From IMG/VR virus record IMGVR_UViG_3300001528_000621, positions 123,849-187,848 of that record: a DNA stretch of 64,000 nt; one strand, given 5' to 3'. Shown here piece by piece: positions 1 to 64,000 of the stretch; position 1 is the stretch's first letter; each line of letters starts with the position of its first letter. The position numbers and the translations under genes are program-made. The DNA is from a virus (Duplodnaviria; Caudoviricetes). The notes below the pieces were generated by a model. It saw only the letters and a program-made list of their open reading frames with translations. It was not told where the DNA came from and ran no database searches.

Positions 1-11
1 TCTGAGACTTA

Positions 12-156
12 AAGGTGACGTCGTCGTACTGAAACCTCTGACCTCAAGGTTAGGTAAAGGTGAGATCAAGGTGACGTCACGGTTGTCTCAAGGTTAGGTC
101 ACATTGACGGTTATTTTCACTAAAGGGGGGAAACCGTTAGGAGGTCGCAAGGTTAG
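12..156. repeat. Cluster of short AAGGT-core direct repeats in a non-coding region
   Basis: AAGGTGACGTC at 12-22 and 68-78; CTCAAGGTTAGGT at 43-55 and 87-99; CAAGGTTAG at 148-156; palindrome GTGACGTCAC at 71-80. Confidence 0.75.
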
Positions 157-425
157 TAGGTCCTGATTCTCCTATATTTTTTCAAGGCCTGCCCCGATTT
201 CATTGAAACTCAACTAGTTATGCCTAAATTACCAAATTTTAAGAAAGTTTTGCTAACTCCAAAGTTCAACCAAGTCACCCCGCCCTAAAGAATCTATATT
301 TCAGAGCCTCGACTTAGTGTAATTTCGCCCGGACTTGAAAATTTTTTTGGGCCAAAAATTCTTTAATATACTGAGCGTAACTAATTATCTAAAGAAATTA
401 TTTTTACATAAGATATAACAATACT

Positions 426-860
426 ATGCAATCAACTAAGTTTGTATTAGAAGACTATTCGGCTAAGAAGGACCAAACAATGGAAGCTCTTAAGAAAGCT
501 TTAGTCGGTTCTCCTTGGAATCCTAGAGACGTCGTTGACTGGGTTCAAGAGCAATTTGCGAATAGAGCTGAAGAGTCTGGACCTTCTGACCATTATTGTG
601 ATTTTTCTTCTGATAGATACGGAATCGAGTATGAGGATGGAAGTCAAGATTTCGACGTAGATGCTGACCTTGAAGAAGAAGGATACTATCTTCATCTCGA
701 GGGTCACGGCAATGCTACGGTTTCTGGAGTAGAACCTGCTACATATGACTATCCTGGATATGCTGGAGATATCGACTATGTTATAGGAGACGCTACTCTG
801 TCTATCTATGATCCGGACGATAAGGAAACTACTCTCGACATTACTTCAATTGTAGAATAA
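426..860 (+). CDS. Acidic hypothetical protein
   Basis: 144-aa ORF with genome-typical codon usage; no recognisable motif. Confidence 0.7.
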   Translation: MQSTKFVLEDYSAKKDQTMEALKKALVGSPWNPRDVVDWVQEQFANRAEESGPSDHYCDFSSDRYGIEYEDGSQDFDVDADLEEEGYYLHLEGHGNATVSGVEPATYDYPGYAGDIDYVIGDATLSIYDPDDKETTLDITSIVE

Positions 861-866
861 ATCAAT

Positions 867-1424
867 ATGGCAGAAAAAAAGACAACTAGGACACCAAAAA
901 AGACAGCTGCAATAGCTGAGCTTGAAAAAACTATTAAGGTTACTAAGAAAGAAATTACTGAAGATACTGAAACCAGAGAGGAAATCGCTGCCCCTTCTGT
1001 AGAGGAAATTACTCAACCTAAGGAGGAAATTACTGTTTCTGAGGATCTCGCAAAACCTTCGGTTAAGTCTCCTGAAGAAGTCACTGAAGTCCCTGAAATT
1101 AAAGAGGAAATCGCCGAAATTGCTACTCCTTCTGTAGAAGAAATCGCTGAACCTAAATGCGGTAAGGAGATTGAAGCTACTGCTATTGACACTTCTGAAT
1201 CTTACAAAAAATTCATAAAAGACCTCTCTAAAGTTGTAGTAGACCTTAAAAAAGCTAATCCGAATCTTTCGGACGACAAGAGTAAATGGTCTGTAGAAAT
1301 TGTTAAGGACAATAAACGACATTTAATCTTCAAAGGAGGATATGCTAAAGCTTTAAGGTGGGCTGAGAATTACTGTAAAGAACATAACATCCCTGAATCG
1401 GATATTAGAAAAATAAAGAAATAG
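867..1424 (+). CDS. Hypothetical protein with internal EIAxPSVEEI repeats
   Basis: 185-aa ORF; EEIAAPSVEEI and EIATPSVEEIAEP repeats. Confidence 0.75.
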   Translation: MAEKKTTRTPKKTAAIAELEKTIKVTKKEITEDTETREEIAAPSVEEITQPKEEITVSEDLAKPSVKSPEEVTEVPEIKEEIAEIATPSVEEIAEPKCGKEIEATAIDTSESYKKFIKDLSKVVVDLKKANPNLSDDKSKWSVEIVKDNKRHLIFKGGYAKALRWAENYCKEHNIPESDIRKIKK

Positions 1425-1426
1425 TA

Positions 1427-2818
1427 ATGAAACTAAAACTAAACCAAGTCGGTGAAAAATATCGACTTCGAACCGAACAAGGCGGATCTCTTCGACAAAT
1501 GGGACCTAGAAAACTCTCTAAAAATGTTGCTGAGTATCGTCTCGCTGTTCTTACTGGCGAGGAGCCTTATGATTATGTAGATGACCCTACTTCTCCTGAA
1601 GAAGCTGCAGCAATCGATGCAGCTATTGAAAAATACATTGCTAGTGTACAAAGGAGCATTGATAATGCAAATACTCAAATAGCTTCTTACGAACAAAAGA
1701 TAGCTGCAAGTCAAGCAATCATAGACAATCCGGACTCTACTGAGGAACAAAAAGAGCAAGCTGCTAAGAACATTGCAATTTACGAAACGTCCATTGCTTC
1801 TTACAAGAGCATGATAGTTACCTATGAAGATAACATTAAGAACGCAGCTTCTAATGTAAATTATGTAACTATCGAGGAAATTCCGGAAGTTCTTACCTTA
1901 GGTGATTCCAAGTGTAAATTCACAATTAAGGGAGATTTTGCAGCTAACGAAATCACTACAATTCAAGCTAACGAGAAGTTATCTAAACCCTTAACTTTGA
2001 ACAATACCGGAAATGCTGCTAATCTTGTACTAGATTTAGGTAACTCTGATGCTGTTCTTTCTGGAAATTGGAACGAAATCTCTATTAAATCTGTAGCTAA
2101 TCTCAAGATTAATAGCTTTGCTCATGTTGAGAAACTTACCATTTCTAGAGGAAATGCTCTCGTAAATAACGCTTATGTTGACGATTGCGTCACCGAAGTC
2201 GTAGAAGAAGGTGGTTCTGTTGAAGCTAACGCTCCTGTTGAAGCTTCTGATGTTAAGTCCTTTACTGCTCTTCCTAGAGTCGTTCGGGTAAACAAAGAAA
2301 TAAATCTTACTCAAATTAAATTAAGTTATTCTAATTCTGGACACCATGTCTACGAAAATAACGGAAGAGTTAATTCTGATTACAAGGACGGAGCTCTTCA
2401 AGTTTTAGGTATAGCTAAGGTTGACTTTAAGGGACAAGGAGAATGGCATAGTAATTCCAATCCTACTATCTGGATAGCTAACGTAGATGCTGTAGCTAAT
2501 GTGTACGACGGTAAATTCTATAACGACGCAAATGAAGCTGAAACGATTTATGCTGAAAAGGGTACTATCAATATTTACGGAGGAGAATTCCACAATGTTC
2601 CTAAAGAAGGAGCTAAGAACTATCTTCTAAACTGTAAGGACGACCAATACAAGGCTGGAAAGGCTAATATCATCGTTTACGGAGGTAAGTTCTACGAATT
2701 CAACCCTGCAGCTAATGGTGCTGAATCTTCTGACGACTCTACCAACTTTGTTGCTGAAGGATATAAGTCCATCTTCAACGAAGAGGGAGGATATTATGAA
2801 GTTGTTAAGGATGAATAG
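1427..2818 (+). CDS. Coiled-coil plus beta-helix-like protein (possible adhesin or virion decoration)
   Basis: 463 aa; N-terminal heptads; repeated I/VYGG(K/E)F; C-terminal YLLNCKD..YKAGKANIIVYGGKFYEFNPA..NFVAEGYKS resembles Bacteroidales surface-protein C-termini (from memory). Confidence 0.55.
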   Translation: MKLKLNQVGEKYRLRTEQGGSLRQMGPRKLSKNVAEYRLAVLTGEEPYDYVDDPTSPEEAAAIDAAIEKYIASVQRSIDNANTQIASYEQKIAASQAIIDNPDSTEEQKEQAAKNIAIYETSIASYKSMIVTYEDNIKNAASNVNYVTIEEIPEVLTLGDSKCKFTIKGDFAANEITTIQANEKLSKPLTLNNTGNAANLVLDLGNSDAVLSGNWNEISIKSVANLKINSFAHVEKLTISRGNALVNNAYVDDCVTEVVEEGGSVEANAPVEASDVKSFTALPRVVRVNKEINLTQIKLSYSNSGHHVYENNGRVNSDYKDGALQVLGIAKVDFKGQGEWHSNSNPTIWIANVDAVANVYDGKFYNDANEAETIYAEKGTINIYGGEFHNVPKEGAKNYLLNCKDDQYKAGKANIIVYGGKFYEFNPAANGAESSDDSTNFVAEGYKSIFNEEGGYYEVVKDE

Positions 2819-2877
2819 AGGAAAACTAAGGAGAAACTTAAGTAAAAACCTCAAATAATAAAAGATATTACTTCTAG

Positions 2878-3102
2878 TTAAACTAAGGTGTCACCTGCGG
2901 ATGCCTTAGTTTTCCCTTTGTCTCTAGAATGACGTATGACTTTTCTAATCAAAGCTACTGGAAGAAACAACAAAACCCAAAGCTCCAACGCAGCTAACAT
3001 TAGGGGAAAGCATACAATGATTAGTGCTATTTTGAGCCAGAACCACGTCACACCTGGTAGTGTGTCCACCCACTCTGTAAAATCGTAACCTAGAATTGTC
3101 AT
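2878..3102 (-). CDS. Small membrane protein
   Basis: 74 aa; long hydrophobic stretch and basic tail; AGGAG just upstream of the ATG on the - strand. Confidence 0.65.
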   Translation of the reverse strand: MTILGYDFTEWVDTLPGVTWFWLKIALIIVCFPLMLAALELWVLLFLPVALIRKVIRHSRDKGKTKASAGDTLV

Positions 3103-3144
3103 TTTGCTCCTATTTTTTTCTTGACCTAAAGATATTTAAAGTTT

Positions 3145-3489
3145 TTGACAGTTTCTATGACTTTTTTGGATTATTTAGTAGAATTTCTTGAAACAGGACG
3201 ATGTGAACTTCCTGGAAAACAACGAGTTGAAGAAGATTATTTTCTTCGCGCTGCTTTCGCTTGTTCCATTTTTGAGCGAGAAGTTTACAAGAGGCTTGGT
3301 AACGTTTCTGAAAGTTCATATAAAAGATTTTATCATAGTCTTATTTTACTGTTACATTCGCATCTGAATGATATTTCTTCTTTAGATCTTAAATCAAGAA
3401 ACGTCTTACTTCGTAATCTAGATTCGGCGGCTGAACTTTTACCTGAATTTTCTGTTGAAATTTCTATAATCTCTAAATCTCTCCTTTAG
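3145..3489 (+). CDS. Dubious hypothetical protein
   Basis: 114-aa ORF with TTG start, T-rich atypical composition. Confidence 0.3.
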   Translation: MTVSMTFLDYLVEFLETGRCELPGKQRVEEDYFLRAAFACSIFEREVYKRLGNVSESSYKRFYHSLILLLHSHLNDISSLDLKSRNVLLRNLDSAAELLPEFSVEISIISKSLL

Positions 3490-3629
3490 ATTTGGAATAA
3501 TCATTATATTGATTTATCTTATCTCTAGATATTTAAGAAGATCTTTAGGCGGACTTAATATATCTTCTTACTATGTCTTTCTTTTCTTTCTAAATCTTTA
3601 AGGTCAATTTATAAAGTTATAGAAACATT

Positions 3630-4277
3630 ATGACAAATTTAACTGCAGAAGCTATAGAGAAAAACTACAACCAGTTCATTAACATTATCGAAAAATGTAT
3701 TTCTAGTCCTCGTAAGGAGAAAATACTGGAAATGATGGAAAAGATAGGTGATGAAATGGCTGTCTGTCCTGCTTCTGGGAGAGTCTGGTATCACGGGGCT
3801 TATTCTGGTGGATACCTTGTTCACGTTCTCAAGGTCGTAACTGCTGCTATGAAAGTCAAGAAGCTTTATGAAAGCATAGGCGGTGAGATAGATTTTACGG
3901 ATGAAGAACTCATCTTTTCAGCTCTGTTCCACGATTTAGGTAAGATAGGAGATGGAAATAAACCCAACTATGTACCTCAAGACTCTGAGTGGCACAAAAA
4001 GAACCAAGGTATTATCTTCAAGAACAATCCTGAGATAGACTTTATGCTTGTTCCTCAGCGGTCTCTTTTCGTTCTTCAGAAATTCGGAATTCCTATAAAC
4101 CAGAAAGAGTATCTTGCTATCTTAACTCACGATGGACTTTACGAAGAGACTAATAAGCCTTATCTTGTTTCGTTTTCACCCGAGTCAAAGATGAAGACAA
4201 TTCTTCCTAAGATACTACATGCTGCTGACCTATTAGCTGCTGCAGCTGAGTTTGATGAAGAAACCCTTAATTCATGA
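3630..4277 (+). CDS. HD-domain phosphohydrolase
   Basis: YHGAYSGGYLVH...ALFHDLGKIG...THDG...LHAAD, the HD-family motif set. Confidence 0.9.
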   Translation: MTNLTAEAIEKNYNQFINIIEKCISSPRKEKILEMMEKIGDEMAVCPASGRVWYHGAYSGGYLVHVLKVVTAAMKVKKLYESIGGEIDFTDEELIFSALFHDLGKIGDGNKPNYVPQDSEWHKKNQGIIFKNNPEIDFMLVPQRSLFVLQKFGIPINQKEYLAILTHDGLYEETNKPYLVSFSPESKMKTILPKILHAADLLAAAAEFDEETLNS

Positions 4278-4582
4278 TTACGCTTAACTTATTACAAACC
4301 ATAGTGATATGTGCAGTGGTTCTTTTACTACTGTACATTTCTTTTATTCAGTACCGAAGAGCAGATAAAGCTACGGAAGCTGCTGACATATTAGCATCAA
4401 ACCTAAACACCATCTCTGAATATATTCGGGAAGCTACTGAGAAGATGAACAATCCTAGACTTAAGCAAGCTTTTGAGTCTGACGATGAAGTCGGTTTCTT
4501 TTTCAAAGAGCTTCAGAATATTCAGGAAACATTGACAAACTTTACATCTCAAGATGAGGAAACCAGCACCGACGTCGAGTAG
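4274..4582 (+). CDS. Small protein with N-terminal membrane anchor
   Basis: Hydrophobic N-terminus; FESDDEVGFFF motif; ATGA overlap with the upstream gene. Confidence 0.75.
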   Translation: MITLNLLQTIVICAVVLLLLYISFIQYRRADKATEAADILASNLNTISEYIREATEKMNNPRLKQAFESDDEVGFFFKELQNIQETLTNFTSQDEETSTDVE

Positions 4583-5273
4583 AAATTACTTTACAAAAGA
4601 AACAGACGAATGGGTAATCAGGTATAACGAAACGGTTGATCCGGTAGAAAAAGAGAAGATTTTTCAAGAGCACCTATATTATCCGTTTTATAAGCTAGCA
4701 GAGAATATCATTAATACCTTTAAGTTCTACCATATAGACGTGGATACAGTCGAGGACCTAAAGCTTGATGTTATTTCGATGATAGTTCAGGATAAGCTAC
4801 CTGGATTTAATCCTAAGCTAGGAACCAAAGCTTTTTCATATTTCGGTACCATTATTAAGAGGTGGCTTATAGCTTACTGTAATACAAACTATGCTCGTAA
4901 GAAGAGAAGAGCTAACATACAGAGTTATGAAGATGTTCTATCTGAAGGAACTAAAGAGGTTGAAGCTGTTCCGACTATGACCCTTGCTACATTCTTTGAC
5001 AACTGGATTGAAGACATGTATGAACAGGTTGAAGAGATGTTTCCTAGAAAAGAGGATCAACAGGTAGCAAATGCTCTACTTACTGTATTTGAGAAAAGAC
5101 AAGATCTTCAACTCTTTAAGAAGAAAGAGATCTACATCTACGTTAGAGAAATAACAGGCTGTGACACTCCGTACCTCACTAAAGTTGTCAACACATATAG
5201 AGATAATTTTCTAGAAAAATATAAAAAGCTTGCTGCAGAAGGTTATATTCGGGTCGAAGAATCTGAGACGTAA
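4554..5273 (+). CDS. Putative late-transcription sigma factor (T4 gp55-like)
   Basis: NYFT...KLAENII..FKFY...FNPKLGTKAFSYFGTIIKRWLI resembles gp55/sigma region 2; located ahead of structural genes. Confidence 0.65.
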   Translation: MRKPAPTSSRNYFTKETDEWVIRYNETVDPVEKEKIFQEHLYYPFYKLAENIINTFKFYHIDVDTVEDLKLDVISMIVQDKLPGFNPKLGTKAFSYFGTIIKRWLIAYCNTNYARKKRRANIQSYEDVLSEGTKEVEAVPTMTLATFFDNWIEDMYEQVEEMFPRKEDQQVANALLTVFEKRQDLQLFKKKEIYIYVREITGCDTPYLTKVVNTYRDNFLEKYKKLAAEGYIRVEESET

Positions 5274-5280
5274 TATTTAT
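5274..5280 (+). promoter_or_regulatory. Putative late promoter TATTTAT
   Basis: Recurrent intergenic motif, 16 nt before ATG 5297. Confidence 0.65.
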
Positions 5281-5296
5281 TACAAACTGAGTAGTA

Positions 5297-5686
5297 ATGG
5301 TTGATGATTTTAATTCTGTAGAGCTTTTTGAAGGAAAGTCACTTTCAGACCTCTTCAAAGAAATATACGATAACTCAAACGCAAAAAGAGTTCAAATAAA
5401 GGAACTTATCGGAAGTTTAGCACCACTTGTTGAAGGAATAGGCGATGCTACTCTCCTGGTTCCGCTCATTAAGGACTACCTTGACGTTGGAGTTAAGAAT
5501 GACGAACAGCTCATTAAGTTGGCCCAGATTGTTCAGAGATTGAACAGTAATGCTAAGCAAGCTTCGGGTGCTGATGACATCTGGGCATCATTTGCTTCTG
5601 CTATGGAAGAGGATAAAGCTAATGAAAAGGAAATAGCAGAGGTACAGGAAGTACAAAAAGAGGTTACAAAAGATGTTGAGAGTTAG
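5297..5686 (+). CDS. Conserved helical phage protein (possibly small terminase subunit)
   Basis: 129 aa; LLVPLIKDYLDVGVKNDEQLIKLAQIVQR; function is a guess. Confidence 0.45.
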   Translation: MVDDFNSVELFEGKSLSDLFKEIYDNSNAKRVQIKELIGSLAPLVEGIGDATLLVPLIKDYLDVGVKNDEQLIKLAQIVQRLNSNAKQASGADDIWASFASAMEEDKANEKEIAEVQEVQKEVTKDVES

Positions 5687-6854
5687 TCCTGGTCTTTCTC
5701 GAAAATATGCTAATACGTCTCTTACTCCGGGAACAGGAGATAGTGATGACGCTAACTACTACGGTAGAGTTGTAGACGTGATCCTTGATGTGTCCCATCC
5801 AAAGATTAAAAGTTTGGGTGGGACTCAAGCTTTATATGGCGTCTTTTTTCAAAAGCTCTTTACTCAAGACGTGGATGAAGAACGAGATGAGTTTGAGGAT
5901 TATAATACCCGTTTTGCATATTGTGGCCTTACGACTTGTAAGCAAATACCTGTAAAGGGTGAGATTGTTCGACTTGAAACGAAATTAGCTACAAGTAATG
6001 TAGAGGACGATTATAATCAAGATACTCTTGTACCAAAACTATATTGGGTAGAGATTGTACCTCTTTGGAACAACCCGCATCTTAATCTTTATCCGGATAC
6101 TAAAGCTCTAGAAGGTCTTGCTGATTTAGGTCCCGACTTTAAAGAGAATGCTGATATTAAACCTCTCCAGCTTTGTACAGGGGACACAGCATTAGAGGGC
6201 AGGTACGGACAATCTCTACGGTTTGGAGGAACTAGATCAAAGTTAAGTCCAATAGCGACAGAAGGTACCAATAAGTTTCCTTACACCATTCTTCGGAACG
6301 GTCAAGCAGAAGCTTCAGGAGATACTTCTTTCGAAGATATAAACAGAGATGATTCTTCTATCTATCTTACCTCTAACCACAAGGTTCCTCTTACAGAAGC
6401 TAACCGTACCTTTAAAGGAGCTAAAAAAGTTCCTGAATTAGCAGGTAAATATCAAGGAAAGCAGATCGTCGCTAATTCTGATAGAGTAGTTTTGAATGCT
6501 AGAGAGGACAATCTTACTCTCGCAGCTAAGAAGCATGCAAGCATTAATGCAGCTTCAACCAGTATTGATGGAGAAGAGTACGTAGGTGTAGATGGAAAGA
6601 AAATATACCTGGGTTCTTTTGCTCAAGAAGAATCGGAACCAGTTCTAAAAGGTCAGGTTTCTGTAGATTTCTTAAAAGAGCTCTACCAGATTCTCTATAC
6701 GTTCTTCAATACTCAAGGAACATCTTTAGCTTCAGCAGGTAGTACTGCTTGGGAAAAAGCAGCTTCAGTACCGTTTACTATGGCAGGTACCCAGCTACAA
6801 ACCTTGTTTACTCGAGTGGATAGTCTTAAATCTAAAAAGGTTTATACTGAATAG
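5673..6854 (+). CDS. Baseplate hub/spike-like protein (gp5-like)
   Basis: GRVVDVILD, PVKGEIV, GDTALEGRYGQSLRFG, NSDRVVLNA and EPVLKG motifs; upstream of the gp25-like and gp6-like genes. Confidence 0.6.
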   Translation: MLRVSPGLSRKYANTSLTPGTGDSDDANYYGRVVDVILDVSHPKIKSLGGTQALYGVFFQKLFTQDVDEERDEFEDYNTRFAYCGLTTCKQIPVKGEIVRLETKLATSNVEDDYNQDTLVPKLYWVEIVPLWNNPHLNLYPDTKALEGLADLGPDFKENADIKPLQLCTGDTALEGRYGQSLRFGGTRSKLSPIATEGTNKFPYTILRNGQAEASGDTSFEDINRDDSSIYLTSNHKVPLTEANRTFKGAKKVPELAGKYQGKQIVANSDRVVLNAREDNLTLAAKKHASINAASTSIDGEEYVGVDGKKIYLGSFAQEESEPVLKGQVSVDFLKELYQILYTFFNTQGTSLASAGSTAWEKAASVPFTMAGTQLQTLFTRVDSLKSKKVYTE

Positions 6855-6856
6855 CT

Positions 6857-8599
6857 ATGGCAACTTGGACACGAATACCGGAAACAAAGATAGCGAGTAC
6901 CTTAGGAGGAGCTATTGGAAAAGCAGCAGGAACTGTAACTAAGGTAGCTAATAAAGCCCTGGACGCTGTAGAGTTGCAGATAGAAGTACTCCAGAGATCG
7001 AACGACGACAATCGAAAGCAAGTTCGTATCATTCAGGAATCAGCCCAACAACAGGTTCAGGATTCCGAATCTAAATCTTCTGCTCAGACTGCTACATTGG
7101 GAGGAGGAGCTTATAGTAAGTTTTTAGGAAAGACAACAGAAAATTCTGGAAGTCCAGAAAGTATCGTAAACTCTGTTTCTACTAACATTCAGAGTATTCT
7201 TTCTGATGCACAAGCTCAGATTGAAGCTACCGTTAGTAAGAACAACAGAGATACTCAAAAATCTCTCAGAGAGATAGATCAAACTCTAAAAGCTGTAGAA
7301 GTTTCTTTAAAGACTTGTTTAACACCTCTCAGTACAGCTAGGACACTTTGTAAAACACTTAAAGCTCCTCTAACAGCTCTAAAGGTAGCAATTCAAGTTA
7401 TTAAGCTTCTTCCTTTGCCTCAGATTTACCTGGTTGTAGCATTTACTACGGTAGAGTCTGATTTGCTTGAAATGCTAACTGAACTTGTTAAGCAAGCAGA
7501 AGAAGAGGTTTCTGGACTTGAAGCAATTATAAAGACCTTAGAACAAACACTGCAGCCAATCATTGACCGAATTGAGAGGATTAGAGCTAAAATTGCTCTT
7601 CTTGGAACAGAGAGTGAATTAGCTTGTGCATCTTCAGAAGATCAAGATGTTTTAGATAAAGCTGGACTTTTGGATGAAAGTTCAGGAGATTCTATTTTTT
7701 CAGCTATTCAAGGTGGATTATCTGGAGGAGGGGTTTCTTTACCTGGAGGAGGAAGCTGTATACCCTATGGATTGGATACGAGTAGTTTAGACTTATCTGA
7801 TCCTGAAATAATTAACCAACTTGCTCTTAAGAATCCTGGGGATAAGATAGAAATTCAAGTATCAGGTTCAACCGGGACTAGAATAGAAACTTGGTATAGT
7901 TCGGAGACAGATAAGCCGGAGATACCCGGAGGATTTTACAGAGGCTCTGGAAGTTGGACTCAAAACCCTGAAGGAGCTAAGTGGCAGTTTGAAGCTAAGG
8001 TAACAGGGACAGGTAAAGCTTACTCTATTGGAGAGGTAGGGGAGTTCGTTCCTACAAATGAAATTTCTGGCTCTTCATCTTCTTCAAGTGACAGTGGTTT
8101 TTCATCTTCTTCAAGTACCGTAACAGGATCTACAGGTAACAGCTCTTCGACAGACTCTTCTTTGTTTGGAATCACACAGGAAATTAATATTTTAGGTAAA
8201 GACAATTATGGAGATCGTCCTGGAATCTTGAAGATCGAGGATTGGAGTTCATTTTTAGAAGATGTTTTGTCCAAGCTTCGAAATCTTCCACTATCTCAGG
8301 ATATGAAAGATCAACTAGATAGTTATTGGAACTATCAGGTAACCTCTTTAGGAAAATCAGATGAAGTAGATGAAAGTGGTACAGATACTTCCAATACTAG
8401 AACGATTACAAGTGGAGGAGAGACATACACTGTTGAAGTTATTGAGGATGAACATTCACCTAGAGTAGCAATTAGACGATATGCGCAGGTTAAAGATTCG
8501 CAAGGAGTCGTAATATTATCAGGTATAAAGACATTTAGTACCAATTTGGATACATTAATCCAAGAAATTAAGATGCAATTGGACCAGTTAACTCGATAA
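6857..8599 (+). CDS. Hypothetical structural protein (coiled-coil, Ser-rich linker)
   Basis: 580-aa ORF within the baseplate cluster. Confidence 0.6.
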   Translation: MATWTRIPETKIASTLGGAIGKAAGTVTKVANKALDAVELQIEVLQRSNDDNRKQVRIIQESAQQQVQDSESKSSAQTATLGGGAYSKFLGKTTENSGSPESIVNSVSTNIQSILSDAQAQIEATVSKNNRDTQKSLREIDQTLKAVEVSLKTCLTPLSTARTLCKTLKAPLTALKVAIQVIKLLPLPQIYLVVAFTTVESDLLEMLTELVKQAEEEVSGLEAIIKTLEQTLQPIIDRIERIRAKIALLGTESELACASSEDQDVLDKAGLLDESSGDSIFSAIQGGLSGGGVSLPGGGSCIPYGLDTSSLDLSDPEIINQLALKNPGDKIEIQVSGSTGTRIETWYSSETDKPEIPGGFYRGSGSWTQNPEGAKWQFEAKVTGTGKAYSIGEVGEFVPTNEISGSSSSSSDSGFSSSSSTVTGSTGNSSSTDSSLFGITQEINILGKDNYGDRPGILKIEDWSSFLEDVLSKLRNLPLSQDMKDQLDSYWNYQVTSLGKSDEVDESGTDTSNTRTITSGGETYTVEVIEDEHSPRVAIRRYAQVKDSQGVVILSGIKTFSTNLDTLIQEIKMQLDQLTR

Positions 8600-8602
8600 A
8601 TC

Positions 8603-8609
8603 TATTTAT
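8603..8609 (+). promoter_or_regulatory. Putative late promoter TATTTAT
   Basis: Motif 12 nt before ATG 8622. Confidence 0.65.
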
Positions 8610-8621
8610 TGTAAGCATAGT

Positions 8622-8996
8622 ATGACAACAGCAGAACTAGCAGAAGCTTTAAGGCCGGTCATAAAGGAGGTTGTAAAGGAAACAATGCAGTCTGAGCTTC
8701 GAGAAATATTAACAGAAGCTGTAGAGATTGCAAGCAGGCCTAACAATTCGGGATCAGAAGATAGTTTTGAGATTGAAGATACTAACCCAGTAGCAAAGCC
8801 TAGTCTTCATCTCGAAAAGCCTGATTGGGTTCAGGAGCTTCAGCAAAAGCAAGATGAATTTGAAAGTAAGTTGTCAGAGAGTAAAAAGCAGGCGAAGCAA
8901 GATATGCAGTCAGAAGCACAAAAAAACATGATGATGAATCTTCTTGCAGAGACTAGCCGGACAATGACAGCTGAAGATAGGAGTAATTTTGGATAA
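8622..8996 (+). CDS. Hypothetical protein
   Basis: 124 aa; TAATG coupling to the next gene. Confidence 0.75.
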   Translation: MTTAELAEALRPVIKEVVKETMQSELREILTEAVEIASRPNNSGSEDSFEIEDTNPVAKPSLHLEKPDWVQELQQKQDEFESKLSESKKQAKQDMQSEAQKNMMMNLLAETSRTMTAEDRSNFG

Positions 8997-9469
8997 TGGC
9001 ATATAATGTTAGAAAGATTCAGCCGGTTGATCTTGAAGGACGTAAGATTATCGGAGTAAAGCTTCCTTTCGGAGGAACATACTCAACATCTTATGACCAA
9101 GGGCTGAGTTTGTCTAGAGGTCGCAGATCTAGGAGCACTAGGTCTGTTATCTTTGTTCCAACATACCAAACCAAAGATGCAATTAGAACAAATCTCCTTA
9201 ACTACTTTATGACAGCTAAAGGAGAGAGGTACTTTAATAGGCAGTTTGGAAACGAACTACTTAACAGTCTTTTTGAACATGATACACCAGAAAGAAGGCA
9301 GATCATTTTAGACCAGACTAAGAAAGATTTACAAATTTGGTTTCCTAGAGTACAGGTAATTACTTTAGAATTAAGTAGTCTTGACGAAAATGATCTTCAG
9401 CTTTATCTGAAGTATGTTATTAAAGAGACAAACACAATTGACGAACTTACGATTAATTTAACACAGTAG
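8996..9469 (+). CDS. Baseplate wedge subunit, gp25/GPW-like
   Basis: AIRTNLLNYFMTAKGERYFNRQFG..L...LFE...WFPRV motif. Confidence 0.85.
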   Translation: MAYNVRKIQPVDLEGRKIIGVKLPFGGTYSTSYDQGLSLSRGRRSRSTRSVIFVPTYQTKDAIRTNLLNYFMTAKGERYFNRQFGNELLNSLFEHDTPERRQIILDQTKKDLQIWFPRVQVITLELSSLDENDLQLYLKYVIKETNTIDELTINLTQ

Positions 9470-11379
9470 TGGGAACTAGCACTAGAAGTATAAAATACAA
9501 TCAGAAAAATTTTAGCGGGTTTAAAGAACAACTTCTTGAATTCGCTAAGAATTATTTTTCAGATTCTTATAGCGATTTTTCTGTTCCATCTCCAGGTACA
9601 ATGTTCTTGGAAATGGCTGCGTATGTTGGGGATGTTCTAGCTTTTTACCAGGATGTTCAGGTTCAGGAGACCTTCATTAAGTATGCTAAGAATCCAGCTA
9701 ACCTGTATGCCATAGCTTACATGATGGGATACAGACCTAAAGTAACTACTGTAGCAGAAGCAGAGCTAACATTTCAGCAGAACGTACTTGCTGTATCCGA
9801 GACAGATGAAAACGGAAATGTAACTTATCACCCAGATTGGACTAAACTAGTCAAGATTGGAGCATATTCCGAAATTAAGTGTACAGCTTTGGCTAATACG
9901 CAGTTCCTTCTTCGAGATGATGTAGATTTTTCATTCTCAAGTTCTTATGATCCTACAGAGATTTACGTAGGTGCTGTTGATTCTGAAGGAAATCCAACAT
10001 ATTATCAGCTTTATAAGAAAGGTATAGCCTTTTCAGGAGAACTTCGAGAGCAGAGTTTTACCTTTGGAGAGTTTAAAAAATTCCAGACAATTACCCTTAA
10101 GGATGAAAATATTGTAGGTGTAACTAAAATTACAGATAAGAATAATAAAGAAGAGTGGGAAGAAGTACCTACCTTAGGCCAAGATACGGTATTCGTAAGT
10201 GAGAGGGTTGAAAATCGAGAAGAAGCTGTCAAACAGGGAACAGCCTATAACTTAAGACTTAAGAAAGTAGACAGAAGGTTTACAACGAGATTTAATACTA
10301 AAGGAACTCTAGATATTCAATTTGGAGCAGGAGTGTATGCTGAGGATTCTGATGAGGAGAACTTTTTACCTAACCCAATCTCACTTCAGCCAGGTACCCA
10401 AGATTTTGTTGAAAAGTACGACGTAGCCTACGATCCATCTAATTTTCTTTTCTCTAAAAGCTATGGTCTTGCTCCTGTAAACAGAACATTGACAGTTGAG
10501 TATATAGTCGGAGGAGGTCTTTCAGCAAACGTACCTGCTAACACATTGACAGAGTATAGCTTACTTCGAGTCTCTAGTACAGAGACAGGAGAGTCTATAG
10601 ATCTAGATGATCTTACTATAGATTTACCGGACGGTACTGAATTAAACGCTATTGAATTCTGGAATACAAATCCTGCATCTGGAGGTAGGAGCGGGGATAC
10701 TCTTGAAGAGATTCGAGAAAACTCATTAAGAGCTTTTGCCGAACAAAAGAGAATAGTTACCTTGGGGGACTACAACATACGCGCTTTGAGTATGCCCCAG
10801 AAGTTTGGAACTATCTCTAAAGTTTATGCTGTTAACGAACCTTTAACGGACGTAGAGGTTTCTGCTTTGTTTAGAAATCCTCTTGCCATAACTCTGTATG
10901 TTCTTAGTCAAGACGTAAACGGGCACCTAACAACAGCTTCTTCTCTAGTTAAGGAGAATTTAAGAACATATCTTTCTGAATATATGATGATTACAGACGC
11001 TATAGACATTAAAGATGCGTACATCGTCAATATTGGAATTAACTACGACATTGTTCTTCGTCCAGGAGCGCAGACTAGGGAAGTTCTTTTGGATTGCAAT
11101 GAAGCAATTCAAGATTACATGAAAATTGAAAAGAGGTCCATTAACGAACCTCTCAACATTTCAGACTTGTATACAATCCTTGACCAGGTTGAAGGTGTTC
11201 AGACAGTTCAAAACGTGTCCATTAAGAACTTAACAAAGCGAGACGGAGACTATTCAAACTACAGTTACAGTATTGCTGTAGCGTTACGAAATCACGTACT
11301 TTATCCTTCTTACGATCCTTGTATCTTTGAGGTAAAGTATCCAGAGTCAGACATTTTAGGAAGAGCAGTTACACTGTAA
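9469..11379 (+). CDS. Baseplate wedge subunit, gp6/baseplate-J-like
   Basis: YSDFSVPSPGTMFLEMAAYVGDVLAFYQD, IQFGAG, ASGGRSGDTLEEIR, RIVTLGDY. Confidence 0.88.
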   Translation: MGTSTRSIKYNQKNFSGFKEQLLEFAKNYFSDSYSDFSVPSPGTMFLEMAAYVGDVLAFYQDVQVQETFIKYAKNPANLYAIAYMMGYRPKVTTVAEAELTFQQNVLAVSETDENGNVTYHPDWTKLVKIGAYSEIKCTALANTQFLLRDDVDFSFSSSYDPTEIYVGAVDSEGNPTYYQLYKKGIAFSGELREQSFTFGEFKKFQTITLKDENIVGVTKITDKNNKEEWEEVPTLGQDTVFVSERVENREEAVKQGTAYNLRLKKVDRRFTTRFNTKGTLDIQFGAGVYAEDSDEENFLPNPISLQPGTQDFVEKYDVAYDPSNFLFSKSYGLAPVNRTLTVEYIVGGGLSANVPANTLTEYSLLRVSSTETGESIDLDDLTIDLPDGTELNAIEFWNTNPASGGRSGDTLEEIRENSLRAFAEQKRIVTLGDYNIRALSMPQKFGTISKVYAVNEPLTDVEVSALFRNPLAITLYVLSQDVNGHLTTASSLVKENLRTYLSEYMMITDAIDIKDAYIVNIGINYDIVLRPGAQTREVLLDCNEAIQDYMKIEKRSINEPLNISDLYTILDQVEGVQTVQNVSIKNLTKRDGDYSNYSYSIAVALRNHVLYPSYDPCIFEVKYPESDILGRAVTL

Positions 11380-11383
11380 TACG

Positions 11384-12430
11384 ATGGCTATTAAGAGACT
11401 TAAACCAATACAAGATACTTTTATTGTTCAGACAGGAACAGGGGCTAGTTTTGGAACAGATGAAATTCTAGAATTAGGTCATTGCTTGCGCTTTGATGCT
11501 ACAGGAAGTTCTAGAATTATTCTTGAGTTTATGACAAATGAAGTAGAGGCTCTTCTTGGAAATCATAGCCTTAGTAGAGCTATTCTTAACTTGAAGTTTG
11601 CTCATGCTGAGAATTTACCACCTGTTTGGGGAGTAGACATTACGGAAATTGATACCGAATGGACCGAGGGTTTGGGTCACGTGTATGATATTCCGGGAAG
11701 CACTAATGGAGCTTCTTGGTACAGACCTAAAGGTACCGAAATTGAGGAATACTGGGAAGGAGGCTTAAAACTTGACGACGAACAAAACTTGATTTGGAAG
11801 CACGAATACTTCACAGGCTATGAAGCTTCTAAAGATATTCAACTTGACGTAACAGAGTGGGTTTACAATTGGATTCTTCGAGAGAGTAGAGCTTTAGGTT
11901 TTCTTATTAAGCTTTCTAACGAAAAGCTAGCCCAAGATTGGTTAACTCGAATTTGCTACTACAGTTCTGAGACACACACTGTTTATGGTCCTTACCTGGA
12001 ACTGTCTTTTGACGATAGTGTCATAGAAGGAGAACCTGCTGTAGCAGATCCTACAAACCTTTACGTGGAAGCTAAGAACCTCAAAGGGTCCTACTATATT
12101 GGAGAGAGAGCTAGAATTGATTTACTCTCTAGGCCTGAATATCCTCGAAGAACTTTCACAACTTCATCTATCTATCGAGATGCGGGAGAACTTATTCCCA
12201 ATGCTAGATGGGGTCTCAGAGACGAGTATACAGGAGAAATGTTTGTTCCTTTTAATGAGTTTGGAACAAGGTGCAGTTACGATTCAAGAGGAAATTACTT
12301 TATTTTAGATACAGACCTTCTAGAACCTGAAAGATATTATAGGCTTCTTATCGAGGTTGAGACAGAGAATTCTAGAAGAATTTATGACCCTAAACAAACC
12401 TTTAGAGTAACAAAGCATGGGGAACTATAG
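11384..12430 (+). CDS. Virion protein, DNRLRE-like domain
   Basis: DTFI, SRIILEF, WTEGLG..GASW, LDVT, YYSSETHTVYGPYLE. Confidence 0.6.
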   Translation: MAIKRLKPIQDTFIVQTGTGASFGTDEILELGHCLRFDATGSSRIILEFMTNEVEALLGNHSLSRAILNLKFAHAENLPPVWGVDITEIDTEWTEGLGHVYDIPGSTNGASWYRPKGTEIEEYWEGGLKLDDEQNLIWKHEYFTGYEASKDIQLDVTEWVYNWILRESRALGFLIKLSNEKLAQDWLTRICYYSSETHTVYGPYLELSFDDSVIEGEPAVADPTNLYVEAKNLKGSYYIGERARIDLLSRPEYPRRTFTTSSIYRDAGELIPNARWGLRDEYTGEMFVPFNEFGTRCSYDSRGNYFILDTDLLEPERYYRLLIEVETENSRRIYDPKQTFRVTKHGEL

Positions 12431-12782
12431 TGTTGAGTTTGAAAAAAGGGTATACGATAAACAATCTTTTCAAAAAGTTGTAGATAGAACCTTTAAGGAA
12501 TTCGCACAGGTTCCTACAGAAAGCGTTAAAACAGTAGATCAGTTCTTCAGAGATTATGATGAACTGTATTATAAAATTCCTGCTACAGGATCTACAAACT
12601 CACATCAGTTTTTAGTAGAGAGAAGTTCATTACTATATAAAGGAGACCAGGACTTCATTGATATTCAGCCGCTTATCGATGAAATTACAACTCTCAAAGC
12701 TCAGAACGTTGAATATCAGCAGCAAATTATAGATCTTAGAACGCAGGTAGCTAATAAGAGTATAAATGAGACAGGAGTATAG
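12417..12782 (+). CDS. Conserved hypothetical virion protein
   Basis: 121 aa; YYKIPATGSTNSHQFLVERS; C-terminal coiled coil. Confidence 0.7.
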   Translation: MGNYSVEFEKRVYDKQSFQKVVDRTFKEFAQVPTESVKTVDQFFRDYDELYYKIPATGSTNSHQFLVERSSLLYKGDQDFIDIQPLIDEITTLKAQNVEYQQQIIDLRTQVANKSINETGV

Positions 12783-15700
12783 GTATACAGTAGAACGGCT
12801 TGATTCTAAAAATTCGTCCATATTAAGCGAAAAGGATCAAAATCTTGTTTCAACCTACATTTCCGGTATTAAGTCTTTTAATCCGGACGAAAGTAGGTTG
12901 GACGTAGTCGTGTCCAGCGAAACTGGTGATGTTCTAGAAACATACCGAGATGTGCCAGATTACACTGTTCACGGCGTTGTTCAAGGTTCTACTAAAATTA
13001 ATCAACTAGAGGTAGATCCGACAATTTATCTCGAAGGTAGAACATACTTGGGGGATGTTGTTGTAGAGTACAAAGCTTTTAATAATCTGTATTCAAGGGA
13101 CGCTACTGTATTTCTATCTGGTATCTCATCGGATAGGACAGAGATTCAAGTTAAATCTTTTGCTGTATCTCTTCGAGACCTACAGTACTATACGAATAAG
13201 CTACAGTATAGTTTTGAAAATCAAAGTTATTCGACAGAAGCTTTTTTAGAAATTTCAGATACCGGACAGCAAATACCTGTTGTAAATGCTACAACCGAGG
13301 TGGTTGGATCTGAAACTGTAGCTGTATTCAAACTGTATGAACCACTTCCAGATAGTATAGGACTGAAAGATGTTTGTCAAATTCTTGAAAGTCTAGGAGA
13401 GTCATCCCGGTTTCTTATTAAGAGAACGACCGTCGTAGTTGAAGATCCTGTACCAGAACTTAAAGGTCCTAACTTTTCGGTTGAAGTTGGAACATCTACA
13501 ATCTCAACAGATTATAAGAACTTTACTCAGCTTCTAAGTCAAAAATCCTGGGAAAGCTCTAAAGGACTCTATACAGCATTTAAGAAATCTTCTCTACATA
13601 CAAGCATAAACTACGAGGATTTTGGAGACTTTATTCATTTCTCTTCAGCTGTAGAACGGTTAGAGAATGCTAGGTATAAGTTTGAGAAAATCTTTGAATA
13701 TCAAAGCCTTATCAGCTCTTCTTTATCAGAAGCAGAAAAGTCTAGATATCAGACCGAGATCGACGGTATTGTAGAAAATTTTGACCATTACGAGAACTAT
13801 CTCTACTTTGAATCCGGGTCTAAAGCTTGGCCTAAGAAATTTGATGAAGAAGTAGGGTGTACTATTCGACCTTACGAAAACGAGACAAACCCTCTCGTTT
13901 ATGAACCGTGGTATAACCAAGTATTCACCGAAGCAGAAGGGTATGATAACAATAATAAGGATATTCTGATTAGTACGATACCTGCTGCTATTCGAGAGGA
14001 TTTAGATCACAATGAACCTTACTTGATATTCATCCACATGATCGGCCAACATTTTGACGATCTTTGGGTGTACGCTCAAGCCATAGCAAACAGGTATAAA
14101 GCAGACAACCGTCCTGAATTCGGCATCTCAAAAGAGCTTGTTAAGGATGCTTTAGAGTCTTTTGGATTAAATCTTTACGAATCAAACCAAAACCTAAATG
14201 CTTTGTTTGAACTGTGCCAACCAGACGGAACTTACGATCCGGGATTAGAGACAGCGGTAACAGACTTTAAATCAATTTCAGGAGACCCTGCCCTTGCTGA
14301 AGCTTATACTAAGGAAGTCTACAAGAGAATTTATCACAACATTCCTACTCTCCTTAAGACCAAAGGAACGAGCAGAGGATTAAGGGTTCTGATAAATTGC
14401 TTTGGTATTCCTAGTGATATACTGGCAGTGAAGGTTCGAGGAGGAGTGGATTCAGATAAAAGACCTTTTTTTGGTCCAGAGGAAGCTATAGCAGTTTCTC
14501 CAGAATTTGATACTAAGGGTCTAGAAATATCGGGAAGTATTGATAAGGTTCGAACTAAACCATCAACTCAGATTTTAGAGTATACTTCTCAGAATAGTAC
14601 AGGGTCTTTCTTTAGAAGTACTACCCTTTCAAGGTATACAAATACTACAGCTAGTGTAAAACCTCTAACAGATGATTTACATCAAGTTGAGGTAGGTTTT
14701 AATCTAAATGAAGCTGTTAATAGATACTTCAAGGAGAACCTAGGAGACTTCACGGTAGACGATGTTTTAGCCGATCCAAGTATAGTAGAAGAAGATTATG
14801 GGGATGCTTGGAAATACCTAAGGGAATCCCTTCTAAATGACGTAACAAAGTCAGGTAAGAATTTCAGATCTCCTACAGCTATCATTCGTCTTGTTAGATA
14901 CTTTGATACAACTCTCTTTCGAATGTTGAAAGATTTTCTACCAGCTAGGTCTGTTGTAGAAACTGGAGCTATTGTTAAGGATAATGTTCTTCACAGAAAC
15001 AGGTGGAGGGGTGTAAACGTATCTTGGCTTTCAATTTTAGAGACAGGAAGCATATCAGGCAGTACAGTTAAGGGTACTCACGGTGGAGCTTTTCTACATG
15101 CTGGTCAGAGGTTTGAAACAACTGAGTTTTCTGGAAGCTATTACAACCCTGTTAGTACAGGAGACAAGTGGGTAGACAAGCCTGTAATCTCTGGATCTAG
15201 AGAGTACACCGGTGAGTTAGGAGGAACTCAACTAAGGGTTGCAGATATAGATCTTACAAAGAATAATAAAGATAGGAAAGCTAAACAACCTGTAAATGAT
15301 TACGGTTACAATTTCTGGTTCTTAGGACTACCGGATCTTCCTCTCTGTTCTGCAAAGATTGTAACTAGTTTCGAAACATACTATAGAAGATTTACAGAGT
15401 TGGGGTTACCGACAGCTTCTGCTACACTGGGAGATCAATTCAACGTAAGTTTAAAGGAAGCAGAGACTTATCATGCTTTTGATCCAAATATAACGTATCG
15501 AGCTACAGCTCAAACACATTGGAGAGACCATGAAACTGTACCGGAGACTTTTATGGGATGGTTCACCGGTAGTCTTAATTACGGTCATCCTCACACGGTA
15601 AGGAGTATGCTGCAGATTACGCCAGCTGAAACAGTCGTGGAAGATTGTACGTGGACAGCTAGCTATTGTACAGGAAGTAGAAATATTTTGTGGTTCTATC

Positions 15701-16143
15701 CATACTGTTTTGATTCTGATTACGGATATTTTTATTATTACTATAAAGGAGATATAATACTTACTTGGAAGTATCTAGATACCTCTCAGGATCCGGAGAA
15801 GGATCAAGCAGAGTCCGGTAGCGGCGTTTGGGGACACCTAGGCAGTACCAAGTTACTATTTCAGTGTCAGAACACGGTACTGAGCTTAACTCTTCCAGAA
15901 ACTTCATTATTTGGTACAAGCGAAGGGTACTGGTGGGTAAACTATAGTAGTGGAAGTCTTCCTGAAAACTATGGAGAAATCATAGACTTTTTAGGTGTTA
16001 AAGCTTTGAGAGGAAATTATACAGGTCCTTTCATTAGTGACGGAACTATTGTAGATTCACAGTGGTACGGAAATCACGGAGAATGGCCTTGGAAGAAATG
16101 GGAGACATCAAAAGATATAAGTACCGTAGGAAAGAAGATATAG
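12766..16143 (+). CDS. Large baseplate/structural protein
   Basis: 1125 aa; FIHFSSAVERLEN, MIGQHFD, IYHNIPTLLKTKGT..G...LINCFGIP (baseplate wedge-like); ATG 12766 overlaps the upstream gene. Confidence 0.7.
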   Translation: MRQEYRYTVERLDSKNSSILSEKDQNLVSTYISGIKSFNPDESRLDVVVSSETGDVLETYRDVPDYTVHGVVQGSTKINQLEVDPTIYLEGRTYLGDVVVEYKAFNNLYSRDATVFLSGISSDRTEIQVKSFAVSLRDLQYYTNKLQYSFENQSYSTEAFLEISDTGQQIPVVNATTEVVGSETVAVFKLYEPLPDSIGLKDVCQILESLGESSRFLIKRTTVVVEDPVPELKGPNFSVEVGTSTISTDYKNFTQLLSQKSWESSKGLYTAFKKSSLHTSINYEDFGDFIHFSSAVERLENARYKFEKIFEYQSLISSSLSEAEKSRYQTEIDGIVENFDHYENYLYFESGSKAWPKKFDEEVGCTIRPYENETNPLVYEPWYNQVFTEAEGYDNNNKDILISTIPAAIREDLDHNEPYLIFIHMIGQHFDDLWVYAQAIANRYKADNRPEFGISKELVKDALESFGLNLYESNQNLNALFELCQPDGTYDPGLETAVTDFKSISGDPALAEAYTKEVYKRIYHNIPTLLKTKGTSRGLRVLINCFGIPSDILAVKVRGGVDSDKRPFFGPEEAIAVSPEFDTKGLEISGSIDKVRTKPSTQILEYTSQNSTGSFFRSTTLSRYTNTTASVKPLTDDLHQVEVGFNLNEAVNRYFKENLGDFTVDDVLADPSIVEEDYGDAWKYLRESLLNDVTKSGKNFRSPTAIIRLVRYFDTTLFRMLKDFLPARSVVETGAIVKDNVLHRNRWRGVNVSWLSILETGSISGSTVKGTHGGAFLHAGQRFETTEFSGSYYNPVSTGDKWVDKPVISGSREYTGELGGTQLRVADIDLTKNNKDRKAKQPVNDYGYNFWFLGLPDLPLCSAKIVTSFETYYRRFTELGLPTASATLGDQFNVSLKEAETYHAFDPNITYRATAQTHWRDHETVPETFMGWFTGSLNYGHPHTVRSMLQITPAETVVEDCTWTASYCTGSRNILWFYPYCFDSDYGYFYYYYKGDIILTWKYLDTSQDPEKDQAESGSGVWGHLGSTKLLFQCQNTVLSLTLPETSLFGTSEGYWWVNYSSGSLPENYGEIIDFLGVKALRGNYTGPFISDGTIVDSQWYGNHGEWPWKKWETSKDISTVGKKI

Positions 16144-16147
16144 AGGA

Positions 16148-17314
16148 ATGGAAAAATCAGTACTAAGTAGAGCATTTAAATATGTAAGTCCAGAATATCC
16201 GGAAATAGGGTCAGTTAGTCTGGTTTTATCTGGTTCTGTTCCGTACATTGGAACTTACGAAAGCGGATCTGTAGATACAGCGTCCGTTGCTTCCACACTA
16301 TACTCTGTCGTAGGTGTTGGGTTTATTGCTGAAGGATCTCTTCGAGACACAATACACTCTGTTTCAGAGCTTTGGATACCAATATTGGATAAAGAAGGAG
16401 AAACTCACACTATTCATGTACCGGTAAAAGAGCGTTCAGTCTATTCTAATTGGATTTATTTGTGGGCTAGCAGCACTAAAGATTTTATTTCCGGATCTTG
16501 GTTTGTAGACGATCTTCAAGTTGCTCCTGACAGCTATGAAAAGTATAACACTGGCCACGAAACATTAGAGTATAGTTGCACTGTTCAAGGTCCTGGTAAT
16601 ATTATTTTCGTTACATATGTACCGGAAGGTTTTGAGCAAAGAGGAGAGTATAATGCTATTTTAAACAATGCTACAACTCAAAGTCGTACTGAACTTTTTA
16701 CGGTGGACAGTTCATCTAATACAACTGTAAAGCATTACATCTCCGATGAACACAAAACAAACTTTGTAGGAGGATGCTATGCAGGACGTCTCGAAGTTAG
16801 TCAAGAAGGTTCTTCAGATCAAAAAACTTTCGATTTCTTTAGAGGTTTTGAAAAGCAGAAGCTAGACGACAAGTATGTTCAGACTCTTGATTTAGCTTTT
16901 ATGAACTATAGAGCTATTTCTGCTAGCGTATACGTAGACAGGTCGTTCATATCTGGAGGAGTTGAACAAAAGCAATCTGTTGAGGAGGTTTGGTCAGATC
17001 TTCAGAATGGAAACGTAGATGAACCAGAAACGATTTATTTTTCTCCTAGATCTTACATACGAGAGGGACTTGATCCAGAGAAAGTTAAAAGCACAGGATG
17101 GATAGATCCTCCAACAGGAAGTTATTACCGTTCTGCATCTGTAGTTCAGGAAGATAGAACATCTACACCTACTCTTGGAAGTATTTTGTTTAAAGTCAAA
17201 GATAATATAACAGTAAGATATGTTCAGTCTACAATATATGCTCCGTTTTTGAATACGGTATATAGGACAGACGATTTCGGGGTTGTATCTGATATGTACC
17301 CGGAACCTAAATAA
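16148..17314 (+). CDS. Hypothetical structural protein
   Basis: 388-aa ORF within the tail cluster. Confidence 0.65.
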   Translation: MEKSVLSRAFKYVSPEYPEIGSVSLVLSGSVPYIGTYESGSVDTASVASTLYSVVGVGFIAEGSLRDTIHSVSELWIPILDKEGETHTIHVPVKERSVYSNWIYLWASSTKDFISGSWFVDDLQVAPDSYEKYNTGHETLEYSCTVQGPGNIIFVTYVPEGFEQRGEYNAILNNATTQSRTELFTVDSSSNTTVKHYISDEHKTNFVGGCYAGRLEVSQEGSSDQKTFDFFRGFEKQKLDDKYVQTLDLAFMNYRAISASVYVDRSFISGGVEQKQSVEEVWSDLQNGNVDEPETIYFSPRSYIREGLDPEKVKSTGWIDPPTGSYYRSASVVQEDRTSTPTLGSILFKVKDNITVRYVQSTIYAPFLNTVYRTDDFGVVSDMYPEPK

Positions 17315-17350
17315 AGTCTCACGAAAGAACACAATATTTTACCATAAATC

Positions 17351-17357
17351 TATTTAT
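17351..17357 (+). promoter_or_regulatory. Putative late promoter TATTTAT
   Basis: Intergenic, before 17387. Confidence 0.65.
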
Positions 17358-17386
17358 AAAGCAGATTAGAAAGAAAATAATACGAA

Positions 17387-18052
17387 ATGGGATACCTAAA
17401 CAACTCCATCGTAACTGTAGATGCTGTTCTCACTAGAAAAGGTAGAGAACTTCTTGCTAGAGGAGACGGTTCATTTAAAATAACTCAATTTGCTTTGGCG
17501 GACGATGAAATAGACTATACCTTGTATAATCCTAAACATCCGTCTGGTTCCGAATACTATGGAGAAGCTATAGAAAAGACACCGCTTCTAGAAGCTTTTG
17601 TAGACGAAACACAAATGCTTAAGTACAAGCTTGCTACTCTTCCTCGAGGTACTTCTAAGCTTCCTATTCTGGATATTGGTTACACTGTCATTACTCTTAA
17701 GCAAGGATCTGCTCTTGCAGTTACACCTCAGACTCTAAACTATCTAGGTATTACTCAGACTTATGAGAGTTCTGGATATGCAGCTACCATTGCTGATGTT
17801 AGAGTTTTGAATTCTTTTACAGGCGTAGGTATTACAAGTGCAGATGTAGTAGCAGCTAACAATTCTCAGACAACCGGTACTAGTATTTCACGAACCGTTA
17901 TCGGATCTACCATTAACCTTGTTGCTACAAACGTGAATGACCTGTTCACTCAGAATGGAGCTGATACACTGTTAACTTCACTTACTATTGTTGGTAGAGA
18001 TTCTGGAGCTCGACTTACAGTTCCTGTTAAGATTTTAAAAGCTAGTGCATAA
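17387..18052 (+). CDS. Conserved virion structural protein
   Basis: MGYLNNSIVTVDAVLTRKGRELLARG..FKITQFALADDEIDY, a family seen in large myovirus tail modules. Confidence 0.75.
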   Translation: MGYLNNSIVTVDAVLTRKGRELLARGDGSFKITQFALADDEIDYTLYNPKHPSGSEYYGEAIEKTPLLEAFVDETQMLKYKLATLPRGTSKLPILDIGYTVITLKQGSALAVTPQTLNYLGITQTYESSGYAATIADVRVLNSFTGVGITSADVVAANNSQTTGTSISRTVIGSTINLVATNVNDLFTQNGADTLLTSLTIVGRDSGARLTVPVKILKASA

Positions 18053-19131
18053 TGTCTTTCAAAAGGTTTGAAACAGAAGATATAGTTCTAAGTTCGGACG
18101 TTATAACATTTCCGACATGGTATACCCAAGAGAACGGAGATACCTCTGAACTACATAATGAAGACTGGGTACCTTGTGATACTCAAGGAGCTAGTATAGA
18201 CTTTTATGCTGATTTTTACAGCAAATATACATACATATCTGCTTCTGGAGAAGAGGTTTCTGGTTATGACCCTTCTCACTCTAAAGCTTTGTTTAGCTTA
18301 GCTTATGCTGAGCGGCCAGAAAAAGGATATGTAGAGACTGGAAGTGGGGTTGAAATTAAAAACTCTGAGATCATTTTTGGACAGTACAGGTCTCTTGTTC
18401 TTGGGGATGAAGAGAGTGAATTTAAGTTCGGAAGTACGGTTCACGGTGTAGAAGGTGACGGAGTAGCTGCTAAATCTTTCATGGCTTTTTCTGTTGAGAG
18501 AGCTAGATTTAGAGAGAAGCTTGACCCTAATACGTGCAGGTTTACCTTTAAGTCTGGAGAAAGCAGTGCTAGTTTTTCTTTAGCCCCTGACATTAATGCA
18601 AATCAGAGATACCTAGATGCAGGTAGAGTCTATGACCTAGCTGAATATGCGGATGACGGTAGTGGAAGCATTTCCTACAAATATCCAGAATCCTCATCTG
18701 CAGCAGGTTCTTATGGGTATTTCTTACCTGACATTGGACTTGTTCTCTTCAACACCGATACAGGATCACTTGAAAAGATGACCGGTATTGATCCTGAAGT
18801 TTGGAATTCTAGTGACGAAGCAGGAAAGAGAGACCTCTTCATTCAGAGTCTTTCAACAGCTTCAATTAGGTCTCAAGAGACAGTTACATCCAATTACATT
18901 TTCGTTCGGGCTAGAAACGCTGAATTTAATTATTCTACTAATCCTAGCAACATTACAGGAAGTGCAGGAAACATTAGATGGGATACGATGATTAACCAGC
19001 CTCAGGCTTTCGTAACAACTGTAGGTTTATATAACGATTCTAATGACCTTTTAGCTGTAGCAAAACTTTCTCGTCCAATTATAAAAGATTTCACTAAGGA
19101 GATCCTTATTAGAGTTAAGTTAGACTATTAA
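18052..19131 (+). CDS. Conserved virion/baseplate protein
   Basis: C-terminal FNYSTNPS..TTVGLYNDSNDLLAVAKLSRP..KLDY. Confidence 0.75.
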   Translation: MSFKRFETEDIVLSSDVITFPTWYTQENGDTSELHNEDWVPCDTQGASIDFYADFYSKYTYISASGEEVSGYDPSHSKALFSLAYAERPEKGYVETGSGVEIKNSEIIFGQYRSLVLGDEESEFKFGSTVHGVEGDGVAAKSFMAFSVERARFREKLDPNTCRFTFKSGESSASFSLAPDINANQRYLDAGRVYDLAEYADDGSGSISYKYPESSSAAGSYGYFLPDIGLVLFNTDTGSLEKMTGIDPEVWNSSDEAGKRDLFIQSLSTASIRSQETVTSNYIFVRARNAEFNYSTNPSNITGSAGNIRWDTMINQPQAFVTTVGLYNDSNDLLAVAKLSRPIIKDFTKEILIRVKLDY

Positions 19132-20225
19132 TGAGCGTTTATAAGGGATTAAATAGGTCCGACGTCTTTTTGACAGACTATATCTCAAGAAAAAAGTGGA
19201 TAGCGTCCGGATCAAATCTAGAAGAACTGGGCTTGCGCCTTTTACAGGGAGTGTCCAGTTCTCGTCCCTATTACACTGTAGACGAAGATATAAAAGAATT
19301 TAGGCCGTACACAGGTACAGTCGGTATAACTAGCTCTTATACAGAAGGTAAATATAACAGAAAGCTTCTTTTTGGAAGCATTTATGAGCAGTTCTACAGT
19401 GGATCTCTTGAAGATGGGACATTTTATGGAGATCGAAACTTAAGCTTACAAACAACCCTAACTGTACCTGGTTCTAGAAGACTAATTACAAGTTCTTTTA
19501 GAGATACAAAACAAGAAACTTGGATACCCGGGGATCAGAGAGAAGAAGATAATGTAATAATCATGATTCTTTCTATTCCAAAAGAGGTGTTCGGAAATGC
19601 TATAACACCGGGATCTTTTAAGGTTAACTTGGATAAAGATGTTTGGACCTACGTTGAGGATGATTATGTAGCTAACGAACACGGAAGTATCTGCGATGAA
19701 GGATACCCGGAAGGTGTGTACACTCGACCTAGCAATCATTGGGTAGATCCATATTTTGAAGATTTACATCAAGCTGGAGCTTACGATTATGAGGGTGTTT
19801 TGATTGTAGATGGGTTTGTTGGAGAATGGCATCAGCCAGAGGAATACAAATACCCAACACCAATTCAGGTACAAGCGAACGTTGTAGGAGATATTATATA
19901 TAACCAGGGTCTTGTAATCTTTACAAATCCTTTTGTTCGATTCTTATTTGAAAATTGGGATGCAGAGACATTCGAATGGGAAGGAAGTAGGGACATATAC
20001 ACAAAGCACATAGTTTGTAAAGCTAGGGACATAGACTTCAACAAGACCTTTAATCCAACAGCTACAGAAGAGTTACAGAATACAGAAGGGTTTACTCCAT
20101 ACATAACAGCTGTAGGTCTCTATAACAATCGGGGAGATCTTCTTGCTGTTGCAAAACTAAGTAAACCTATTAAGAAAGCTCTGGATACAGAGATGACGTT
20201 TGATATTCAAATCGATTTAGGATAA
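19131..20225 (+). CDS. Conserved virion/baseplate protein, paralogue of 18052-19131
   Basis: C-terminal FNKTFNP..ITAVGLYNNRGDLLAVAKLSKP. Confidence 0.75.
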   Translation: MSVYKGLNRSDVFLTDYISRKKWIASGSNLEELGLRLLQGVSSSRPYYTVDEDIKEFRPYTGTVGITSSYTEGKYNRKLLFGSIYEQFYSGSLEDGTFYGDRNLSLQTTLTVPGSRRLITSSFRDTKQETWIPGDQREEDNVIIMILSIPKEVFGNAITPGSFKVNLDKDVWTYVEDDYVANEHGSICDEGYPEGVYTRPSNHWVDPYFEDLHQAGAYDYEGVLIVDGFVGEWHQPEEYKYPTPIQVQANVVGDIIYNQGLVIFTNPFVRFLFENWDAETFEWEGSRDIYTKHIVCKARDIDFNKTFNPTATEELQNTEGFTPYITAVGLYNNRGDLLAVAKLSKPIKKALDTEMTFDIQIDLG

Positions 20226-21304
20226 TGAGTACGATAACAGATTGTGCATATTGGAGATATTTAGGGGAGAATGATGTACCCAAAGTAGAAGGTTCAATCA
20301 AACACATTGATCCTTCTCAACTCGACGAAGGAGTAGTTCCTCTAACAGAAGAAGAGTACGAATCAGGTTCTAAATCTACACCTAAGGTTTTGACAAGATC
20401 TCAGAAAGGTCAAGCCCTTACTCACCTTGAGATGGATTTTAACCTTGCTTCTCTTTTTCATAAACTTAATACATCTAGTGTATCTAGTTCTTTCTCAGAG
20501 GATGAGTACAGTGAGGACAATGATGTCTATTTTGAGAGACGTAAGCCTACTCGAGAGGAAGAAAAAGCAGGGTTGTTTGCTACATTTTCCTATGCTCCTA
20601 TAACAAATGATGGACGAACCCTTATTCAGAATGGATTCCAGACTATTAAAGTACAACATACTACCGATGAAATAAGGTATAAGCTTTCTAATGAGAGAAT
20701 TCCGGGAACTTTAGATATTGAAGAAGACTTTAGGGTCACGGGGAGTGCGTTTGTAGGAAATAACCTATACGTTACAGGAAATCTTGACGTACAGAATGAC
20801 ACCGGTACCAGGACCTTAAATGTAGAGCAATCTGCTAGCATTGAACAGACTCTTCGAGTAAAGGGCACAGCTTCCTTTGATAGGGATCTTACCGTAGAAG
20901 GAAACCTCTACGTTAAGGGTTTAATTTTTGGCGATCTTTCTCAGAAAGGCTATAATAGTCTTGAAAATCCAGGATATGCTGCTAAGTATACCAGGTTTGG
21001 AACTCAAGATACAGGAAGCCAGTCTGATTTTAGATTAAAGAAAGATTGTCGGGAGATTGAGAATGCTCTTGAAGCTGTAGAGCATATATCGGGTTACAGG
21101 TTTGAATGGGATTCTAAAGCTGAAAAATCTGGATCAGATATTGGTGTCATTGCACAGGAAGTTAAGCCTTACGTTCCTGAAGCTGTTTCAACTGGGGAAG
21201 ATGGCTATTTAAGGGTGGATTACGTAAAACTAATTCCTATTCTTATTAACGCTATTCACGAATTACGATGTCAAGTAACAGAGCTTCAGCAAAAACAGAA
21301 GTAG
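20225..21304 (+). CDS. Tail fibre/spike protein with C-terminal Peptidase S74 intramolecular chaperone
   Basis: SDFRLKKD..IENAL..ISGYRFEW..IGVIAQEV..PEAV..VDYVKLIPILINAIHEL. Confidence 0.85.
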   Translation: MSTITDCAYWRYLGENDVPKVEGSIKHIDPSQLDEGVVPLTEEEYESGSKSTPKVLTRSQKGQALTHLEMDFNLASLFHKLNTSSVSSSFSEDEYSEDNDVYFERRKPTREEEKAGLFATFSYAPITNDGRTLIQNGFQTIKVQHTTDEIRYKLSNERIPGTLDIEEDFRVTGSAFVGNNLYVTGNLDVQNDTGTRTLNVEQSASIEQTLRVKGTASFDRDLTVEGNLYVKGLIFGDLSQKGYNSLENPGYAAKYTRFGTQDTGSQSDFRLKKDCREIENALEAVEHISGYRFEWDSKAEKSGSDIGVIAQEVKPYVPEAVSTGEDGYLRVDYVKLIPILINAIHELRCQVTELQQKQK

Positions 21305-21747
21305 AACCTTGGGTATATCAAGGGCGTCCCATGGGGAGACTTGAAGACTTTCCTGAAGGAACATATGGATTCATTTATGAAATTACCTATAAGGAGACCA
21401 ATCAAAAGTATATCGGCAAAAAACAACTTTTAAGCTATCACAAAAAACCTACTAAAATATTTAATGAAAAAACAAAGCGTTGGAACAAATCTTGGGAAAT
21501 TCTTACGACAGAGTCTAATTGGCAAGATTATTTTGGAAGTAACAGAGAAATCGTAGACCTAGTAAAGAAAGAAGGAAAAGATAAGTTTAAAAGAGAAATA
21601 ATTTACCTATGTCCAGATAAAAAATTGCTCACATTCTACGAACTAGCATTTCAATGTAAGAGAGACGTATTAACAGATCCAGATTACATAAACAGTAATA
21701 TTTTAGGAAAGTTTTTTAGATCTGATTGGAAAAAAGAGTCTGAATAA
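21268..21747 (+). CDS. GIY-YIG (Seg-like) endonuclease
   Basis: YGFIYEIT..QKYIGKK..ESNWQDYFGS..FKREI..E...YINSNI. Confidence 0.75.
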   Translation: MSSNRASAKTEVEPWVYQGRPMGRLEDFPEGTYGFIYEITYKETNQKYIGKKQLLSYHKKPTKIFNEKTKRWNKSWEILTTESNWQDYFGSNREIVDLVKKEGKDKFKREIIYLCPDKKLLTFYELAFQCKRDVLTDPDYINSNILGKFFRSDWKKESE

Positions 21748-21762
21748 TCAGGCTCTTTTCTT
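21732..21762 (+). terminator. Intrinsic terminator
   Basis: GAGTCTGA-ATAA-TCAGGCTC followed by TTTTCTT. Confidence 0.7.
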
Positions 21763-21810
21763 ATATTCTCTGATAAGAAAGTTTAAAAACAAAGGTTTAG
21801 GTTCGACTGT

Positions 21811-22752
21811 ATGGAAGAAAATTTTTTCTTGGTAGGTGCTCTAGAGAATATTCTAGGTAAGAGTAAAAAGACAGCTAGAGGAAATAGATCATTTCATTGT
21901 CCGTTTTGCAATCATAGAAAACCTAAACTTGAAATAAAGGTTGTAGATTCCCCAGACGGTTCCTATCCTTGGCAATGTTGGGTTTGTGGAACAAAAGGTA
22001 GGACAATACAGAGTCTTCTTCGTCACTTAAATCTATCAGGTCCAGAAGCTAGAGAGATTCTTCAATATGTGCGAAAGAGCGGAGATCAAGAAGAGAAGCA
22101 GGTAGTTCCAAAAGCTTTAAGACTTCCAGAAGAATTTGAACCTCTAGAACTAGCTCCAAAGACATCTATATATGCTAATAGGGTTAGAAATTATCTGCAT
22201 GGTAGAGGATTGACAGATATAGATTTTATTCGGTATGGAATAGGCTATTGTGTCACAGGAAAGTACGAGGATCACATAATTATTCCTAGCTACAGTGAAA
22301 ATAATGTTCTAAATTATTTTGTAGCTAGAAACATAAATCCGAGAGCATACAGGCACTACACAAATCCAGAAGCAAAGAAAGATGAGATTATTTGTTTCGA
22401 AAATCTTATAAATTTTGACCAACCTCTTATACTCTGCGAAGGAGTGTTTGATGCTATGTCATTGAGACGCAATGCAGTACCTTTACTGGGTCAAAATATC
22501 TCATCAGCTCTAATGAAGAGAATCATAACATCTTCATGTCCGGACATCTACATCTGCCTCGATCGGGATGCCCAAAAGAGAGCTCTTAAGCATTGTGAGA
22601 CATTCTTAAACATGGGGAAGAGAGTCTTCTTTGTAGTTCCTCCTAAAAAAGATTCATCTGAAACTGGATTCGAACTTATGACTAGAGTATTACAAACAGC
22701 AGAAGAACTTACATTTAGTTCTCTTATAGAGTACAAACTTAACTTAATATGA
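21811..22752 (+). CDS. DNA primase (Zn finger plus TOPRIM)
   Basis: CPFCNH..CWVC; YLHGRG; LCEGVFDA; CLDRDA. Confidence 0.9.
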   Translation: MEENFFLVGALENILGKSKKTARGNRSFHCPFCNHRKPKLEIKVVDSPDGSYPWQCWVCGTKGRTIQSLLRHLNLSGPEAREILQYVRKSGDQEEKQVVPKALRLPEEFEPLELAPKTSIYANRVRNYLHGRGLTDIDFIRYGIGYCVTGKYEDHIIIPSYSENNVLNYFVARNINPRAYRHYTNPEAKKDEIICFENLINFDQPLILCEGVFDAMSLRRNAVPLLGQNISSALMKRIITSSCPDIYICLDRDAQKRALKHCETFLNMGKRVFFVVPPKKDSSETGFELMTRVLQTAEELTFSSLIEYKLNLI

Positions 22753-23558
22753 TTGAAGAAGGAATTAACATTAACGAAAAGGAAAGCTTTTTTAAGAAAA
22801 ATAACGGAATAACGGTCGAGAGGGAAAATAAATCTTTAAAGAGAATAGATTTTTGTGACCGTCGCGTCTATGAGAGAGAATCTGGAGTTTATTACCCTTC
22901 TGTAACATCAATCTTATCCGCGTACCCGACCTCAACTTTCTTTTTAGATTGGGTTAAGGATACAGGTCACAATGCAGACATTATTCGTGACAAAGCTGCT
23001 CGAGAAGGTACTCAGGTTCATGAAGGAATAGAAAAGCTTTTAAAGGGAGAGAAGTTGGAGTGGGTAGATGAATATGGAAATGCTAAATACAACCTTGCAG
23101 TCTGGAACATGCTACTTAAGTTTCAGGACTTCTACAATCTCGTTAAACCTAAAACACTAGCTTCAGAACTGTTCCTTTACTCAGATAAGTACAGGTTTGC
23201 AGGAACGACCGATTATCTTTGTCGGGTTGAAGAAGAGAAATGGCTTATTGACTTTAAGACAAGCAACCATGTTGGAGGAAGTTACAACCTGCAACTCAGT
23301 GCTTATGGAAAAGCTTTAGAGGAACAAAGAGGAATTAAAGCTGATCGTCATGCTGTTCTTTGGTTAAAAGCTCAAACCAGGTCTCAAAAGTTTGACGCAA
23401 AGAAAGGAATTGTACAGGGACAAGGATGGCAGCTCATTTTTGATCCAGATCCTGAAAAATCTTTTACGGTGTTTGAGCACGTTCATGAAATTTTCAAAGT
23501 TCTGAATCCTAAGATTGAACCCTACACCAGAAGCTATCCTGTAGAAATATCGCTATAA
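22749..23558 (+). CDS. PD-(D/E)XK exonuclease
   Basis: YPSVTSIL, REGTQVH, AGTTD..LIDFKTS..QLSAY. Confidence 0.85.
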   Translation: MIEEGININEKESFFKKNNGITVERENKSLKRIDFCDRRVYERESGVYYPSVTSILSAYPTSTFFLDWVKDTGHNADIIRDKAAREGTQVHEGIEKLLKGEKLEWVDEYGNAKYNLAVWNMLLKFQDFYNLVKPKTLASELFLYSDKYRFAGTTDYLCRVEEEKWLIDFKTSNHVGGSYNLQLSAYGKALEEQRGIKADRHAVLWLKAQTRSQKFDAKKGIVQGQGWQLIFDPDPEKSFTVFEHVHEIFKVLNPKIEPYTRSYPVEISL

Positions 23559-23563
23559 ATTTC

Positions 23564-23570
23564 TATTTAT
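23564..23570 (+). promoter_or_regulatory. Putative late promoter TATTTAT
   Basis: Intergenic, ahead of the nucleotidyltransferase genes. Confidence 0.55.
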
Positions 23571-23622
23571 TTTACAGTGATTCAAAATCTTTTGATATCT
23601 TTAGGTATTAAAGATTAGCATA

Positions 23623-24540
23623 ATGGGAGGAAGAGTTTTTGACGGCTCAAAGCCGATAAAGAAAGAAGATATTAAGCCTACTCTCTCTAGGTTTATCCAA
23701 GAGTTCTCTAGGGTTTTTCCTAAAGCTAAAGGATATTTTGAAGGTCTTCGAGTTTTGGGATCTGCAGGGAAGAAACCGGAAAGTGGAGATATAGACCTAT
23801 GTTTGGACGAGAAAGCTTTTAAAAATATAAAAGATTGGGGTCTTTCTGAGAAGGACGTCAACGAATACTATCTTAAGTTTAAAGCTAGAGCTAGAACAGC
23901 TACAAAGCAGCAAATCATGAAGAGGGCCATAATTGTAGCTATTGGAGATAAGCTCGAACTTGAATCTTCACACATCAACATAGACACTAAAGGAGCTGGA
24001 AATGGAACATTGTTCTGCCAATTTCCTCAGTACAACTCTAAAGGGGATATGCTTGCACAGCAGGTTCAAATCGATTTAAATATTGGAAATATTGATTGGC
24101 TAAGCTTTGCATATTATTCAGACTCCTATGAAGGTAACGTCAAGGGTCTTCACAGAACGCAACTAGTGCTTTCTTTATTTTTAGTTGCGGGATATTCTTT
24201 TTCTCACAACTACGGGGTAAAGAACAAAGAAACAGGAGAGATTGTAGCCCAAACACCTCAGCAAGCTATAGGTATTCTATCAAATGCATATAATGCTGAA
24301 TTTTCTCCTGAAATCTTGAACAATTATTTTAAACTTCAAGAGTTTCTTAAAAAGCACTTAGATGAGGCTGATTTGCATGAAGTTTGGGATGCATACTTGA
24401 GTATTCTGGATCGAACAAGGTGCGATATTCCGAACGATCTTCAAGAATATTGGATTGAAAATCAAGATAGGTTAGGTCTTACAGGAAAATTTCTTCCAAA
24501 GGAATCAAAACTTTACATGTTTAGGGAGGATAACGACTAA
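23623..24540 (+). CDS. Pol-beta superfamily nucleotidyltransferase
   Basis: LGSAGKKPESGDIDL (GS-x-DxD) with distal VQIDL. Confidence 0.75.
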   Translation: MGGRVFDGSKPIKKEDIKPTLSRFIQEFSRVFPKAKGYFEGLRVLGSAGKKPESGDIDLCLDEKAFKNIKDWGLSEKDVNEYYLKFKARARTATKQQIMKRAIIVAIGDKLELESSHINIDTKGAGNGTLFCQFPQYNSKGDMLAQQVQIDLNIGNIDWLSFAYYSDSYEGNVKGLHRTQLVLSLFLVAGYSFSHNYGVKNKETGEIVAQTPQQAIGILSNAYNAEFSPEILNNYFKLQEFLKKHLDEADLHEVWDAYLSILDRTRCDIPNDLQEYWIENQDRLGLTGKFLPKESKLYMFREDND

Positions 24541-26690
24541 TGAGCGGAAGTATAGGAGGAGATCGAATTCCTCACAATGCTGTACAAAAGACAGTAGAAA
24601 AATACATTAAGAATATACTTAGTGGATTTGAAGGTTTTAAATCTGCTAAGATTACAGGAAGTTACAACACAGGGCAGAAAAAAGACCACGGAGATTTGGA
24701 TTTGTGCGTCTATGTTGAAGCTAGAAATAGGGATCTTCGTCAAGTTAAGAAAGAGCTTAAAGATTACCTAGAATCCTCAAAATATACATACCCGTTCAGG
24801 TCTGGACGAAATAAGGGTAAAAAAGCTCAAATGTACGGAACAGTTGTAACTTGTCAAGTTCCTATAGAGGGGTTTGAAGGTCTTTTAGTCCAGGTGGACA
24901 ACATGGTTGTTCTTTCTGAAAAAGAGCAGGAATACCAGCAGAATTTTTTGGATGCAGATGCTGCAAAACAAGGACTTTTAATGGGACTTGTACGGGTAAT
25001 CATGACTGAAGAAAATCCTGAAACTGTTCTTAAAAGAGTAGGTATCAAGAAGGTTCCTGAACTTGGAAAAAATCAAGAGCTTGAATTTGTTCTCTCTAGT
25101 TCTGGACTTTCATTGAGAAGAGTAACTCTTGAAAACTTTAAGGAGGTTGACAGAGAAGAGCTCTGGAGATCTACAGACTGGCAGGACGTCGTGAAATTAC
25201 TTAAGAACTATGACCTTTCTCAGGATTTTGATCATCTTCTTGCGGATGTCAAGGATAAGATTAAAGATGCTCGATCTAGAAGACGTATAATCGGTATTAT
25301 GAAATCTATGATTAACGTTGGAGTGGGAGAGAAAGGAACACCTAAAGGAGATGCTAAAGAGCGAGCAATTCAAGCTGCTTCTAATTCTCTAGAAACGTTG
25401 GACGAGGTTGCTGAAGAAAATAAGAAAGGTGTGATCGGACTCTACGGAGGCGGATTTAAGCCTCCACATAAAGGTCATTACTCTGTTGTACAGAAACTTC
25501 TAAACAGGGTAGACAGGATTATAATCTTCATAGGTAGTGGAAATAGGGAAGGAATACCTATCAACCAGGACCAGTCCAAAGAAATTTGGAAAATATATAT
25601 AGATGCATCCGGATGGTCAGATAGAGTAGAAATTCGAGAAGTTCAATCTCCTGTAGGAGAAATTTATAAGATTATTCAGAATCCGGATCTTCAAGAGTAC
25701 CAATTCAGAATTGCAAAATCTGGGGAAGGTTCTGAAGAAGATAAAAAATGGAAATGGTTCATTAAGAATCAAGACAAATTTCCGAACGTAAAACTTATTA
25801 CGCTTCCGGTTATTCTCGATAAGGATAGTGAAAAGCTTTCTGCTTCAGATCTCAGAGCTTCTGAAACTAAAATCAAAAAAGGAAACTGGATTCCTCAAAA
25901 TGTACTTTCAACCGAGGATATTTCAAAGGTAATAGACATTGCACTAGAACAAGTAAAGGTGGAAATATTAAAAGAAGAACTTAAAGCGGGTAAGCTTGAT
26001 GCTAAGACTTTCGAAAACATCGTAAAGCAAGGTCTTCAGGATGCTGAAAGCAGTGCTGATAATATAGGTGAAGGTTTCTATGGACCTCCATCAACCCCGA
26101 GAGCTGCTATTTCGTCCGAAGATAGAGAAAAGCTTGGGCACATATATGAAGAGCTTAGAGAAAAATATGAAAGTCAAGGGATTAATGTAATCTTTAATGG
26201 AAATAATATCTTACTTAAGGTTCTCTATCCTGGGGACATAGCTGGAATTGGAAACGACACACCGGGTAATATTAGAGAAAGCGAAGAAGATGCTACTCGA
26301 GAAGAAGAGTTTGATTATCTTCCTTACATTGTATCTTACTTAAAGTTTCTTAAGGAGGAGAGGGGAATTTCAATTGAACCTCTTCCGGAAATTATCTTAA
26401 ATAAAACTAGTCAAAAAGGTCAAGGAATCTTAGCTAAGACTGGTGAGTACAATCCTGAAGATAAGGTCATAACTGTATACACAAAAGATAGAGCACCAAA
26501 AGATGTGCTTCGGTCGGTAGCGCACGAGTACCAACATGCATACCAAGATGTTACGGGAAAGTTAAAAGGTTTTTCAGGACAGAAAACAACAGAAAATGAA
26601 CCTCTATCTGTTCTTGAAGAAGAGGCTTATCGGGACGGAAATATGAATTTTAGAGCTTGGCTTGAATCAATAGGAGCGTATGAAGGATAG
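24540..26690 (+). CDS. Fusion of Pol-beta nucleotidyltransferase, HIGH-family (cytidylyl/adenylyl) transferase and zincin metallopeptidase
   Basis: TGSYNTGQKKDHGDLDL and VQVDN; GGGFKPPHKGH..LSASDLR; AHEYQHAYQ..EEEAY. Confidence 0.8.
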   Translation: MSGSIGGDRIPHNAVQKTVEKYIKNILSGFEGFKSAKITGSYNTGQKKDHGDLDLCVYVEARNRDLRQVKKELKDYLESSKYTYPFRSGRNKGKKAQMYGTVVTCQVPIEGFEGLLVQVDNMVVLSEKEQEYQQNFLDADAAKQGLLMGLVRVIMTEENPETVLKRVGIKKVPELGKNQELEFVLSSSGLSLRRVTLENFKEVDREELWRSTDWQDVVKLLKNYDLSQDFDHLLADVKDKIKDARSRRRIIGIMKSMINVGVGEKGTPKGDAKERAIQAASNSLETLDEVAEENKKGVIGLYGGGFKPPHKGHYSVVQKLLNRVDRIIIFIGSGNREGIPINQDQSKEIWKIYIDASGWSDRVEIREVQSPVGEIYKIIQNPDLQEYQFRIAKSGEGSEEDKKWKWFIKNQDKFPNVKLITLPVILDKDSEKLSASDLRASETKIKKGNWIPQNVLSTEDISKVIDIALEQVKVEILKEELKAGKLDAKTFENIVKQGLQDAESSADNIGEGFYGPPSTPRAAISSEDREKLGHIYEELREKYESQGINVIFNGNNILLKVLYPGDIAGIGNDTPGNIRESEEDATREEEFDYLPYIVSYLKFLKEERGISIEPLPEIILNKTSQKGQGILAKTGEYNPEDKVITVYTKDRAPKDVLRSVAHEYQHAYQDVTGKLKGFSGQKTTENEPLSVLEEEAYRDGNMNFRAWLESIGAYEG

Positions 26691-26949
26691 TATATCTATG
26701 GTTTTTCTTCTAGAGCAGAAGGATTTTTTTGAACAACACGAAATTAAGAAAGAAAAAGGGTCTCTTTCAATCGGATTTTCTGAGAAGGAACAAAAGTGGT
26801 ACGGATGGTCCCATAGAGCTATCCAAGGGTTTGGAATTGGGGATAAATTTCGAGAATGCTACCCTTCGGGTACGAAGATAGGTAGAAAATGTAGAACTTT
26901 AGCTGACTGTAAAGAAGCAGCTAAAAAATTTGCAGAATCTGTAAGTTAA
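26680..26949 (+). CDS. Conserved phage hypothetical protein
   Basis: SIGFSEKEQKWYGWSHRAI.GF.IGD..FAESVS. Confidence 0.7.
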   Translation: MKDSISMVFLLEQKDFFEQHEIKKEKGSLSIGFSEKEQKWYGWSHRAIQGFGIGDKFRECYPSGTKIGRKCRTLADCKEAAKKFAESVS

Positions 26950-26953
26950 TTCT

Positions 26954-27535
26954 ATGGACAGTTTATTAAAAAAAGAGTGGAGAGAAGAAGATATCCAGAG
27001 AGTTCGAAACCTAATAACCGGACATTACGGAAAATCTACTCGAGACATTATAGGTTACGGTAAGGTTGAAGAAACTCACTCTGAAGGAGATATTTGGACT
27101 GAAGACGGAAAAACTTGGACCATTAAGGACGGACTTAAGCAGACAGTCTCTAAACTTTCAGAAGTTAGACATACCTTAAGAATGCCCCTAACCTGTCCGA
27201 AATGCGGAAAAGCAATGGCATCTTATCTTGACAAAAAGATGTACCCTATTCACGGTTTTTGCTTTGACTGTGTTTGTAAGATGGAGGATGACCTTAAACG
27301 AGCGGGAATATATCAAGAGTATGAAAAGAGGTTAGTTGAAGGTAATATTCGAAACTTCGTTCAAGACCTTAAAGATAGGATTACGCACATCTCTAAATCT
27401 AAAGTAGAGTATTCAACAGACATTGGAGAGGTTGAAGATTGGGGGGATGTTTCAGATGATCTTATTAAAAGTCTAGATCAATGGGCAGAACTACTAGCAG
27501 AAAAATTAGGTAAACCAGAGGAATCCCAAGGGTAG
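26954..27535 (+). CDS. Zn-ribbon hypothetical protein
   Basis: EGDIWTEDGKTWTIKDG; CPKC..CFDC. Confidence 0.75.
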   Translation: MDSLLKKEWREEDIQRVRNLITGHYGKSTRDIIGYGKVEETHSEGDIWTEDGKTWTIKDGLKQTVSKLSEVRHTLRMPLTCPKCGKAMASYLDKKMYPIHGFCFDCVCKMEDDLKRAGIYQEYEKRLVEGNIRNFVQDLKDRITHISKSKVEYSTDIGEVEDWGDVSDDLIKSLDQWAELLAEKLGKPEESQG

Positions 27536-27549
27536 CTTGAGATTCCTTT
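27519..27549 (+). terminator. Intrinsic terminator-like hairpin
   Basis: GGAATCCCAAG-GGTAG-CTTGAGATTCC followed by TTT. Confidence 0.55.
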
Positions 27550-27567
27550 CATACATTACAGATTATC

Positions 27568-27574
27568 TATTTAT
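27568..27574 (+). promoter_or_regulatory. Putative late promoter TATTTAT
   Basis: Immediately after the hairpin, before 27607. Confidence 0.65.
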
Positions 27575-27606
27575 TGTGTAGAAATTAAAAATTCCTTAGG
27601 TTTTCC

Positions 27607-28947
27607 ATGAGTAAACTAAACGAACAAACCGATAAGCTTGTTAAGGTTACAAGTGATAAAGGCGAAGAAACAATAGAAAGAGTACCGGAGGGTACTGTAG
27701 ACGACCTTCGAAAGTCTGGCGTTGATTTTGAAGATCCAAAAACTGGACAAAAGAACGTAGGTAGAACTGTGTATGAAGGTCAAGAGGACAATCAAGCTGA
27801 TGCTATAAACGTAGCTAAAGAGCTTGGTAAATGCCTTAGAGATGCTCTTCGAGAGCACGGGGATGAGATGCAGACAATGTCTCTTAAAAACCTCAATACA
27901 AGAGGAGTAACCGTAAAGGTTATCTACAAGCCAGATGAGCAAGGACAGCAGACTGAGGATGAGTTCAAGTTCACTTGGGACAATGGACATATTCAATTTG
28001 ATAATGGAGGAGAGGCTGTAGATCTAGGACAGATACAAAATAGGTCTGGACGATCAACAATTCAGAAGGATCTGATGAAGTCTAATCTACTTAGTTTCCT
28101 AAATAGCCATGACACTACTCAAACTCCTGTAGAGCAGCCTGCTGAAATGCCTGAAGGAACTCCACTTAACGAAGAGTCTTGTCTTTGGGAAAGTGAAGAA
28201 GCTGAAACAGCGTTTAGAGATGCTCTAGACGTATATAAGACAAACAAGAGTAAAGACAGTCTTAAAGCTCTTTTGAAATCTTGCAGACCTTTCAGAAAAG
28301 GAAATACATTGCAGGAGAAGTTTAGAGGAGCTTATAATTGGTTTAAAGAAAATCCTCCTAAAAACACAAAGAAAGAGATCTTTTTAGAGGACCATAACAG
28401 CAATAGTGATTGGGATCTATACTTCGACATTTTCAAAACTCTTGCAGGGCTTAGAGAAAATTGGAAAGAGCTTATAGGTCGAGGCGGAGAATGGGAAACC
28501 GACGGTGAGTTTGATGTTCTGTATCAAGACTATACTCATCTTGTTAGGGATATGAGACGATATTATGATCTTTACTGTCAACCAGATTCTTTAGATGAGG
28601 ATAGGAATTTGGATGAGTTCATGGACCTTAATGACCCTATCGCTAATGGAGAGAAAAAGAATCCAGATACAGTAGAACCGAACTACGATTGGGACAGAGA
28701 TGACATAAATGAGAGAGATGAGTACGGACCTGAAGTAGGGGATCAAGTTGACTATGAAGGAGGTAACTATAAGCTTTACGGTTATTGTGGAAATGAGGTT
28801 GTTCTCCAAAACGTAGACGATGATCGAGATTTCAAGGTGGTAAAGCCTGCAGATATTGGAATCGGATTTAACCAAAAACAGGTTGATGAAGAAATAGAGT
28901 ATGTTGATCCTGAAAATTTACCAGACGATGAAGAGGAGAGAATTTAA
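27607..28947 (+). CDS. Acidic multi-module protein, putative internal head protein
   Basis: 446 aa; repeated LNE/LWE/LDE/INE sites. Confidence 0.6.
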   Translation: MSKLNEQTDKLVKVTSDKGEETIERVPEGTVDDLRKSGVDFEDPKTGQKNVGRTVYEGQEDNQADAINVAKELGKCLRDALREHGDEMQTMSLKNLNTRGVTVKVIYKPDEQGQQTEDEFKFTWDNGHIQFDNGGEAVDLGQIQNRSGRSTIQKDLMKSNLLSFLNSHDTTQTPVEQPAEMPEGTPLNEESCLWESEEAETAFRDALDVYKTNKSKDSLKALLKSCRPFRKGNTLQEKFRGAYNWFKENPPKNTKKEIFLEDHNSNSDWDLYFDIFKTLAGLRENWKELIGRGGEWETDGEFDVLYQDYTHLVRDMRRYYDLYCQPDSLDEDRNLDEFMDLNDPIANGEKKNPDTVEPNYDWDRDDINERDEYGPEVGDQVDYEGGNYKLYGYCGNEVVLQNVDDDRDFKVVKPADIGIGFNQKQVDEEIEYVDPENLPDDEEERI

Positions 28948-29542
28948 AGAATATATCTATGAATGTTATCGTGAGTTTCTTATTAGGAGAAACGCTATAG
29001 CTTTGATGGAAGATGAAGCTAAAGATGCTGACATGGTGTATGGAGATGGAGCTATTCTTCCTACAGCAAAAGACCAAATTTTAGCTAAATTTCCTACCCT
29101 TCGACATGCTCTTATTCGGTTGCATTCAGAAGATTGGGAAAACTTTGTATCCGGAATAGAGTGGGTTTCTCCTAGACCTACAATATTCAGAATTAAGCTT
29201 ACTAATGGTCAAGACTACACGCTTAAGTGGATGGGTCAAGACTTTCAAGCTGATATTTCTGGAAAGAAGTATTATCTTGGACAGGTAGGAGATTATCAGC
29301 AAGCCCTTACAAAACTCTCTATACTCTATCAAGAGGGTCCTATGGGAGAAGAACCCGAAGCAAGCAGTGGTGGAGCTAGTGGAGCAGCTGAACCAGTAGG
29401 ATTTGGCGGCGGAGGCGGTGGTGGAGATTTTCCTGGAGGTGATGAAGGAGGTTCTGAATCTGAAGGAGGAGAAGATTCCGGATCTGAAGGTAAAGATATG
29501 GGAGGAGAAGATATTGACTTTGAAGCAGATTCGTCAATATAG
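28928..29542 (+). CDS. Conserved hypothetical protein with Gly/Glu-rich tail
   Basis: Likely start is ATG 28928 (MKRREFKEYI); KFPTL..WVSPRPTIFRI.LTNGQ. Confidence 0.7.
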   Translation: MKRREFKEYIYECYREFLIRRNAIALMEDEAKDADMVYGDGAILPTAKDQILAKFPTLRHALIRLHSEDWENFVSGIEWVSPRPTIFRIKLTNGQDYTLKWMGQDFQADISGKKYYLGQVGDYQQALTKLSILYQEGPMGEEPEASSGGASGAAEPVGFGGGGGGGDFPGGDEGGSESEGGEDSGSEGKDMGGEDIDFEADSSI

Positions 29543-29579
29543 TATCTAGATAAATCTAAAAAAACTTAAAAGAAAAGAG

Positions 29580-29611
29580 GAGAGCTGATATAACTATCAG
29601 CTTTTCTTTTT
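29580..29611 (+). terminator. Intrinsic terminator
   Basis: GAGAGCTGATA-TAAC-TATCAGCTTTTC followed by TTTTT. Confidence 0.7.
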
Positions 29612-29623
29612 ATAATAAGCTAT

Positions 29624-30877
29624 ATGGCAAGCTTATCTAATACAGAACTCTCTAAGTTTAGAAATGGAGAGTATAGGTGGGAAATTTTTACAAAAAAACT
29701 CAAACAGGGTGAAGAGTTTGAATTAACACCTGAAATTCAGCAGAAATTTCAAAGTAAAAAAACAGCTCTAGAACCTCTAGATCCGGAATTCTTTTATACG
29801 CAAGCAGAATTAGGGTGCTGTAGTGGAGATTTTTCATCCCTAGTAGGAGTAAAGTTTCAAACAAAATTCGGAATTTTAGGTCTTACAGCTCTTCAAAAGA
29901 CAGAAGAATTTAGGTCATCTTCCGGTACAGGAGGCGGTTCAGAACAGACAGCATACATAGAGTGTAGGACAGCTAGAGAATGTGCTACCATTACAAACGG
30001 AATGTTTAATGGAATTCCTCACGCTGAAAGATTTGATCACACCTTCGAAGACACTTATTGGGAAAATAAGCTGGATGAGTCCTGGAAAGCTTCTATAGCG
30101 GAAGAACCTAAACTTATTGTTTCTTCTGAATTTACTAAAAACTTACCAGATTACACCTACCCAAACCAAAATACAGGAAATATAGGTAAATGGGTTTCAG
30201 ATGCTTACAATAGGTGTAAAGTAAGAACTTCGTATGCTTCCCGTAACATCAATAAGTGGAATCCTGCAGATATCTGGTGTTCTTCTGGAAGTCTTTTAGA
30301 AATTTCTTCAAGTTTAAACAAATGTTCTACTCTAGGTGAGCTGAGTCAAATATGTTATTCTTCACAGCTCAAAGGAATTTCACTTAAGAAAGGTGGAACC
30401 GAAATTAAAGAAGTTAGGTGGATAGAAGGAGAAAAAAATTGGCAGATCGAATCTTGGAAATATCTCTCAGATCCAAGAAAAACAAACACTAAGGGTCTTA
30501 AGATCCGGTTTAATTTTGTAGGAGGAAAAGACAAAACATTAACTATTCGAACATCAGGACAATCATTAAAAGCTGAAACTCAAACTGTAGGTTCTAATCA
30601 CAGAAACGGCAGCTGCGGATTACAGCAGATCAATCTTTGTCTAGCTTCCCAAAATTTAAGGTTTAGGTTTGATATGAAGAGAAAAATCAGAAATCTTCGG
30701 AATTCTTGCGCAAACCTAGATGAAACTGTTTGTAAAGCAACTCAGGAAAGTTTGATTGAGTTTGTGGAATACTTTAAATATCTTTCGGAAGAGAAACAAA
30801 GACTATTTATAGCTGATTTAGTAAGACATTGTGTGTGTCAATGTAGAAATCATTGTACATACTTGAAAGTTTCTTAA
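29624..30877 (+). CDS. Putative PD-(D/E)XK-fold nuclease
   Basis: NKWNPADIW...GISLKK fits a PD..(S/D/E)xK arrangement; KTEEF..GGG motif. Confidence 0.45.
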   Translation: MASLSNTELSKFRNGEYRWEIFTKKLKQGEEFELTPEIQQKFQSKKTALEPLDPEFFYTQAELGCCSGDFSSLVGVKFQTKFGILGLTALQKTEEFRSSSGTGGGSEQTAYIECRTARECATITNGMFNGIPHAERFDHTFEDTYWENKLDESWKASIAEEPKLIVSSEFTKNLPDYTYPNQNTGNIGKWVSDAYNRCKVRTSYASRNINKWNPADIWCSSGSLLEISSSLNKCSTLGELSQICYSSQLKGISLKKGGTEIKEVRWIEGEKNWQIESWKYLSDPRKTNTKGLKIRFNFVGGKDKTLTIRTSGQSLKAETQTVGSNHRNGSCGLQQINLCLASQNLRFRFDMKRKIRNLRNSCANLDETVCKATQESLIEFVEYFKYLSEEKQRLFIADLVRHCVCQCRNHCTYLKVS

Positions 30878-30884
30878 TAAAAAA

Positions 30885-31613
30885 ATGCTAACAGAAAAAC
30901 AGAGGAAAGCTCTTTTAGAAGCTATTCAAGATCCGAAGAACAGTAAGAAAACATTAGAGGAATGGACAGCAGATTATGACGAGTATGATGATCCTACAAA
31001 CGCTTCTTGGTATACAAACGAAGAGGAGCGTCTAGAGTATGAGGTTTTTCGAGAACTAGATATGGATCCTAATGAAGTGTCTGATGAAGATGCTGAACGA
31101 GTAGCAAACGCTATTTACACTGTCTACGATCAGCTTAAATTTGATGGTAGGCCGGAAGATGTGCAGATTGTAGTAAAGCAATTATTTGATAAAAACTCTT
31201 TAAACTTAGATAAAGCTGAAAGTGTAAAGGAAAACAAGAAATTTGATTATAAACAATACCTGACCGAAGGGTGGCTTCTTCAAGAAGCAAAAGCACCGCA
31301 GCAGAAAGATCTTTATAAAAATCGAGCAGATAGAGCTAGCAAGGGTAACTGGAAAGGCAGCATCGGAAAGTACGTAGAAACCCGTGGAGAAGAACTCAAG
31401 AAAGCTTTTGAGTCTGGAACTCTTAGGCATTACGTTCAGACAAAGATGAAATCTGCTCTTAAGTCAGAAGAAGATCGAAAATATTTAGAGAATATTGAAG
31501 TAAGCTCTAAGACTGATATGAAACTTTACAGTGCTCTTTATAATATTGCTTTAAAGGGTGCCGGTCTGGGCGGAGAAAAGGCTCACGGAATTAACGTTTC
31601 TTCAAAGAAGTAG
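30885..31613 (+). CDS. Putative internal head protein
   Basis: LTE/LLE/LEE sites; FDYKQYLTE motif shared with the 43782 ORF. Confidence 0.6.
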   Translation: MLTEKQRKALLEAIQDPKNSKKTLEEWTADYDEYDDPTNASWYTNEEERLEYEVFRELDMDPNEVSDEDAERVANAIYTVYDQLKFDGRPEDVQIVVKQLFDKNSLNLDKAESVKENKKFDYKQYLTEGWLLQEAKAPQQKDLYKNRADRASKGNWKGSIGKYVETRGEELKKAFESGTLRHYVQTKMKSALKSEEDRKYLENIEVSSKTDMKLYSALYNIALKGAGLGGEKAHGINVSSKK

Positions 31614-31641
31614 AAGAACAAAATAAGACACAGACAGATAT

Positions 31642-31678
31642 GCGTATTTACGGTTTTTCGTAAGTACGCTTTCTTTTT
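31642..31678 (+). terminator. Intrinsic terminator
   Basis: GCGTATTTACG-GTTTTT-CGTAAGTACGC followed by TTTCTTTTT. Confidence 0.8.
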
Positions 31679-31711
31679 GGCTAATGTCTATTTATTAAAA
31701 AGGCATTAGCC
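31679..31711 (+). promoter_or_regulatory. Translation-blocking hairpin enclosing the TATTTAT late promoter
   Basis: GGCTAATGTCT pairs with AGGCATTAGCC; TATTTAT at 31689-31695; GTG start at 31712. Confidence 0.7.
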
Positions 31712-32527
31712 GTGAAGTACTATTTTTACAGAACAACCAATCTGATCAACGGGAAATACTACCAGGGAGTACATCATTCCCTGAATCCTGAAAAAGATCC
31801 GTATTTTGGGTCTGGTCCCGGAATACAGGCTGCTGTAAAAAAGTACGGTCGAGAAAATTTTAAGGTTGAGATACTTCGGGACGATTTTAAAAGTATGAAG
31901 GAAGCCTACGAATACGAAGCTTCCATTATTACTCTCGATTCTTTAGATTCTAGAATTTGCTACAACCAGGTTCCCGGTGGTAAAGGAATTCGAGACGGAG
32001 TCATAACCGTGTCAAAAGGAGAAACAGAAATCAGGATTCACAAAAAACTTCAAACAGGTTATGAAGAGATGGGATGGGTCAGAGGTAGATCTCAAAAAGC
32101 TCGAGAAAATGTTTCAAAGGTACGTAAAGGAAAACCTAGTAAACAAAAAGGAAGATTATACTTACATAGAGGTTATGATGAGGAGATAAGAGTAGAAAAA
32201 GATCAAATTTTACCTTATCTCTCCCAAGGATATGAGCTAGGACACTCACAAGCTAGCAAAGATAAAATAAGCAATGGAAGAAAAGGCTATTTTTGGATTA
32301 ATAACGGAACACAAAGCTTACAAGTAAAAGATCTATCAGAAATACCAGAAGGATTTAAACCGGGCAGACTAAAGGTATCAGAAAACACTAAACAGCTCTT
32401 AAGTCAAGCTGCTAGAGGTAAGAAAGATTCAGAAGAAACAAAAGAACGAAAAAGTAAAGCAAAGAAAGGGAAGTCTTGGGTTCTAGTAAACGGAAAAAGG
32501 GTCTGGACTTCTAAAATAGAAAAATAA
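31712..32527 (+). CDS. Free-standing GIY-YIG (Seg-like) homing endonuclease
   Basis: YFYRTTNLINGKYYQGVH..YFGSG..KKYGRENF..E..YN; C-terminal GW/YxxGR and NUMOD3-like repeats. Confidence 0.88.
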   Translation: MKYYFYRTTNLINGKYYQGVHHSLNPEKDPYFGSGPGIQAAVKKYGRENFKVEILRDDFKSMKEAYEYEASIITLDSLDSRICYNQVPGGKGIRDGVITVSKGETEIRIHKKLQTGYEEMGWVRGRSQKARENVSKVRKGKPSKQKGRLYLHRGYDEEIRVEKDQILPYLSQGYELGHSQASKDKISNGRKGYFWINNGTQSLQVKDLSEIPEGFKPGRLKVSENTKQLLSQAARGKKDSEETKERKSKAKKGKSWVLVNGKRVWTSKIEK

Positions 32528-32532
32528 GTAAT

Positions 32533-33390
32533 ATGGCAGAAAATAAAGCAAACTACAAAGAGTACCTTAAGAGGAAAGGTTGTGTTTCCGCCATACCTAA
32601 GTTGTTCTACATCTTCTACCGAACAGATAACCTAGAGAACGGAAAGTATTACTACGGAGTCCATGCAACAGACAATCTACAGGACGATTACCTGGGTTCG
32701 GGAAAAATACTTAAAAAAGCTATTCAAAAGTACGGAAAAGAAAAATTTAAAAGACAGAATCTCAAATTCTTTAACTCTATGTTAGAAGCTTACGAGTACG
32801 AAGCTCGAATTGTAACCAGGGACTTGGTTGCCGACAGTCTATGCTATAATGTGAAACCGGGAGGATTAGGTGGAATGAAAGGAATGGTTACAGTGCATAA
32901 GAATGGACAATATTGGAAAGTTAGGATTGAAGATTTAGAGAACACATTAAAATTAGATTCAAACATAAGCATAGGTAATAGTCTTCAAGGCAGAGCTTCA
33001 AAACTTAAAGGTAGAAAGCAAAGTGAAGAACATGTGCGAAAAAGGTCAGAAGCTCTTAGAGGTAGGACAGGTCGAAAAGGTATACCTAAGCCGGACGGTT
33101 TTGGAGAAAAAATAAGACGAGCTCGATTAGGTAAAGAAGGAAATACGAAAGATCGAATATCCGTTTGGAAAGATAGGGTTAGACTCTTGATTCAAAAAAG
33201 TGAACTAGATAGATACGAGAAAGAAGATTGGATTAGAACAAACGAATATAGGTGTGTTCGTAGTGTTGAGACAAACGAGTTTTGTGTGGTTTCTCGAAAA
33301 TATTTACAGGCTTTTCTAAGCAAAGGCTTTATGAAAAGCAGGTTTTCGGATTTGAAGGATAATCAAATTAGCTTTAAAGTTATACTGTAA
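32533..33390 (+). CDS. Free-standing GIY-YIG homing endonuclease with a terminase-like N-terminal extension
   Basis: IFYRTDNLENGKYYYGVH..YLGSG..KYGKEKF; NUMOD3-like KGRKQSEEHVRKRSEAL. Confidence 0.88.
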   Translation: MAENKANYKEYLKRKGCVSAIPKLFYIFYRTDNLENGKYYYGVHATDNLQDDYLGSGKILKKAIQKYGKEKFKRQNLKFFNSMLEAYEYEARIVTRDLVADSLCYNVKPGGLGGMKGMVTVHKNGQYWKVRIEDLENTLKLDSNISIGNSLQGRASKLKGRKQSEEHVRKRSEALRGRTGRKGIPKPDGFGEKIRRARLGKEGNTKDRISVWKDRVRLLIQKSELDRYEKEDWIRTNEYRCVRSVETNEFCVVSRKYLQAFLSKGFMKSRFSDLKDNQISFKVIL

Positions 33391-33397
33391 AAAAGTT

Positions 33398-34237
33398 ATG
33401 GAAAATCAAAAAGCTGCAAACTATAAAGAGCTATTAAAAGCTGAGTATATAAAGTGTGTGAAAGATCCTGCGTACTTTATGCGCCGGTATGTATACATAC
33501 AGCATCCGATAAGAGGTCGTATACTCTTTAACTTGTATCCCTTTCAAGAAAAAGTCCTTCATTTGTTTCGAGATTCAAAGAATATTATTGTTCTAAAGTC
33601 TAGACAGCTCGGTATCAGTACTCTTGGAGCTGGCTATGCACTCTGGTTAATGCTTTTTCACTCGGATAAAAACGTGCTTTGCCTTGCTACGACACAGGCT
33701 ACAGCTAGAAACTTGGTTAGGAAGGTCATTTTTGCATACGATGCATTACCGGCCTGGCTTAAAGTCCCGTCAACGTTTAAGAATAAGCTTTCAATGGGTC
33801 TAAAGAATGGATCTAAGATTGAAGCAAAGTCAAGCAACAGTGACGCTGCTCGTTCCGAAGCCGTATCTTTGCTTTTGGTTGACGAAGCAGCATTCATCGA
33901 CAACATTGAAGAGACGTTTGCAGCAGCTCAACAGACACTTGCTACCGGTGGACAAGCAATGCTATTGTCTACTCCTAATGGTATAGGAAATTTTTTCTAT
34001 AATACATGGGTTAAAGCTGAGCTTGGAGAAAACACATTTGTACCGGTTAAGCTTCCGTGGCAAGTCCATCCAGAACGAGATCAAGCTTGGAGAGATAAGC
34101 AAGACTCTGATTTGGGTCCAAGGTTTGCTGGACAAGAGTGCGTAGATGGTGAGACTGAAATTACAGTAAGAGATAAGGATACGGGAGAGGAATTTACGAT
34201 ACCTGTAGAAGAGTTTTACAAGCTTGTTGAGTTCTAA
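33398..34237 (+). CDS. terL: Terminase large subunit, N-terminal ATPase fragment plus split-intein N part
   Basis: LYPFQ, KSRQLGIST (Walker A), LLVDEAAF (Walker B), LSTPNG; ends QE|CVDGETEITV. Confidence 0.95.
   Translation: MENQKAANYKELLKAEYIKCVKDPAYFMRRYVYIQHPIRGRILFNLYPFQEKVLHLFRDSKNIIVLKSRQLGISTLGAGYALWLMLFHSDKNVLCLATTQATARNLVRKVIFAYDALPAWLKVPSTFKNKLSMGLKNGSKIEAKSSNSDAARSEAVSLLLVDEAAFIDNIEETFAAAQQTLATGGQAMLLSTPNGIGNFFYNTWVKAELGENTFVPVKLPWQVHPERDQAWRDKQDSDLGPRFAGQECVDGETEITVRDKDTGEEFTIPVEEFYKLVEF
34139..34234 (+). mobile_element. Split intein N fragment (32 aa)
   Basis: CVDGETEITVRDKDTGEEFTIPVEEFYKLVEF: intein block A plus the IPVEEFY motif, then a stop codon. Confidence 0.9.
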
Positions 34238-35397
34238 TGAGGTACTGTTTTTATGAAACAACGAATCTCGTAAACGGAAAGAAGTATCTAGGTATTCACG
34301 GATCTGAAGATTTTGAAAAAGATACCTACATAGGGTCCGGTACATTACTACAAGAAGCTATACAAAAGTACGGTAGAGAAAACTTTATTCGTAAAGATAT
34401 CAGATATTTCAACAAGCAAAAAGAAGCCAGAGAATTTGAAGCTTTATCTATTACTCCGGAAATTTTACGAAGTTCAAACTATTACAACATAGCTAAAGGG
34501 GGAGGAGGTGGTTCTGTAGGATCTAAACCTTTCTACGAAGGTAAGGTCAGATATCTAGTAGATCCCGAAGCTATAGAAAAATTCAAAGTTCAACATCCGA
34601 ACGCTGTAGAAGGAGTTCCTGAAGAGATAGGAAAAGAGCACAGTAAAAAGATGCTTGGAAGAATTACCGTAAATAACGGAAAAGACCATAAACTCATTTT
34701 ACAGAAAGATCTTCAGAAGTATATAAAAGAGGGTTGGACTATTGGAACGACAGAAGAACTTAACCTTAAGAACAGTAACTCCAAGAAAGGTATAAAGATT
34801 ATGCATCTTGGAGATAGTACTAGACATGTAAGGTTAGAAGATGTAACTGAGTTTCTGAAGAAAGGTTATGAGTTTGGTCCATCTTCTTGGATTTCCGAAC
34901 GAAACGGGAAAAGACACAGAGGCTTAGTTAAGGTTTACAAAGGTGCAGAAATTAGGTTTGTATCTTCAGATAAGGTAGAGGACCATATAAAGCAAGGATA
35001 TTGTACAGGAACTTCTTCAGAGGAGAGAAAAGTTAGAAGTAAAGTTAGTAGAGGAAAGATTTTCATACATAAGGATGATCGAGAAAAGCGAGTTCCTAAA
35101 GAAGACATGGAGTCTTATTTAAGAGAAGGCTGGGAAAGAGGAAGATCTAAGCAAGTTCTTGATCAGTTAAGTATTGTAAATAAAACAACAGCTAAAATAA
35201 GAAAGAAGAGATCTAAAGAAGAAGCTGCAACTAGGAAGGTGATCTATACAAAATCAGAAGAATTTCAGAGATGGTGGAAAGAAAATAGTAAACACTATTC
35301 GAGAATACACTACGCAGTTGGATATTTCTTAAAAGAATTAGGTCTCAGTAAATCTGAATTTCTTCATAAGATGAAAGAAAAAGGTGAGTATGAGTAA
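34237..35397 (+). CDS. GIY-YIG homing endonuclease between the two terL halves
   Basis: YETTNLVNGKKYLGIH..YIGSG..KYGRENF..YYNIAKGG; TAATG coupling to terL-N; overlaps the terL-C start. Confidence 0.9.
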   Translation: MRYCFYETTNLVNGKKYLGIHGSEDFEKDTYIGSGTLLQEAIQKYGRENFIRKDIRYFNKQKEAREFEALSITPEILRSSNYYNIAKGGGGGSVGSKPFYEGKVRYLVDPEAIEKFKVQHPNAVEGVPEEIGKEHSKKMLGRITVNNGKDHKLILQKDLQKYIKEGWTIGTTEELNLKNSNSKKGIKIMHLGDSTRHVRLEDVTEFLKKGYEFGPSSWISERNGKRHRGLVKVYKGAEIRFVSSDKVEDHIKQGYCTGTSSEERKVRSKVSRGKIFIHKDDREKRVPKEDMESYLREGWERGRSKQVLDQLSIVNKTTAKIRKKRSKEEAATRKVIYTKSEEFQRWWKENSKHYSRIHYAVGYFLKELGLSKSEFLHKMKEKGEYE

Positions 35398-35725
35398 CAT
35401 CAACTATAATTTAAGGTACGAGGTTTTAGGTAAGTCCGGCTTTCAAGCTTTTCAGGGAATCCGAAAAGTAGTAAAGTCGTTCTACTATAAGATTACTTTC
35501 GAATCTGGTCAAACCTTAAAAGCTTCTGCTAGACACAGGTTCTTTCTTGAAGATGGAACTGAAATTTTTGCAGAAAAGCTAAAGAAAGATGTAAAGATTC
35601 TAGCTAGAAATGGAAAGTTAGATGTAGTTAGGAAGATAGAAAAGGTCAACGAACCTTGTGTAATGTATGATGTTGTTCAATCAAAAGATCACACATATTA
35701 CACGGGTAACTCATTGAGTCACAAT
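35390..35725 (+). mobile_element. Split intein C fragment (~112 aa)
   Basis: GFQAFQGIRK, block B SARH, block F MYDV..HTYY, terminal SHN followed by Cys+1. Confidence 0.92.
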
Positions 35726-36577
35726 TGCGATTGTAATTTTCTAGCGTCCGGTGATACTGTGTTTGAGTTTGCAGATCTAGAATTCTTCGAAAAGACCCAT
35801 ATGTGTGACCCTATCGAACGAAGAGGAGAAGGAGGAAATTATTGGATTTGGGAAAGACCAGACTATTCGAGATCATACTTATTATCAGCTGACGTTGCTC
35901 GAGGAGATGGAACAGACTATTCAGCTTTTCATGTTTGGGATGTAGAGACATGTGCTCAAGTGGCTGAGTATAAGGGTAGGATGACACCTAAAGATTACGG
36001 TGCTTTTTTAGTTGCAGCTGCTACAGAGTACAACAATGCTCTTCTTGTTTGTGAAAATGCCAACATCGGCTGGGCCTCGGTCGAGGAGATATTAGCTAGA
36101 GGATATCAAAATACATACTACAGTGTATCTGGTGGAGGGACTAAAGTGGAGACAGCTGACAGTTATGCATCTAAAATGGATAAAGGTAAGCTTGTACCGG
36201 GATTTACGACATCTACTAGAACTAGGCCGCTTGTAGTAGCAAAGCTGTACGATTACGTTCATCAGCGTGACTGTATTTTAAGGTCAAAGAGGCTTTTAAC
36301 AGAAATGAGAACGTTTATATGGAAATCTGGCAAGGCTCAGGCTCAGGAAGGATTGAACGACGATGTTGTAATGTCTGCAGGTATAGGTCTCTACGTTAGA
36401 GATACAGCTTTACAGCTTAGACAGCAAGGTCTAGAACTATCTAGAGCTCAACTAACCACATTTGGAGATCTAAATAAGAAAAAACCGGTTGTCTACAGGC
36501 CAAACTACTTTAACAATCCATACGAAGTATCAACCGGTGAGGGTAGGACAGAGGATATTAGCTGGGTTTTAGGCTAA
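35390..36577 (+). CDS. terL: Split-intein C part plus terminase large subunit nuclease fragment
   Basis: ATG 35390 (alternative GTG 35384); SHN|CDCNFLASG, then ADVARGDGTDYS, ENANIG, GLNDDVVMS (RNase H-like nuclease). Confidence 0.95.
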   Translation: MSNINYNLRYEVLGKSGFQAFQGIRKVVKSFYYKITFESGQTLKASARHRFFLEDGTEIFAEKLKKDVKILARNGKLDVVRKIEKVNEPCVMYDVVQSKDHTYYTGNSLSHNCDCNFLASGDTVFEFADLEFFEKTHMCDPIERRGEGGNYWIWERPDYSRSYLLSADVARGDGTDYSAFHVWDVETCAQVAEYKGRMTPKDYGAFLVAAATEYNNALLVCENANIGWASVEEILARGYQNTYYSVSGGGTKVETADSYASKMDKGKLVPGFTTSTRTRPLVVAKLYDYVHQRDCILRSKRLLTEMRTFIWKSGKAQAQEGLNDDVVMSAGIGLYVRDTALQLRQQGLELSRAQLTTFGDLNKKKPVVYRPNYFNNPYEVSTGEGRTEDISWVLG

Positions 36578-36627
36578 TCAACTGTTTTTCACATACGAAG
36601 ACTATTTATATGTGAAATACGGTTGGT
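36577..36627 (+). promoter_or_regulatory. Translation-blocking hairpin enclosing the TATTTAT late promoter
   Basis: ATCAACTGTTTTTCACATA (36577-36595) pairs with TATGTGAAATACGGTTGGT (36609-36627); TATTTAT at 36603-36609; ATG at 36628. Confidence 0.75.
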
Positions 36628-37533
36628 ATGACAGAACAGGAATTTTTTAAAACACTAAAAGACACTAAGGAGGGTAGAGAGTATCTTGACTTGGTGTCTT
36701 CCTGTTTGTCTAGATCTTTAAGACCGGAACAGGGTTTTGAACTTCACCACATATTCTTAACTTCTTTAGGAGGAAAGAATGTTTCTGAAAATAAAGTAAA
36801 GTTTACTATTTTCGAACACTGTAGAGCACACGCTCTTCTAGCTAAAGCTATTCCTTGCTATAAAACTCTTCAACCTATTACTTACATGTCTCGAGGACAG
36901 GTTACAAAATTGGGTGACCTTGAAAAAGTTACTCTAGAAGAACAGCTTGAATGGTCCAAATTGAGGGAAAAAGCTCTTCATCAACCCAAGTCTCCTGAAC
37001 ATGTAGAGAAAATGAGAAATGCTCTTAAAGGTAGAAAGCTTTCTAAAGAAGTGAGAGCCCACATGGGAGGAGCAGGGAGAGGAAAGAAGTTTATAAACAA
37101 TGGAATAATTCATAAGCGCGTTCTTCCAGAAGATTTGGATGAGTGGTTAACTGAAGGATGGACTTTAGGAAGGACGAAAGAGCTTATGACTAAAATCTCA
37201 GAATCTACTCAAGGCCGTACAAGCAGCTTAAAGGGTAAGATTTGTGTTACCAAAGATGGAAAAGAGCTAAAAATTGATCCTGAAGATCTTCAAAAATACC
37301 TATCAGAGGGATACGAAAAAGGTAGGTGTAAATCTTTTTCTGAAAAACGTTCAAAATTCTTAAAAGGACGCACATCTACAACAAAAGGTAGAAAAAAGAT
37401 ACATAACCTTGAAGGAGTAGAAAAACTCATACCTGAAGAACAGTTACAAGAATATTTATCTAAAGGGTGGATAGAAGGAACATCTCCTCAACACCTTCAA
37501 AACATTTGGAATAAAAAGCATGGCAGAAAATAA
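36628..37533 (+). CDS. Free-standing HNH (Mob-like) homing endonuclease
   Basis: ELHHIFLTSLGGKNVSENKVKFTIFEHCRAH; NUMOD3-like segment; three GW/YxxG repeats. Confidence 0.85.
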   Translation: MTEQEFFKTLKDTKEGREYLDLVSSCLSRSLRPEQGFELHHIFLTSLGGKNVSENKVKFTIFEHCRAHALLAKAIPCYKTLQPITYMSRGQVTKLGDLEKVTLEEQLEWSKLREKALHQPKSPEHVEKMRNALKGRKLSKEVRAHMGGAGRGKKFINNGIIHKRVLPEDLDEWLTEGWTLGRTKELMTKISESTQGRTSSLKGKICVTKDGKELKIDPEDLQKYLSEGYEKGRCKSFSEKRSKFLKGRTSTTKGRKKIHNLEGVEKLIPEEQLQEYLSKGWIEGTSPQHLQNIWNKKHGRK

Positions 37534-40500
37534 TTACAGCTGGTCAGATCCTTCTCTTTTTGCGAGATTAAAGAAGCTTTTTTCTTCTGACGTTATAATA
37601 CGTAACATAGGAGGTAAAGAGTTAAAAGTCTTAGACGTAAACAAGATACAGAGATCTGGAAATTATAGAACAAATTCTCTTGTAGACCGTTTTAGTAGAC
37701 TCTATACCTACAACAGGCAAACACTGTGGAATCCAGCTATTAACTTCCAAACCCTCAGAACTCAGTGTTATGCCGCGTACGAGGCTATGGACACAGATGC
37801 GATTATCTCTTCTGCATTAGATATTCTTGCAGATGAGTGTTTGCTTGTGAATGATAGGGGAGAGATGTTGACTATCAAATCCTCAGATGAGAATATTAAG
37901 AGAGTTCTAGAAAACCTATTCTACGATATTCTTAATATAGAATTCAATCTATGGTCCTGGGTTAGGGGAATGCTTAAGTATGGAGATTTCTTCTTGAAGC
38001 TTGAAATTTCAGAGAAATTCGGAGTTTATAATGTACTTCCTTACTCCGTGTATCATATCTCTAGACAAGAAGGAATAAGCAAAGAAAATCCAACTCAGGT
38101 CGTATTCCAGTTCGATCCAGACGGACTTGCATCTTCTACAGACCCAAATTACGTACCTAAAGACGGACACACTGTAATAACTCTTCAGAACTATGAAGTA
38201 GCTCATTTCAGGTTACTGACGGATACAAACTACCTACCTTACGGTCGATCCTATCTTGAACCTGCTCGAAAGCTGTTCCAGCAGCTAACACTTGCTGAAG
38301 ATGCAGCTTTGATTCATAGAATTATGAGAGCACCGGAGAAAAGAATCTTCTATATCAATGTTGGTCAGATACCACCGAACGAGGTGGAGCAGTTTATGCA
38401 AAAGACTATTAATACGATGAAGAAGACGCCGTATGTTGGAGCCGATGGACAGTACAATCTTAGGTTCAACATGCAGAACATGATGGAGGATTTCTATATT
38501 CCTGTAAGAGGAGGAGATACTTCCACAAAAGTAGAGACAACACCGGGACTTAATTATGACGGTATTACCGATATTAGATATTACCAGGAGAAGCTTTTTG
38601 CAGCGTTAAAAATTCCTAAAGCTTATTTAGGATTTGAAGAATCTTTGTGCGTTGTTCCTGAAACTCAAATCCCACTGTTAAACGGAACTACAAAAACAGT
38701 AGCAGAGCTTATTGAAGACTACGAGAACGGCATTCAAAACTATGTTTATAGTCTTGATGAAAACACTCTACAGGTAGTACCTGGAAAGGTTCAATGGGCT
38801 GGATTTACTCGAAAGCATGCAAACCTTGTTCGTGTCTGGTTAGACAATGAACAGTATCTGGATACAACACCGGATCACCTATTCATGACTAGGGACGGGG
38901 AATGGATAGAAGCTCAAAACCTTACAGAGGGTACCTCATTAATGCCGCTCTATACAGGAACAACTAAATTAGGTTATACAACAGTATATCATCCTGGTTC
39001 TCAAAAATACGAGGAGGTACATAGAATCGTTCCGGAGTATTATGGAGAGATCTCTAAAGGTTCTGGAAAGGTTGTACATCACATAGATTGTAATAAACAT
39101 AATAACTATCCGGAAAATTTAGATTGTTCTATGGATTTTTGGCAGCATAGAGCTTTTCATGCTGCAAGAGCTAAAGATGTCTCTAGAAGGTTGAAAGAGC
39201 AAGGATATTACGAGTCTGAGGTTTGTAAAGAACATGCTCGACGAAACGGTAGACTGGGCGGACAAAAGTCTGCAGAAAAACTCGGTGAGTGGTCTAGAAC
39301 TCATCGTCCCTGGAACTGTATAGAAAGTCGAGACAGATCTTCAGTGGTGTGTCCTGTTTATAGGAAAGAATTTACACCACACTATTACGGTCCTTCCCAA
39401 AAAACTTCTTCAGAAAAAACAAGATTCTGTAGTGTAGACTGTGCAGGACAGTACAGGCATCTTCATCCAGAAGAGTACGGTCTTACTCAAAGTTCAACAA
39501 ATAAGAGAAAGTTTATTGATCTGCAGGAATTTTTCAAGGTAGCTGCTACAGCTAAGAATTTCTACGAGATCATGGAACATTTCAACATAACAAGAAATAC
39601 TTTCAATTCTTTTCTTAAAGATCATGGAATTGATAAGTACGAGCTTGTTTGGGACGTAATGTTAGAAGCTCAGAAGGAGTCTAACTTTATTAGAAATTTC
39701 AAGAAGCGTAGAAACCATAAAGTTGTTCGAGTTGAGATTCTAGAGGAGTGTAGGGACACCTGTGACCTTCGTGTAGAAAATCACCATAATTTTGCAACAG
39801 CAGCTGGTGTGTTCATTCACAACTCCGGTAAAGCTACGCTGTCTGCAGAAGATATACGGTTTGCTAGAACTGTAGAAAGAGTACAGAGAATTGTAGAAGC
39901 AGAGCTTACTAAGATTGCTCTTGTTCATCTATATACGCAGGGATTTACTGGAGAATCTTTAGCAAATTTTGAACTCAAACTTACTACACCTTCTGTTATC
40001 TTTGAACAGGAGAAGATAGCATTACTCAAGGAAAAGGTGGATCTAGCTAACCAGATGTTAGAAACTAAACTATTTCCTTCAGACTACATCTACGAGAATG
40101 TTTTTGGTATTTCTGAGAACGATTACTTGGAAATGAGAGAGCTTGTAAGAGAGGATTCCAAGAGAGCCTTTAGAACTTCTCAGATTGAAAACGAAGGTAA
40201 CGATCCTGCTAAGTCTGGTAAGAGTTACGGAACACCTCATGACCTTGCTTCAATGTACGGTAGAAGGTCGTCACCTGCACCTAAGGGAACAGAGCAAGGT
40301 AAAGTACCTATAAGCTATGAGGAAGATCCTAGACCTCATGCTGATCTTAATCCTCCAGGATCTAATCCAGAGGGTGGAAGACCTAGAATAAGAGCTTCTT
40401 TCAGAGATACTCAAAAAGATCCAGCAGGAGGAGCAGATCCAACAGGAAGAAAAAATATGCACCAACCTTACAAGTCAGATGCTGAGTATGTAATGGAAAG

Positions 40501-40663
40501 TTATTCTCATCCTACTAATATTGATTTTGAATCAGAGATAGAAAAAGATAAGAGAGAAATAGAAGAAGCTCAAAACGTACCCATGTTGAATAATAATACG
40601 GTAAAGATTGATGAGATTCTCTCAAGCATTCCAGAGAACCTATTAAATAGAAAGAACAGTTAA
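37520..40663 (+). CDS. gp20: Portal protein (T4 gp20-like) containing an intein
   Basis: KYGDFF, PYGRSYLE, EDAALIHRIMRAPEKRIFYINVG, EDFYIPVRG, AEDIRFAR. Confidence 0.93.
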   Translation: MAENNYSWSDPSLFARLKKLFSSDVIIRNIGGKELKVLDVNKIQRSGNYRTNSLVDRFSRLYTYNRQTLWNPAINFQTLRTQCYAAYEAMDTDAIISSALDILADECLLVNDRGEMLTIKSSDENIKRVLENLFYDILNIEFNLWSWVRGMLKYGDFFLKLEISEKFGVYNVLPYSVYHISRQEGISKENPTQVVFQFDPDGLASSTDPNYVPKDGHTVITLQNYEVAHFRLLTDTNYLPYGRSYLEPARKLFQQLTLAEDAALIHRIMRAPEKRIFYINVGQIPPNEVEQFMQKTINTMKKTPYVGADGQYNLRFNMQNMMEDFYIPVRGGDTSTKVETTPGLNYDGITDIRYYQEKLFAALKIPKAYLGFEESLCVVPETQIPLLNGTTKTVAELIEDYENGIQNYVYSLDENTLQVVPGKVQWAGFTRKHANLVRVWLDNEQYLDTTPDHLFMTRDGEWIEAQNLTEGTSLMPLYTGTTKLGYTTVYHPGSQKYEEVHRIVPEYYGEISKGSGKVVHHIDCNKHNNYPENLDCSMDFWQHRAFHAARAKDVSRRLKEQGYYESEVCKEHARRNGRLGGQKSAEKLGEWSRTHRPWNCIESRDRSSVVCPVYRKEFTPHYYGPSQKTSSEKTRFCSVDCAGQYRHLHPEEYGLTQSSTNKRKFIDLQEFFKVAATAKNFYEIMEHFNITRNTFNSFLKDHGIDKYELVWDVMLEAQKESNFIRNFKKRRNHKVVRVEILEECRDTCDLRVENHHNFATAAGVFIHNSGKATLSAEDIRFARTVERVQRIVEAELTKIALVHLYTQGFTGESLANFELKLTTPSVIFEQEKIALLKEKVDLANQMLETKLFPSDYIYENVFGISENDYLEMRELVREDSKRAFRTSQIENEGNDPAKSGKSYGTPHDLASMYGRRSSPAPKGTEQGKVPISYEEDPRPHADLNPPGSNPEGGRPRIRASFRDTQKDPAGGADPTGRKNMHQPYKSDAEYVMESYSHPTNIDFESEIEKDKREIEEAQNVPMLNNNTVKIDEILSSIPENLLNRKNS
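38648..39823 (+). mobile_element. Contiguous intein (392 aa) with HNH endonuclease, inside the portal
   Basis: EESL|CVVPET, TTPDH (block B), VHHIDCNKHNNYPENL (HNH), CDLRVENHHNF..IHN|S. Confidence 0.95.
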
Positions 40664-40673
40664 GACTTGATTC

Positions 40674-40680
40674 TATTTAT
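40674..40680 (+). promoter_or_regulatory. Putative late promoter TATTTAT
   Basis: Intergenic, before 40708. Confidence 0.65.
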
Positions 40681-40707
40681 TGGTAGTACATTTAAAACGC
40701 ATTCCTA

Positions 40708-41562
40708 GTGAAAATTAAACATTCGAAGTATAAGAATACGGGATTGATTTATGAACTCCTAGTTAAGCAAATCACATCAGATTTGGTAGCTAGGAAGGAA
40801 TCGCCCGCTATAAACATACTGCGTAGGTATTTTGGAGGGGAAACAGCCTTAACTCAAGAGTTCGGGCTTTATAAGACAATTCAAGAAGCTAAAGGAATAT
40901 CTACAATAAAAGCAGATAGCCTTGTATCAGCTACTCTTCGAGCTTCTAAAAGGATCAATCTTCAGGAACTTAAAAGAATCAAATATAGCCTAATTTCCGA
41001 TATAAAGGAAAACTACGATTTAGAAAACTTCTTCTCTGTAGCTGTACCAGAGTATAAATCTCTTGCAGCTACATATTGTCTTTTTGAAGCTGAGAGATCT
41101 AACGAACTTATTGATCCGAAATCAATAGTTTTAAACAAGACTACTCTACTGGAAAGTATGACATCTCAGACTCAAGACAAGAAGACTATTGAGTCCAACC
41201 TAATTGAAGAGTTTTCAACCTATGATAAAGATCTAAGACTTCTTACTTTTAAAATTCTTCTTGAAAAGTTTAATGAAAAGTATGTAGATCTTCTTCCTGA
41301 ACAGAAAGCTGTTCTAAGTAAGGTAATTGCTCTTGGAACATCTAGAAAGCTTAAAGAGTTTATTAATGAAGAGTTCCAGAAGCTTTCAAAAGAACTCTCA
41401 GGTATTACATCTAAAATGCCTTCTAGTATTGAAAAGATTAAACTTATGGAGGCTGTTAAAATGTTAGAACCTATACCAGCTACAGAAAAAGCTACAGATA
41501 GTCATCTTGTCCGAGTTCTACAGAGTTATGACCTTGTTAATGAACTAAAGAAGTGCGTATGA
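40708..41562 (+). CDS. Conserved head-module protein
   Basis: MKIKHSKYKNTGLIYELLVKQITSD; lies between portal and protease. Confidence 0.75.
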   Translation: MKIKHSKYKNTGLIYELLVKQITSDLVARKESPAINILRRYFGGETALTQEFGLYKTIQEAKGISTIKADSLVSATLRASKRINLQELKRIKYSLISDIKENYDLENFFSVAVPEYKSLAATYCLFEAERSNELIDPKSIVLNKTTLLESMTSQTQDKKTIESNLIEEFSTYDKDLRLLTFKILLEKFNEKYVDLLPEQKAVLSKVIALGTSRKLKEFINEEFQKLSKELSGITSKMPSSIEKIKLMEAVKMLEPIPATEKATDSHLVRVLQSYDLVNELKKCV

Positions 41563-41711
41563 AAGGCTTAACTAAGGGTGCTCTTAGAAAGATGGTACAA
41601 GAAGAGATAACAAAACAGAGACGTCTTCGAGAAGAGAATACAGTAGCTGCTAATCCGGGAATGTCATACAATACACCAAGATTTGTAAAGAGAAACAATA
41701 ATGAACGTTAA
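41559..41711 (+). CDS. Small protein (50 aa) absent from the ORF track
   Basis: MKGLTKGALRKMVQEEITKQRRLREENTVAANPGMSYNTPRFVKRNNNER; ATGA overlap; fills the gap between neighbours. Confidence 0.65.
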   Translation: MKGLTKGALRKMVQEEITKQRRLREENTVAANPGMSYNTPRFVKRNNNER

Positions 41712-43158
41712 TGCAAATTACAAAGCTCTTATAGAGGGTCGAATGTCCAAAGCTGAGTTCCTCAGACAGGCACGACAAGGCCTTCCTCAGTATATTACAA
41801 ACCTTACTTCTTTTGATGATGCTATCAAGGTTTTAAGACATAAGAGTCTTCTTTCTGAGGAACTTGTTTATCAGAACAAAGCTGATCAGTTTCCTCTAGA
41901 GTCTATCCAGAGAGGTATTCGATATGAACTAGAAGCTATGAATCTTCTAGATATTAATACTCCTTCTAAGGAGGAATATAGGAAAGCTAGGGAGAAAGCT
42001 ATTAATAACCTCTGTAAAGATTCTCTTTATTACATAAACAAGGTAGCTGGAAACACTAAAAAGCAAGCTGAAGAGAATCAAGAGAAAGCTGATACTGATG
42101 ATAAATTAAAAGAGGTTAAGCCTAGAAAGAGAAATCTTTCTGAAGGTAGGTATGTAAACGAAGCTTCAACAGACGACAAAACTCTCTTAAACAAAAAGTT
42201 TCTTGATTTGTATATAAAGTATAAAGACGGAAATTATCAGGTAAAGGATAAAGAGACAGGAGAACTTAAACCGGGTAAGCAGCTTGCCCCAGAAACAGCA
42301 GCTCAGAAAGCTTGTATGGTTATTAGAAAAGCTTATAATTCTCCTAGATTCCGACCAGACAGAAATACCATTGCAAGCTGTGCGTCCGGTAGAGGAAAGC
42401 TCCAATATCAAGGAGAGAAGAATGGAGTTCCTTCTTTCAACTATGCTTGGTCTATTTCAGAAAATGAAAACTTAGACGAGTATAGAAAGCCTACAGACTT
42501 CAACGACCCTATTTTCGTTCAGATGTACCAACACTACCTTAAAAAGTATAAAGCTGAAAAGAGACCTAATGCAGAGAAAGAAGCTCGATCAAGAGCTATT
42601 TCATCCTATCAGAAGTATAAGGAAAAGCAAACAGTACAGGAATCTGCAACGCTTTCCAAGAAGAAAATAGAAGAGATGGTACTCAAAGAAAGTATTATAA
42701 ATCTTATTGGTAAAGTTCTAGGAGAGGGAATGATTACTGAAGCTGCTACAGCAAACCTAGCTCAACTCAGTGATGAGAATGCGTCAGTTTCTGAACTTCC
42801 TTCCATTATCAATTCTCTTGAGAACATTGTAACGGAGATAGAATCTTTCTGGCTTAAAGAGCAGCAGAAAATTCAGGGTATTTTTGATTCTCTAGGAAAT
42901 ATTAAAAACGAGGATGGTCTTCCGGTCGGCTATAAGTTTGCCCAGCCAATCATGAAATCTCTCAGTGAAGATTTAGCCCCTGTTCTATCGAAGATTACAT
43001 TAGAATCTATTAACCTTCCTGAAGCTCCTGCACCAGATCAGACACCTGTAAATGATCCTACAGCTGAGCTAGAAGTGCCAGAGAAAGAGACAGTATTTAG
43101 TCCTGCAGATAAAGAGACACCTCTACAAGAGAGCTTTAAACGAAGATATACGAAGTAA
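41701..43158 (+). CDS. Putative internal head/prohead core protein
   Basis: 485 aa; modules separated by LSE/VNE/ISE/LDE/LKE/ITE/LQE. Confidence 0.6.
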   Translation: MNVNANYKALIEGRMSKAEFLRQARQGLPQYITNLTSFDDAIKVLRHKSLLSEELVYQNKADQFPLESIQRGIRYELEAMNLLDINTPSKEEYRKAREKAINNLCKDSLYYINKVAGNTKKQAEENQEKADTDDKLKEVKPRKRNLSEGRYVNEASTDDKTLLNKKFLDLYIKYKDGNYQVKDKETGELKPGKQLAPETAAQKACMVIRKAYNSPRFRPDRNTIASCASGRGKLQYQGEKNGVPSFNYAWSISENENLDEYRKPTDFNDPIFVQMYQHYLKKYKAEKRPNAEKEARSRAISSYQKYKEKQTVQESATLSKKKIEEMVLKESIINLIGKVLGEGMITEAATANLAQLSDENASVSELPSIINSLENIVTEIESFWLKEQQKIQGIFDSLGNIKNEDGLPVGYKFAQPIMKSLSEDLAPVLSKITLESINLPEAPAPDQTPVNDPTAELEVPEKETVFSPADKETPLQESFKRRYTK

Positions 43159-43161
43159 AGA

Positions 43162-43746
43162 ATGAACGTAATAGTTGATACTAGGCCGTTCAAATATAGA
43201 AGAATTCTTACAGAAGCAGAAAATCCTTCAGGAAAATTCATAGTAGAGGGATTAATGCAAGTTGCAGGGGATTCTAACGGAAACGGTCGAATTTACCCTA
43301 GACAAATACTAGAGCGAGAGGTTAGGAAATTTAAGGACACTTTCATTAGACAAGGTAATCCTTTCGGTGAACTTGATCATCCTGAATCACCTATTGTATC
43401 TGTAAAGAATGTGTCTCATGCTATTACAGATTTGTGGTGGGAAGGAAATAACCTAATGGGTCGAGTAGAGGTCCTAAATACACCTTTCGGTAACATTGTA
43501 AAGGAGATACTAAAGGCCGGATACGTCATAGGTATTTCTTCTAGAGGTACAGGATCTCTTACAGAGTTACAAGACGGAAGAGCTATTGTAAATGATGATT
43601 TTGATCTCGTAACTTGGGACTTCGTGTCAAATCCATCGGTTCAGGGAGCTTTTCACAAACAAGTGAATCTAAATGAAGGATTACAGAGATCTGTTAAAAA
43701 TTTCTCGAAAGTTAACGAAATATTAAATGATATTCTCCGGGGATAG
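43162..43746 (+). CDS. gp21: Prohead protease (gp21-like)
   Basis: NGNGRIYP, GELDHP, GISSRGTGS, WDFVSNPS. Confidence 0.93.
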   Translation: MNVIVDTRPFKYRRILTEAENPSGKFIVEGLMQVAGDSNGNGRIYPRQILEREVRKFKDTFIRQGNPFGELDHPESPIVSVKNVSHAITDLWWEGNNLMGRVEVLNTPFGNIVKEILKAGYVIGISSRGTGSLTELQDGRAIVNDDFDLVTWDFVSNPSVQGAFHKQVNLNEGLQRSVKNFSKVNEILNDILRG

Positions 43747-43781
43747 TTTGATTCCTGAAGAAAAATTGCTAAATTAAAGAT

Positions 43782-44570
43782 ATGAAAGATAATTTTGATC
43801 TTAGGGCTTATCTCACAGAGAATAAAATGACTGAAAATTCTCGAGGAGATGGAAGACGTCACTTTGACGGGAAAAACTTAGTTGTAGAAAGCAAGCGAAG
43901 AAATCTTGCAGAACTTGAAATGCCAGCTTATCCTGACCGAGCAGAGGCCGAAGATGAATCTTGGTACAGAGACAGTAAAGAATTTTTCGATGAGTGCGAT
44001 ATGAACCTTAATGAAGCGGGCTATACCGACGATGATGATTTTGATGATGATGATCTCGGATTAGGTGCTGCTCTTGCTGCTGATAAGAATGCTGATAGAG
44101 CTGCAGCTGCTGCTAAGAAAGATATTGATAAGGGCATAAAAGCTGACGAAAAGGATGATGCTGCTCTTGCTGCTGCCGATGCCGCTGATGCTGCTCCTGG
44201 AGATGATGACGATGCTGAAGGAGCACCAGAAGCTGGAGAACTTCCTACAGACGATGCATCTGTGGAAGATTCAGGATCTCTTGAATATGCAAATCAAGTC
44301 AAGTACAATCCAGACTTGGTAGAGCTTGAAATGACACCAGAGGAGTTGAATGCTTATCTTGGACATTTTAGAAGACCTCAAGTTGCTACAAACTACTTGA
44401 ACAGGTGTCTTCGATCAGCTCAGAGGGAGGTTAATGATTCTATCGGACTCAACCACTTGTTCTTGATTCTCGATAGAGGTCTTTACAGAACATCTAGAAG
44501 ACGAGATGGAATTATAATTGCTACTATTAAAGCTGATAAAGCTTATAGAGAGAAGGAATACAATTCATAG
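43782..44570 (+). CDS. Acidic putative internal head protein
   Basis: Starts MKDNFDLRAYLTEN; D/A-rich middle. Confidence 0.65.
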   Translation: MKDNFDLRAYLTENKMTENSRGDGRRHFDGKNLVVESKRRNLAELEMPAYPDRAEAEDESWYRDSKEFFDECDMNLNEAGYTDDDDFDDDDLGLGAALAADKNADRAAAAAKKDIDKGIKADEKDDAALAAADAADAAPGDDDDAEGAPEAGELPTDDASVEDSGSLEYANQVKYNPDLVELEMTPEELNAYLGHFRRPQVATNYLNRCLRSAQREVNDSIGLNHLFLILDRGLYRTSRRRDGIIIATIKADKAYREKEYNS

Positions 44571-44596
44571 GTTATTGTTCATACCTATTTTTCCAT

Positions 44597-44632
44597 GGAA
44601 TCCTGGTTCGAAAGAGCCGGGTTTCCTTTTTT
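44597..44632 (+). terminator. Intrinsic terminator
   Basis: GGAATCCTGGTTC-GAAA-GAGCCGGGTTTCC followed by TTTTTT. Confidence 0.85.
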
Positions 44633-44645
44633 CGGAACTACGACA

Positions 44646-44766
44646 TATTTATTTTCGATTACAAAAGTGGAATCACCAAATACGGACTGCTTCTATAGTC
44701 TGGGGTGAAAGTAAAATATCTTATTACGGCTGTTCAATAGTCGTACGAAAAATCACACAAAGTTTA
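44646..44766 (+). promoter_or_regulatory. TATTTAT promoter plus structured 5' leader of the scaffold-capsid operon
   Basis: TATTTAT at 44646-44652; hairpins at 44673-44708 and 44725-44745. Confidence 0.6.
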
Positions 44767-46002
44767 ATGGCAGTAAAAAAGAAAAACCTTCTCGAGGAAG
44801 CAATCGCTGAGGCTAAGATGGTACGTGAAGCAGCTATTCAGAACGCCACCAGACAGCTTGAAGAGAACCTTACACCAAGCATCAAGGAAATGCTAGCTAA
44901 GAAGCTTGAAGAGGATCTTGACATCAACGAAAGCGAAGAAGAAGACATTAATGAGAACGCTAACTCTGGGTTTAAAGAGGTTAAGCCGAAGAAAAACGTA
45001 AACGAGGAAGAGGATCCTAAGGACGACGAGAATGCTCCTGCAGACGACGAAAACGACGTACCGGCTGACGATGATGCTGATGCAGAGGATGTTCCTGTAG
45101 ATGATGAGTCAGAAGAGGAAGATGTACCTGCAGATGATGACGAAGATAGTGATGTTCCTGCAGAAGAGGAAGATGAGGCGGTAGATGATGATACACCTCT
45201 TAAAGACATTACTCTAGGTGACCTTAGGGACATTATATCAGACCTTGTGGCAGCTAGTGCTGCTCCTACTTCAGGCGGAAACGAAGGTGTTGATCTAGAT
45301 CCGGGCGACGTAGAGGGAGCTGGCGAAGAGACACCTGCTGGTGATCTTGCTGCTTCCGGCGACGAGGATGCTGATCTCCCTGCTGATCCTGCTGCAGCTG
45401 AGGACAGTAACGATGACGATGATGAGATCGACATTTCTGAAATTCTTCGAGAAATCGAGAATGAGGAGAAAGGAAATGCTTGTCCTAAGTGCGGTAAAGA
45501 GCAGTGCGTTTGTAAGGAGAATAAGCAGAATGATGAGATGCCTGAAAACCAGAACGGTAAAGAGCATCACAAAGAGCCGAATGAGGGAGGTCCTAGTCAG
45601 GATAGTGAACTCAATGAAGCTAAGAAGAAGATTGCTAGTCTAAGGAAGAAGAACAAAGAGCTTCAGGAAGGTCTTCAGAAGTGTATGAAGACATTGAAGG
45701 ACATAAACGTTCTTAACAGCAAGCTTACAGTTACTTCTAAGCTCCTTAGTAAACCAAACCTAACTGAATCTCAGAAAGCTAATATCATAGCAACTGTAGA
45801 CAAGGCAAAGAGCTCAAAAGAAGCTATTGCTCTTGGTAAGACTCTTTTAGAGGGTCTAAGAAATCCTAAGAGACAGTCTATTGCAGAGAGTCGAAGAGGA
45901 TCAGCAAGCAGGCCAGCTGGAACTTCAACTTCAGGTGCAACAAATCTTGTTGACGAAGGAATGGTTCGAAGGTTCCAAGAGCTTGCAGGTATTATAAAGT
46001 AG
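44767..46002 (+). CDS. Prohead scaffold/core protein (gp22-like)
   Basis: Likely start is ATG 44767 (MAVKKKNLLEEAIAEAK); acidic middle; coiled coil; RFQELAGI end; directly precedes the capsid gene. Confidence 0.8.
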   Translation: MAVKKKNLLEEAIAEAKMVREAAIQNATRQLEENLTPSIKEMLAKKLEEDLDINESEEEDINENANSGFKEVKPKKNVNEEEDPKDDENAPADDENDVPADDDADAEDVPVDDESEEEDVPADDDEDSDVPAEEEDEAVDDDTPLKDITLGDLRDIISDLVAASAAPTSGGNEGVDLDPGDVEGAGEETPAGDLAASGDEDADLPADPAAAEDSNDDDDEIDISEILREIENEEKGNACPKCGKEQCVCKENKQNDEMPENQNGKEHHKEPNEGGPSQDSELNEAKKKIASLRKKNKELQEGLQKCMKTLKDINVLNSKLTVTSKLLSKPNLTESQKANIIATVDKAKSSKEAIALGKTLLEGLRNPKRQSIAESRRGSASRPAGTSTSGATNLVDEGMVRRFQELAGIIK

Positions 46003-46032
46003 AAACATTAAAAGACAAATTTTAGAGTAAAC

Positions 46033-47838
46033 ATGGCAAGAACAAATGTTCAGACTCTACTCGAAAGTTCTAACGAGTATCAGTCAATGCAAAAAGAGAG
46101 TCAGAGACTAGTAAAGAAGTGGGAGAAATCTGGACTTCTTGAAGGTCTTAGCAAGCAGGATCAGCCAATTATGGCTGTTATGCTTGAGAATCAGGCAAAG
46201 AGAATCGTTGCTGAAGCTAATCAGACCAATATCGGTGGTTCTACATTCGTAGCTGGAGCTGGTGAGCAGTGGGCAGGTATAGCTCTTCCACTTATCCGAA
46301 AGATTTTTGCTCAGTTCGCTTGTAAGGATTTCCTTAGCGTACAGCCAATGAATCTTCCTTCCGGTCTTGCATTCTTCCTTGAGTTCAAGTACGGTACAGG
46401 CTGGAACGGTCGAAAAGATGGTGAGAACGTTTACGGTAACGTATCCGAGGCTCATCGAAAGATGCAGGTTAACGAGGACGTAAAGGGCGGTCTTTACGGA
46501 GCAGGTCAGTTTGGTTATACCATTAACCAGCACATCTTCAGACTAGAGGCTGCTGAAGCTGGTACAGCTCTTACCGACGATGACGTAGCTGCTGCAACAC
46601 AGTGGGAGTATCTTAAGGTTCCTACAGATAAGGAGCTTAAGAAGGTAATTATTCCTCTTTACAACGTTAAGGACGGCGTTAAGACTTGGGAGTCTTATCT
46701 AGCTACTAGATTTAAAGCTGATGCTGTTCACGGATTCCTTACTGTAGATAAGAGCTACATCGAGGAGAATAACAAAGCTCGAAGAGAGTATGCTGCTTTC
46801 GATAAGAATCCTGCTATTCTTCCTGATCTTGAGGGTATCAGAGCATTTACTCCTTGTGATGCTGAGGGTAATCCAGTAGAGAGTCTTATTAGAAACTATA
46901 CTAAGCTTGTTAAGACTGTAAGTGAGGACAAGACTACAACTACTGTATCTATCGAGTTCGTATTCGAGGATATGAGCGCAGATGTACAGGGTGTTCTTTA
47001 TCACGTACAGCCGGTTGATAACAATAGGGGTGATTTCGAGGCTAACAGTGACAGAGCTGTTGATAAGAGTATCGAGATTCCAGAGATTGATGTTCGACTT
47101 GAGTCAGTTCCTATCGTCGCTAAGACAAGAAAACTAAAGACTCAGTGGACTCCAGAGTTTGCTCAGGATCTTAATGCTTACCACTCAATTGATGCTGAAG
47201 CTGAACTTACAAGCTTCATGAGTGAGTATATCTCAATGGAGACAGATCTTGAGTTGCTCGATATGTTGATCCAGAACGCAGTTACTATTGATCACTGGTC
47301 AGCTAAGAACAACACCTTCTGGAACGATGCACTTGGAGTATTCGAGTCAGAGGATGAGCTTGGAGTTAGCGGATATTACAACACCCAGGGTGGATGGTTC
47401 CAGACTCTAGGTACAAAAGCTCAGAAGATCTCTAATAAGATCCATCAGAAGACACTTCGAGGTGGTGCAACCTTTATGGTAACTTCACCTACCGTAGCTA
47501 CTATTCTTGAGTCTATTCCAGGATATGCAGCTTCCACTGACGGAGATAAGGAAGAGTTCGCAATGGGCGTACAGAAGGTTGGTTCTCTTAACAGTAGGTG
47601 GCAGGTATGGAAGATGCCTTACATGACAGAGAACATCATTTTCATGGGTTATAAGGGATCTCAGTTCCTTGAGTGCGGTGCAGTTTATGCTCCATACATT
47701 CCGCTCATGATGACTCCGATGGTCTATGATCCAGAGACATTTACGCCAAGGAAGGGTCTACTTACCAGATACGCTAAGCTCGTACTTAGACCAGAATTCT
47801 ACGGTAAGCTTTATATCAGCGGTCTTGATACTATTTAA
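46033..47838 (+). CDS. gp23: Major capsid protein (T4 gp23-like)
   Basis: KWEKSGLLEG, LENQ, SVQPMNLPSGL, AKTRKLK..WTPEFAQDL.AYH.IDAEAEL, YAPYIPL, PRKGLLTRY. Confidence 0.96.
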   Translation: MARTNVQTLLESSNEYQSMQKESQRLVKKWEKSGLLEGLSKQDQPIMAVMLENQAKRIVAEANQTNIGGSTFVAGAGEQWAGIALPLIRKIFAQFACKDFLSVQPMNLPSGLAFFLEFKYGTGWNGRKDGENVYGNVSEAHRKMQVNEDVKGGLYGAGQFGYTINQHIFRLEAAEAGTALTDDDVAAATQWEYLKVPTDKELKKVIIPLYNVKDGVKTWESYLATRFKADAVHGFLTVDKSYIEENNKARREYAAFDKNPAILPDLEGIRAFTPCDAEGNPVESLIRNYTKLVKTVSEDKTTTTVSIEFVFEDMSADVQGVLYHVQPVDNNRGDFEANSDRAVDKSIEIPEIDVRLESVPIVAKTRKLKTQWTPEFAQDLNAYHSIDAEAELTSFMSEYISMETDLELLDMLIQNAVTIDHWSAKNNTFWNDALGVFESEDELGVSGYYNTQGGWFQTLGTKAQKISNKIHQKTLRGGATFMVTSPTVATILESIPGYAASTDGDKEEFAMGVQKVGSLNSRWQVWKMPYMTENIIFMGYKGSQFLECGAVYAPYIPLMMTPMVYDPETFTPRKGLLTRYAKLVLRPEFYGKLYISGLDTI

Positions 47839-47862
47839 TTTTGAATAGGTTATGAGTTGGAG

Positions 47863-47894
47863 AAAGGTCTGACGAAAGTCAGGCCTTTTTCTTT
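47863..47894 (+). terminator. Intrinsic terminator after the capsid gene
   Basis: AAAGGTCTGAC-GAAA-GTCAGGCCTTT followed by TTCTTT. Confidence 0.85.
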
Positions 47895-48062
47895 ATCTAC
47901 TATTCTAGGTTTATATCTAGATTCTGGGATCCTCACCTATTGTCTTCTTTTCTGAAAGATTAACTCTTAGTTCTCCTTAATCTCTTAAAGGCTTTCGAAT
48001 TCTTGTGAAGATTTAGTTGTCTTGTTTTCTGGTAAATTCACCACTTATTGCTAAATTCAAGT

Positions 48063-49808
48063 ATGAAAGAAAAGATATCAGAAATTGATCTTCGAAAATA
48101 CTACATAGAGGAGAATCACAGTAAGGAAGAAACTAGAAAACATTTCAACCTTACAAACTGGTCTCTTTCAAAGTTATTTACGTTCTACGGTATTCGAAAA
48201 CCACCAACTGTAGTCTCAGAAATTCGAGCAAAAACGAAAAGAATAAGGTACGGTTCTGAGACATACAACAATAGGCAAAAGTTTAGAGAAACTGAAAAGG
48301 AGAGGTATGGAGGGGTAGGATATGCTTCAGAGGTTTGTAGAATAAAAGCTAATAGTACAACTTTAAGTCGTTATGGAAACGCTGATATCAGAAAGACAAA
48401 GCACTTTAAAGATAAATCGACACAGACTAAATTAGAGAAATACGGAAAAGGTACATATAATAATCCGAAGAAAAGTAAAGAAACACTGAAGAAAAGGTAC
48501 GGTTTTGATAACCCTATCTTTACTCACATTAAATCTTCAGAACCAGAACGTAGAGTTAGAGAAGCTTTAGGAGGACATTCCTATAGGTTAGAAAACCGGG
48601 AATTTGATGTAAAGGTGGGAAACACCCTTATTGAGGTTGACGGAGAATTTTGGCATCCTTATAGCATTAAAAACCTCAAACTAACGCAGCTTAGGAACAT
48701 TGTAAACGACTATACAAAAGAACAAATAGCTCGAGAGAGAGGTTTTGAACTTCTTCGAGTACATGTTAAGAACATACCAGAAGAAATTACAGTGGATTCT
48801 CTCAGAAAAGTAAACTACAGACCTACCTACAAGATAGGTTATTCCGAGGATATTTTATCAAAGAGTACTTTAGAGAAGTTCATCTCTACCTACGGAAAAG
48901 ATGTATTAGAGAAAAATTTTCTCTCTGATATGGTACCTACTATTAGGTTGTGTAGCCCGGAGTTTCCAGATATTCCGCAGGAGGAAGATTTATTTACAGT
49001 AATAGGTTGTTTAAGAAAAACAGACTTTACGTTTTATAAAAAACACGGACACTTTAGTTTCAATTGCAGTAACCTTGGAAGTAATGTAATTAAGTCTAGA
49101 TTCAGATCCTTTTGGAAAGCTTCAAACAGGGGAAGGCTTTCGCCGGTACAAGCATGGCAGTCTGATGAAATCTTAGAAAATATCATCAGATATAGAATAG
49201 GGTTGAACGATACTGGTGAATGTTTTGGACTAAGCTTAAAACAAATCGTTAGGGGTCTGAATATTAATCATTTTCTTGTAAGCTTTTTTAAACCTTCATT
49301 AGCAGCATCAATCTATAAACACTATCTGGGTGATGTAATAAGCCCTGTTGTGTTTGATCCTTCAGCTGGATTTGGTGCCAGGTTGCTTGCTTTTAAGTCC
49401 TTATATCCAGATGGAACGTATATTGCTTGTGAACCTAATCCGGAGACGTTTAAAGAATTGCAAGATCTTGTTGAAGAAGCTAATTTTTCTAATGTTATTC
49501 TACATTCCTGTAAATTGGAAGACTTACAAGAAGTTCCTAGTTACGACTTCGGTTTTACTTCTCCTCCATACTATGATTTAGAAATATATAGCGTTCCTGT
49601 ATCCTACGGAAGTTTTGAAGAGTGGAAAGGGTTGTTTTGGAATAAGCTGATTAGTCTTCCTAATATGCACGCTGTAGTTAACGGACAGCTTCTGGATTTA
49701 TTAAAAAGCGAAGATAGTTCACTGAAAGTTGTAGATTTCATTTCTAAAAATAGAAATCCTTTAGGTAGTAATCAGAACACTAGAGAATATATTGTAAAGA
49801 AAGTATGA
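48063..49808 (+). CDS. Fusion of HTH/KYG repeats, Vsr-like endonuclease and amino (N4C/N6A) DNA methyltransferase
   Basis: (K/R)YG repeats; FDVKVG..IEVDGEFWH; FDPSAGFGARL (motif I); FTSPPYY (motif IV); likely ATG 48063. Confidence 0.8.
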   Translation: MKEKISEIDLRKYYIEENHSKEETRKHFNLTNWSLSKLFTFYGIRKPPTVVSEIRAKTKRIRYGSETYNNRQKFRETEKERYGGVGYASEVCRIKANSTTLSRYGNADIRKTKHFKDKSTQTKLEKYGKGTYNNPKKSKETLKKRYGFDNPIFTHIKSSEPERRVREALGGHSYRLENREFDVKVGNTLIEVDGEFWHPYSIKNLKLTQLRNIVNDYTKEQIARERGFELLRVHVKNIPEEITVDSLRKVNYRPTYKIGYSEDILSKSTLEKFISTYGKDVLEKNFLSDMVPTIRLCSPEFPDIPQEEDLFTVIGCLRKTDFTFYKKHGHFSFNCSNLGSNVIKSRFRSFWKASNRGRLSPVQAWQSDEILENIIRYRIGLNDTGECFGLSLKQIVRGLNINHFLVSFFKPSLAASIYKHYLGDVISPVVFDPSAGFGARLLAFKSLYPDGTYIACEPNPETFKELQDLVEEANFSNVILHSCKLEDLQEVPSYDFGFTSPPYYDLEIYSVPVSYGSFEEWKGLFWNKLISLPNMHAVVNGQLLDLLKSEDSSLKVVDFISKNRNPLGSNQNTREYIVKKV

Positions 49809-51289
49809 AAGAAATTAGTATTGAAGAGCTGAAAAAGCTTTACGTAGATGAAAATAGACCTAGACTAGAAGTAGCAGAACACTTTGGGGTAAAACCTTAC
49901 GTAATTAGCAACCTAGTATCTAAACACAACCTGAAGAAGCCAGGTCAAGAAGAAGCTTTTAACGGTGTTATAAATTCTTACACAAAGGAAGAGTTTCAAA
50001 AGCTCTATGAAGGTCACTCCCATGCTGAAACAGCTAAAATTCTGAACATTACAGGAGATGTACTAAATAGGGTTATCAAATTCTATAATATAGGGAAGAG
50101 AAGTAAGCTGGACAGGTTTAAAGATTCGGTGTCCGAAGAGGAACTGAGAAGACTCTATATCGATGAGAACTACAGCTTAAAGGAATTAGCCGATAAGTAC
50201 GGTGTTCACGGTCTAACCCTATACAGAACCTTTCAGAAATACGGAATTCTTAAACCTAAGGATAAGGTTGTAGAGAATATTAAGAAGACTTTACAAGAAA
50301 AGTACGGAGTAACGAATGCTAACGACATTCCTGGCGTTGCAGAAAAGAGAGAACATACATGCCAAGAGAAGTATGGAGCAAAATGCGTTCTCGTAAGTAA
50401 ACACTGTTATAGCAAATTCAGGAATGACAGCAAACCTAACCAGGAATTTGCTAAAATACTAGAAGATCGAGGTATTGAGTTTGAAAGAGAGTTTCCTATC
50501 GGTAGTAGAAGTTATGATTTCAGAGTAGATAAGTCTTTAGTGGAAATAAATCCTTACGCTACTCATAATTCTACTTGGGGAATAGACGGAAAAGATGGAA
50601 AAGATAGCCTTTATCACAAGGAAAAGTCAGATCTAGCAGCTCAAAACGGATATTCTTGCCTTCATGTCTGGGATTGGGACGATAGGGAGAAGATTTTAGA
50701 GCTTCTTCAGCCGAGAACGCCAATATATGCTAGAAAATGTAAAGTAAAGAGCATTGATCAAAGAGAAGCTAACGTGTTCCTTAAGAGATATCATCTTCAA
50801 AACGGGGCTAAAATGCAGAAAGTATGCTTGGCCTTGATATATGAAGGTGAGATTGTAGAAGTAATGACATTTGGACCTCCGAGGTTTAATAAGAACTTTG
50901 AATGGGAACTTATTAGACTTTGCACCAAGACAGGAATAAGGGTTCTGGGTGGAAGTCAAAAGCTCTGGAAGCATTTTATAGAGGAGTATAATCCAAAATC
51001 TATTATTTCTTATTGTGATAGGTCTAAGTTTTCAGGAAAAATTTATGGAGATTTAGGATTTACATTAAGAAGTGAAGGAATGCCTAGTAGGCACTGGTAC
51101 AGTCCAGAGTTAAAGCAACATATTACCGATAATGGTCTACGTTTGAGGGGATTTGATCTACTATTGGGGACGAAATTTGGAAAGTTTGGAAAAGGAACAA
51201 TCAACGACGATTTGATGAGAGAGCATGGTTTTGTGGAAATTTGGGATGCAGGTCAAGCAGTCTGGATTTGGAAGAATGAAAATTGCTAA
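49805..51289 (+). CDS. Hef-like protein: HTH/KYG repeats, Vsr-like endonuclease and Mom-like GNAT domain
   Basis: YDF..VEINP..TH; ARKCKV..FLKRYHLQ..VMTFG..WELIRLC..GGSQKLWKHF..ISYCDR..G..Y..LGF. Confidence 0.8.
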   Translation: MKEISIEELKKLYVDENRPRLEVAEHFGVKPYVISNLVSKHNLKKPGQEEAFNGVINSYTKEEFQKLYEGHSHAETAKILNITGDVLNRVIKFYNIGKRSKLDRFKDSVSEEELRRLYIDENYSLKELADKYGVHGLTLYRTFQKYGILKPKDKVVENIKKTLQEKYGVTNANDIPGVAEKREHTCQEKYGAKCVLVSKHCYSKFRNDSKPNQEFAKILEDRGIEFEREFPIGSRSYDFRVDKSLVEINPYATHNSTWGIDGKDGKDSLYHKEKSDLAAQNGYSCLHVWDWDDREKILELLQPRTPIYARKCKVKSIDQREANVFLKRYHLQNGAKMQKVCLALIYEGEIVEVMTFGPPRFNKNFEWELIRLCTKTGIRVLGGSQKLWKHFIEEYNPKSIISYCDRSKFSGKIYGDLGFTLRSEGMPSRHWYSPELKQHITDNGLRLRGFDLLLGTKFGKFGKGTINDDLMREHGFVEIWDAGQAVWIWKNENC

Positions 51290-51292
51290 AGA

Positions 51293-51913
51293 ATGGTAGA
51301 CTTTATTAGAAAATCTTTACTGGCCGGCATAATGATCGGCCTAGGTTGTATTATTTATACTGTTTGTCCTAATCACTATCTAGGATCCTTTCTGTTTTCT
51401 TTAGGACTTATTACAGTAATATTAAAGAACTACAACCTCTATACAGGAAAAGTTGGATATATCTTCAAAAATACAAGATTTAGGCCGGTTTTCCTAAAGT
51501 ACTCTCTAATGCTTCTTATGAACATTGTAGGAGCTGTAGGAATTTGTTATCTTTTTACACATACTCGTATAGATCTTACCGAAATTCAGCAGATTACAGG
51601 GCCTAAGCTAGGGGATAGCTTAATTTCTTTGTTTATCCTAGCTGTCGGATGCGGAATTATGATGTATACAGCTGTAGAAGGCTATTCAAAGAGCAACTCC
51701 TTACTTACAGTCATACTTCCTATAATGTTCTTCATACTTTGTGGCTTTGAACATTGCATAGCTGATGTAGGTTACTTAGCTTTAGCTCGAGTTTCTGTAG
51801 ATTTTGATGTAATTTTAAGAGTTCTTGTCATAGTTCTCGGAAATTCTGTAGGGTCTTGGTTGATTTCATTAATAGAACCTAAAGAGTCTGTTAAAGCTTC
51901 AACACTTATGTAA
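51293..51913 (+). CDS. Formate/nitrite transporter (FNT) family channel
   Basis: AGIMIGLG, FSLGL, LYTG, FILCGFEHCIAD, GNSVG; about 6 TM segments. Confidence 0.88.
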   Translation: MVDFIRKSLLAGIMIGLGCIIYTVCPNHYLGSFLFSLGLITVILKNYNLYTGKVGYIFKNTRFRPVFLKYSLMLLMNIVGAVGICYLFTHTRIDLTEIQQITGPKLGDSLISLFILAVGCGIMMYTAVEGYSKSNSLLTVILPIMFFILCGFEHCIADVGYLALARVSVDFDVILRVLVIVLGNSVGSWLISLIEPKESVKASTLM

Positions 51914-52043
51914 ACCCTTTAAGGATCCTATAGTTTTCCTTAGGTATCCTTAAGGTTAATTTATGTTTAATATAATTTTATACCTCTAGTTAGACTTTCA
52001 TGTTTTCCTAGAGGTTTCTATATCTTTCTGATTCTAGATTTAC

Positions 52044-52050
52044 TATTTAT
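52044..52050 (+). promoter_or_regulatory. Putative late promoter TATTTAT
   Basis: Intergenic, before 52072. Confidence 0.65.
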
Positions 52051-52071
52051 GATGGTAAAAATTAGATTACT

Positions 52072-53766
52072 ATGCCAGAAATGCCTCAAGGCCACGTAAA
52101 TACGCCTAAAATATGGAACGGAACCTGCACATGGCAGGAAGGAATAACACCGTTCGGGTTTTACGATTCGGATCCTCAATTTCAGGATGCAGCTGTAAGG
52201 TTTTCTAAGTTTGCAGCAGTTAGACTTGGATATCCGATAATGGATGTGGAGTTAGATTCAGGTTCCTTCTTTACTTGCCTAGAAGAAGCTGTAACTGAGT
52301 ATGGAAACCAGATATACCAGTATAAGGTTCGAGAGAACTACTTAAGTCTTGAAGGAGGATCTACAGCTATACCTGCGAACAAGATGATTCTTGAACCTAC
52401 TTTACAGAGAATCGTAGAAATTGCAAAAAACTACGGTACAGAAGCATCTGTAGGAGGAAACATTACACTTCACACTGGATTTCTTAATCTGGTTGAAAAT
52501 CAGCAGGACTATGACTTAAAAGCTTGGGCTTTAGAGCAAGGGGTTGTAGGAGGAATAGAGGTTCGTAAGATTTTCTGGGAAGCTCCACCTGCAATTCTGA
52601 GATATTTTGATCCTTATGCCGGGACAGGTACAGGTATTCAGAGTTTGATGGATGCTTTTGATTTTGGAGCTTATTCTCCAGGTGTGAACTTCATGCTTAT
52701 GCCTGTTTCTGCAGACATTCTCAAAATTCAAGCTATTGAATTTAATGATACTGTTAGAAAGTCTGGATATTCTTTCGAAGTTCATAATAATAACTTAAGG
52801 CTCTTTCCTGTTCCTAGGTACGGAGGAAGGTTGAGAATAGAGTACTATAAGATGTCCGATAAGAGGAAATTGAATACTAACGTTTCCCTTACAAATTCCT
52901 TCTCAACCCATAAGATGAACTTTAGTGTCTCTGGTGAAAACTTATCAGAAACCTTTGAACACAACTTAGGAGCTCTTGATGTTACTGCAAAAGTTTACTG
53001 GAACAATGACGGAACTTATGAGGAAATGCTACCAGCTTCTGTAGAGGTTCTGGACGAAAATAGAATTCAAATTTCTTTTAGTGAGGATGCAGAAGGCTAT
53101 GTTGAGTTTGGTTATCCTGAATATGGAATCGTAGTAAAGAGTCAAGGAGGTGATCCGGGTCTTGTAAAGAGGTGTGTAGACTTCTCTATTACAGTACCTT
53201 CTGGAGGAGACATGGTGAAGAAGATCTTGACTCATAATATGGGTACTGAAGATATTCAAGAGATTCAAGCTTTTCTCGACTCAGGCTCTAAGTCAGAAAG
53301 ATTTATACCTGCCCAGATTGAGATTATAGATCCTAACCACGTAGCTATTACAGTAGCAGAAACAGCAGTAGGACATCTTGTGCTTCAAGCGACTTATGAG
53401 GTTCCGGATGACGGTTCTGATGTAATTACTAATATTTCTGAAGTTCCTTATGAAAACCCAGTCTTTAGTAATATAAATTCTGTAGGACGTCAATGGATAT
53501 TTAGGTACGCTTTAGCGTTAGCAAGGGAGATTTTAGGATATATTCGAGGAAAGTATACATCCTTACCTATTCCTGACAGTGAAGCTACTCTAAACCAGCA
53601 AGATTTACTTACAGATGCTAGAGATGAGAAAAAGCTACTAATAGAACAGTTAAGGGACATGTTAGAAGCTACTTCTCGAGCAAAACAATTAGAGATGAAA
53701 TCTCAAGAAGCCGACTACCTCCGGAAAACGCTTGATGGAGTTCCGATGCTTGTCTATATTGGTTAG
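52072..53766 (+). CDS. Neck/head-tail adaptor protein (gp13-like) with inserted domains
   Basis: RLGYPIMDVEL, LRLFPVP, WIFRYALALAREILGYIRGKY. Confidence 0.75.
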   Translation: MPEMPQGHVNTPKIWNGTCTWQEGITPFGFYDSDPQFQDAAVRFSKFAAVRLGYPIMDVELDSGSFFTCLEEAVTEYGNQIYQYKVRENYLSLEGGSTAIPANKMILEPTLQRIVEIAKNYGTEASVGGNITLHTGFLNLVENQQDYDLKAWALEQGVVGGIEVRKIFWEAPPAILRYFDPYAGTGTGIQSLMDAFDFGAYSPGVNFMLMPVSADILKIQAIEFNDTVRKSGYSFEVHNNNLRLFPVPRYGGRLRIEYYKMSDKRKLNTNVSLTNSFSTHKMNFSVSGENLSETFEHNLGALDVTAKVYWNNDGTYEEMLPASVEVLDENRIQISFSEDAEGYVEFGYPEYGIVVKSQGGDPGLVKRCVDFSITVPSGGDMVKKILTHNMGTEDIQEIQAFLDSGSKSERFIPAQIEIIDPNHVAITVAETAVGHLVLQATYEVPDDGSDVITNISEVPYENPVFSNINSVGRQWIFRYALALAREILGYIRGKYTSLPIPDSEATLNQQDLLTDARDEKKLLIEQLRDMLEATSRAKQLEMKSQEADYLRKTLDGVPMLVYIG

Positions 53767-53771
53767 ATTTT

Positions 53772-53803
53772 AGACCTGGCTATTTATAGTCAGGTTTTAT
53801 TTT
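53772..53803 (+). terminator. Terminator-like hairpin with embedded TATTTAT
   Basis: AGACCTGGCTA-TTTA-TAGTCAGGTTT followed by TATTTT; motif at 53781-53787. Confidence 0.55.
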
Positions 53804-53815
53804 GTATATTGTACC

Positions 53816-54154
53816 ATGATATCTACATACAAGTTACTTACTGAATCTGGCTTTGCACAGTACACTGCAATGGTTCGGTTTAAGTATAATAGAGACAACG
53901 TATCTCTGGGTGCAGAAAAGCTGGCTGAAATGGTTAGAGCAATACCGGGAAGCACTAGGGTCAGTACTGTTAGTCTCGATAAAGAGAACGGTATAGTTAT
54001 CTTTAATGTTAAGCTTATTTCTGCTAAAACTACAAAAGCAGCTTTTGTATCTTTTAAGGAGAACGCTCTTAAAAGATTTAAAGGGTACATTCTTTCTATA
54101 GAGATTGGAGCAGGTACAATTGAAACTAAGGGTAACTTTATTCTAACTAAATAG
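53816..54154 (+). CDS. Conserved hypothetical protein
   Basis: 112 aa; VRAIPG.T.VS. Confidence 0.7.
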   Translation: MISTYKLLTESGFAQYTAMVRFKYNRDNVSLGAEKLAEMVRAIPGSTRVSTVSLDKENGIVIFNVKLISAKTTKAAFVSFKENALKRFKGYILSIEIGAGTIETKGNFILTK

Positions 54155-54160
54155 AAAAGT

Positions 54161-54643
54161 ATGATTTTCGGTTCAGCTAATGATGTAGGAACTCTACTCC
54201 ATATCGGCAGAGAGCTTCTACAGGATGTTGTGGAGCAAGAAATATTACTCTATAAAGTAAGCTTAGAGGAAACCGTAGAAAACATCTATGGAGAAGCTAG
54301 TCAGAAGTTCTATTGGACTCCTGTCCGACTTACCTGTAGAATTAAGAGAGGAAGCAAAGATTGGCAAGTTCAGGATTACGGTCCGGATATTAATAGGATT
54401 ACGGAATTTGCATTCTTTAAGGAAGATCTACGAGATCTAGAAACTATAATTGAACCTGGAGACATTATAGAGTGGTCTAAAGACTATTATGAGGTAGACG
54501 GTATTGATGAAAATCAAATGTTCTTAGGAAAGGATTTAGACTATAGAATATCTACTCCTACTTGGAAGTTTGGCTCTTCTATCTCTATTATAGCTAAAAC
54601 TCACTTATCAAGACTCACAAAACTTAATGTTAGAGAAAGATAA
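54161..54643 (+). CDS. Head closure/neck protein (gp14-like)
   Basis: NIYGEA, PGDIIEW..YYEVD; position between the neck and tail-terminator genes. Confidence 0.7.
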   Translation: MIFGSANDVGTLLHIGRELLQDVVEQEILLYKVSLEETVENIYGEASQKFYWTPVRLTCRIKRGSKDWQVQDYGPDINRITEFAFFKEDLRDLETIIEPGDIIEWSKDYYEVDGIDENQMFLGKDLDYRISTPTWKFGSSISIIAKTHLSRLTKLNVRER

Positions 54644-55515
54644 TGGTCAATCAAGAACAGACATCACAGCATTTGGTTGGTCCTACATATCAAAATCCTG
54701 ATACAAAGAGAACATACCGAGAGAAAGGTCCTTTTGATGATCAGCGAGATAGAGTCAACCAGACTACTCGAGCGAATGATTTAGCTAAAAATGCTCGAGT
54801 TGGCATTAGAGATATGGACGATGCTTTTCTATTTTACTTCAGAGAAGTTATACGTCCAACGGTAATGGTAGACGATAAGGTTTCTGAAGTTCCTATCGTT
54901 TATGGAAACCCGGAAAAATGGAAAGCTGTACAAAAGGAAGGTTTTTATAGAGATAAGAACGGAAAAAGACAGATACCGGTTATTATCTTTAAGAGGGATA
55001 GCTTACATAAGGTCAGAAATATGGCTAATAAGCTTGATGCAAATCGACCTCACAATACATATGTAACAGCTAAACATTACTCTTATAGAAATACTTTTGA
55101 TAATTTTGATAAGGCTAAGAATAGGGTTCCGGAATATGAGTTCATTTCCACAGTAGTTCCGGACTTTGTAAAGCTTGAATATTCTGTCGTAGTTTTGACA
55201 GACTATATTGAGCAGATGAATCCTATCATAGAAGCTATAAACTTTGCATCAGATTCGTATTGGGGACGGCAGGAAGCTTTCAAGTTTCAATCTTTTGTAG
55301 GAGATATTAGGACAGAAATAATAACTAACCAATCTGAAGATAGAACAGTAAAATCAGACTTTAAGGTTACGTTGAACGGATATATCGTACCTCAAACAGT
55401 AAATTCAAATCCGTACGTGAATTACAAAAAACGAAACTTGACAACACTAAACGTTTCATTTCAAGAACAAACGATTACGGGTCAAAGAGAATTAGAGAAG
55501 GTTCTATCTTTATAG
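54643..55515 (+). CDS. Tail terminator/sheath stabiliser (gp15-like)
   Basis: VPIVYGNPEKWK, P.FVKLEYS, QMNPIIE, LNGYI. Confidence 0.75.
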   Translation: MVNQEQTSQHLVGPTYQNPDTKRTYREKGPFDDQRDRVNQTTRANDLAKNARVGIRDMDDAFLFYFREVIRPTVMVDDKVSEVPIVYGNPEKWKAVQKEGFYRDKNGKRQIPVIIFKRDSLHKVRNMANKLDANRPHNTYVTAKHYSYRNTFDNFDKAKNRVPEYEFISTVVPDFVKLEYSVVVLTDYIEQMNPIIEAINFASDSYWGRQEAFKFQSFVGDIRTEIITNQSEDRTVKSDFKVTLNGYIVPQTVNSNPYVNYKKRNLTTLNVSFQEQTITGQRELEKVLSL

Positions 55516-55540
55516 GACCTTTCCTACTTTTGCAGAAACC

Positions 55541-55547
55541 TATTTAT
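55541..55547 (+). promoter_or_regulatory. Putative late promoter TATTTAT
   Basis: Intergenic, before 55563. Confidence 0.65.
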
Positions 55548-55562
55548 TTCTAAACGGAACAT

Positions 55563-58379
55563 ATGATAACAAGTTCATATTCAGATCAAGAGAAGTATAT
55601 AGTTCAAGTAGAGGAGCACGTAGAGCCGGAGCAGGTTACACCTTACGATAATATTGAACGGTGGCCAGCTAAAGAGCTTCTTAATCCTGATGCATCCCAA
55701 AGCTTACAGACAGAGTATCCTGAATCTTACTCTTACGATAAAAACAGGATTGGGTACGGATATAATTCTGTACCTGAAAATGGATGGGTAGAGAAGAAAT
55801 ACCGAGATGACAGCTCTGCAGGAGGAGTTGTCAGAACAGTCATACTGTCTGGATCATATGCAGAACTCAGAAAGCTTAGAGTAGATTCGGAGATAAATTC
55901 AGAGACAGTGTCTACGTCTTGGAGTGCTTCTATAGGAGAAAACCTGAGAGTAGGAAACAACGCTGCTGTTGCTGGATATGTACAGCTCGGCAATACAGAG
56001 AGTCTTAGTACTTCAGACATAAAAGGTGTAGATCCTAGACCGGGGTTTGCTCCAAATATCGAGAAGATTTCTGATCTTAGACTTGTTGTCTCTAATAGTG
56101 CTCTTGTTCAAGATAGACTTTATGTGGGTAAAGATACCTCTGTATCTGGCAATCTCGATGTTAAAGGAAATGTAAAAGTTCTCTCAGATTTGACCGTTGA
56201 AGGTGATTCTGAAACTTTAGGTAATTCAACTGTCCAGAAAAACCTTGAGGTTGGAGGAGATATTCACGGAAAGAGCAACCTCGATATAGGTAAGGACGCT
56301 AATATTGATGGAAATCTTACTGCAGTTAAGAATATTACTGGAAAGGAGAATCTATACCTAACTAAAGATGCTCATATTTCAGGTAATCTTTCAGTGTCAA
56401 AAGATGTAGACATATCCAACAACCTCACTGTTGTAGGAAATTCATACTTTACAGGAAGTTCTCAGTTTAAAGATAACGTTTCTATTTCTGGTTCTACTAA
56501 CATTCAGAAAGATCTGTTTGTATCTGGAAATGCAGAGATAAAGAAGAATGCTATCGTTGTAGGAGGATTAACCGTATCTGAATCTGCGAACATAGTAAAG
56601 AATCTTTATGTTACTGGCAATGCTACTGTTAAGTCTGATCTTATTGTTGAAGGTACTGCTTCTTTCTTAGGAGATACGAATTATGCTGGAGATGCTCATT
56701 TCAAGAAGAACGTAACCATTGATGGAAACCTCAACGTTAAGGGAACTGCTACGATCATAGATACAGAAGAATTAACGGTTAAGGATAAGTCCATAACCCT
56801 AGCGAGATCAGCTTCAACTGCAGCAGCAGCCGATGGTGCTGGTATTGATATAGCTGGAGCAAAAGTAACGTTTCATTATACCTCTTCTACAGATAGAATG
56901 GGTCTCAATAAGGGACTAGATATCTACGGGGATGAGAATGTTTACGGAAATCTTAATATAAAGAACGATGTAAGTATTAGTGGAGATACAAATATTACCG
57001 GAAAGGTTGATATTAAGTCTGATCATCTAGCTGTAAGCGGTGCTTCTTTTAATAAGGGAAATCTTAAGGTAGATAATGCAGTTTCTGCTAAGTTAATATC
57101 CTCTTCAAATCAGATAATAACTAAGTATCTCCTTGTAGATAACTCTGCATCCCTGCAGAAAGTTATCATAACCCAGAGTTATGTACAGAATGAGGTTGTT
57201 ACTAGTTCTGCAGTCATAACTCAGAGTGTTGTAAACTCAACTGTACAGACTCAGAAAGTTACAAATCAGACTGTTACAAATTCTAATATATCAACTCTTA
57301 AGGTTGAAAAAGGTATAACACTGACGACAGGATCTATCAATGCTGAAAAGAGTGATCTAATCATTCATAGTGTTTCTGGATCTGGAGATCTCGTAATGAA
57401 CACTGTATCAGCTTCGTACTTCTACGGAGATGGTAGTGGTTTACAGAATGTTACTTCCTCTTTGGATCCTTCAAAGGTTGTCGTCTCTACAGCAGACTTC
57501 TCAAATGCTGATGCAACTTCAATTTACAGGTTTACACATGATTTAGGTTCCGAAAATCTACTTGTTGCTGTGTACCAGTATGCAGACATTAAAGACGGTC
57601 ACGGTACTACGAACCCTGTCCTTATTGTTCCTGAGCAAGTTTCTATTCCGAACACTAGTAGTGTTGATATTGTGTTTGGTCGAGCGATCGATAGAGGGTA
57701 TGTTGTAATTTCTAAAGCAGGACATGTACTAAGTCCAGCTAATTTTACCGAGTGGATAAAATGGGTTGATGAGAAAAATGTACATTACGGAACAGAAGGA
57801 AATTGGCAAGCACAATCTTTTACATCTGAAACAGCTTCTGCAAACGTAGTTTCTGCTGTTAAGTATATAGATACCCCTAAAATCGGAACTCTTCATACAG
57901 GAGAACAGTATTACCGCGAAAGAGACTGGGAATCTTATACAGAATATACGGATCAGATGATCAATCAGTATGTTCGGTACGATGGAACACAAGAAAGCGG
58001 AATCTGGCAGGTTTCTAGCATAAACGGAGAAGGCGATCTTACGATACGTGGAAAGCTCATTACTAATGGATCGTTCTCTACATCAGATATCAACAGGAAG
58101 AACGTTATTGGTCCGGTTGAAAACGCTTTAGAAGGAGTAAAAAGCTTAGACGGTGTACGGTTCTGTTGGAAAGATTCAGGTGAGCAAAGCATCGGCGTAA
58201 TAGCCCAGAATGTAAAAGCTATTTATCCAGAACTTACTAAGGTAGTAAAAGATCTTGAAGGAAACAACCTGATGACAGTCAACTATGAAGGACTAATCGG
58301 TGTTCTCATTCAAGCTGTAAAAGAGCTTAGTATTAAAGTTGAACGTTTAGGGTCAAAGCTTAATAATGAGGATAGATAA
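55563..58379 (+). CDS. Tail fibre with beta-helical GNLxV repeats and C-terminal Peptidase S74 chaperone
   Basis: Many V(S/T/E)GN(L/A) repeats; SDINRKN..LDGVRFCW..IGVIAQ..VNYEGLIGVLIQAVKEL. Confidence 0.85.
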   Translation: MITSSYSDQEKYIVQVEEHVEPEQVTPYDNIERWPAKELLNPDASQSLQTEYPESYSYDKNRIGYGYNSVPENGWVEKKYRDDSSAGGVVRTVILSGSYAELRKLRVDSEINSETVSTSWSASIGENLRVGNNAAVAGYVQLGNTESLSTSDIKGVDPRPGFAPNIEKISDLRLVVSNSALVQDRLYVGKDTSVSGNLDVKGNVKVLSDLTVEGDSETLGNSTVQKNLEVGGDIHGKSNLDIGKDANIDGNLTAVKNITGKENLYLTKDAHISGNLSVSKDVDISNNLTVVGNSYFTGSSQFKDNVSISGSTNIQKDLFVSGNAEIKKNAIVVGGLTVSESANIVKNLYVTGNATVKSDLIVEGTASFLGDTNYAGDAHFKKNVTIDGNLNVKGTATIIDTEELTVKDKSITLARSASTAAAADGAGIDIAGAKVTFHYTSSTDRMGLNKGLDIYGDENVYGNLNIKNDVSISGDTNITGKVDIKSDHLAVSGASFNKGNLKVDNAVSAKLISSSNQIITKYLLVDNSASLQKVIITQSYVQNEVVTSSAVITQSVVNSTVQTQKVTNQTVTNSNISTLKVEKGITLTTGSINAEKSDLIIHSVSGSGDLVMNTVSASYFYGDGSGLQNVTSSLDPSKVVVSTADFSNADATSIYRFTHDLGSENLLVAVYQYADIKDGHGTTNPVLIVPEQVSIPNTSSVDIVFGRAIDRGYVVISKAGHVLSPANFTEWIKWVDEKNVHYGTEGNWQAQSFTSETASANVVSAVKYIDTPKIGTLHTGEQYYRERDWESYTEYTDQMINQYVRYDGTQESGIWQVSSINGEGDLTIRGKLITNGSFSTSDINRKNVIGPVENALEGVKSLDGVRFCWKDSGEQSIGVIAQNVKAIYPELTKVVKDLEGNNLMTVNYEGLIGVLIQAVKELSIKVERLGSKLNNEDR

Positions 58380-58953
58380 CGCACAGGGGGTAAAAGCCTG
58401 GTTAGTAGGAAAGTTTTCTGGATCTTTTAAGGGTACCTTAGAAGGAAATGCACAGACAGCCTACTACGCAAACACAGCTTCTTACGTTCTTACAGCTTCT
58501 TACGTAGAACCTAAAGGCTTAGTAAAGTCTTTAAACACTATGTTAGACTCCGATACACCAGATATGTGGTCTGTTGTAAACCGTCTTAGGTCTGACGGAG
58601 TTATAACAGCGAAAGAAGGTGTTAGGGTATTGTCTGGCAGTGTTGAAATAGAGTCCGGAAGCTTAAGAATCGGTAGAGCTGTTCTTGAATTTATCGGAGG
58701 AGATACAGAGGATAAAGATTCTCTTCAATTTAAGTTCGTAACAGCTACGCCGGATACGGGATCAGAACCAACAGGTTCAGACGATAGCGGTAGTTGTATT
58801 TGTTCAAATTGTCCGCTTACAGGATCGTGTCCACACTATGTACCGCCTCCTCCTGAAGGATGGCCGATGCCAGCTCCACCTTCGTGTTCTTGTTGCAGGA
58901 ACGTAAAGCTCTCCATAGACTATGTACCTGGCCGAACGATTACCCTTCCTTAG
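58366..58953 (+). CDS. Tail-fibre-associated protein with Cys/Pro-rich tail
   Basis: FSGSFKG..TASY repeats; CICSNC..PPPP..CSCC. Confidence 0.65.
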   Translation: MRIDNAQGVKAWLVGKFSGSFKGTLEGNAQTAYYANTASYVLTASYVEPKGLVKSLNTMLDSDTPDMWSVVNRLRSDGVITAKEGVRVLSGSVEIESGSLRIGRAVLEFIGGDTEDKDSLQFKFVTATPDTGSEPTGSDDSGSCICSNCPLTGSCPHYVPPPPEGWPMPAPPSCSCCRNVKLSIDYVPGRTITLP

Positions 58954-58956
58954 CTA

Positions 58957-58963
58957 TATTTAT
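58957..58963 (+). promoter_or_regulatory. Putative late promoter TATTTAT
   Basis: Intergenic, before 58990. Confidence 0.6.
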
Positions 58964-58989
58964 TTAAGATTATAACATAATTCACAAAG

Positions 58990-59187
58990 ATGGCAGTTGT
59001 TACTAAAATTAAAGTTTATCCTTCCGGCAAGATAGAAGCTGGAGAGTTTATTGAAGCAGCAGACGCTAAGTCAGTCTCTTTGAAACCAGACAGCACTGTT
59101 ACAGTTTCAGGGCTTGATGAAAGCGGCGATTCAGTTAAGTTTGGAGCTGATGGAAAGCTGATTTCAAAAGAAATTGTAGAAGTTTAA
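58990..59187 (+). CDS. Small hypothetical tail protein
   Basis: 65 aa; follows a TATTTAT motif. Confidence 0.7.
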   Translation: MAVVTKIKVYPSGKIEAGEFIEAADAKSVSLKPDSTVTVSGLDESGDSVKFGADGKLISKEIVEV

Positions 59188-59216
59188 GTTTTATCTAGAT
59201 TAAATTTATAAATTAG

Positions 59217-60686
59217 ATGGCATTTTTAAAACAAACGTACGTTTCCGGTAATCTATATGTTACTGGTAGTGGAGATCAGATCGTCGGTAATTTAACTGGT
59301 ACAGCGTCTTATGCTGACCTAGCCAGAGCTCTTGACGGTGATGCGGCGTATAATGTCAAAGACTTACATGTAAAAGGCAATGCTACCGTTGATGGAGATC
59401 TTAAGGTTAAAGGTGATTTAACTTATGTAGGTGTAAAAAATCTTCGAGTTAAGGACAAGCAGATTGACATTAACGCAAACGAGTCCGGATCTGCTGTAGC
59501 TAGTGCTGATCAAGCTGGTATCGTCATTAAGAATACTGACGCAGCAGGGGATATTACAGTTCTTTGGGATGCAGCTAGCGAAACACTTAAGTTTAATAAG
59601 AAGGTAGACGCTACTGTAACTAAAGCTGATGAAGCTTCTAAGGTTACATACGCTCTTAAGCAGGGCGACGGTATCAACGCTGTTGAATATAACGGTTCTG
59701 CTGAAAAGACTATTAGCGTAGATACTGAGTGGCTTAAAAATCAGCAAGCAGGTAAGGTAGGTCATAAGCTTTCTGTTACAGCTAATGACTATCTAACAGC
59801 TTCTGCTAATTTTGATGGTTCTGCAGACGTTACTCTTACTCTTGATCTTTCTAAGGAGACAGATAGGATAGCTGCACTCGAAACAGCAACAGGATCTCTT
59901 CAGGATCAGATTACAACTGAAGTAGATAGAGCCAAGGCTGCTGAAAAGACAAATGCAGATAACCTTACAGCTGAGATAACTAGAGCTAAGGCTGCTGAAG
60001 AAGCAAATACTACAAGCATTAGCAGTGAGGTTACCAGAGCCAAGGCTGCTGAAAAGACAAATGCAGATGCTATTGCACTTGAAACTACTGCTAGAGAGAA
60101 TGCTGTAAACGGTCTTGATAGTAGAATTACAGCTGTAGAAAATATTCTTCCAGAAGATGCAACTACACTTGCTACTAAAACAGAAGTAGACGCTGTTCAG
60201 ACAAACCTCACTGCAGAGATTTCTAGAGCTAAAGCTGCTGAAGGTACAAACGCTACCAACATAGCCAAGAATGCAACCGCTATTACAGCTGAAGAGGCTA
60301 GAGCTAAGGGAGTTGAAGAGGATCTAGACAGTAGGCTTGAAGTAGTAGAGGGTAAGATTCCAACAGCAGCTTCTACTACAAATCAGTTAGCTGATAAGAA
60401 ATATGTAGATGACGCTGATGCTGTTAATACTACAGCTATTACAGCTGAAGAGACTAGAGCTAAGGCTGCTGAAGAAGCAAACACTACAGCTATTACTACA
60501 GAGGTTGCTGATAGAAAAGCAGCTATTACAGCTGAAGAGACTAGAGCTGATAATAAGTACGTAGCTAAGGCTGGCGACACTATGACAGGTGCTCTTAATA
60601 TGGGTGTTAACGAAATCAAATTCGGTGACATGAGTATTAAGTGGGATGCTACAGCAGGTGCAATCGTATTTGTATCCAATTCTTAG
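59217..60686 (+). CDS. Tail fibre with 18-aa coiled-coil repeats
   Basis: E(I/V/E)TRAKAAE repeats; KAGDTMTGAL. Confidence 0.8.
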   Translation: MAFLKQTYVSGNLYVTGSGDQIVGNLTGTASYADLARALDGDAAYNVKDLHVKGNATVDGDLKVKGDLTYVGVKNLRVKDKQIDINANESGSAVASADQAGIVIKNTDAAGDITVLWDAASETLKFNKKVDATVTKADEASKVTYALKQGDGINAVEYNGSAEKTISVDTEWLKNQQAGKVGHKLSVTANDYLTASANFDGSADVTLTLDLSKETDRIAALETATGSLQDQITTEVDRAKAAEKTNADNLTAEITRAKAAEEANTTSISSEVTRAKAAEKTNADAIALETTARENAVNGLDSRITAVENILPEDATTLATKTEVDAVQTNLTAEISRAKAAEGTNATNIAKNATAITAEEARAKGVEEDLDSRLEVVEGKIPTAASTTNQLADKKYVDDADAVNTTAITAEETRAKAAEEANTTAITTEVADRKAAITAEETRADNKYVAKAGDTMTGALNMGVNEIKFGDMSIKWDATAGAIVFVSNS

Positions 60687-60705
60687 AAATTCATAGAATA
60701 TTTTA

Positions 60706-60738
60706 GAAAGCCCGGACCTTAACCAGTCCGGGTTTCCT
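60706..60738 (+). terminator. Terminator-like hairpin
   Basis: GCCCGGAC-CTTAACCA-GTCCGGGT followed by TT. Confidence 0.6.
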
Positions 60739-60763
60739 ATTGTCTGTAAGAATGATTTCTACA

Positions 60764-60770
60764 TATTTAT
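60764..60770 (+). promoter_or_regulatory. Putative late promoter TATTTAT
   Basis: Intergenic, before 60794. Confidence 0.65.
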
Positions 60771-60793
60771 ACCAGATAACTTAAATTGCGATC

Positions 60794-61156
60794 ATGGGAA
60801 CATTCTTTACTAAAAATAAAACACCTTATTTTAGTCCAGACGGAACGGAGGAGTTCGAAATAAAAACCTCACAGAATTTAGGTATATTGATAGAGAATGT
60901 ACCGGTACCGGAAAGTTTAAAGCCGAATGTTTACTATAATTTCGGAGTACTTTCAAAAGCTGAACAAATCTTAAAGCTAGAAAGATACTCAACAGAGCGA
61001 CTAGAGGAATATTCAGGAGAATTTACGATAGCAGAAGGAGGAAGTATTCAATTTCCAAGCGTAATTCGATGGGTAAAGTGGCCTGACTTTTCTGATATTG
61101 GTTTTACATACCAGTTTAATATCAAAAACGGAATAGGAACTTTTATTAAATGCTAA
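60794..61156 (+). CDS. Small tail-associated protein
   Basis: LKPNVYYNFG..EYSGEFT..FPSVIRW..TYQFNI, a domain I associate with Bacteroidales phage tail modules. Confidence 0.65.
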   Translation: MGTFFTKNKTPYFSPDGTEEFEIKTSQNLGILIENVPVPESLKPNVYYNFGVLSKAEQILKLERYSTERLEEYSGEFTIAEGGSIQFPSVIRWVKWPDFSDIGFTYQFNIKNGIGTFIKC

Positions 61157-61172
61157 ACACAAATATACATAA

Positions 61173-64000
61173 ATAGATACAGTAGGACAATTCAGTGGTA
61201 ATAGTAGAGGAGTATCATCTAGGGTTTTAGAGAGCGTAACTTCTTCTCAGGCTGTAACATCTAGCTTAAGTTTAGCTAGTTCAGTAGAGGATGTTAGTGG
61301 TAGTGGAGTAGATAGTCCTGTACTTATGTCGGTTTCAACAGAGCAACAAAATCAAGTCGTATTAGGACAAATGAATACAATTTATATAAACCCTTCAGCA
61401 GGGGTTTTTCATGCACCGATAATCTCGGGTTCAAGTATAACGGCCTCTGCAGGTTTTAGGGGAGATTTAGAGGGTACAGCTTCTTACGCTAAAAATCTTG
61501 TAGGAATAACACCAGCTTCTGTTACTGCTAGTATCAATACAGCTGTAGCTGCAGAAGCAAAGCTTAGGGGTGACGCGGATACAGCTCTTGGAAAGAGAAT
61601 AGATACTGTAACAGGAAGTCTTACTACAGAAGCCGCCGATAGAGCTAATGCGGATAAAGCATTGGGCGTAAGGATCGACAGCGTTACTGCAAGCGTCAGT
61701 ACTTTAAGAAGCGATCTTAATTCTAGTACAGCAAGTTTACAGGAGAAACTTCTGTTTGAAGCTGAAGTTAGGGAGACTGAGGATGAAACTCTTCAGGATA
61801 ATATAGATGATGTCTCTTCAAGCTTAGCTACGGAGATTTCTGATCGAAAGACAGCTGTGTCTTCTGAAGCTTCAACCAGAAGTGCTGCAGATACAGCTCT
61901 AGGACAGAGAATTGACACTGTAACAGGAAGCTTAGATGTTGGAATACAAGCTGAAGCTACAGCTAGAACTGACGCTGATAACGATCTTCAGGATAAGATA
62001 GATGCAGTATCCTCTAGTCTTGGTTCTGAAATTTCAAACAGAAAAGCAGCTATTACATCTGAATCTTCTTCCAGAGCTGCTGTTGATGTTACTCTTCAGA
62101 ATAATATCAATACGGTTTCTTCAAGTTTAGGTACAGAGATTACTAACAGAATTACTGCTGACACAAATCTAGATAAGAGAATCGACATTATTACTGGAAG
62201 TTTAAATGCAGAGATTAGTAGAGCTACGGGAGTTGAGAGTACTCTAGAAAGTTCCATTAACTCTTTAAGAAACGATCTCAACTCTAGTACAGCAAGTTTA
62301 AAAGGAGATATTCTATATGAAGAGGAAGTTAGAAAAGAGGAAGATGAAACTCTTCAAAGGAATATAACATCTGAGTCTGCTTCTAGAACAGCAAAGGACA
62401 CTGAATTGTCAGAGAGTATTGCGACTATAAATGCTAAGATAAGCGCTAGTGAGAGTAAATGGTCTGCAGATACAAAAGTCACTGCTGTGGGAAATCACTA
62501 TACCCCTGCTCAAAGTAAAGGTTTTTCTGCAGGAACAAACAACGCCATATCGGGTATAGGTTTAGATGCAGCTGGTCACGTTACATCTATAACATCTAGT
62601 ACTAAGATATTATCTGCATCTAGAGCAGATTCGGCTACTACAGCATACAACGCTACTAAGCTCAACGGACAAGCTTCAACTTATTATGCAACTGCAGATA
62701 AGGTAAATAGTGTTAGTAACTCTTTAGCTAACTATCTTCCTAAAGCTGGAGGAACAGTAACAGGTAATCTTGATATTCAAGGAAATCTTTCTGTAGCGGG
62801 TACAGCTTCTATTATCAATCAAGCTCACTTGAATGTCTCTGATGCTCTTATCTTACTTGCATCTGGATCAACAACACAAGCTGCTGCTAATGGAGGTGGT
62901 ATAGCAATACAGACAGCTTCTGCTACAACTCAAGCAGGTAGAGAAGCAGCTGCAGCTAGATTCCAATATAGGAGCTCTGATAATAAGTTTACAGCTTCTA
63001 TCGGTATTGTAGCTCCAGACTTTACAGGAAACTTGACTGGTACAGCAACCGAGGCGATTACAGCGTCTTATGCAACAAAAGCTGCTACTGCTCAGCAAGT
63101 AAAGACACTAACAGTCACAGGATCTGTAAATGCAACATATAACGGTAGTTCTGACGTAATTGTAACTATACCGGATCCAGTAGAGTTGATGGCAACAAGC
63201 ACTTCGTCGTTAGCTGCTACTGCGTCTTATGCTTTATGGGCTAAAGAAGCTGGAAATTCAGACACATTAGACGGTACACATAAGACTGGACTATTTACTA
63301 AGTTTGAACAAAACGGACTTTACATTACAGGTACTGTAGGTGATATTACTAAAGCATTTAAAGTTGTATCTGCATCTAGAGCTACATCAGCAAAGTCTGT
63401 AGATAGTGTTACTTATGCTCAGCACTTTACTCCGTCTGGTGGAACGACTACTGGGGATGACACAGCTGATAAGTTTATAAAGAAAGTAACTGTAGACGGT
63501 AAAGGACACGTTACTAGCGTTATAACAGGTTCTGGACATTCTCACAGTAATAAAGCTGTTCTTGACGGAATTACAGCTGCTAAGACATCAAGCTGGGATA
63601 ACGTAGCTAATGTAGCTTCTGAAGCTTATACTCTAGCAGTTAAAGCAGCTGACACAGCTTCTATTGCATATACACAATCTGTTAGTTCATCTTATTGGAA
63701 CACTGAAGCTAGTAAGTCTGCAGCTTCTGCTAAAGTTTACGCAGATGCAGCTAATACTTCGAAAACAAATGCTGCTTCATATGAGTCTGCAGCTAATACT
63801 TCTAAGACTAATGCAGCAACTAGAGCTAACGCTTCTGCTAGTGTAGCTGCTAACTATGCAGCAAGTGCATCTGCTTATGCATCAAGTGCATTAACATCGA
63901 AGAATAATGCTGTAAGCTATGAAAGTGCAGCTAATACTTCGAAAACAAATGCTGCTTCATATGAGTCTGCAGCTAATACTTCTAAGACTAATGCAGCAAC
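61173..64000 (+). CDS. Long tail fibre (partial, runs off the window; start uncertain)
   Basis: Frame open from 61173, first ATG at 61326; AEAxxR..AD coiled-coil repeats, DAAGHVT and DGKGHVT motifs, AANTSKTNAASYES repeats. Confidence 0.85.
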   Translation, partial: MDTVGQFSGNSRGVSSRVLESVTSSQAVTSSLSLASSVEDVSGSGVDSPVLMSVSTEQQNQVVLGQMNTIYINPSAGVFHAPIISGSSITASAGFRGDLEGTASYAKNLVGITPASVTASINTAVAAEAKLRGDADTALGKRIDTVTGSLTTEAADRANADKALGVRIDSVTASVSTLRSDLNSSTASLQEKLLFEAEVRETEDETLQDNIDDVSSSLATEISDRKTAVSSEASTRSAADTALGQRIDTVTGSLDVGIQAEATARTDADNDLQDKIDAVSSSLGSEISNRKAAITSESSSRAAVDVTLQNNINTVSSSLGTEITNRITADTNLDKRIDIITGSLNAEISRATGVESTLESSINSLRNDLNSSTASLKGDILYEEEVRKEEDETLQRNITSESASRTAKDTELSESIATINAKISASESKWSADTKVTAVGNHYTPAQSKGFSAGTNNAISGIGLDAAGHVTSITSSTKILSASRADSATTAYNATKLNGQASTYYATADKVNSVSNSLANYLPKAGGTVTGNLDIQGNLSVAGTASIINQAHLNVSDALILLASGSTTQAAANGGGIAIQTASATTQAGREAAAARFQYRSSDNKFTASIGIVAPDFTGNLTGTATEAITASYATKAATAQQVKTLTVTGSVNATYNGSSDVIVTIPDPVELMATSTSSLAATASYALWAKEAGNSDTLDGTHKTGLFTKFEQNGLYITGTVGDITKAFKVVSASRATSAKSVDSVTYAQHFTPSGGTTTGDDTADKFIKKVTVDGKGHVTSVITGSGHSHSNKAVLDGITAAKTSSWDNVANVASEAYTLAVKAADTASIAYTQSVSSSYWNTEASKSAASAKVYADAANTSKTNAASYESAANTSKTNAATRANASASVAANYAASASAYASSALTSKNNAVSYESAANTSKTNAASYESAANTSKTNAA
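63746..64000 (+). repeat. Exact 75-nt direct repeat (63746-63820 = 63926-64000) in the fibre stalk
   Basis: Direct comparison of the two segments; 180-nt spacing. Confidence 0.9.

Follow-up and report, generated by a model that had tools for sequence, protein, structure and literature searches.

A phage operon combining two PolX-like nucleotidyltransferases, an NMNAT/PPAT-like domain, and a zincin adjoins a Tad6-family gene and may serve counter-defense

A large, Flavobacterium-type phage (complete genome, 187,848 bp) carries a strictly conserved operon for two nucleotidyltransferases (NTases), the second of which is fused to an NMNAT/PPAT-like domain and a zincin. Together with the adjoining Tad6-like gene, these proteins, P1 and P2, are tentatively but plausibly read as a conserved, polyvalent-type multienzyme module for counter-defense; a role in DNA repair is the main rival.

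The locus was analyzed in a stretch of 64,000 nucleotides, referred to as the window, and all features described here lie on its plus strand. P1 (23623..24540) is a stand-alone PolX-like NTase of 305 amino acids (aa), and P2 (24540..26690) is a three-domain protein of 716 aa. The P1 stop codon TAA and the P2 ATG overlap by one base (GACTAATGAGC). P2 consists of a PolX-like palm and thumb (P2N; residues 1 to 290, 24540..25409), a HIGH domain similar to NMNAT and PPAT adenylyltransferases (residues 296 to 475, 25425..25964), and a minimal, metallopeptidase-like zincin domain with HExxH plus Glu (residues 520 to 716, 26097..26687). The Tad6-family gene (26680..26949; 89 aa) overlaps the end of P2, stop codon included, by 11 nt and is followed by a zinc-ribbon gene (26954..27535; 193 aa). 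Upstream of P1 are genes for a DNA primase (21811..22752; PHROG primase, E 1.9e-40) and a PD-(D/E)XK exonuclease (22749..23558; PHROG exonuclease, E 5.9e-44). Rereading the sequence confirmed the ORFs, overlaps, and motif positions of the first-pass annotation.

The promoter-like motif TATTTAT, which had been noted in front of the operon, was indeed present at 23564..23570, 59 nt upstream of the P1 ATG. Genome-wide, it was strand biased (39 forward versus 11 reverse copies) and enriched in intergenic sequence, since noncoding DNA, which makes up 11% of the genome, holds 26 of the 39 forward copies (binomial p 5e-16). The motif scan detected no TATTTAT between 23564 and 27568, and the zinc-ribbon gene is probably part of the same transcription unit as P1 and P2. 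Other genes preceded by the motif encode tail-tube, tail-fiber-like, and adaptor-like proteins, but also NrdD. Because of NrdD, late expression of the operon is not established by TATTTAT.

The P1 motif GSAGKKPESGDIDL begins at residue 46 (23758) and the P2 motif GSYNTGQKKDHGDLDL at residue 40 (24657). Residues G46, S47, D56, D58, Q149, and D151 of P1, and likewise its KGLHRTQ motif, were invariant among 34 diverse homologues, while G40, S41, D52, D54 (DxD), and D120 of P2N were retained in 119 to 120 of the 120 best homologues. The catalytic core of PolX (hG[GS], DxD, and a third Asp) is present in both P1 and P2. Judged by sequence, P1 and P2N are paralogues (hhalign probability 95.4%, E 1.9e-8, 218 columns). 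In the AlphaFold2 model of P2N (block pLDDT mostly 87 to 96), the palm is followed by a thumb (nucleotide-selection) subdomain. VIA-align matched this model to pol beta (Z 12.3, 184 residues aligned), TdT (Z 11.7), pol lambda (Z 11.3), and ASFV PolX (Z 11.0, 163 of 176 residues aligned, rmsd 2.9), whereas the remaining NTases mostly aligned over only ~100 residues, with Z values of at most 9.9. Foldseek also retrieved pol lambda (E 1.5e-7), and there were PolX hits from giant viruses in BFVD. The structure comparison covers the P2N model only, and we infer the palm-and-thumb fold of P1 via hhalign.

The 8-kDa and fingers (HhH) domains are absent from P1 and P2N, which start directly with the palm; matches of P2N begin at model residues 1 to 9 and at pol beta residue 142. 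No PolX match turned up at E ≤1 to 5 in PDB profile searches queried with A1 and A2, P1 reached the cut-off of no Pfam family, and the cut-off of Pfam DNA_pol_B_palm (25 bits) was met by a single relative (P0247, 25.7 bits), with the others below it. The P1 family comprises at least 293 representative clusters at 50% identity, all of them viral, and none of the 30 Atlas clusters nearest to P1 has a common Pfam family. We conclude from the model that P1 and P2N are minimal family-X-like palm-and-thumb NTases with intact catalytic Asp triads, which sharpens the Pol-beta-type assignment originally made to a pair of PolX-like paralogues.

Structurally, the NTases best match DNA-repair polymerases, which argues against counter-defense and for a module for DNA gap filling or end processing. 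On this view, P1 and P2N would act alongside the primase and the exonuclease as minimal PolX enzymes, either repair polymerases or terminal transferases; the zincin would remove DNA-protein adducts as a Wss1/SPRTN-like protease, and a nucleotide cofactor would come from the HIGH domain. Besides the fold and its ASFV and giant-virus counterparts, the GS...GDxD and QxD motifs, which we take to resemble those of PolX enzymes, point in this direction, as does an Atlas cluster whose fold resembles that of P1 (TM 0.69) and whose members carry PD-(D/E)XK in 93% of cases. Furthermore, primase and exonuclease genes lie directly upstream of P1 and P2 in 73 to 74 of 81 related loci. The operon is a core, highly conserved block (P1 and the phage immuto homologue share 56% identity), while anti-defense genes are usually variable accessories. 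We nevertheless consider a repair function rather unlikely. The missing 8-kDa and fingers domains speak against it, and the proteins are not basic (family median pI of 6.0 for P1 and 6.9 for P2N). A family A polymerase and an ATP-dependent ligase are encoded elsewhere in the phage genome, no NAD-dependent ligase that could give the NMNAT-like domain a role is present there, and the Tad6 fusion and the variable accessory tails described below would be left unexplained.

Split CC- and A-adding enzymes are an established precedent for sequential nucleotide addition, and two sequential paralogous NTases of the pol-beta superfamily could by analogy repair or tail RNA or tRNA ends, extending damaged RNA 3' ends step by step to counter host anticodon or acceptor-stem nucleases. 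The palm matches of P2N do include terminal uridylyltransferases, and Agrobacterium phage Atu_ph07 has, ahead of its P1 homologue, a gene that opens with a candidate KxDG-type ligase-like motif. However, PolX matches were longer and had higher Z values than those of the TUTase and CCA type, the head, neck, and body domains of CCA enzymes were not detected, and no tRNA genes are present within the 64-kb window, making this reading improbable.

The HIGH domain carries FKPPHKGH, beginning at P2 residue 306 (25455), and LSASDLR at residues 433 to 439. H310, H313, S434, and R439 were invariant or nearly so in the 120 best homologues, and GGFKPPHxxH and SASxLR are kept across P2 homologues. Pfam CTP_transf_like (PF01467) matched with 25.6 bits (cut-off 21; 26.2 bits in the genome search), and VIA-align returned NadM NMNAT (Z 12.3), PPAT (Z 11.5), and M. 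jannaschii NMNAT (Z 11.4). On the Rossmann-like HIGH fold, GGFKPPHKGH and LSASDLR correspond to the NMNAT motifs GxFxPxHxGH and ISxTxxR, and the initial HIGH-family call was borne out as an NMNAT/PPAT-like domain. Since PPAT matches equally well, the fold does not single out NMNAT.

This matters for the earlier idea of NAD+ salvage, in which P2 would rebuild NAD+ from NMN and ATP, for replication or against NADase defenses, as NARP2 and NARP3 do. Pathways by which phages reconstitute NAD+ are established (PMC13464706). The HxGH and SxxxxR motifs, the fold match to NMNATs (Z 11 to 12), the archaeal NMNAT models that are the best NCBIfam hits, and the GenBank label of the immuto P2 homologue ("NMN adenylyltransferase, NadR") are all consistent with such a function. 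However, the NCBIfam match spans only residues 300 to 336, the first ~37 residues of the domain, and its 31.1 bits are far below the cut-off of 127, which also counts against the counter-defense reading; the GenBank label is probably too specific. Profile searches of the complete genome detected neither NamPT/Namat (PF04095) nor PnuC (PF04973), nor a second cytidylyltransferase-like domain, which weakened the salvage idea. The nearest relatives of the HIGH domain are virus-only clusters of cytidylyltransferase-like domains, and salvage would not account for why the domain is obligatorily linked to a zincin and a pair of PolX-like NTases. We regard it as very unlikely.

In the zincin domain, HEYQH occupies residues 662 to 666 (26523..26537), and H662, E663, H666, and E693 were invariant in all 120 best homologues. 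The domain model (pLDDT 86.4) has the secondary structure H-E-E...H-E-H-E-E-H(HExxH)-H(E), with the HExxH helix, the third-ligand Glu on the next helix, a small beta-sheet, and a preceding N-terminal helix, as in gluzincins. All 50 VIA-align rows had the zincin fold and nearly all were metallopeptidases, the best Z of 7.8 being middling (Wss1, 7.8; lugdulysin, 7.5; SPRTN, 7.4; ArdC, 6.7). The best Foldseek hit was PprI/IrrE (probability 0.99, E 0.012). According to the model, the P2 C terminus, rightly named a zincin before, is a minimal gluzincin with predicted peptidase activity. Wss1, SPRTN, ArdC, and PprI are all DNA associated, which again favors the DNA-repair rival over counter-defense. 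Across the three P2 domains, the catalytic residues are invariant or nearly so in the 120 homologues, so that the motifs are no chance matches.

The first-pass annotation had also placed four (L/I)xE sites at the P2 domain junctions and proposed maturation by a gp21-type protease. All four exist (TLDE, E289; ILKE, E479; NIGE, E511; NIRE, E580), and TLDE, NIGE, and NIRE are located within or next to linkers that the model predicts with low confidence. P2 contains 12 (L/I)xE sites in all, as many as shuffled sequences would give (11.5 ± 3.0 expected), so the count does not speak for maturation. Only E511 is conserved: it is invariant in 120/120 best homologues, preceded at position −2 by V, L, I, or M in 106 and followed by G or N in 110 of them (family consensus [VLI]-x-E|G-S-S-G-T), whereas E289, E479, and E580 showed no conservation across the family. 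The candidate proteolytic site I509-G-E511|G-F-Y-G (26064..26084) lies in a disordered linker (residues 506 to 518, pLDDT <50). A T4 gp21-type prohead protease gene of the Peptidase_S77 family is present at 43162..43746 (PF03420, 109.4 bits in the genome profile search; genome 167019-167522, window 43171-43674). A removable N-terminal targeting peptide is absent, the N termini (MGG... and MSG...) being the conserved start of the catalytic fold. Hence the protease gene and invariant E511 speak for gp21-type maturation, and the three unconserved sites and the missing peptide against it, so that it appears doubtful.

The product of 26680..26949 belongs to the Tad6 family (Pfam PF25188, E 7.3e-22, 78.4 bits, cut-off 27), the match covering only profile positions 46 to 145 of 145. 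This gene had been missed in the earlier reading of the locus. Tad6 is a type I Thoeris inhibitor reported to bind ThsB, blocking the active site (Yirmiya et al. 2025, according to the summary in PMC13728456). In 6 of the 120 best homologues (P0008, P0013, P0023, P0025, P0039, and P0051), the Tad6 domain is fused to the P2 C terminus, and the idea of counter-defense was strengthened by this fusion and by the adjoining gene. Arguing against it, the fusion is confined to a near clade and was found in none of 80 IMG/VR P2 loci. Elsewhere, Tad6 domains are fused to InPase (L093) or a 2H phosphoesterase (L091) or adjoin a stand-alone homologue of the P2 zincin (L096).

Relatives of P2 were found on 408 IMG/VR contigs, of which 80 loci were fetched for gene order. 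P1 was directly upstream of P2 in 78 of these 80, and 66 of 81 related loci had a zinc-ribbon gene downstream of P2. P2 relatives range from 669 to 1279 aa and vary in the tail after the zincin; some add a third NTase and DUF6934, others unknown tails of 190 to 560 aa, and those of the near clade Tad6. Representatives of the P1 family showed the fused orders HIGH-P1-P2N, ZN-P1-P2N, P1-HIGH-LINK-ZN, P1-P2N-HIGH, and P1-P2N, and in Atlas clusters the HIGH domain is also joined to a pol-beta palm or DUF6267. The four core modules are co-inherited and occur in permuted fusions in other phages. Because P1, P2N, HIGH, and zincin are fused in so many orders, we treat them as one functional unit.

Virion delivery, proposed before, has indirect evidence from distant homologues. 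Mass spectrometry of Atu_ph07 virions detected gp65, a P1 homologue of 33% identity (10 unique peptides, 36.8% coverage), and in phage YerA41 the Tad6-like YerA41_059 carries a structural-protein annotation. However, the Atu_ph07 virions were only PEG purified, and the same list contains RecA-like, SSB, and RNR proteins. By analogy, P1 and P2 may travel in the virion and become active as infection begins.

In the counter-defense reading, the three NTases would share a single nucleotide-transfer process. The HIGH domain would synthesize an adenylylated (NAD-like) compound or use one as a substrate, and the PolX-like pair would attach nucleotides either to the end of a nucleic acid or to a molecule derived from nucleotides. 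Cleavage by the zincin would fall on the polyprotein, within its invariant [VLI]-x-E511|G linker, or on a host target, and blocking ThsB, the TIR protein of Thoeris, would be the task of the Tad6 domain. From these putative roles it would follow that the module, possibly packaged and active from the start of infection, counters NAD+- or nucleotide-signal-based immunity. A more elaborate version, which we consider doubtful, is a virus-specific three-NTase pathway, in which a HIGH-type activating enzyme and two PolX-like transferases, staying together in all domain permutations, would build or transfer a nucleotide-derived product; these enzymes would be packaged, released by the zincin at E511|G, and injected with the TIR inhibitor. 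The product might act on an immune signal, as its decoy or antagonist, or might cap and so protect the ends of DNA or RNA.

P1 appears to represent an undescribed minimal PolX-like family, and a 2022 review of phage DNA polymerases lists no such family for phages (PMC8775771). That P1 is obligatorily coupled, whatever the fusion order, to a zincin and an NMNAT-like enzyme amounts to a Rosetta-stone signal for undescribed chemistry. The Tad6 fusion ties this chemistry to NAD+/TIR immunity and places Tad6 in the polyvalent-protein domain network beside InPase and 2H. A cultured relative is available in Flavobacterium phage immuto (gp088/gp089; host, Flavobacterium sp. LMO8).

ASFV Pol X likewise lacks the 8-kDa and fingers (HhH) domains. 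P1 and P2N resemble it and the pol beta/lambda core in their palm and thumb, similar size, and catalytic Asp triad (Z 11 to 12.3 over 163 to 184 residues). Unlike these enzymes, they have a near-neutral pI, occur as a duplicated pair always tied to a HIGH NTase and a zincin, and lack a significant sequence match to PolX in the PDB searches, their polymerase activity being putative. T4 Alt and internal proteins are late, capsid packaged, processed by gp21, and injected. Shared with them are the S77 prohead protease gene, one invariant, internal site ([VLI]-x-E|G) within a disordered linker, and a virion-associated distant homologue of P1; in contrast, P1 and P2 have no N-terminal capsid-targeting peptide, and packaging is putative here. 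The NMNAT of NARP2 and the NadR-like Bas30_86 of NARP3 have the HIGH fold with HxGH and SxxxxR in common with P2, along with a plausible tie to NAD+-targeting immunity, but our genome has no NamPT, PnuC, or kinase partner, and the P2 domain is below all NMNAT cut-offs and in a virus-only clade. The 89-aa Tad6-family product differs from described Tad6 in that its gene overlaps, or in relatives is fused to, a multienzyme protein, and in the partial profile match (positions 46 to 145); its binding to ThsB is putative.

The closest parallel is with polyvalent proteins (Iyer, Burroughs, Anand, de Souza, and Aravind 2017, J Bacteriol; PMC5512222). In that survey, Pol-beta NTases occur only in conjugative elements, in a minimal four-strand version, and HIGH or NMNAT-like domains go unmentioned, whereas the NTases here are PolX-like with palm and thumb. 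The fixed, permuted four-module set also differs from free assortment, as does the position next to primase and exonuclease genes. In common with polyvalent proteins, P2 joins several unrelated enzymatic domains in one polypeptide, and its architecture varies from relative to relative; the zincin MPTase is the hub domain of their network, and InPase and 2H, to which Tad6 is fused in other phages, are its phage-type domains. P2, with its zincin hub and variable accessory tail, therefore fits a phage polyvalent protein, a class for which delivery with the invading DNA is predicted.

The viral genome is complete (187,848 bp, with direct terminal repeats), and the window, its final 64 kb, carries every large ORF on the + strand. 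The gene order around the operon begins with a tail-fibre protein (20225-21304, +) and a SegE-type GIY-YIG endonuclease gene (21268-21747, +; Pfam SegE_GIY-YIG, 90.6 bits), and continues with a DNA primase, a PD-(D/E)XK exonuclease, the stand-alone nucleotidyltransferase (NTase) P1 (23623-24540, +; 305 aa), the multidomain protein P2 (24540-26690, +; 716 aa), an 89-aa gene and a 193-aa zinc-ribbon gene. Further 3' lie several uncharacterised genes, then a terminase gene that homing endonucleases have split, and the portal gene. GIY-YIG homing endonuclease genes interleave with the two parts of the terminase large subunit (33398-34237 and 35384-36577; whole region 31712-36577), and the 1047-aa portal ORF (37520-40663) has an HNH endonuclease-like insert at residues ~483-650. 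In the 601-aa major head protein (46033-47838), the capsid-protein match spans residues 334-583 only and does not explain the N-terminal region of ~330 aa. The PHROG family of the SegE-type gene is labelled 'NAD synthetase', as is its same-position counterpart gp100 in Flavobacterium phage vB_FspM_immuto. This label looks like a propagated misannotation, which could falsely hint at an NAD pathway beside the operon.

Immuto is the nearest cultured relative (55.8% identity for P1, its gp089, and 37.2% for P2, its gp088). In tblastn searches of cultured phages, P2 found only immuto, and P1 found only immuto, Atu_ph07 and Phosso; with blastn, the operon had no match among cultured phages.

Re-reading of the window bore out the coordinates, motifs and TAATG overlap reported in the first-pass annotation. 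Its domain reading, two Pol-beta-type NTases with a HIGH-family domain and a zincin, was also right and could be sharpened by modelling to PolX-like, NMNAT/PPAT-like and zincin folds. P2 was modelled with AlphaFold2 (mean pLDDT 81.5, with low values confined to linkers 287-295, 506-518 and 568-588), and the model was set against solved structures. Modelled residues 4-234 matched the palm and thumb core of family X polymerases, with pol beta (Z 12.3, 184 aligned residues) followed by TdT (Z 11.7), pol lambda (Z 11.3) and ASFV Pol X (Z 11.0; 163 of 176 residues, rmsd 2.9), whereas for terminal uridylyltransferases and CD-NTases mostly ~100 palm residues were aligned (Z ≤9.9). Foldseek (pol lambda, E 1.5e-7) and a viral structure library search, which returned giant-virus PolX proteins, agreed. 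By hhalign (probability 95.4%, E 1.9e-8, 218 columns), P1 and this domain are paralogues. PADLOC found only weak MNT-like matches.

Residues 296-474 of the model, the HIGH domain, were fitted about equally by NMNAT, NaMNAT and PPAT (Z 11-12.3). In sequence, the resemblance to NMNAT models was limited to the first ~37 residues and was far under the cut-offs; the closest relatives were virus-only cytidylyltransferase-like clusters in the Atlas. A literature search on DUF6267 or 'cytitidyltransferase' found no papers. Residues 520-716, modelled alone (pLDDT 86.4), adopted a zincin fold, and all 50 VIA-align rows were zincin-fold proteins, nearly all of them metallopeptidases, with middling Z scores at the top (Wss1 7.8, lugdulysin 7.5, SPRTN 7.4, ArdC 6.7). 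The top Foldseek match was PprI/IrrE. Across 120 P2 homologues, G40, S41, D52, D54 and D120 of the NTase, H310, H313, S434 and R439 of the HIGH domain, and H662, E663, H666 and E693 of the zincin were invariant or nearly so. The P1 equivalents G46, S47, D56, D58 and D151 were kept in 34 diverse homologues. We conclude that the P1-P2 module, which combines three nucleotidyltransferases with a zincin, is conserved, virus-specific and not previously described.

Relatives of P2 are encoded on 408 IMG/VR contigs, and of the 80 loci fetched, 78 have P1 directly 5' of P2. Related loci also keep the block primase-exonuclease-P1-P2-(variable)-zinc-ribbon gene. P2 homologues measure 669 to 1279 aa in total, with most of the length variation in the tail after the zincin. 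In the immuto homologue gp088, residues ~712-907 (L001:11134-11721) form a C-terminal extension of 190 aa that contains a second HExxH-like motif (HEIEH) and matches nothing by sequence in Pfam or the PDB; PDB sequence searches with the variable tails of immuto and two further relatives (L043 and L065) found nothing. Some P2 relatives carry an inserted third NTase plus DUF6934; in L059:8001-11462 and L060:3784-7620, this Pol-beta NTase (NTP_transf_2, residues ~508-567) and DUF6934 lie between the HIGH and zincin domains. The P1 family comprises 293 clusters at 50% identity, and among its representatives the modules, including the first P2 NTase (P2N), the zincin (ZN) and the linker (LINK), occur in the orders HIGH-P1-P2N, ZN-P1-P2N, P1-HIGH-LINK-ZN, P1-P2N-HIGH and P1-P2N. 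In Atlas clusters, the HIGH domain is accompanied by a pol-beta palm or DUF6267, and a P1-like fold was found in an Atlas cluster bearing a PD-(D/E)XK nuclease domain. That the modules are kept through permutation argues for a shared process.

Several candidate roles were considered against the gene content. Since the genome encodes a family A polymerase, the PolX-like pair was ruled out as the replicase. Hypermodification of hydroxymethyl bases was rejected, as no thymidylate-synthase-like gene was found in the genome. NMN recycling for an NAD+-dependent ligase was also discarded, because the ligase encoded is ATP-dependent and LigA is absent from the genome. As for NAD+ salvage, the genome is without NamPT/Namat, PnuC and, besides that of P2, a second cytidylyltransferase-like domain, and has no NAD-dependent ligase, making a simple NARP-type role for the HIGH domain unlikely. 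The main rival to a role in counter-defence is DNA gap-filling or repair together with the neighbouring primase and exonuclease. It is favoured by the core-gene-level conservation of the operon and by the predicted PolX and Wss1/SPRTN-like folds, and we hold it as the less likely of the two readings.

The motif (C)TATTTAT occurs 39 times in forward and 11 times in reverse orientation genome-wide; 26 of the forward copies fall between genes, typically 16-60 nt 5' of a start codon. Examples in the window are at 23564-23570 (the operon), 5274, 8603, 17351, 27568, 36603, 52044 and 55541. The motif is real, favours one strand and intergenic DNA, and probably serves as a phage promoter element. Among the genes that follow it are those for tail-tube, tail-fibre-like and adaptor-like proteins as well as NrdD, and it is therefore no proof of late expression; a strictly late promoter was not upheld. 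Scans for sigma-70 promoters and terminators near the operon were at background level. Between the SegE-like and primase genes is a strong terminator-like hairpin (21732-21759; 12-bp stem, then a T-rich tail).

The first-pass annotation also suggested virion delivery with protease maturation at (L/I)xE sites. A T4 gp21-type S77 prohead protease is encoded in the genome. The number of (L/I)xE sites in P2 (12, versus a chance expectation of 11.5 ± 3.0) was rejected as evidence for maturation, and of the four sites proposed at domain junctions only NIGE is conserved (E511 in 120/120 homologues). Position -2 is V, L, I or M in 106/120 homologues, and the residue after E511 is G or N in 110/120; the model places E511 in a disordered linker that directly precedes the zincin domain. 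The prohead protease, or P2's own zincin, may cleave here. No removable N-terminal targeting peptide was found in P1 or P2.

In Atu_ph07, the P1 homologue gp65 (33.5% identity; family HMM E 1.5e-29; beginning MGGRAFDG...GSGGKKPTSGDID) was detected in virions by mass spectrometry with 10 unique peptides (36.8% coverage), in a preparation purified by PEG only, whose list also held RecA-like, SSB and RNR proteins. A matching mass of 32.16 kDa confirmed the identity of gp65 with the P1 homologue. Most of the surrounding cluster (L085, gp053-gp069), including the ~30-kDa run gp55-gp64, was likewise virion-detected. The product of gp066, just upstream of gp65, was not; its start resembles a KxDG ligase motif (EKLDGS), and a PDB sequence search gave no match. 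The Tad6-like protein of phage YerA41 is annotated as structural on the basis of a particle proteome that comprised 63 proteins. Virion delivery of P1 and P2 in the phage studied here is plausible, a view we hold tentatively.

The 89-aa ORF (26680-26949, +), which had escaped the first-pass annotation, overlaps the P2 stop by 11 nt and matches Pfam Tad6, a type I Thoeris inhibitor family (78.4 bits; cut-off 27). A Tad6 domain is fused at the C-terminus in 6 of the 120 best P2 homologues. Since other close relatives stop exactly at the P2 end (ESIGAYE-), the split is natural and not a frameshift. Tad6 reportedly copurifies with ThsB, the catalytic site of which is blocked by a Tad6 loop (PMC13728456). 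In other phages, the Tad6 domain stands alone or is fused to InPase (L093:5434-6234) or to an Acb1-like 2H phosphoesterase (L091:5413-7437); in L096 (4367-6264), it is encoded after a stand-alone homologue of the P2 zincin. Some of these contigs are of jumbo-phage size. From these contexts, Tad6 seems to move as a module within the polyvalent-protein network.

InPase, 2H and the zincin MPTase count as hallmarks of phage-type polyvalent proteins (PMC5512222), and the BFVD neighbours of P2 include large phage proteins with ParB, SET, amidoligase or LysM annotations. Because of this network and these neighbours, a polyvalent-type protein is the class that fits P2 best. Its link to counter-defence comes from the Tad6 fusion and the domain network; that P2 would act as a polyvalent-type counter-defence protein is our preferred reading, to which we give somewhat less than even weight. 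In the survey of polyvalent proteins (PMC5512222), neither PolX-like nor HIGH domains are listed for phages, whereas P2 has both; compared with that survey, its domain set is new.
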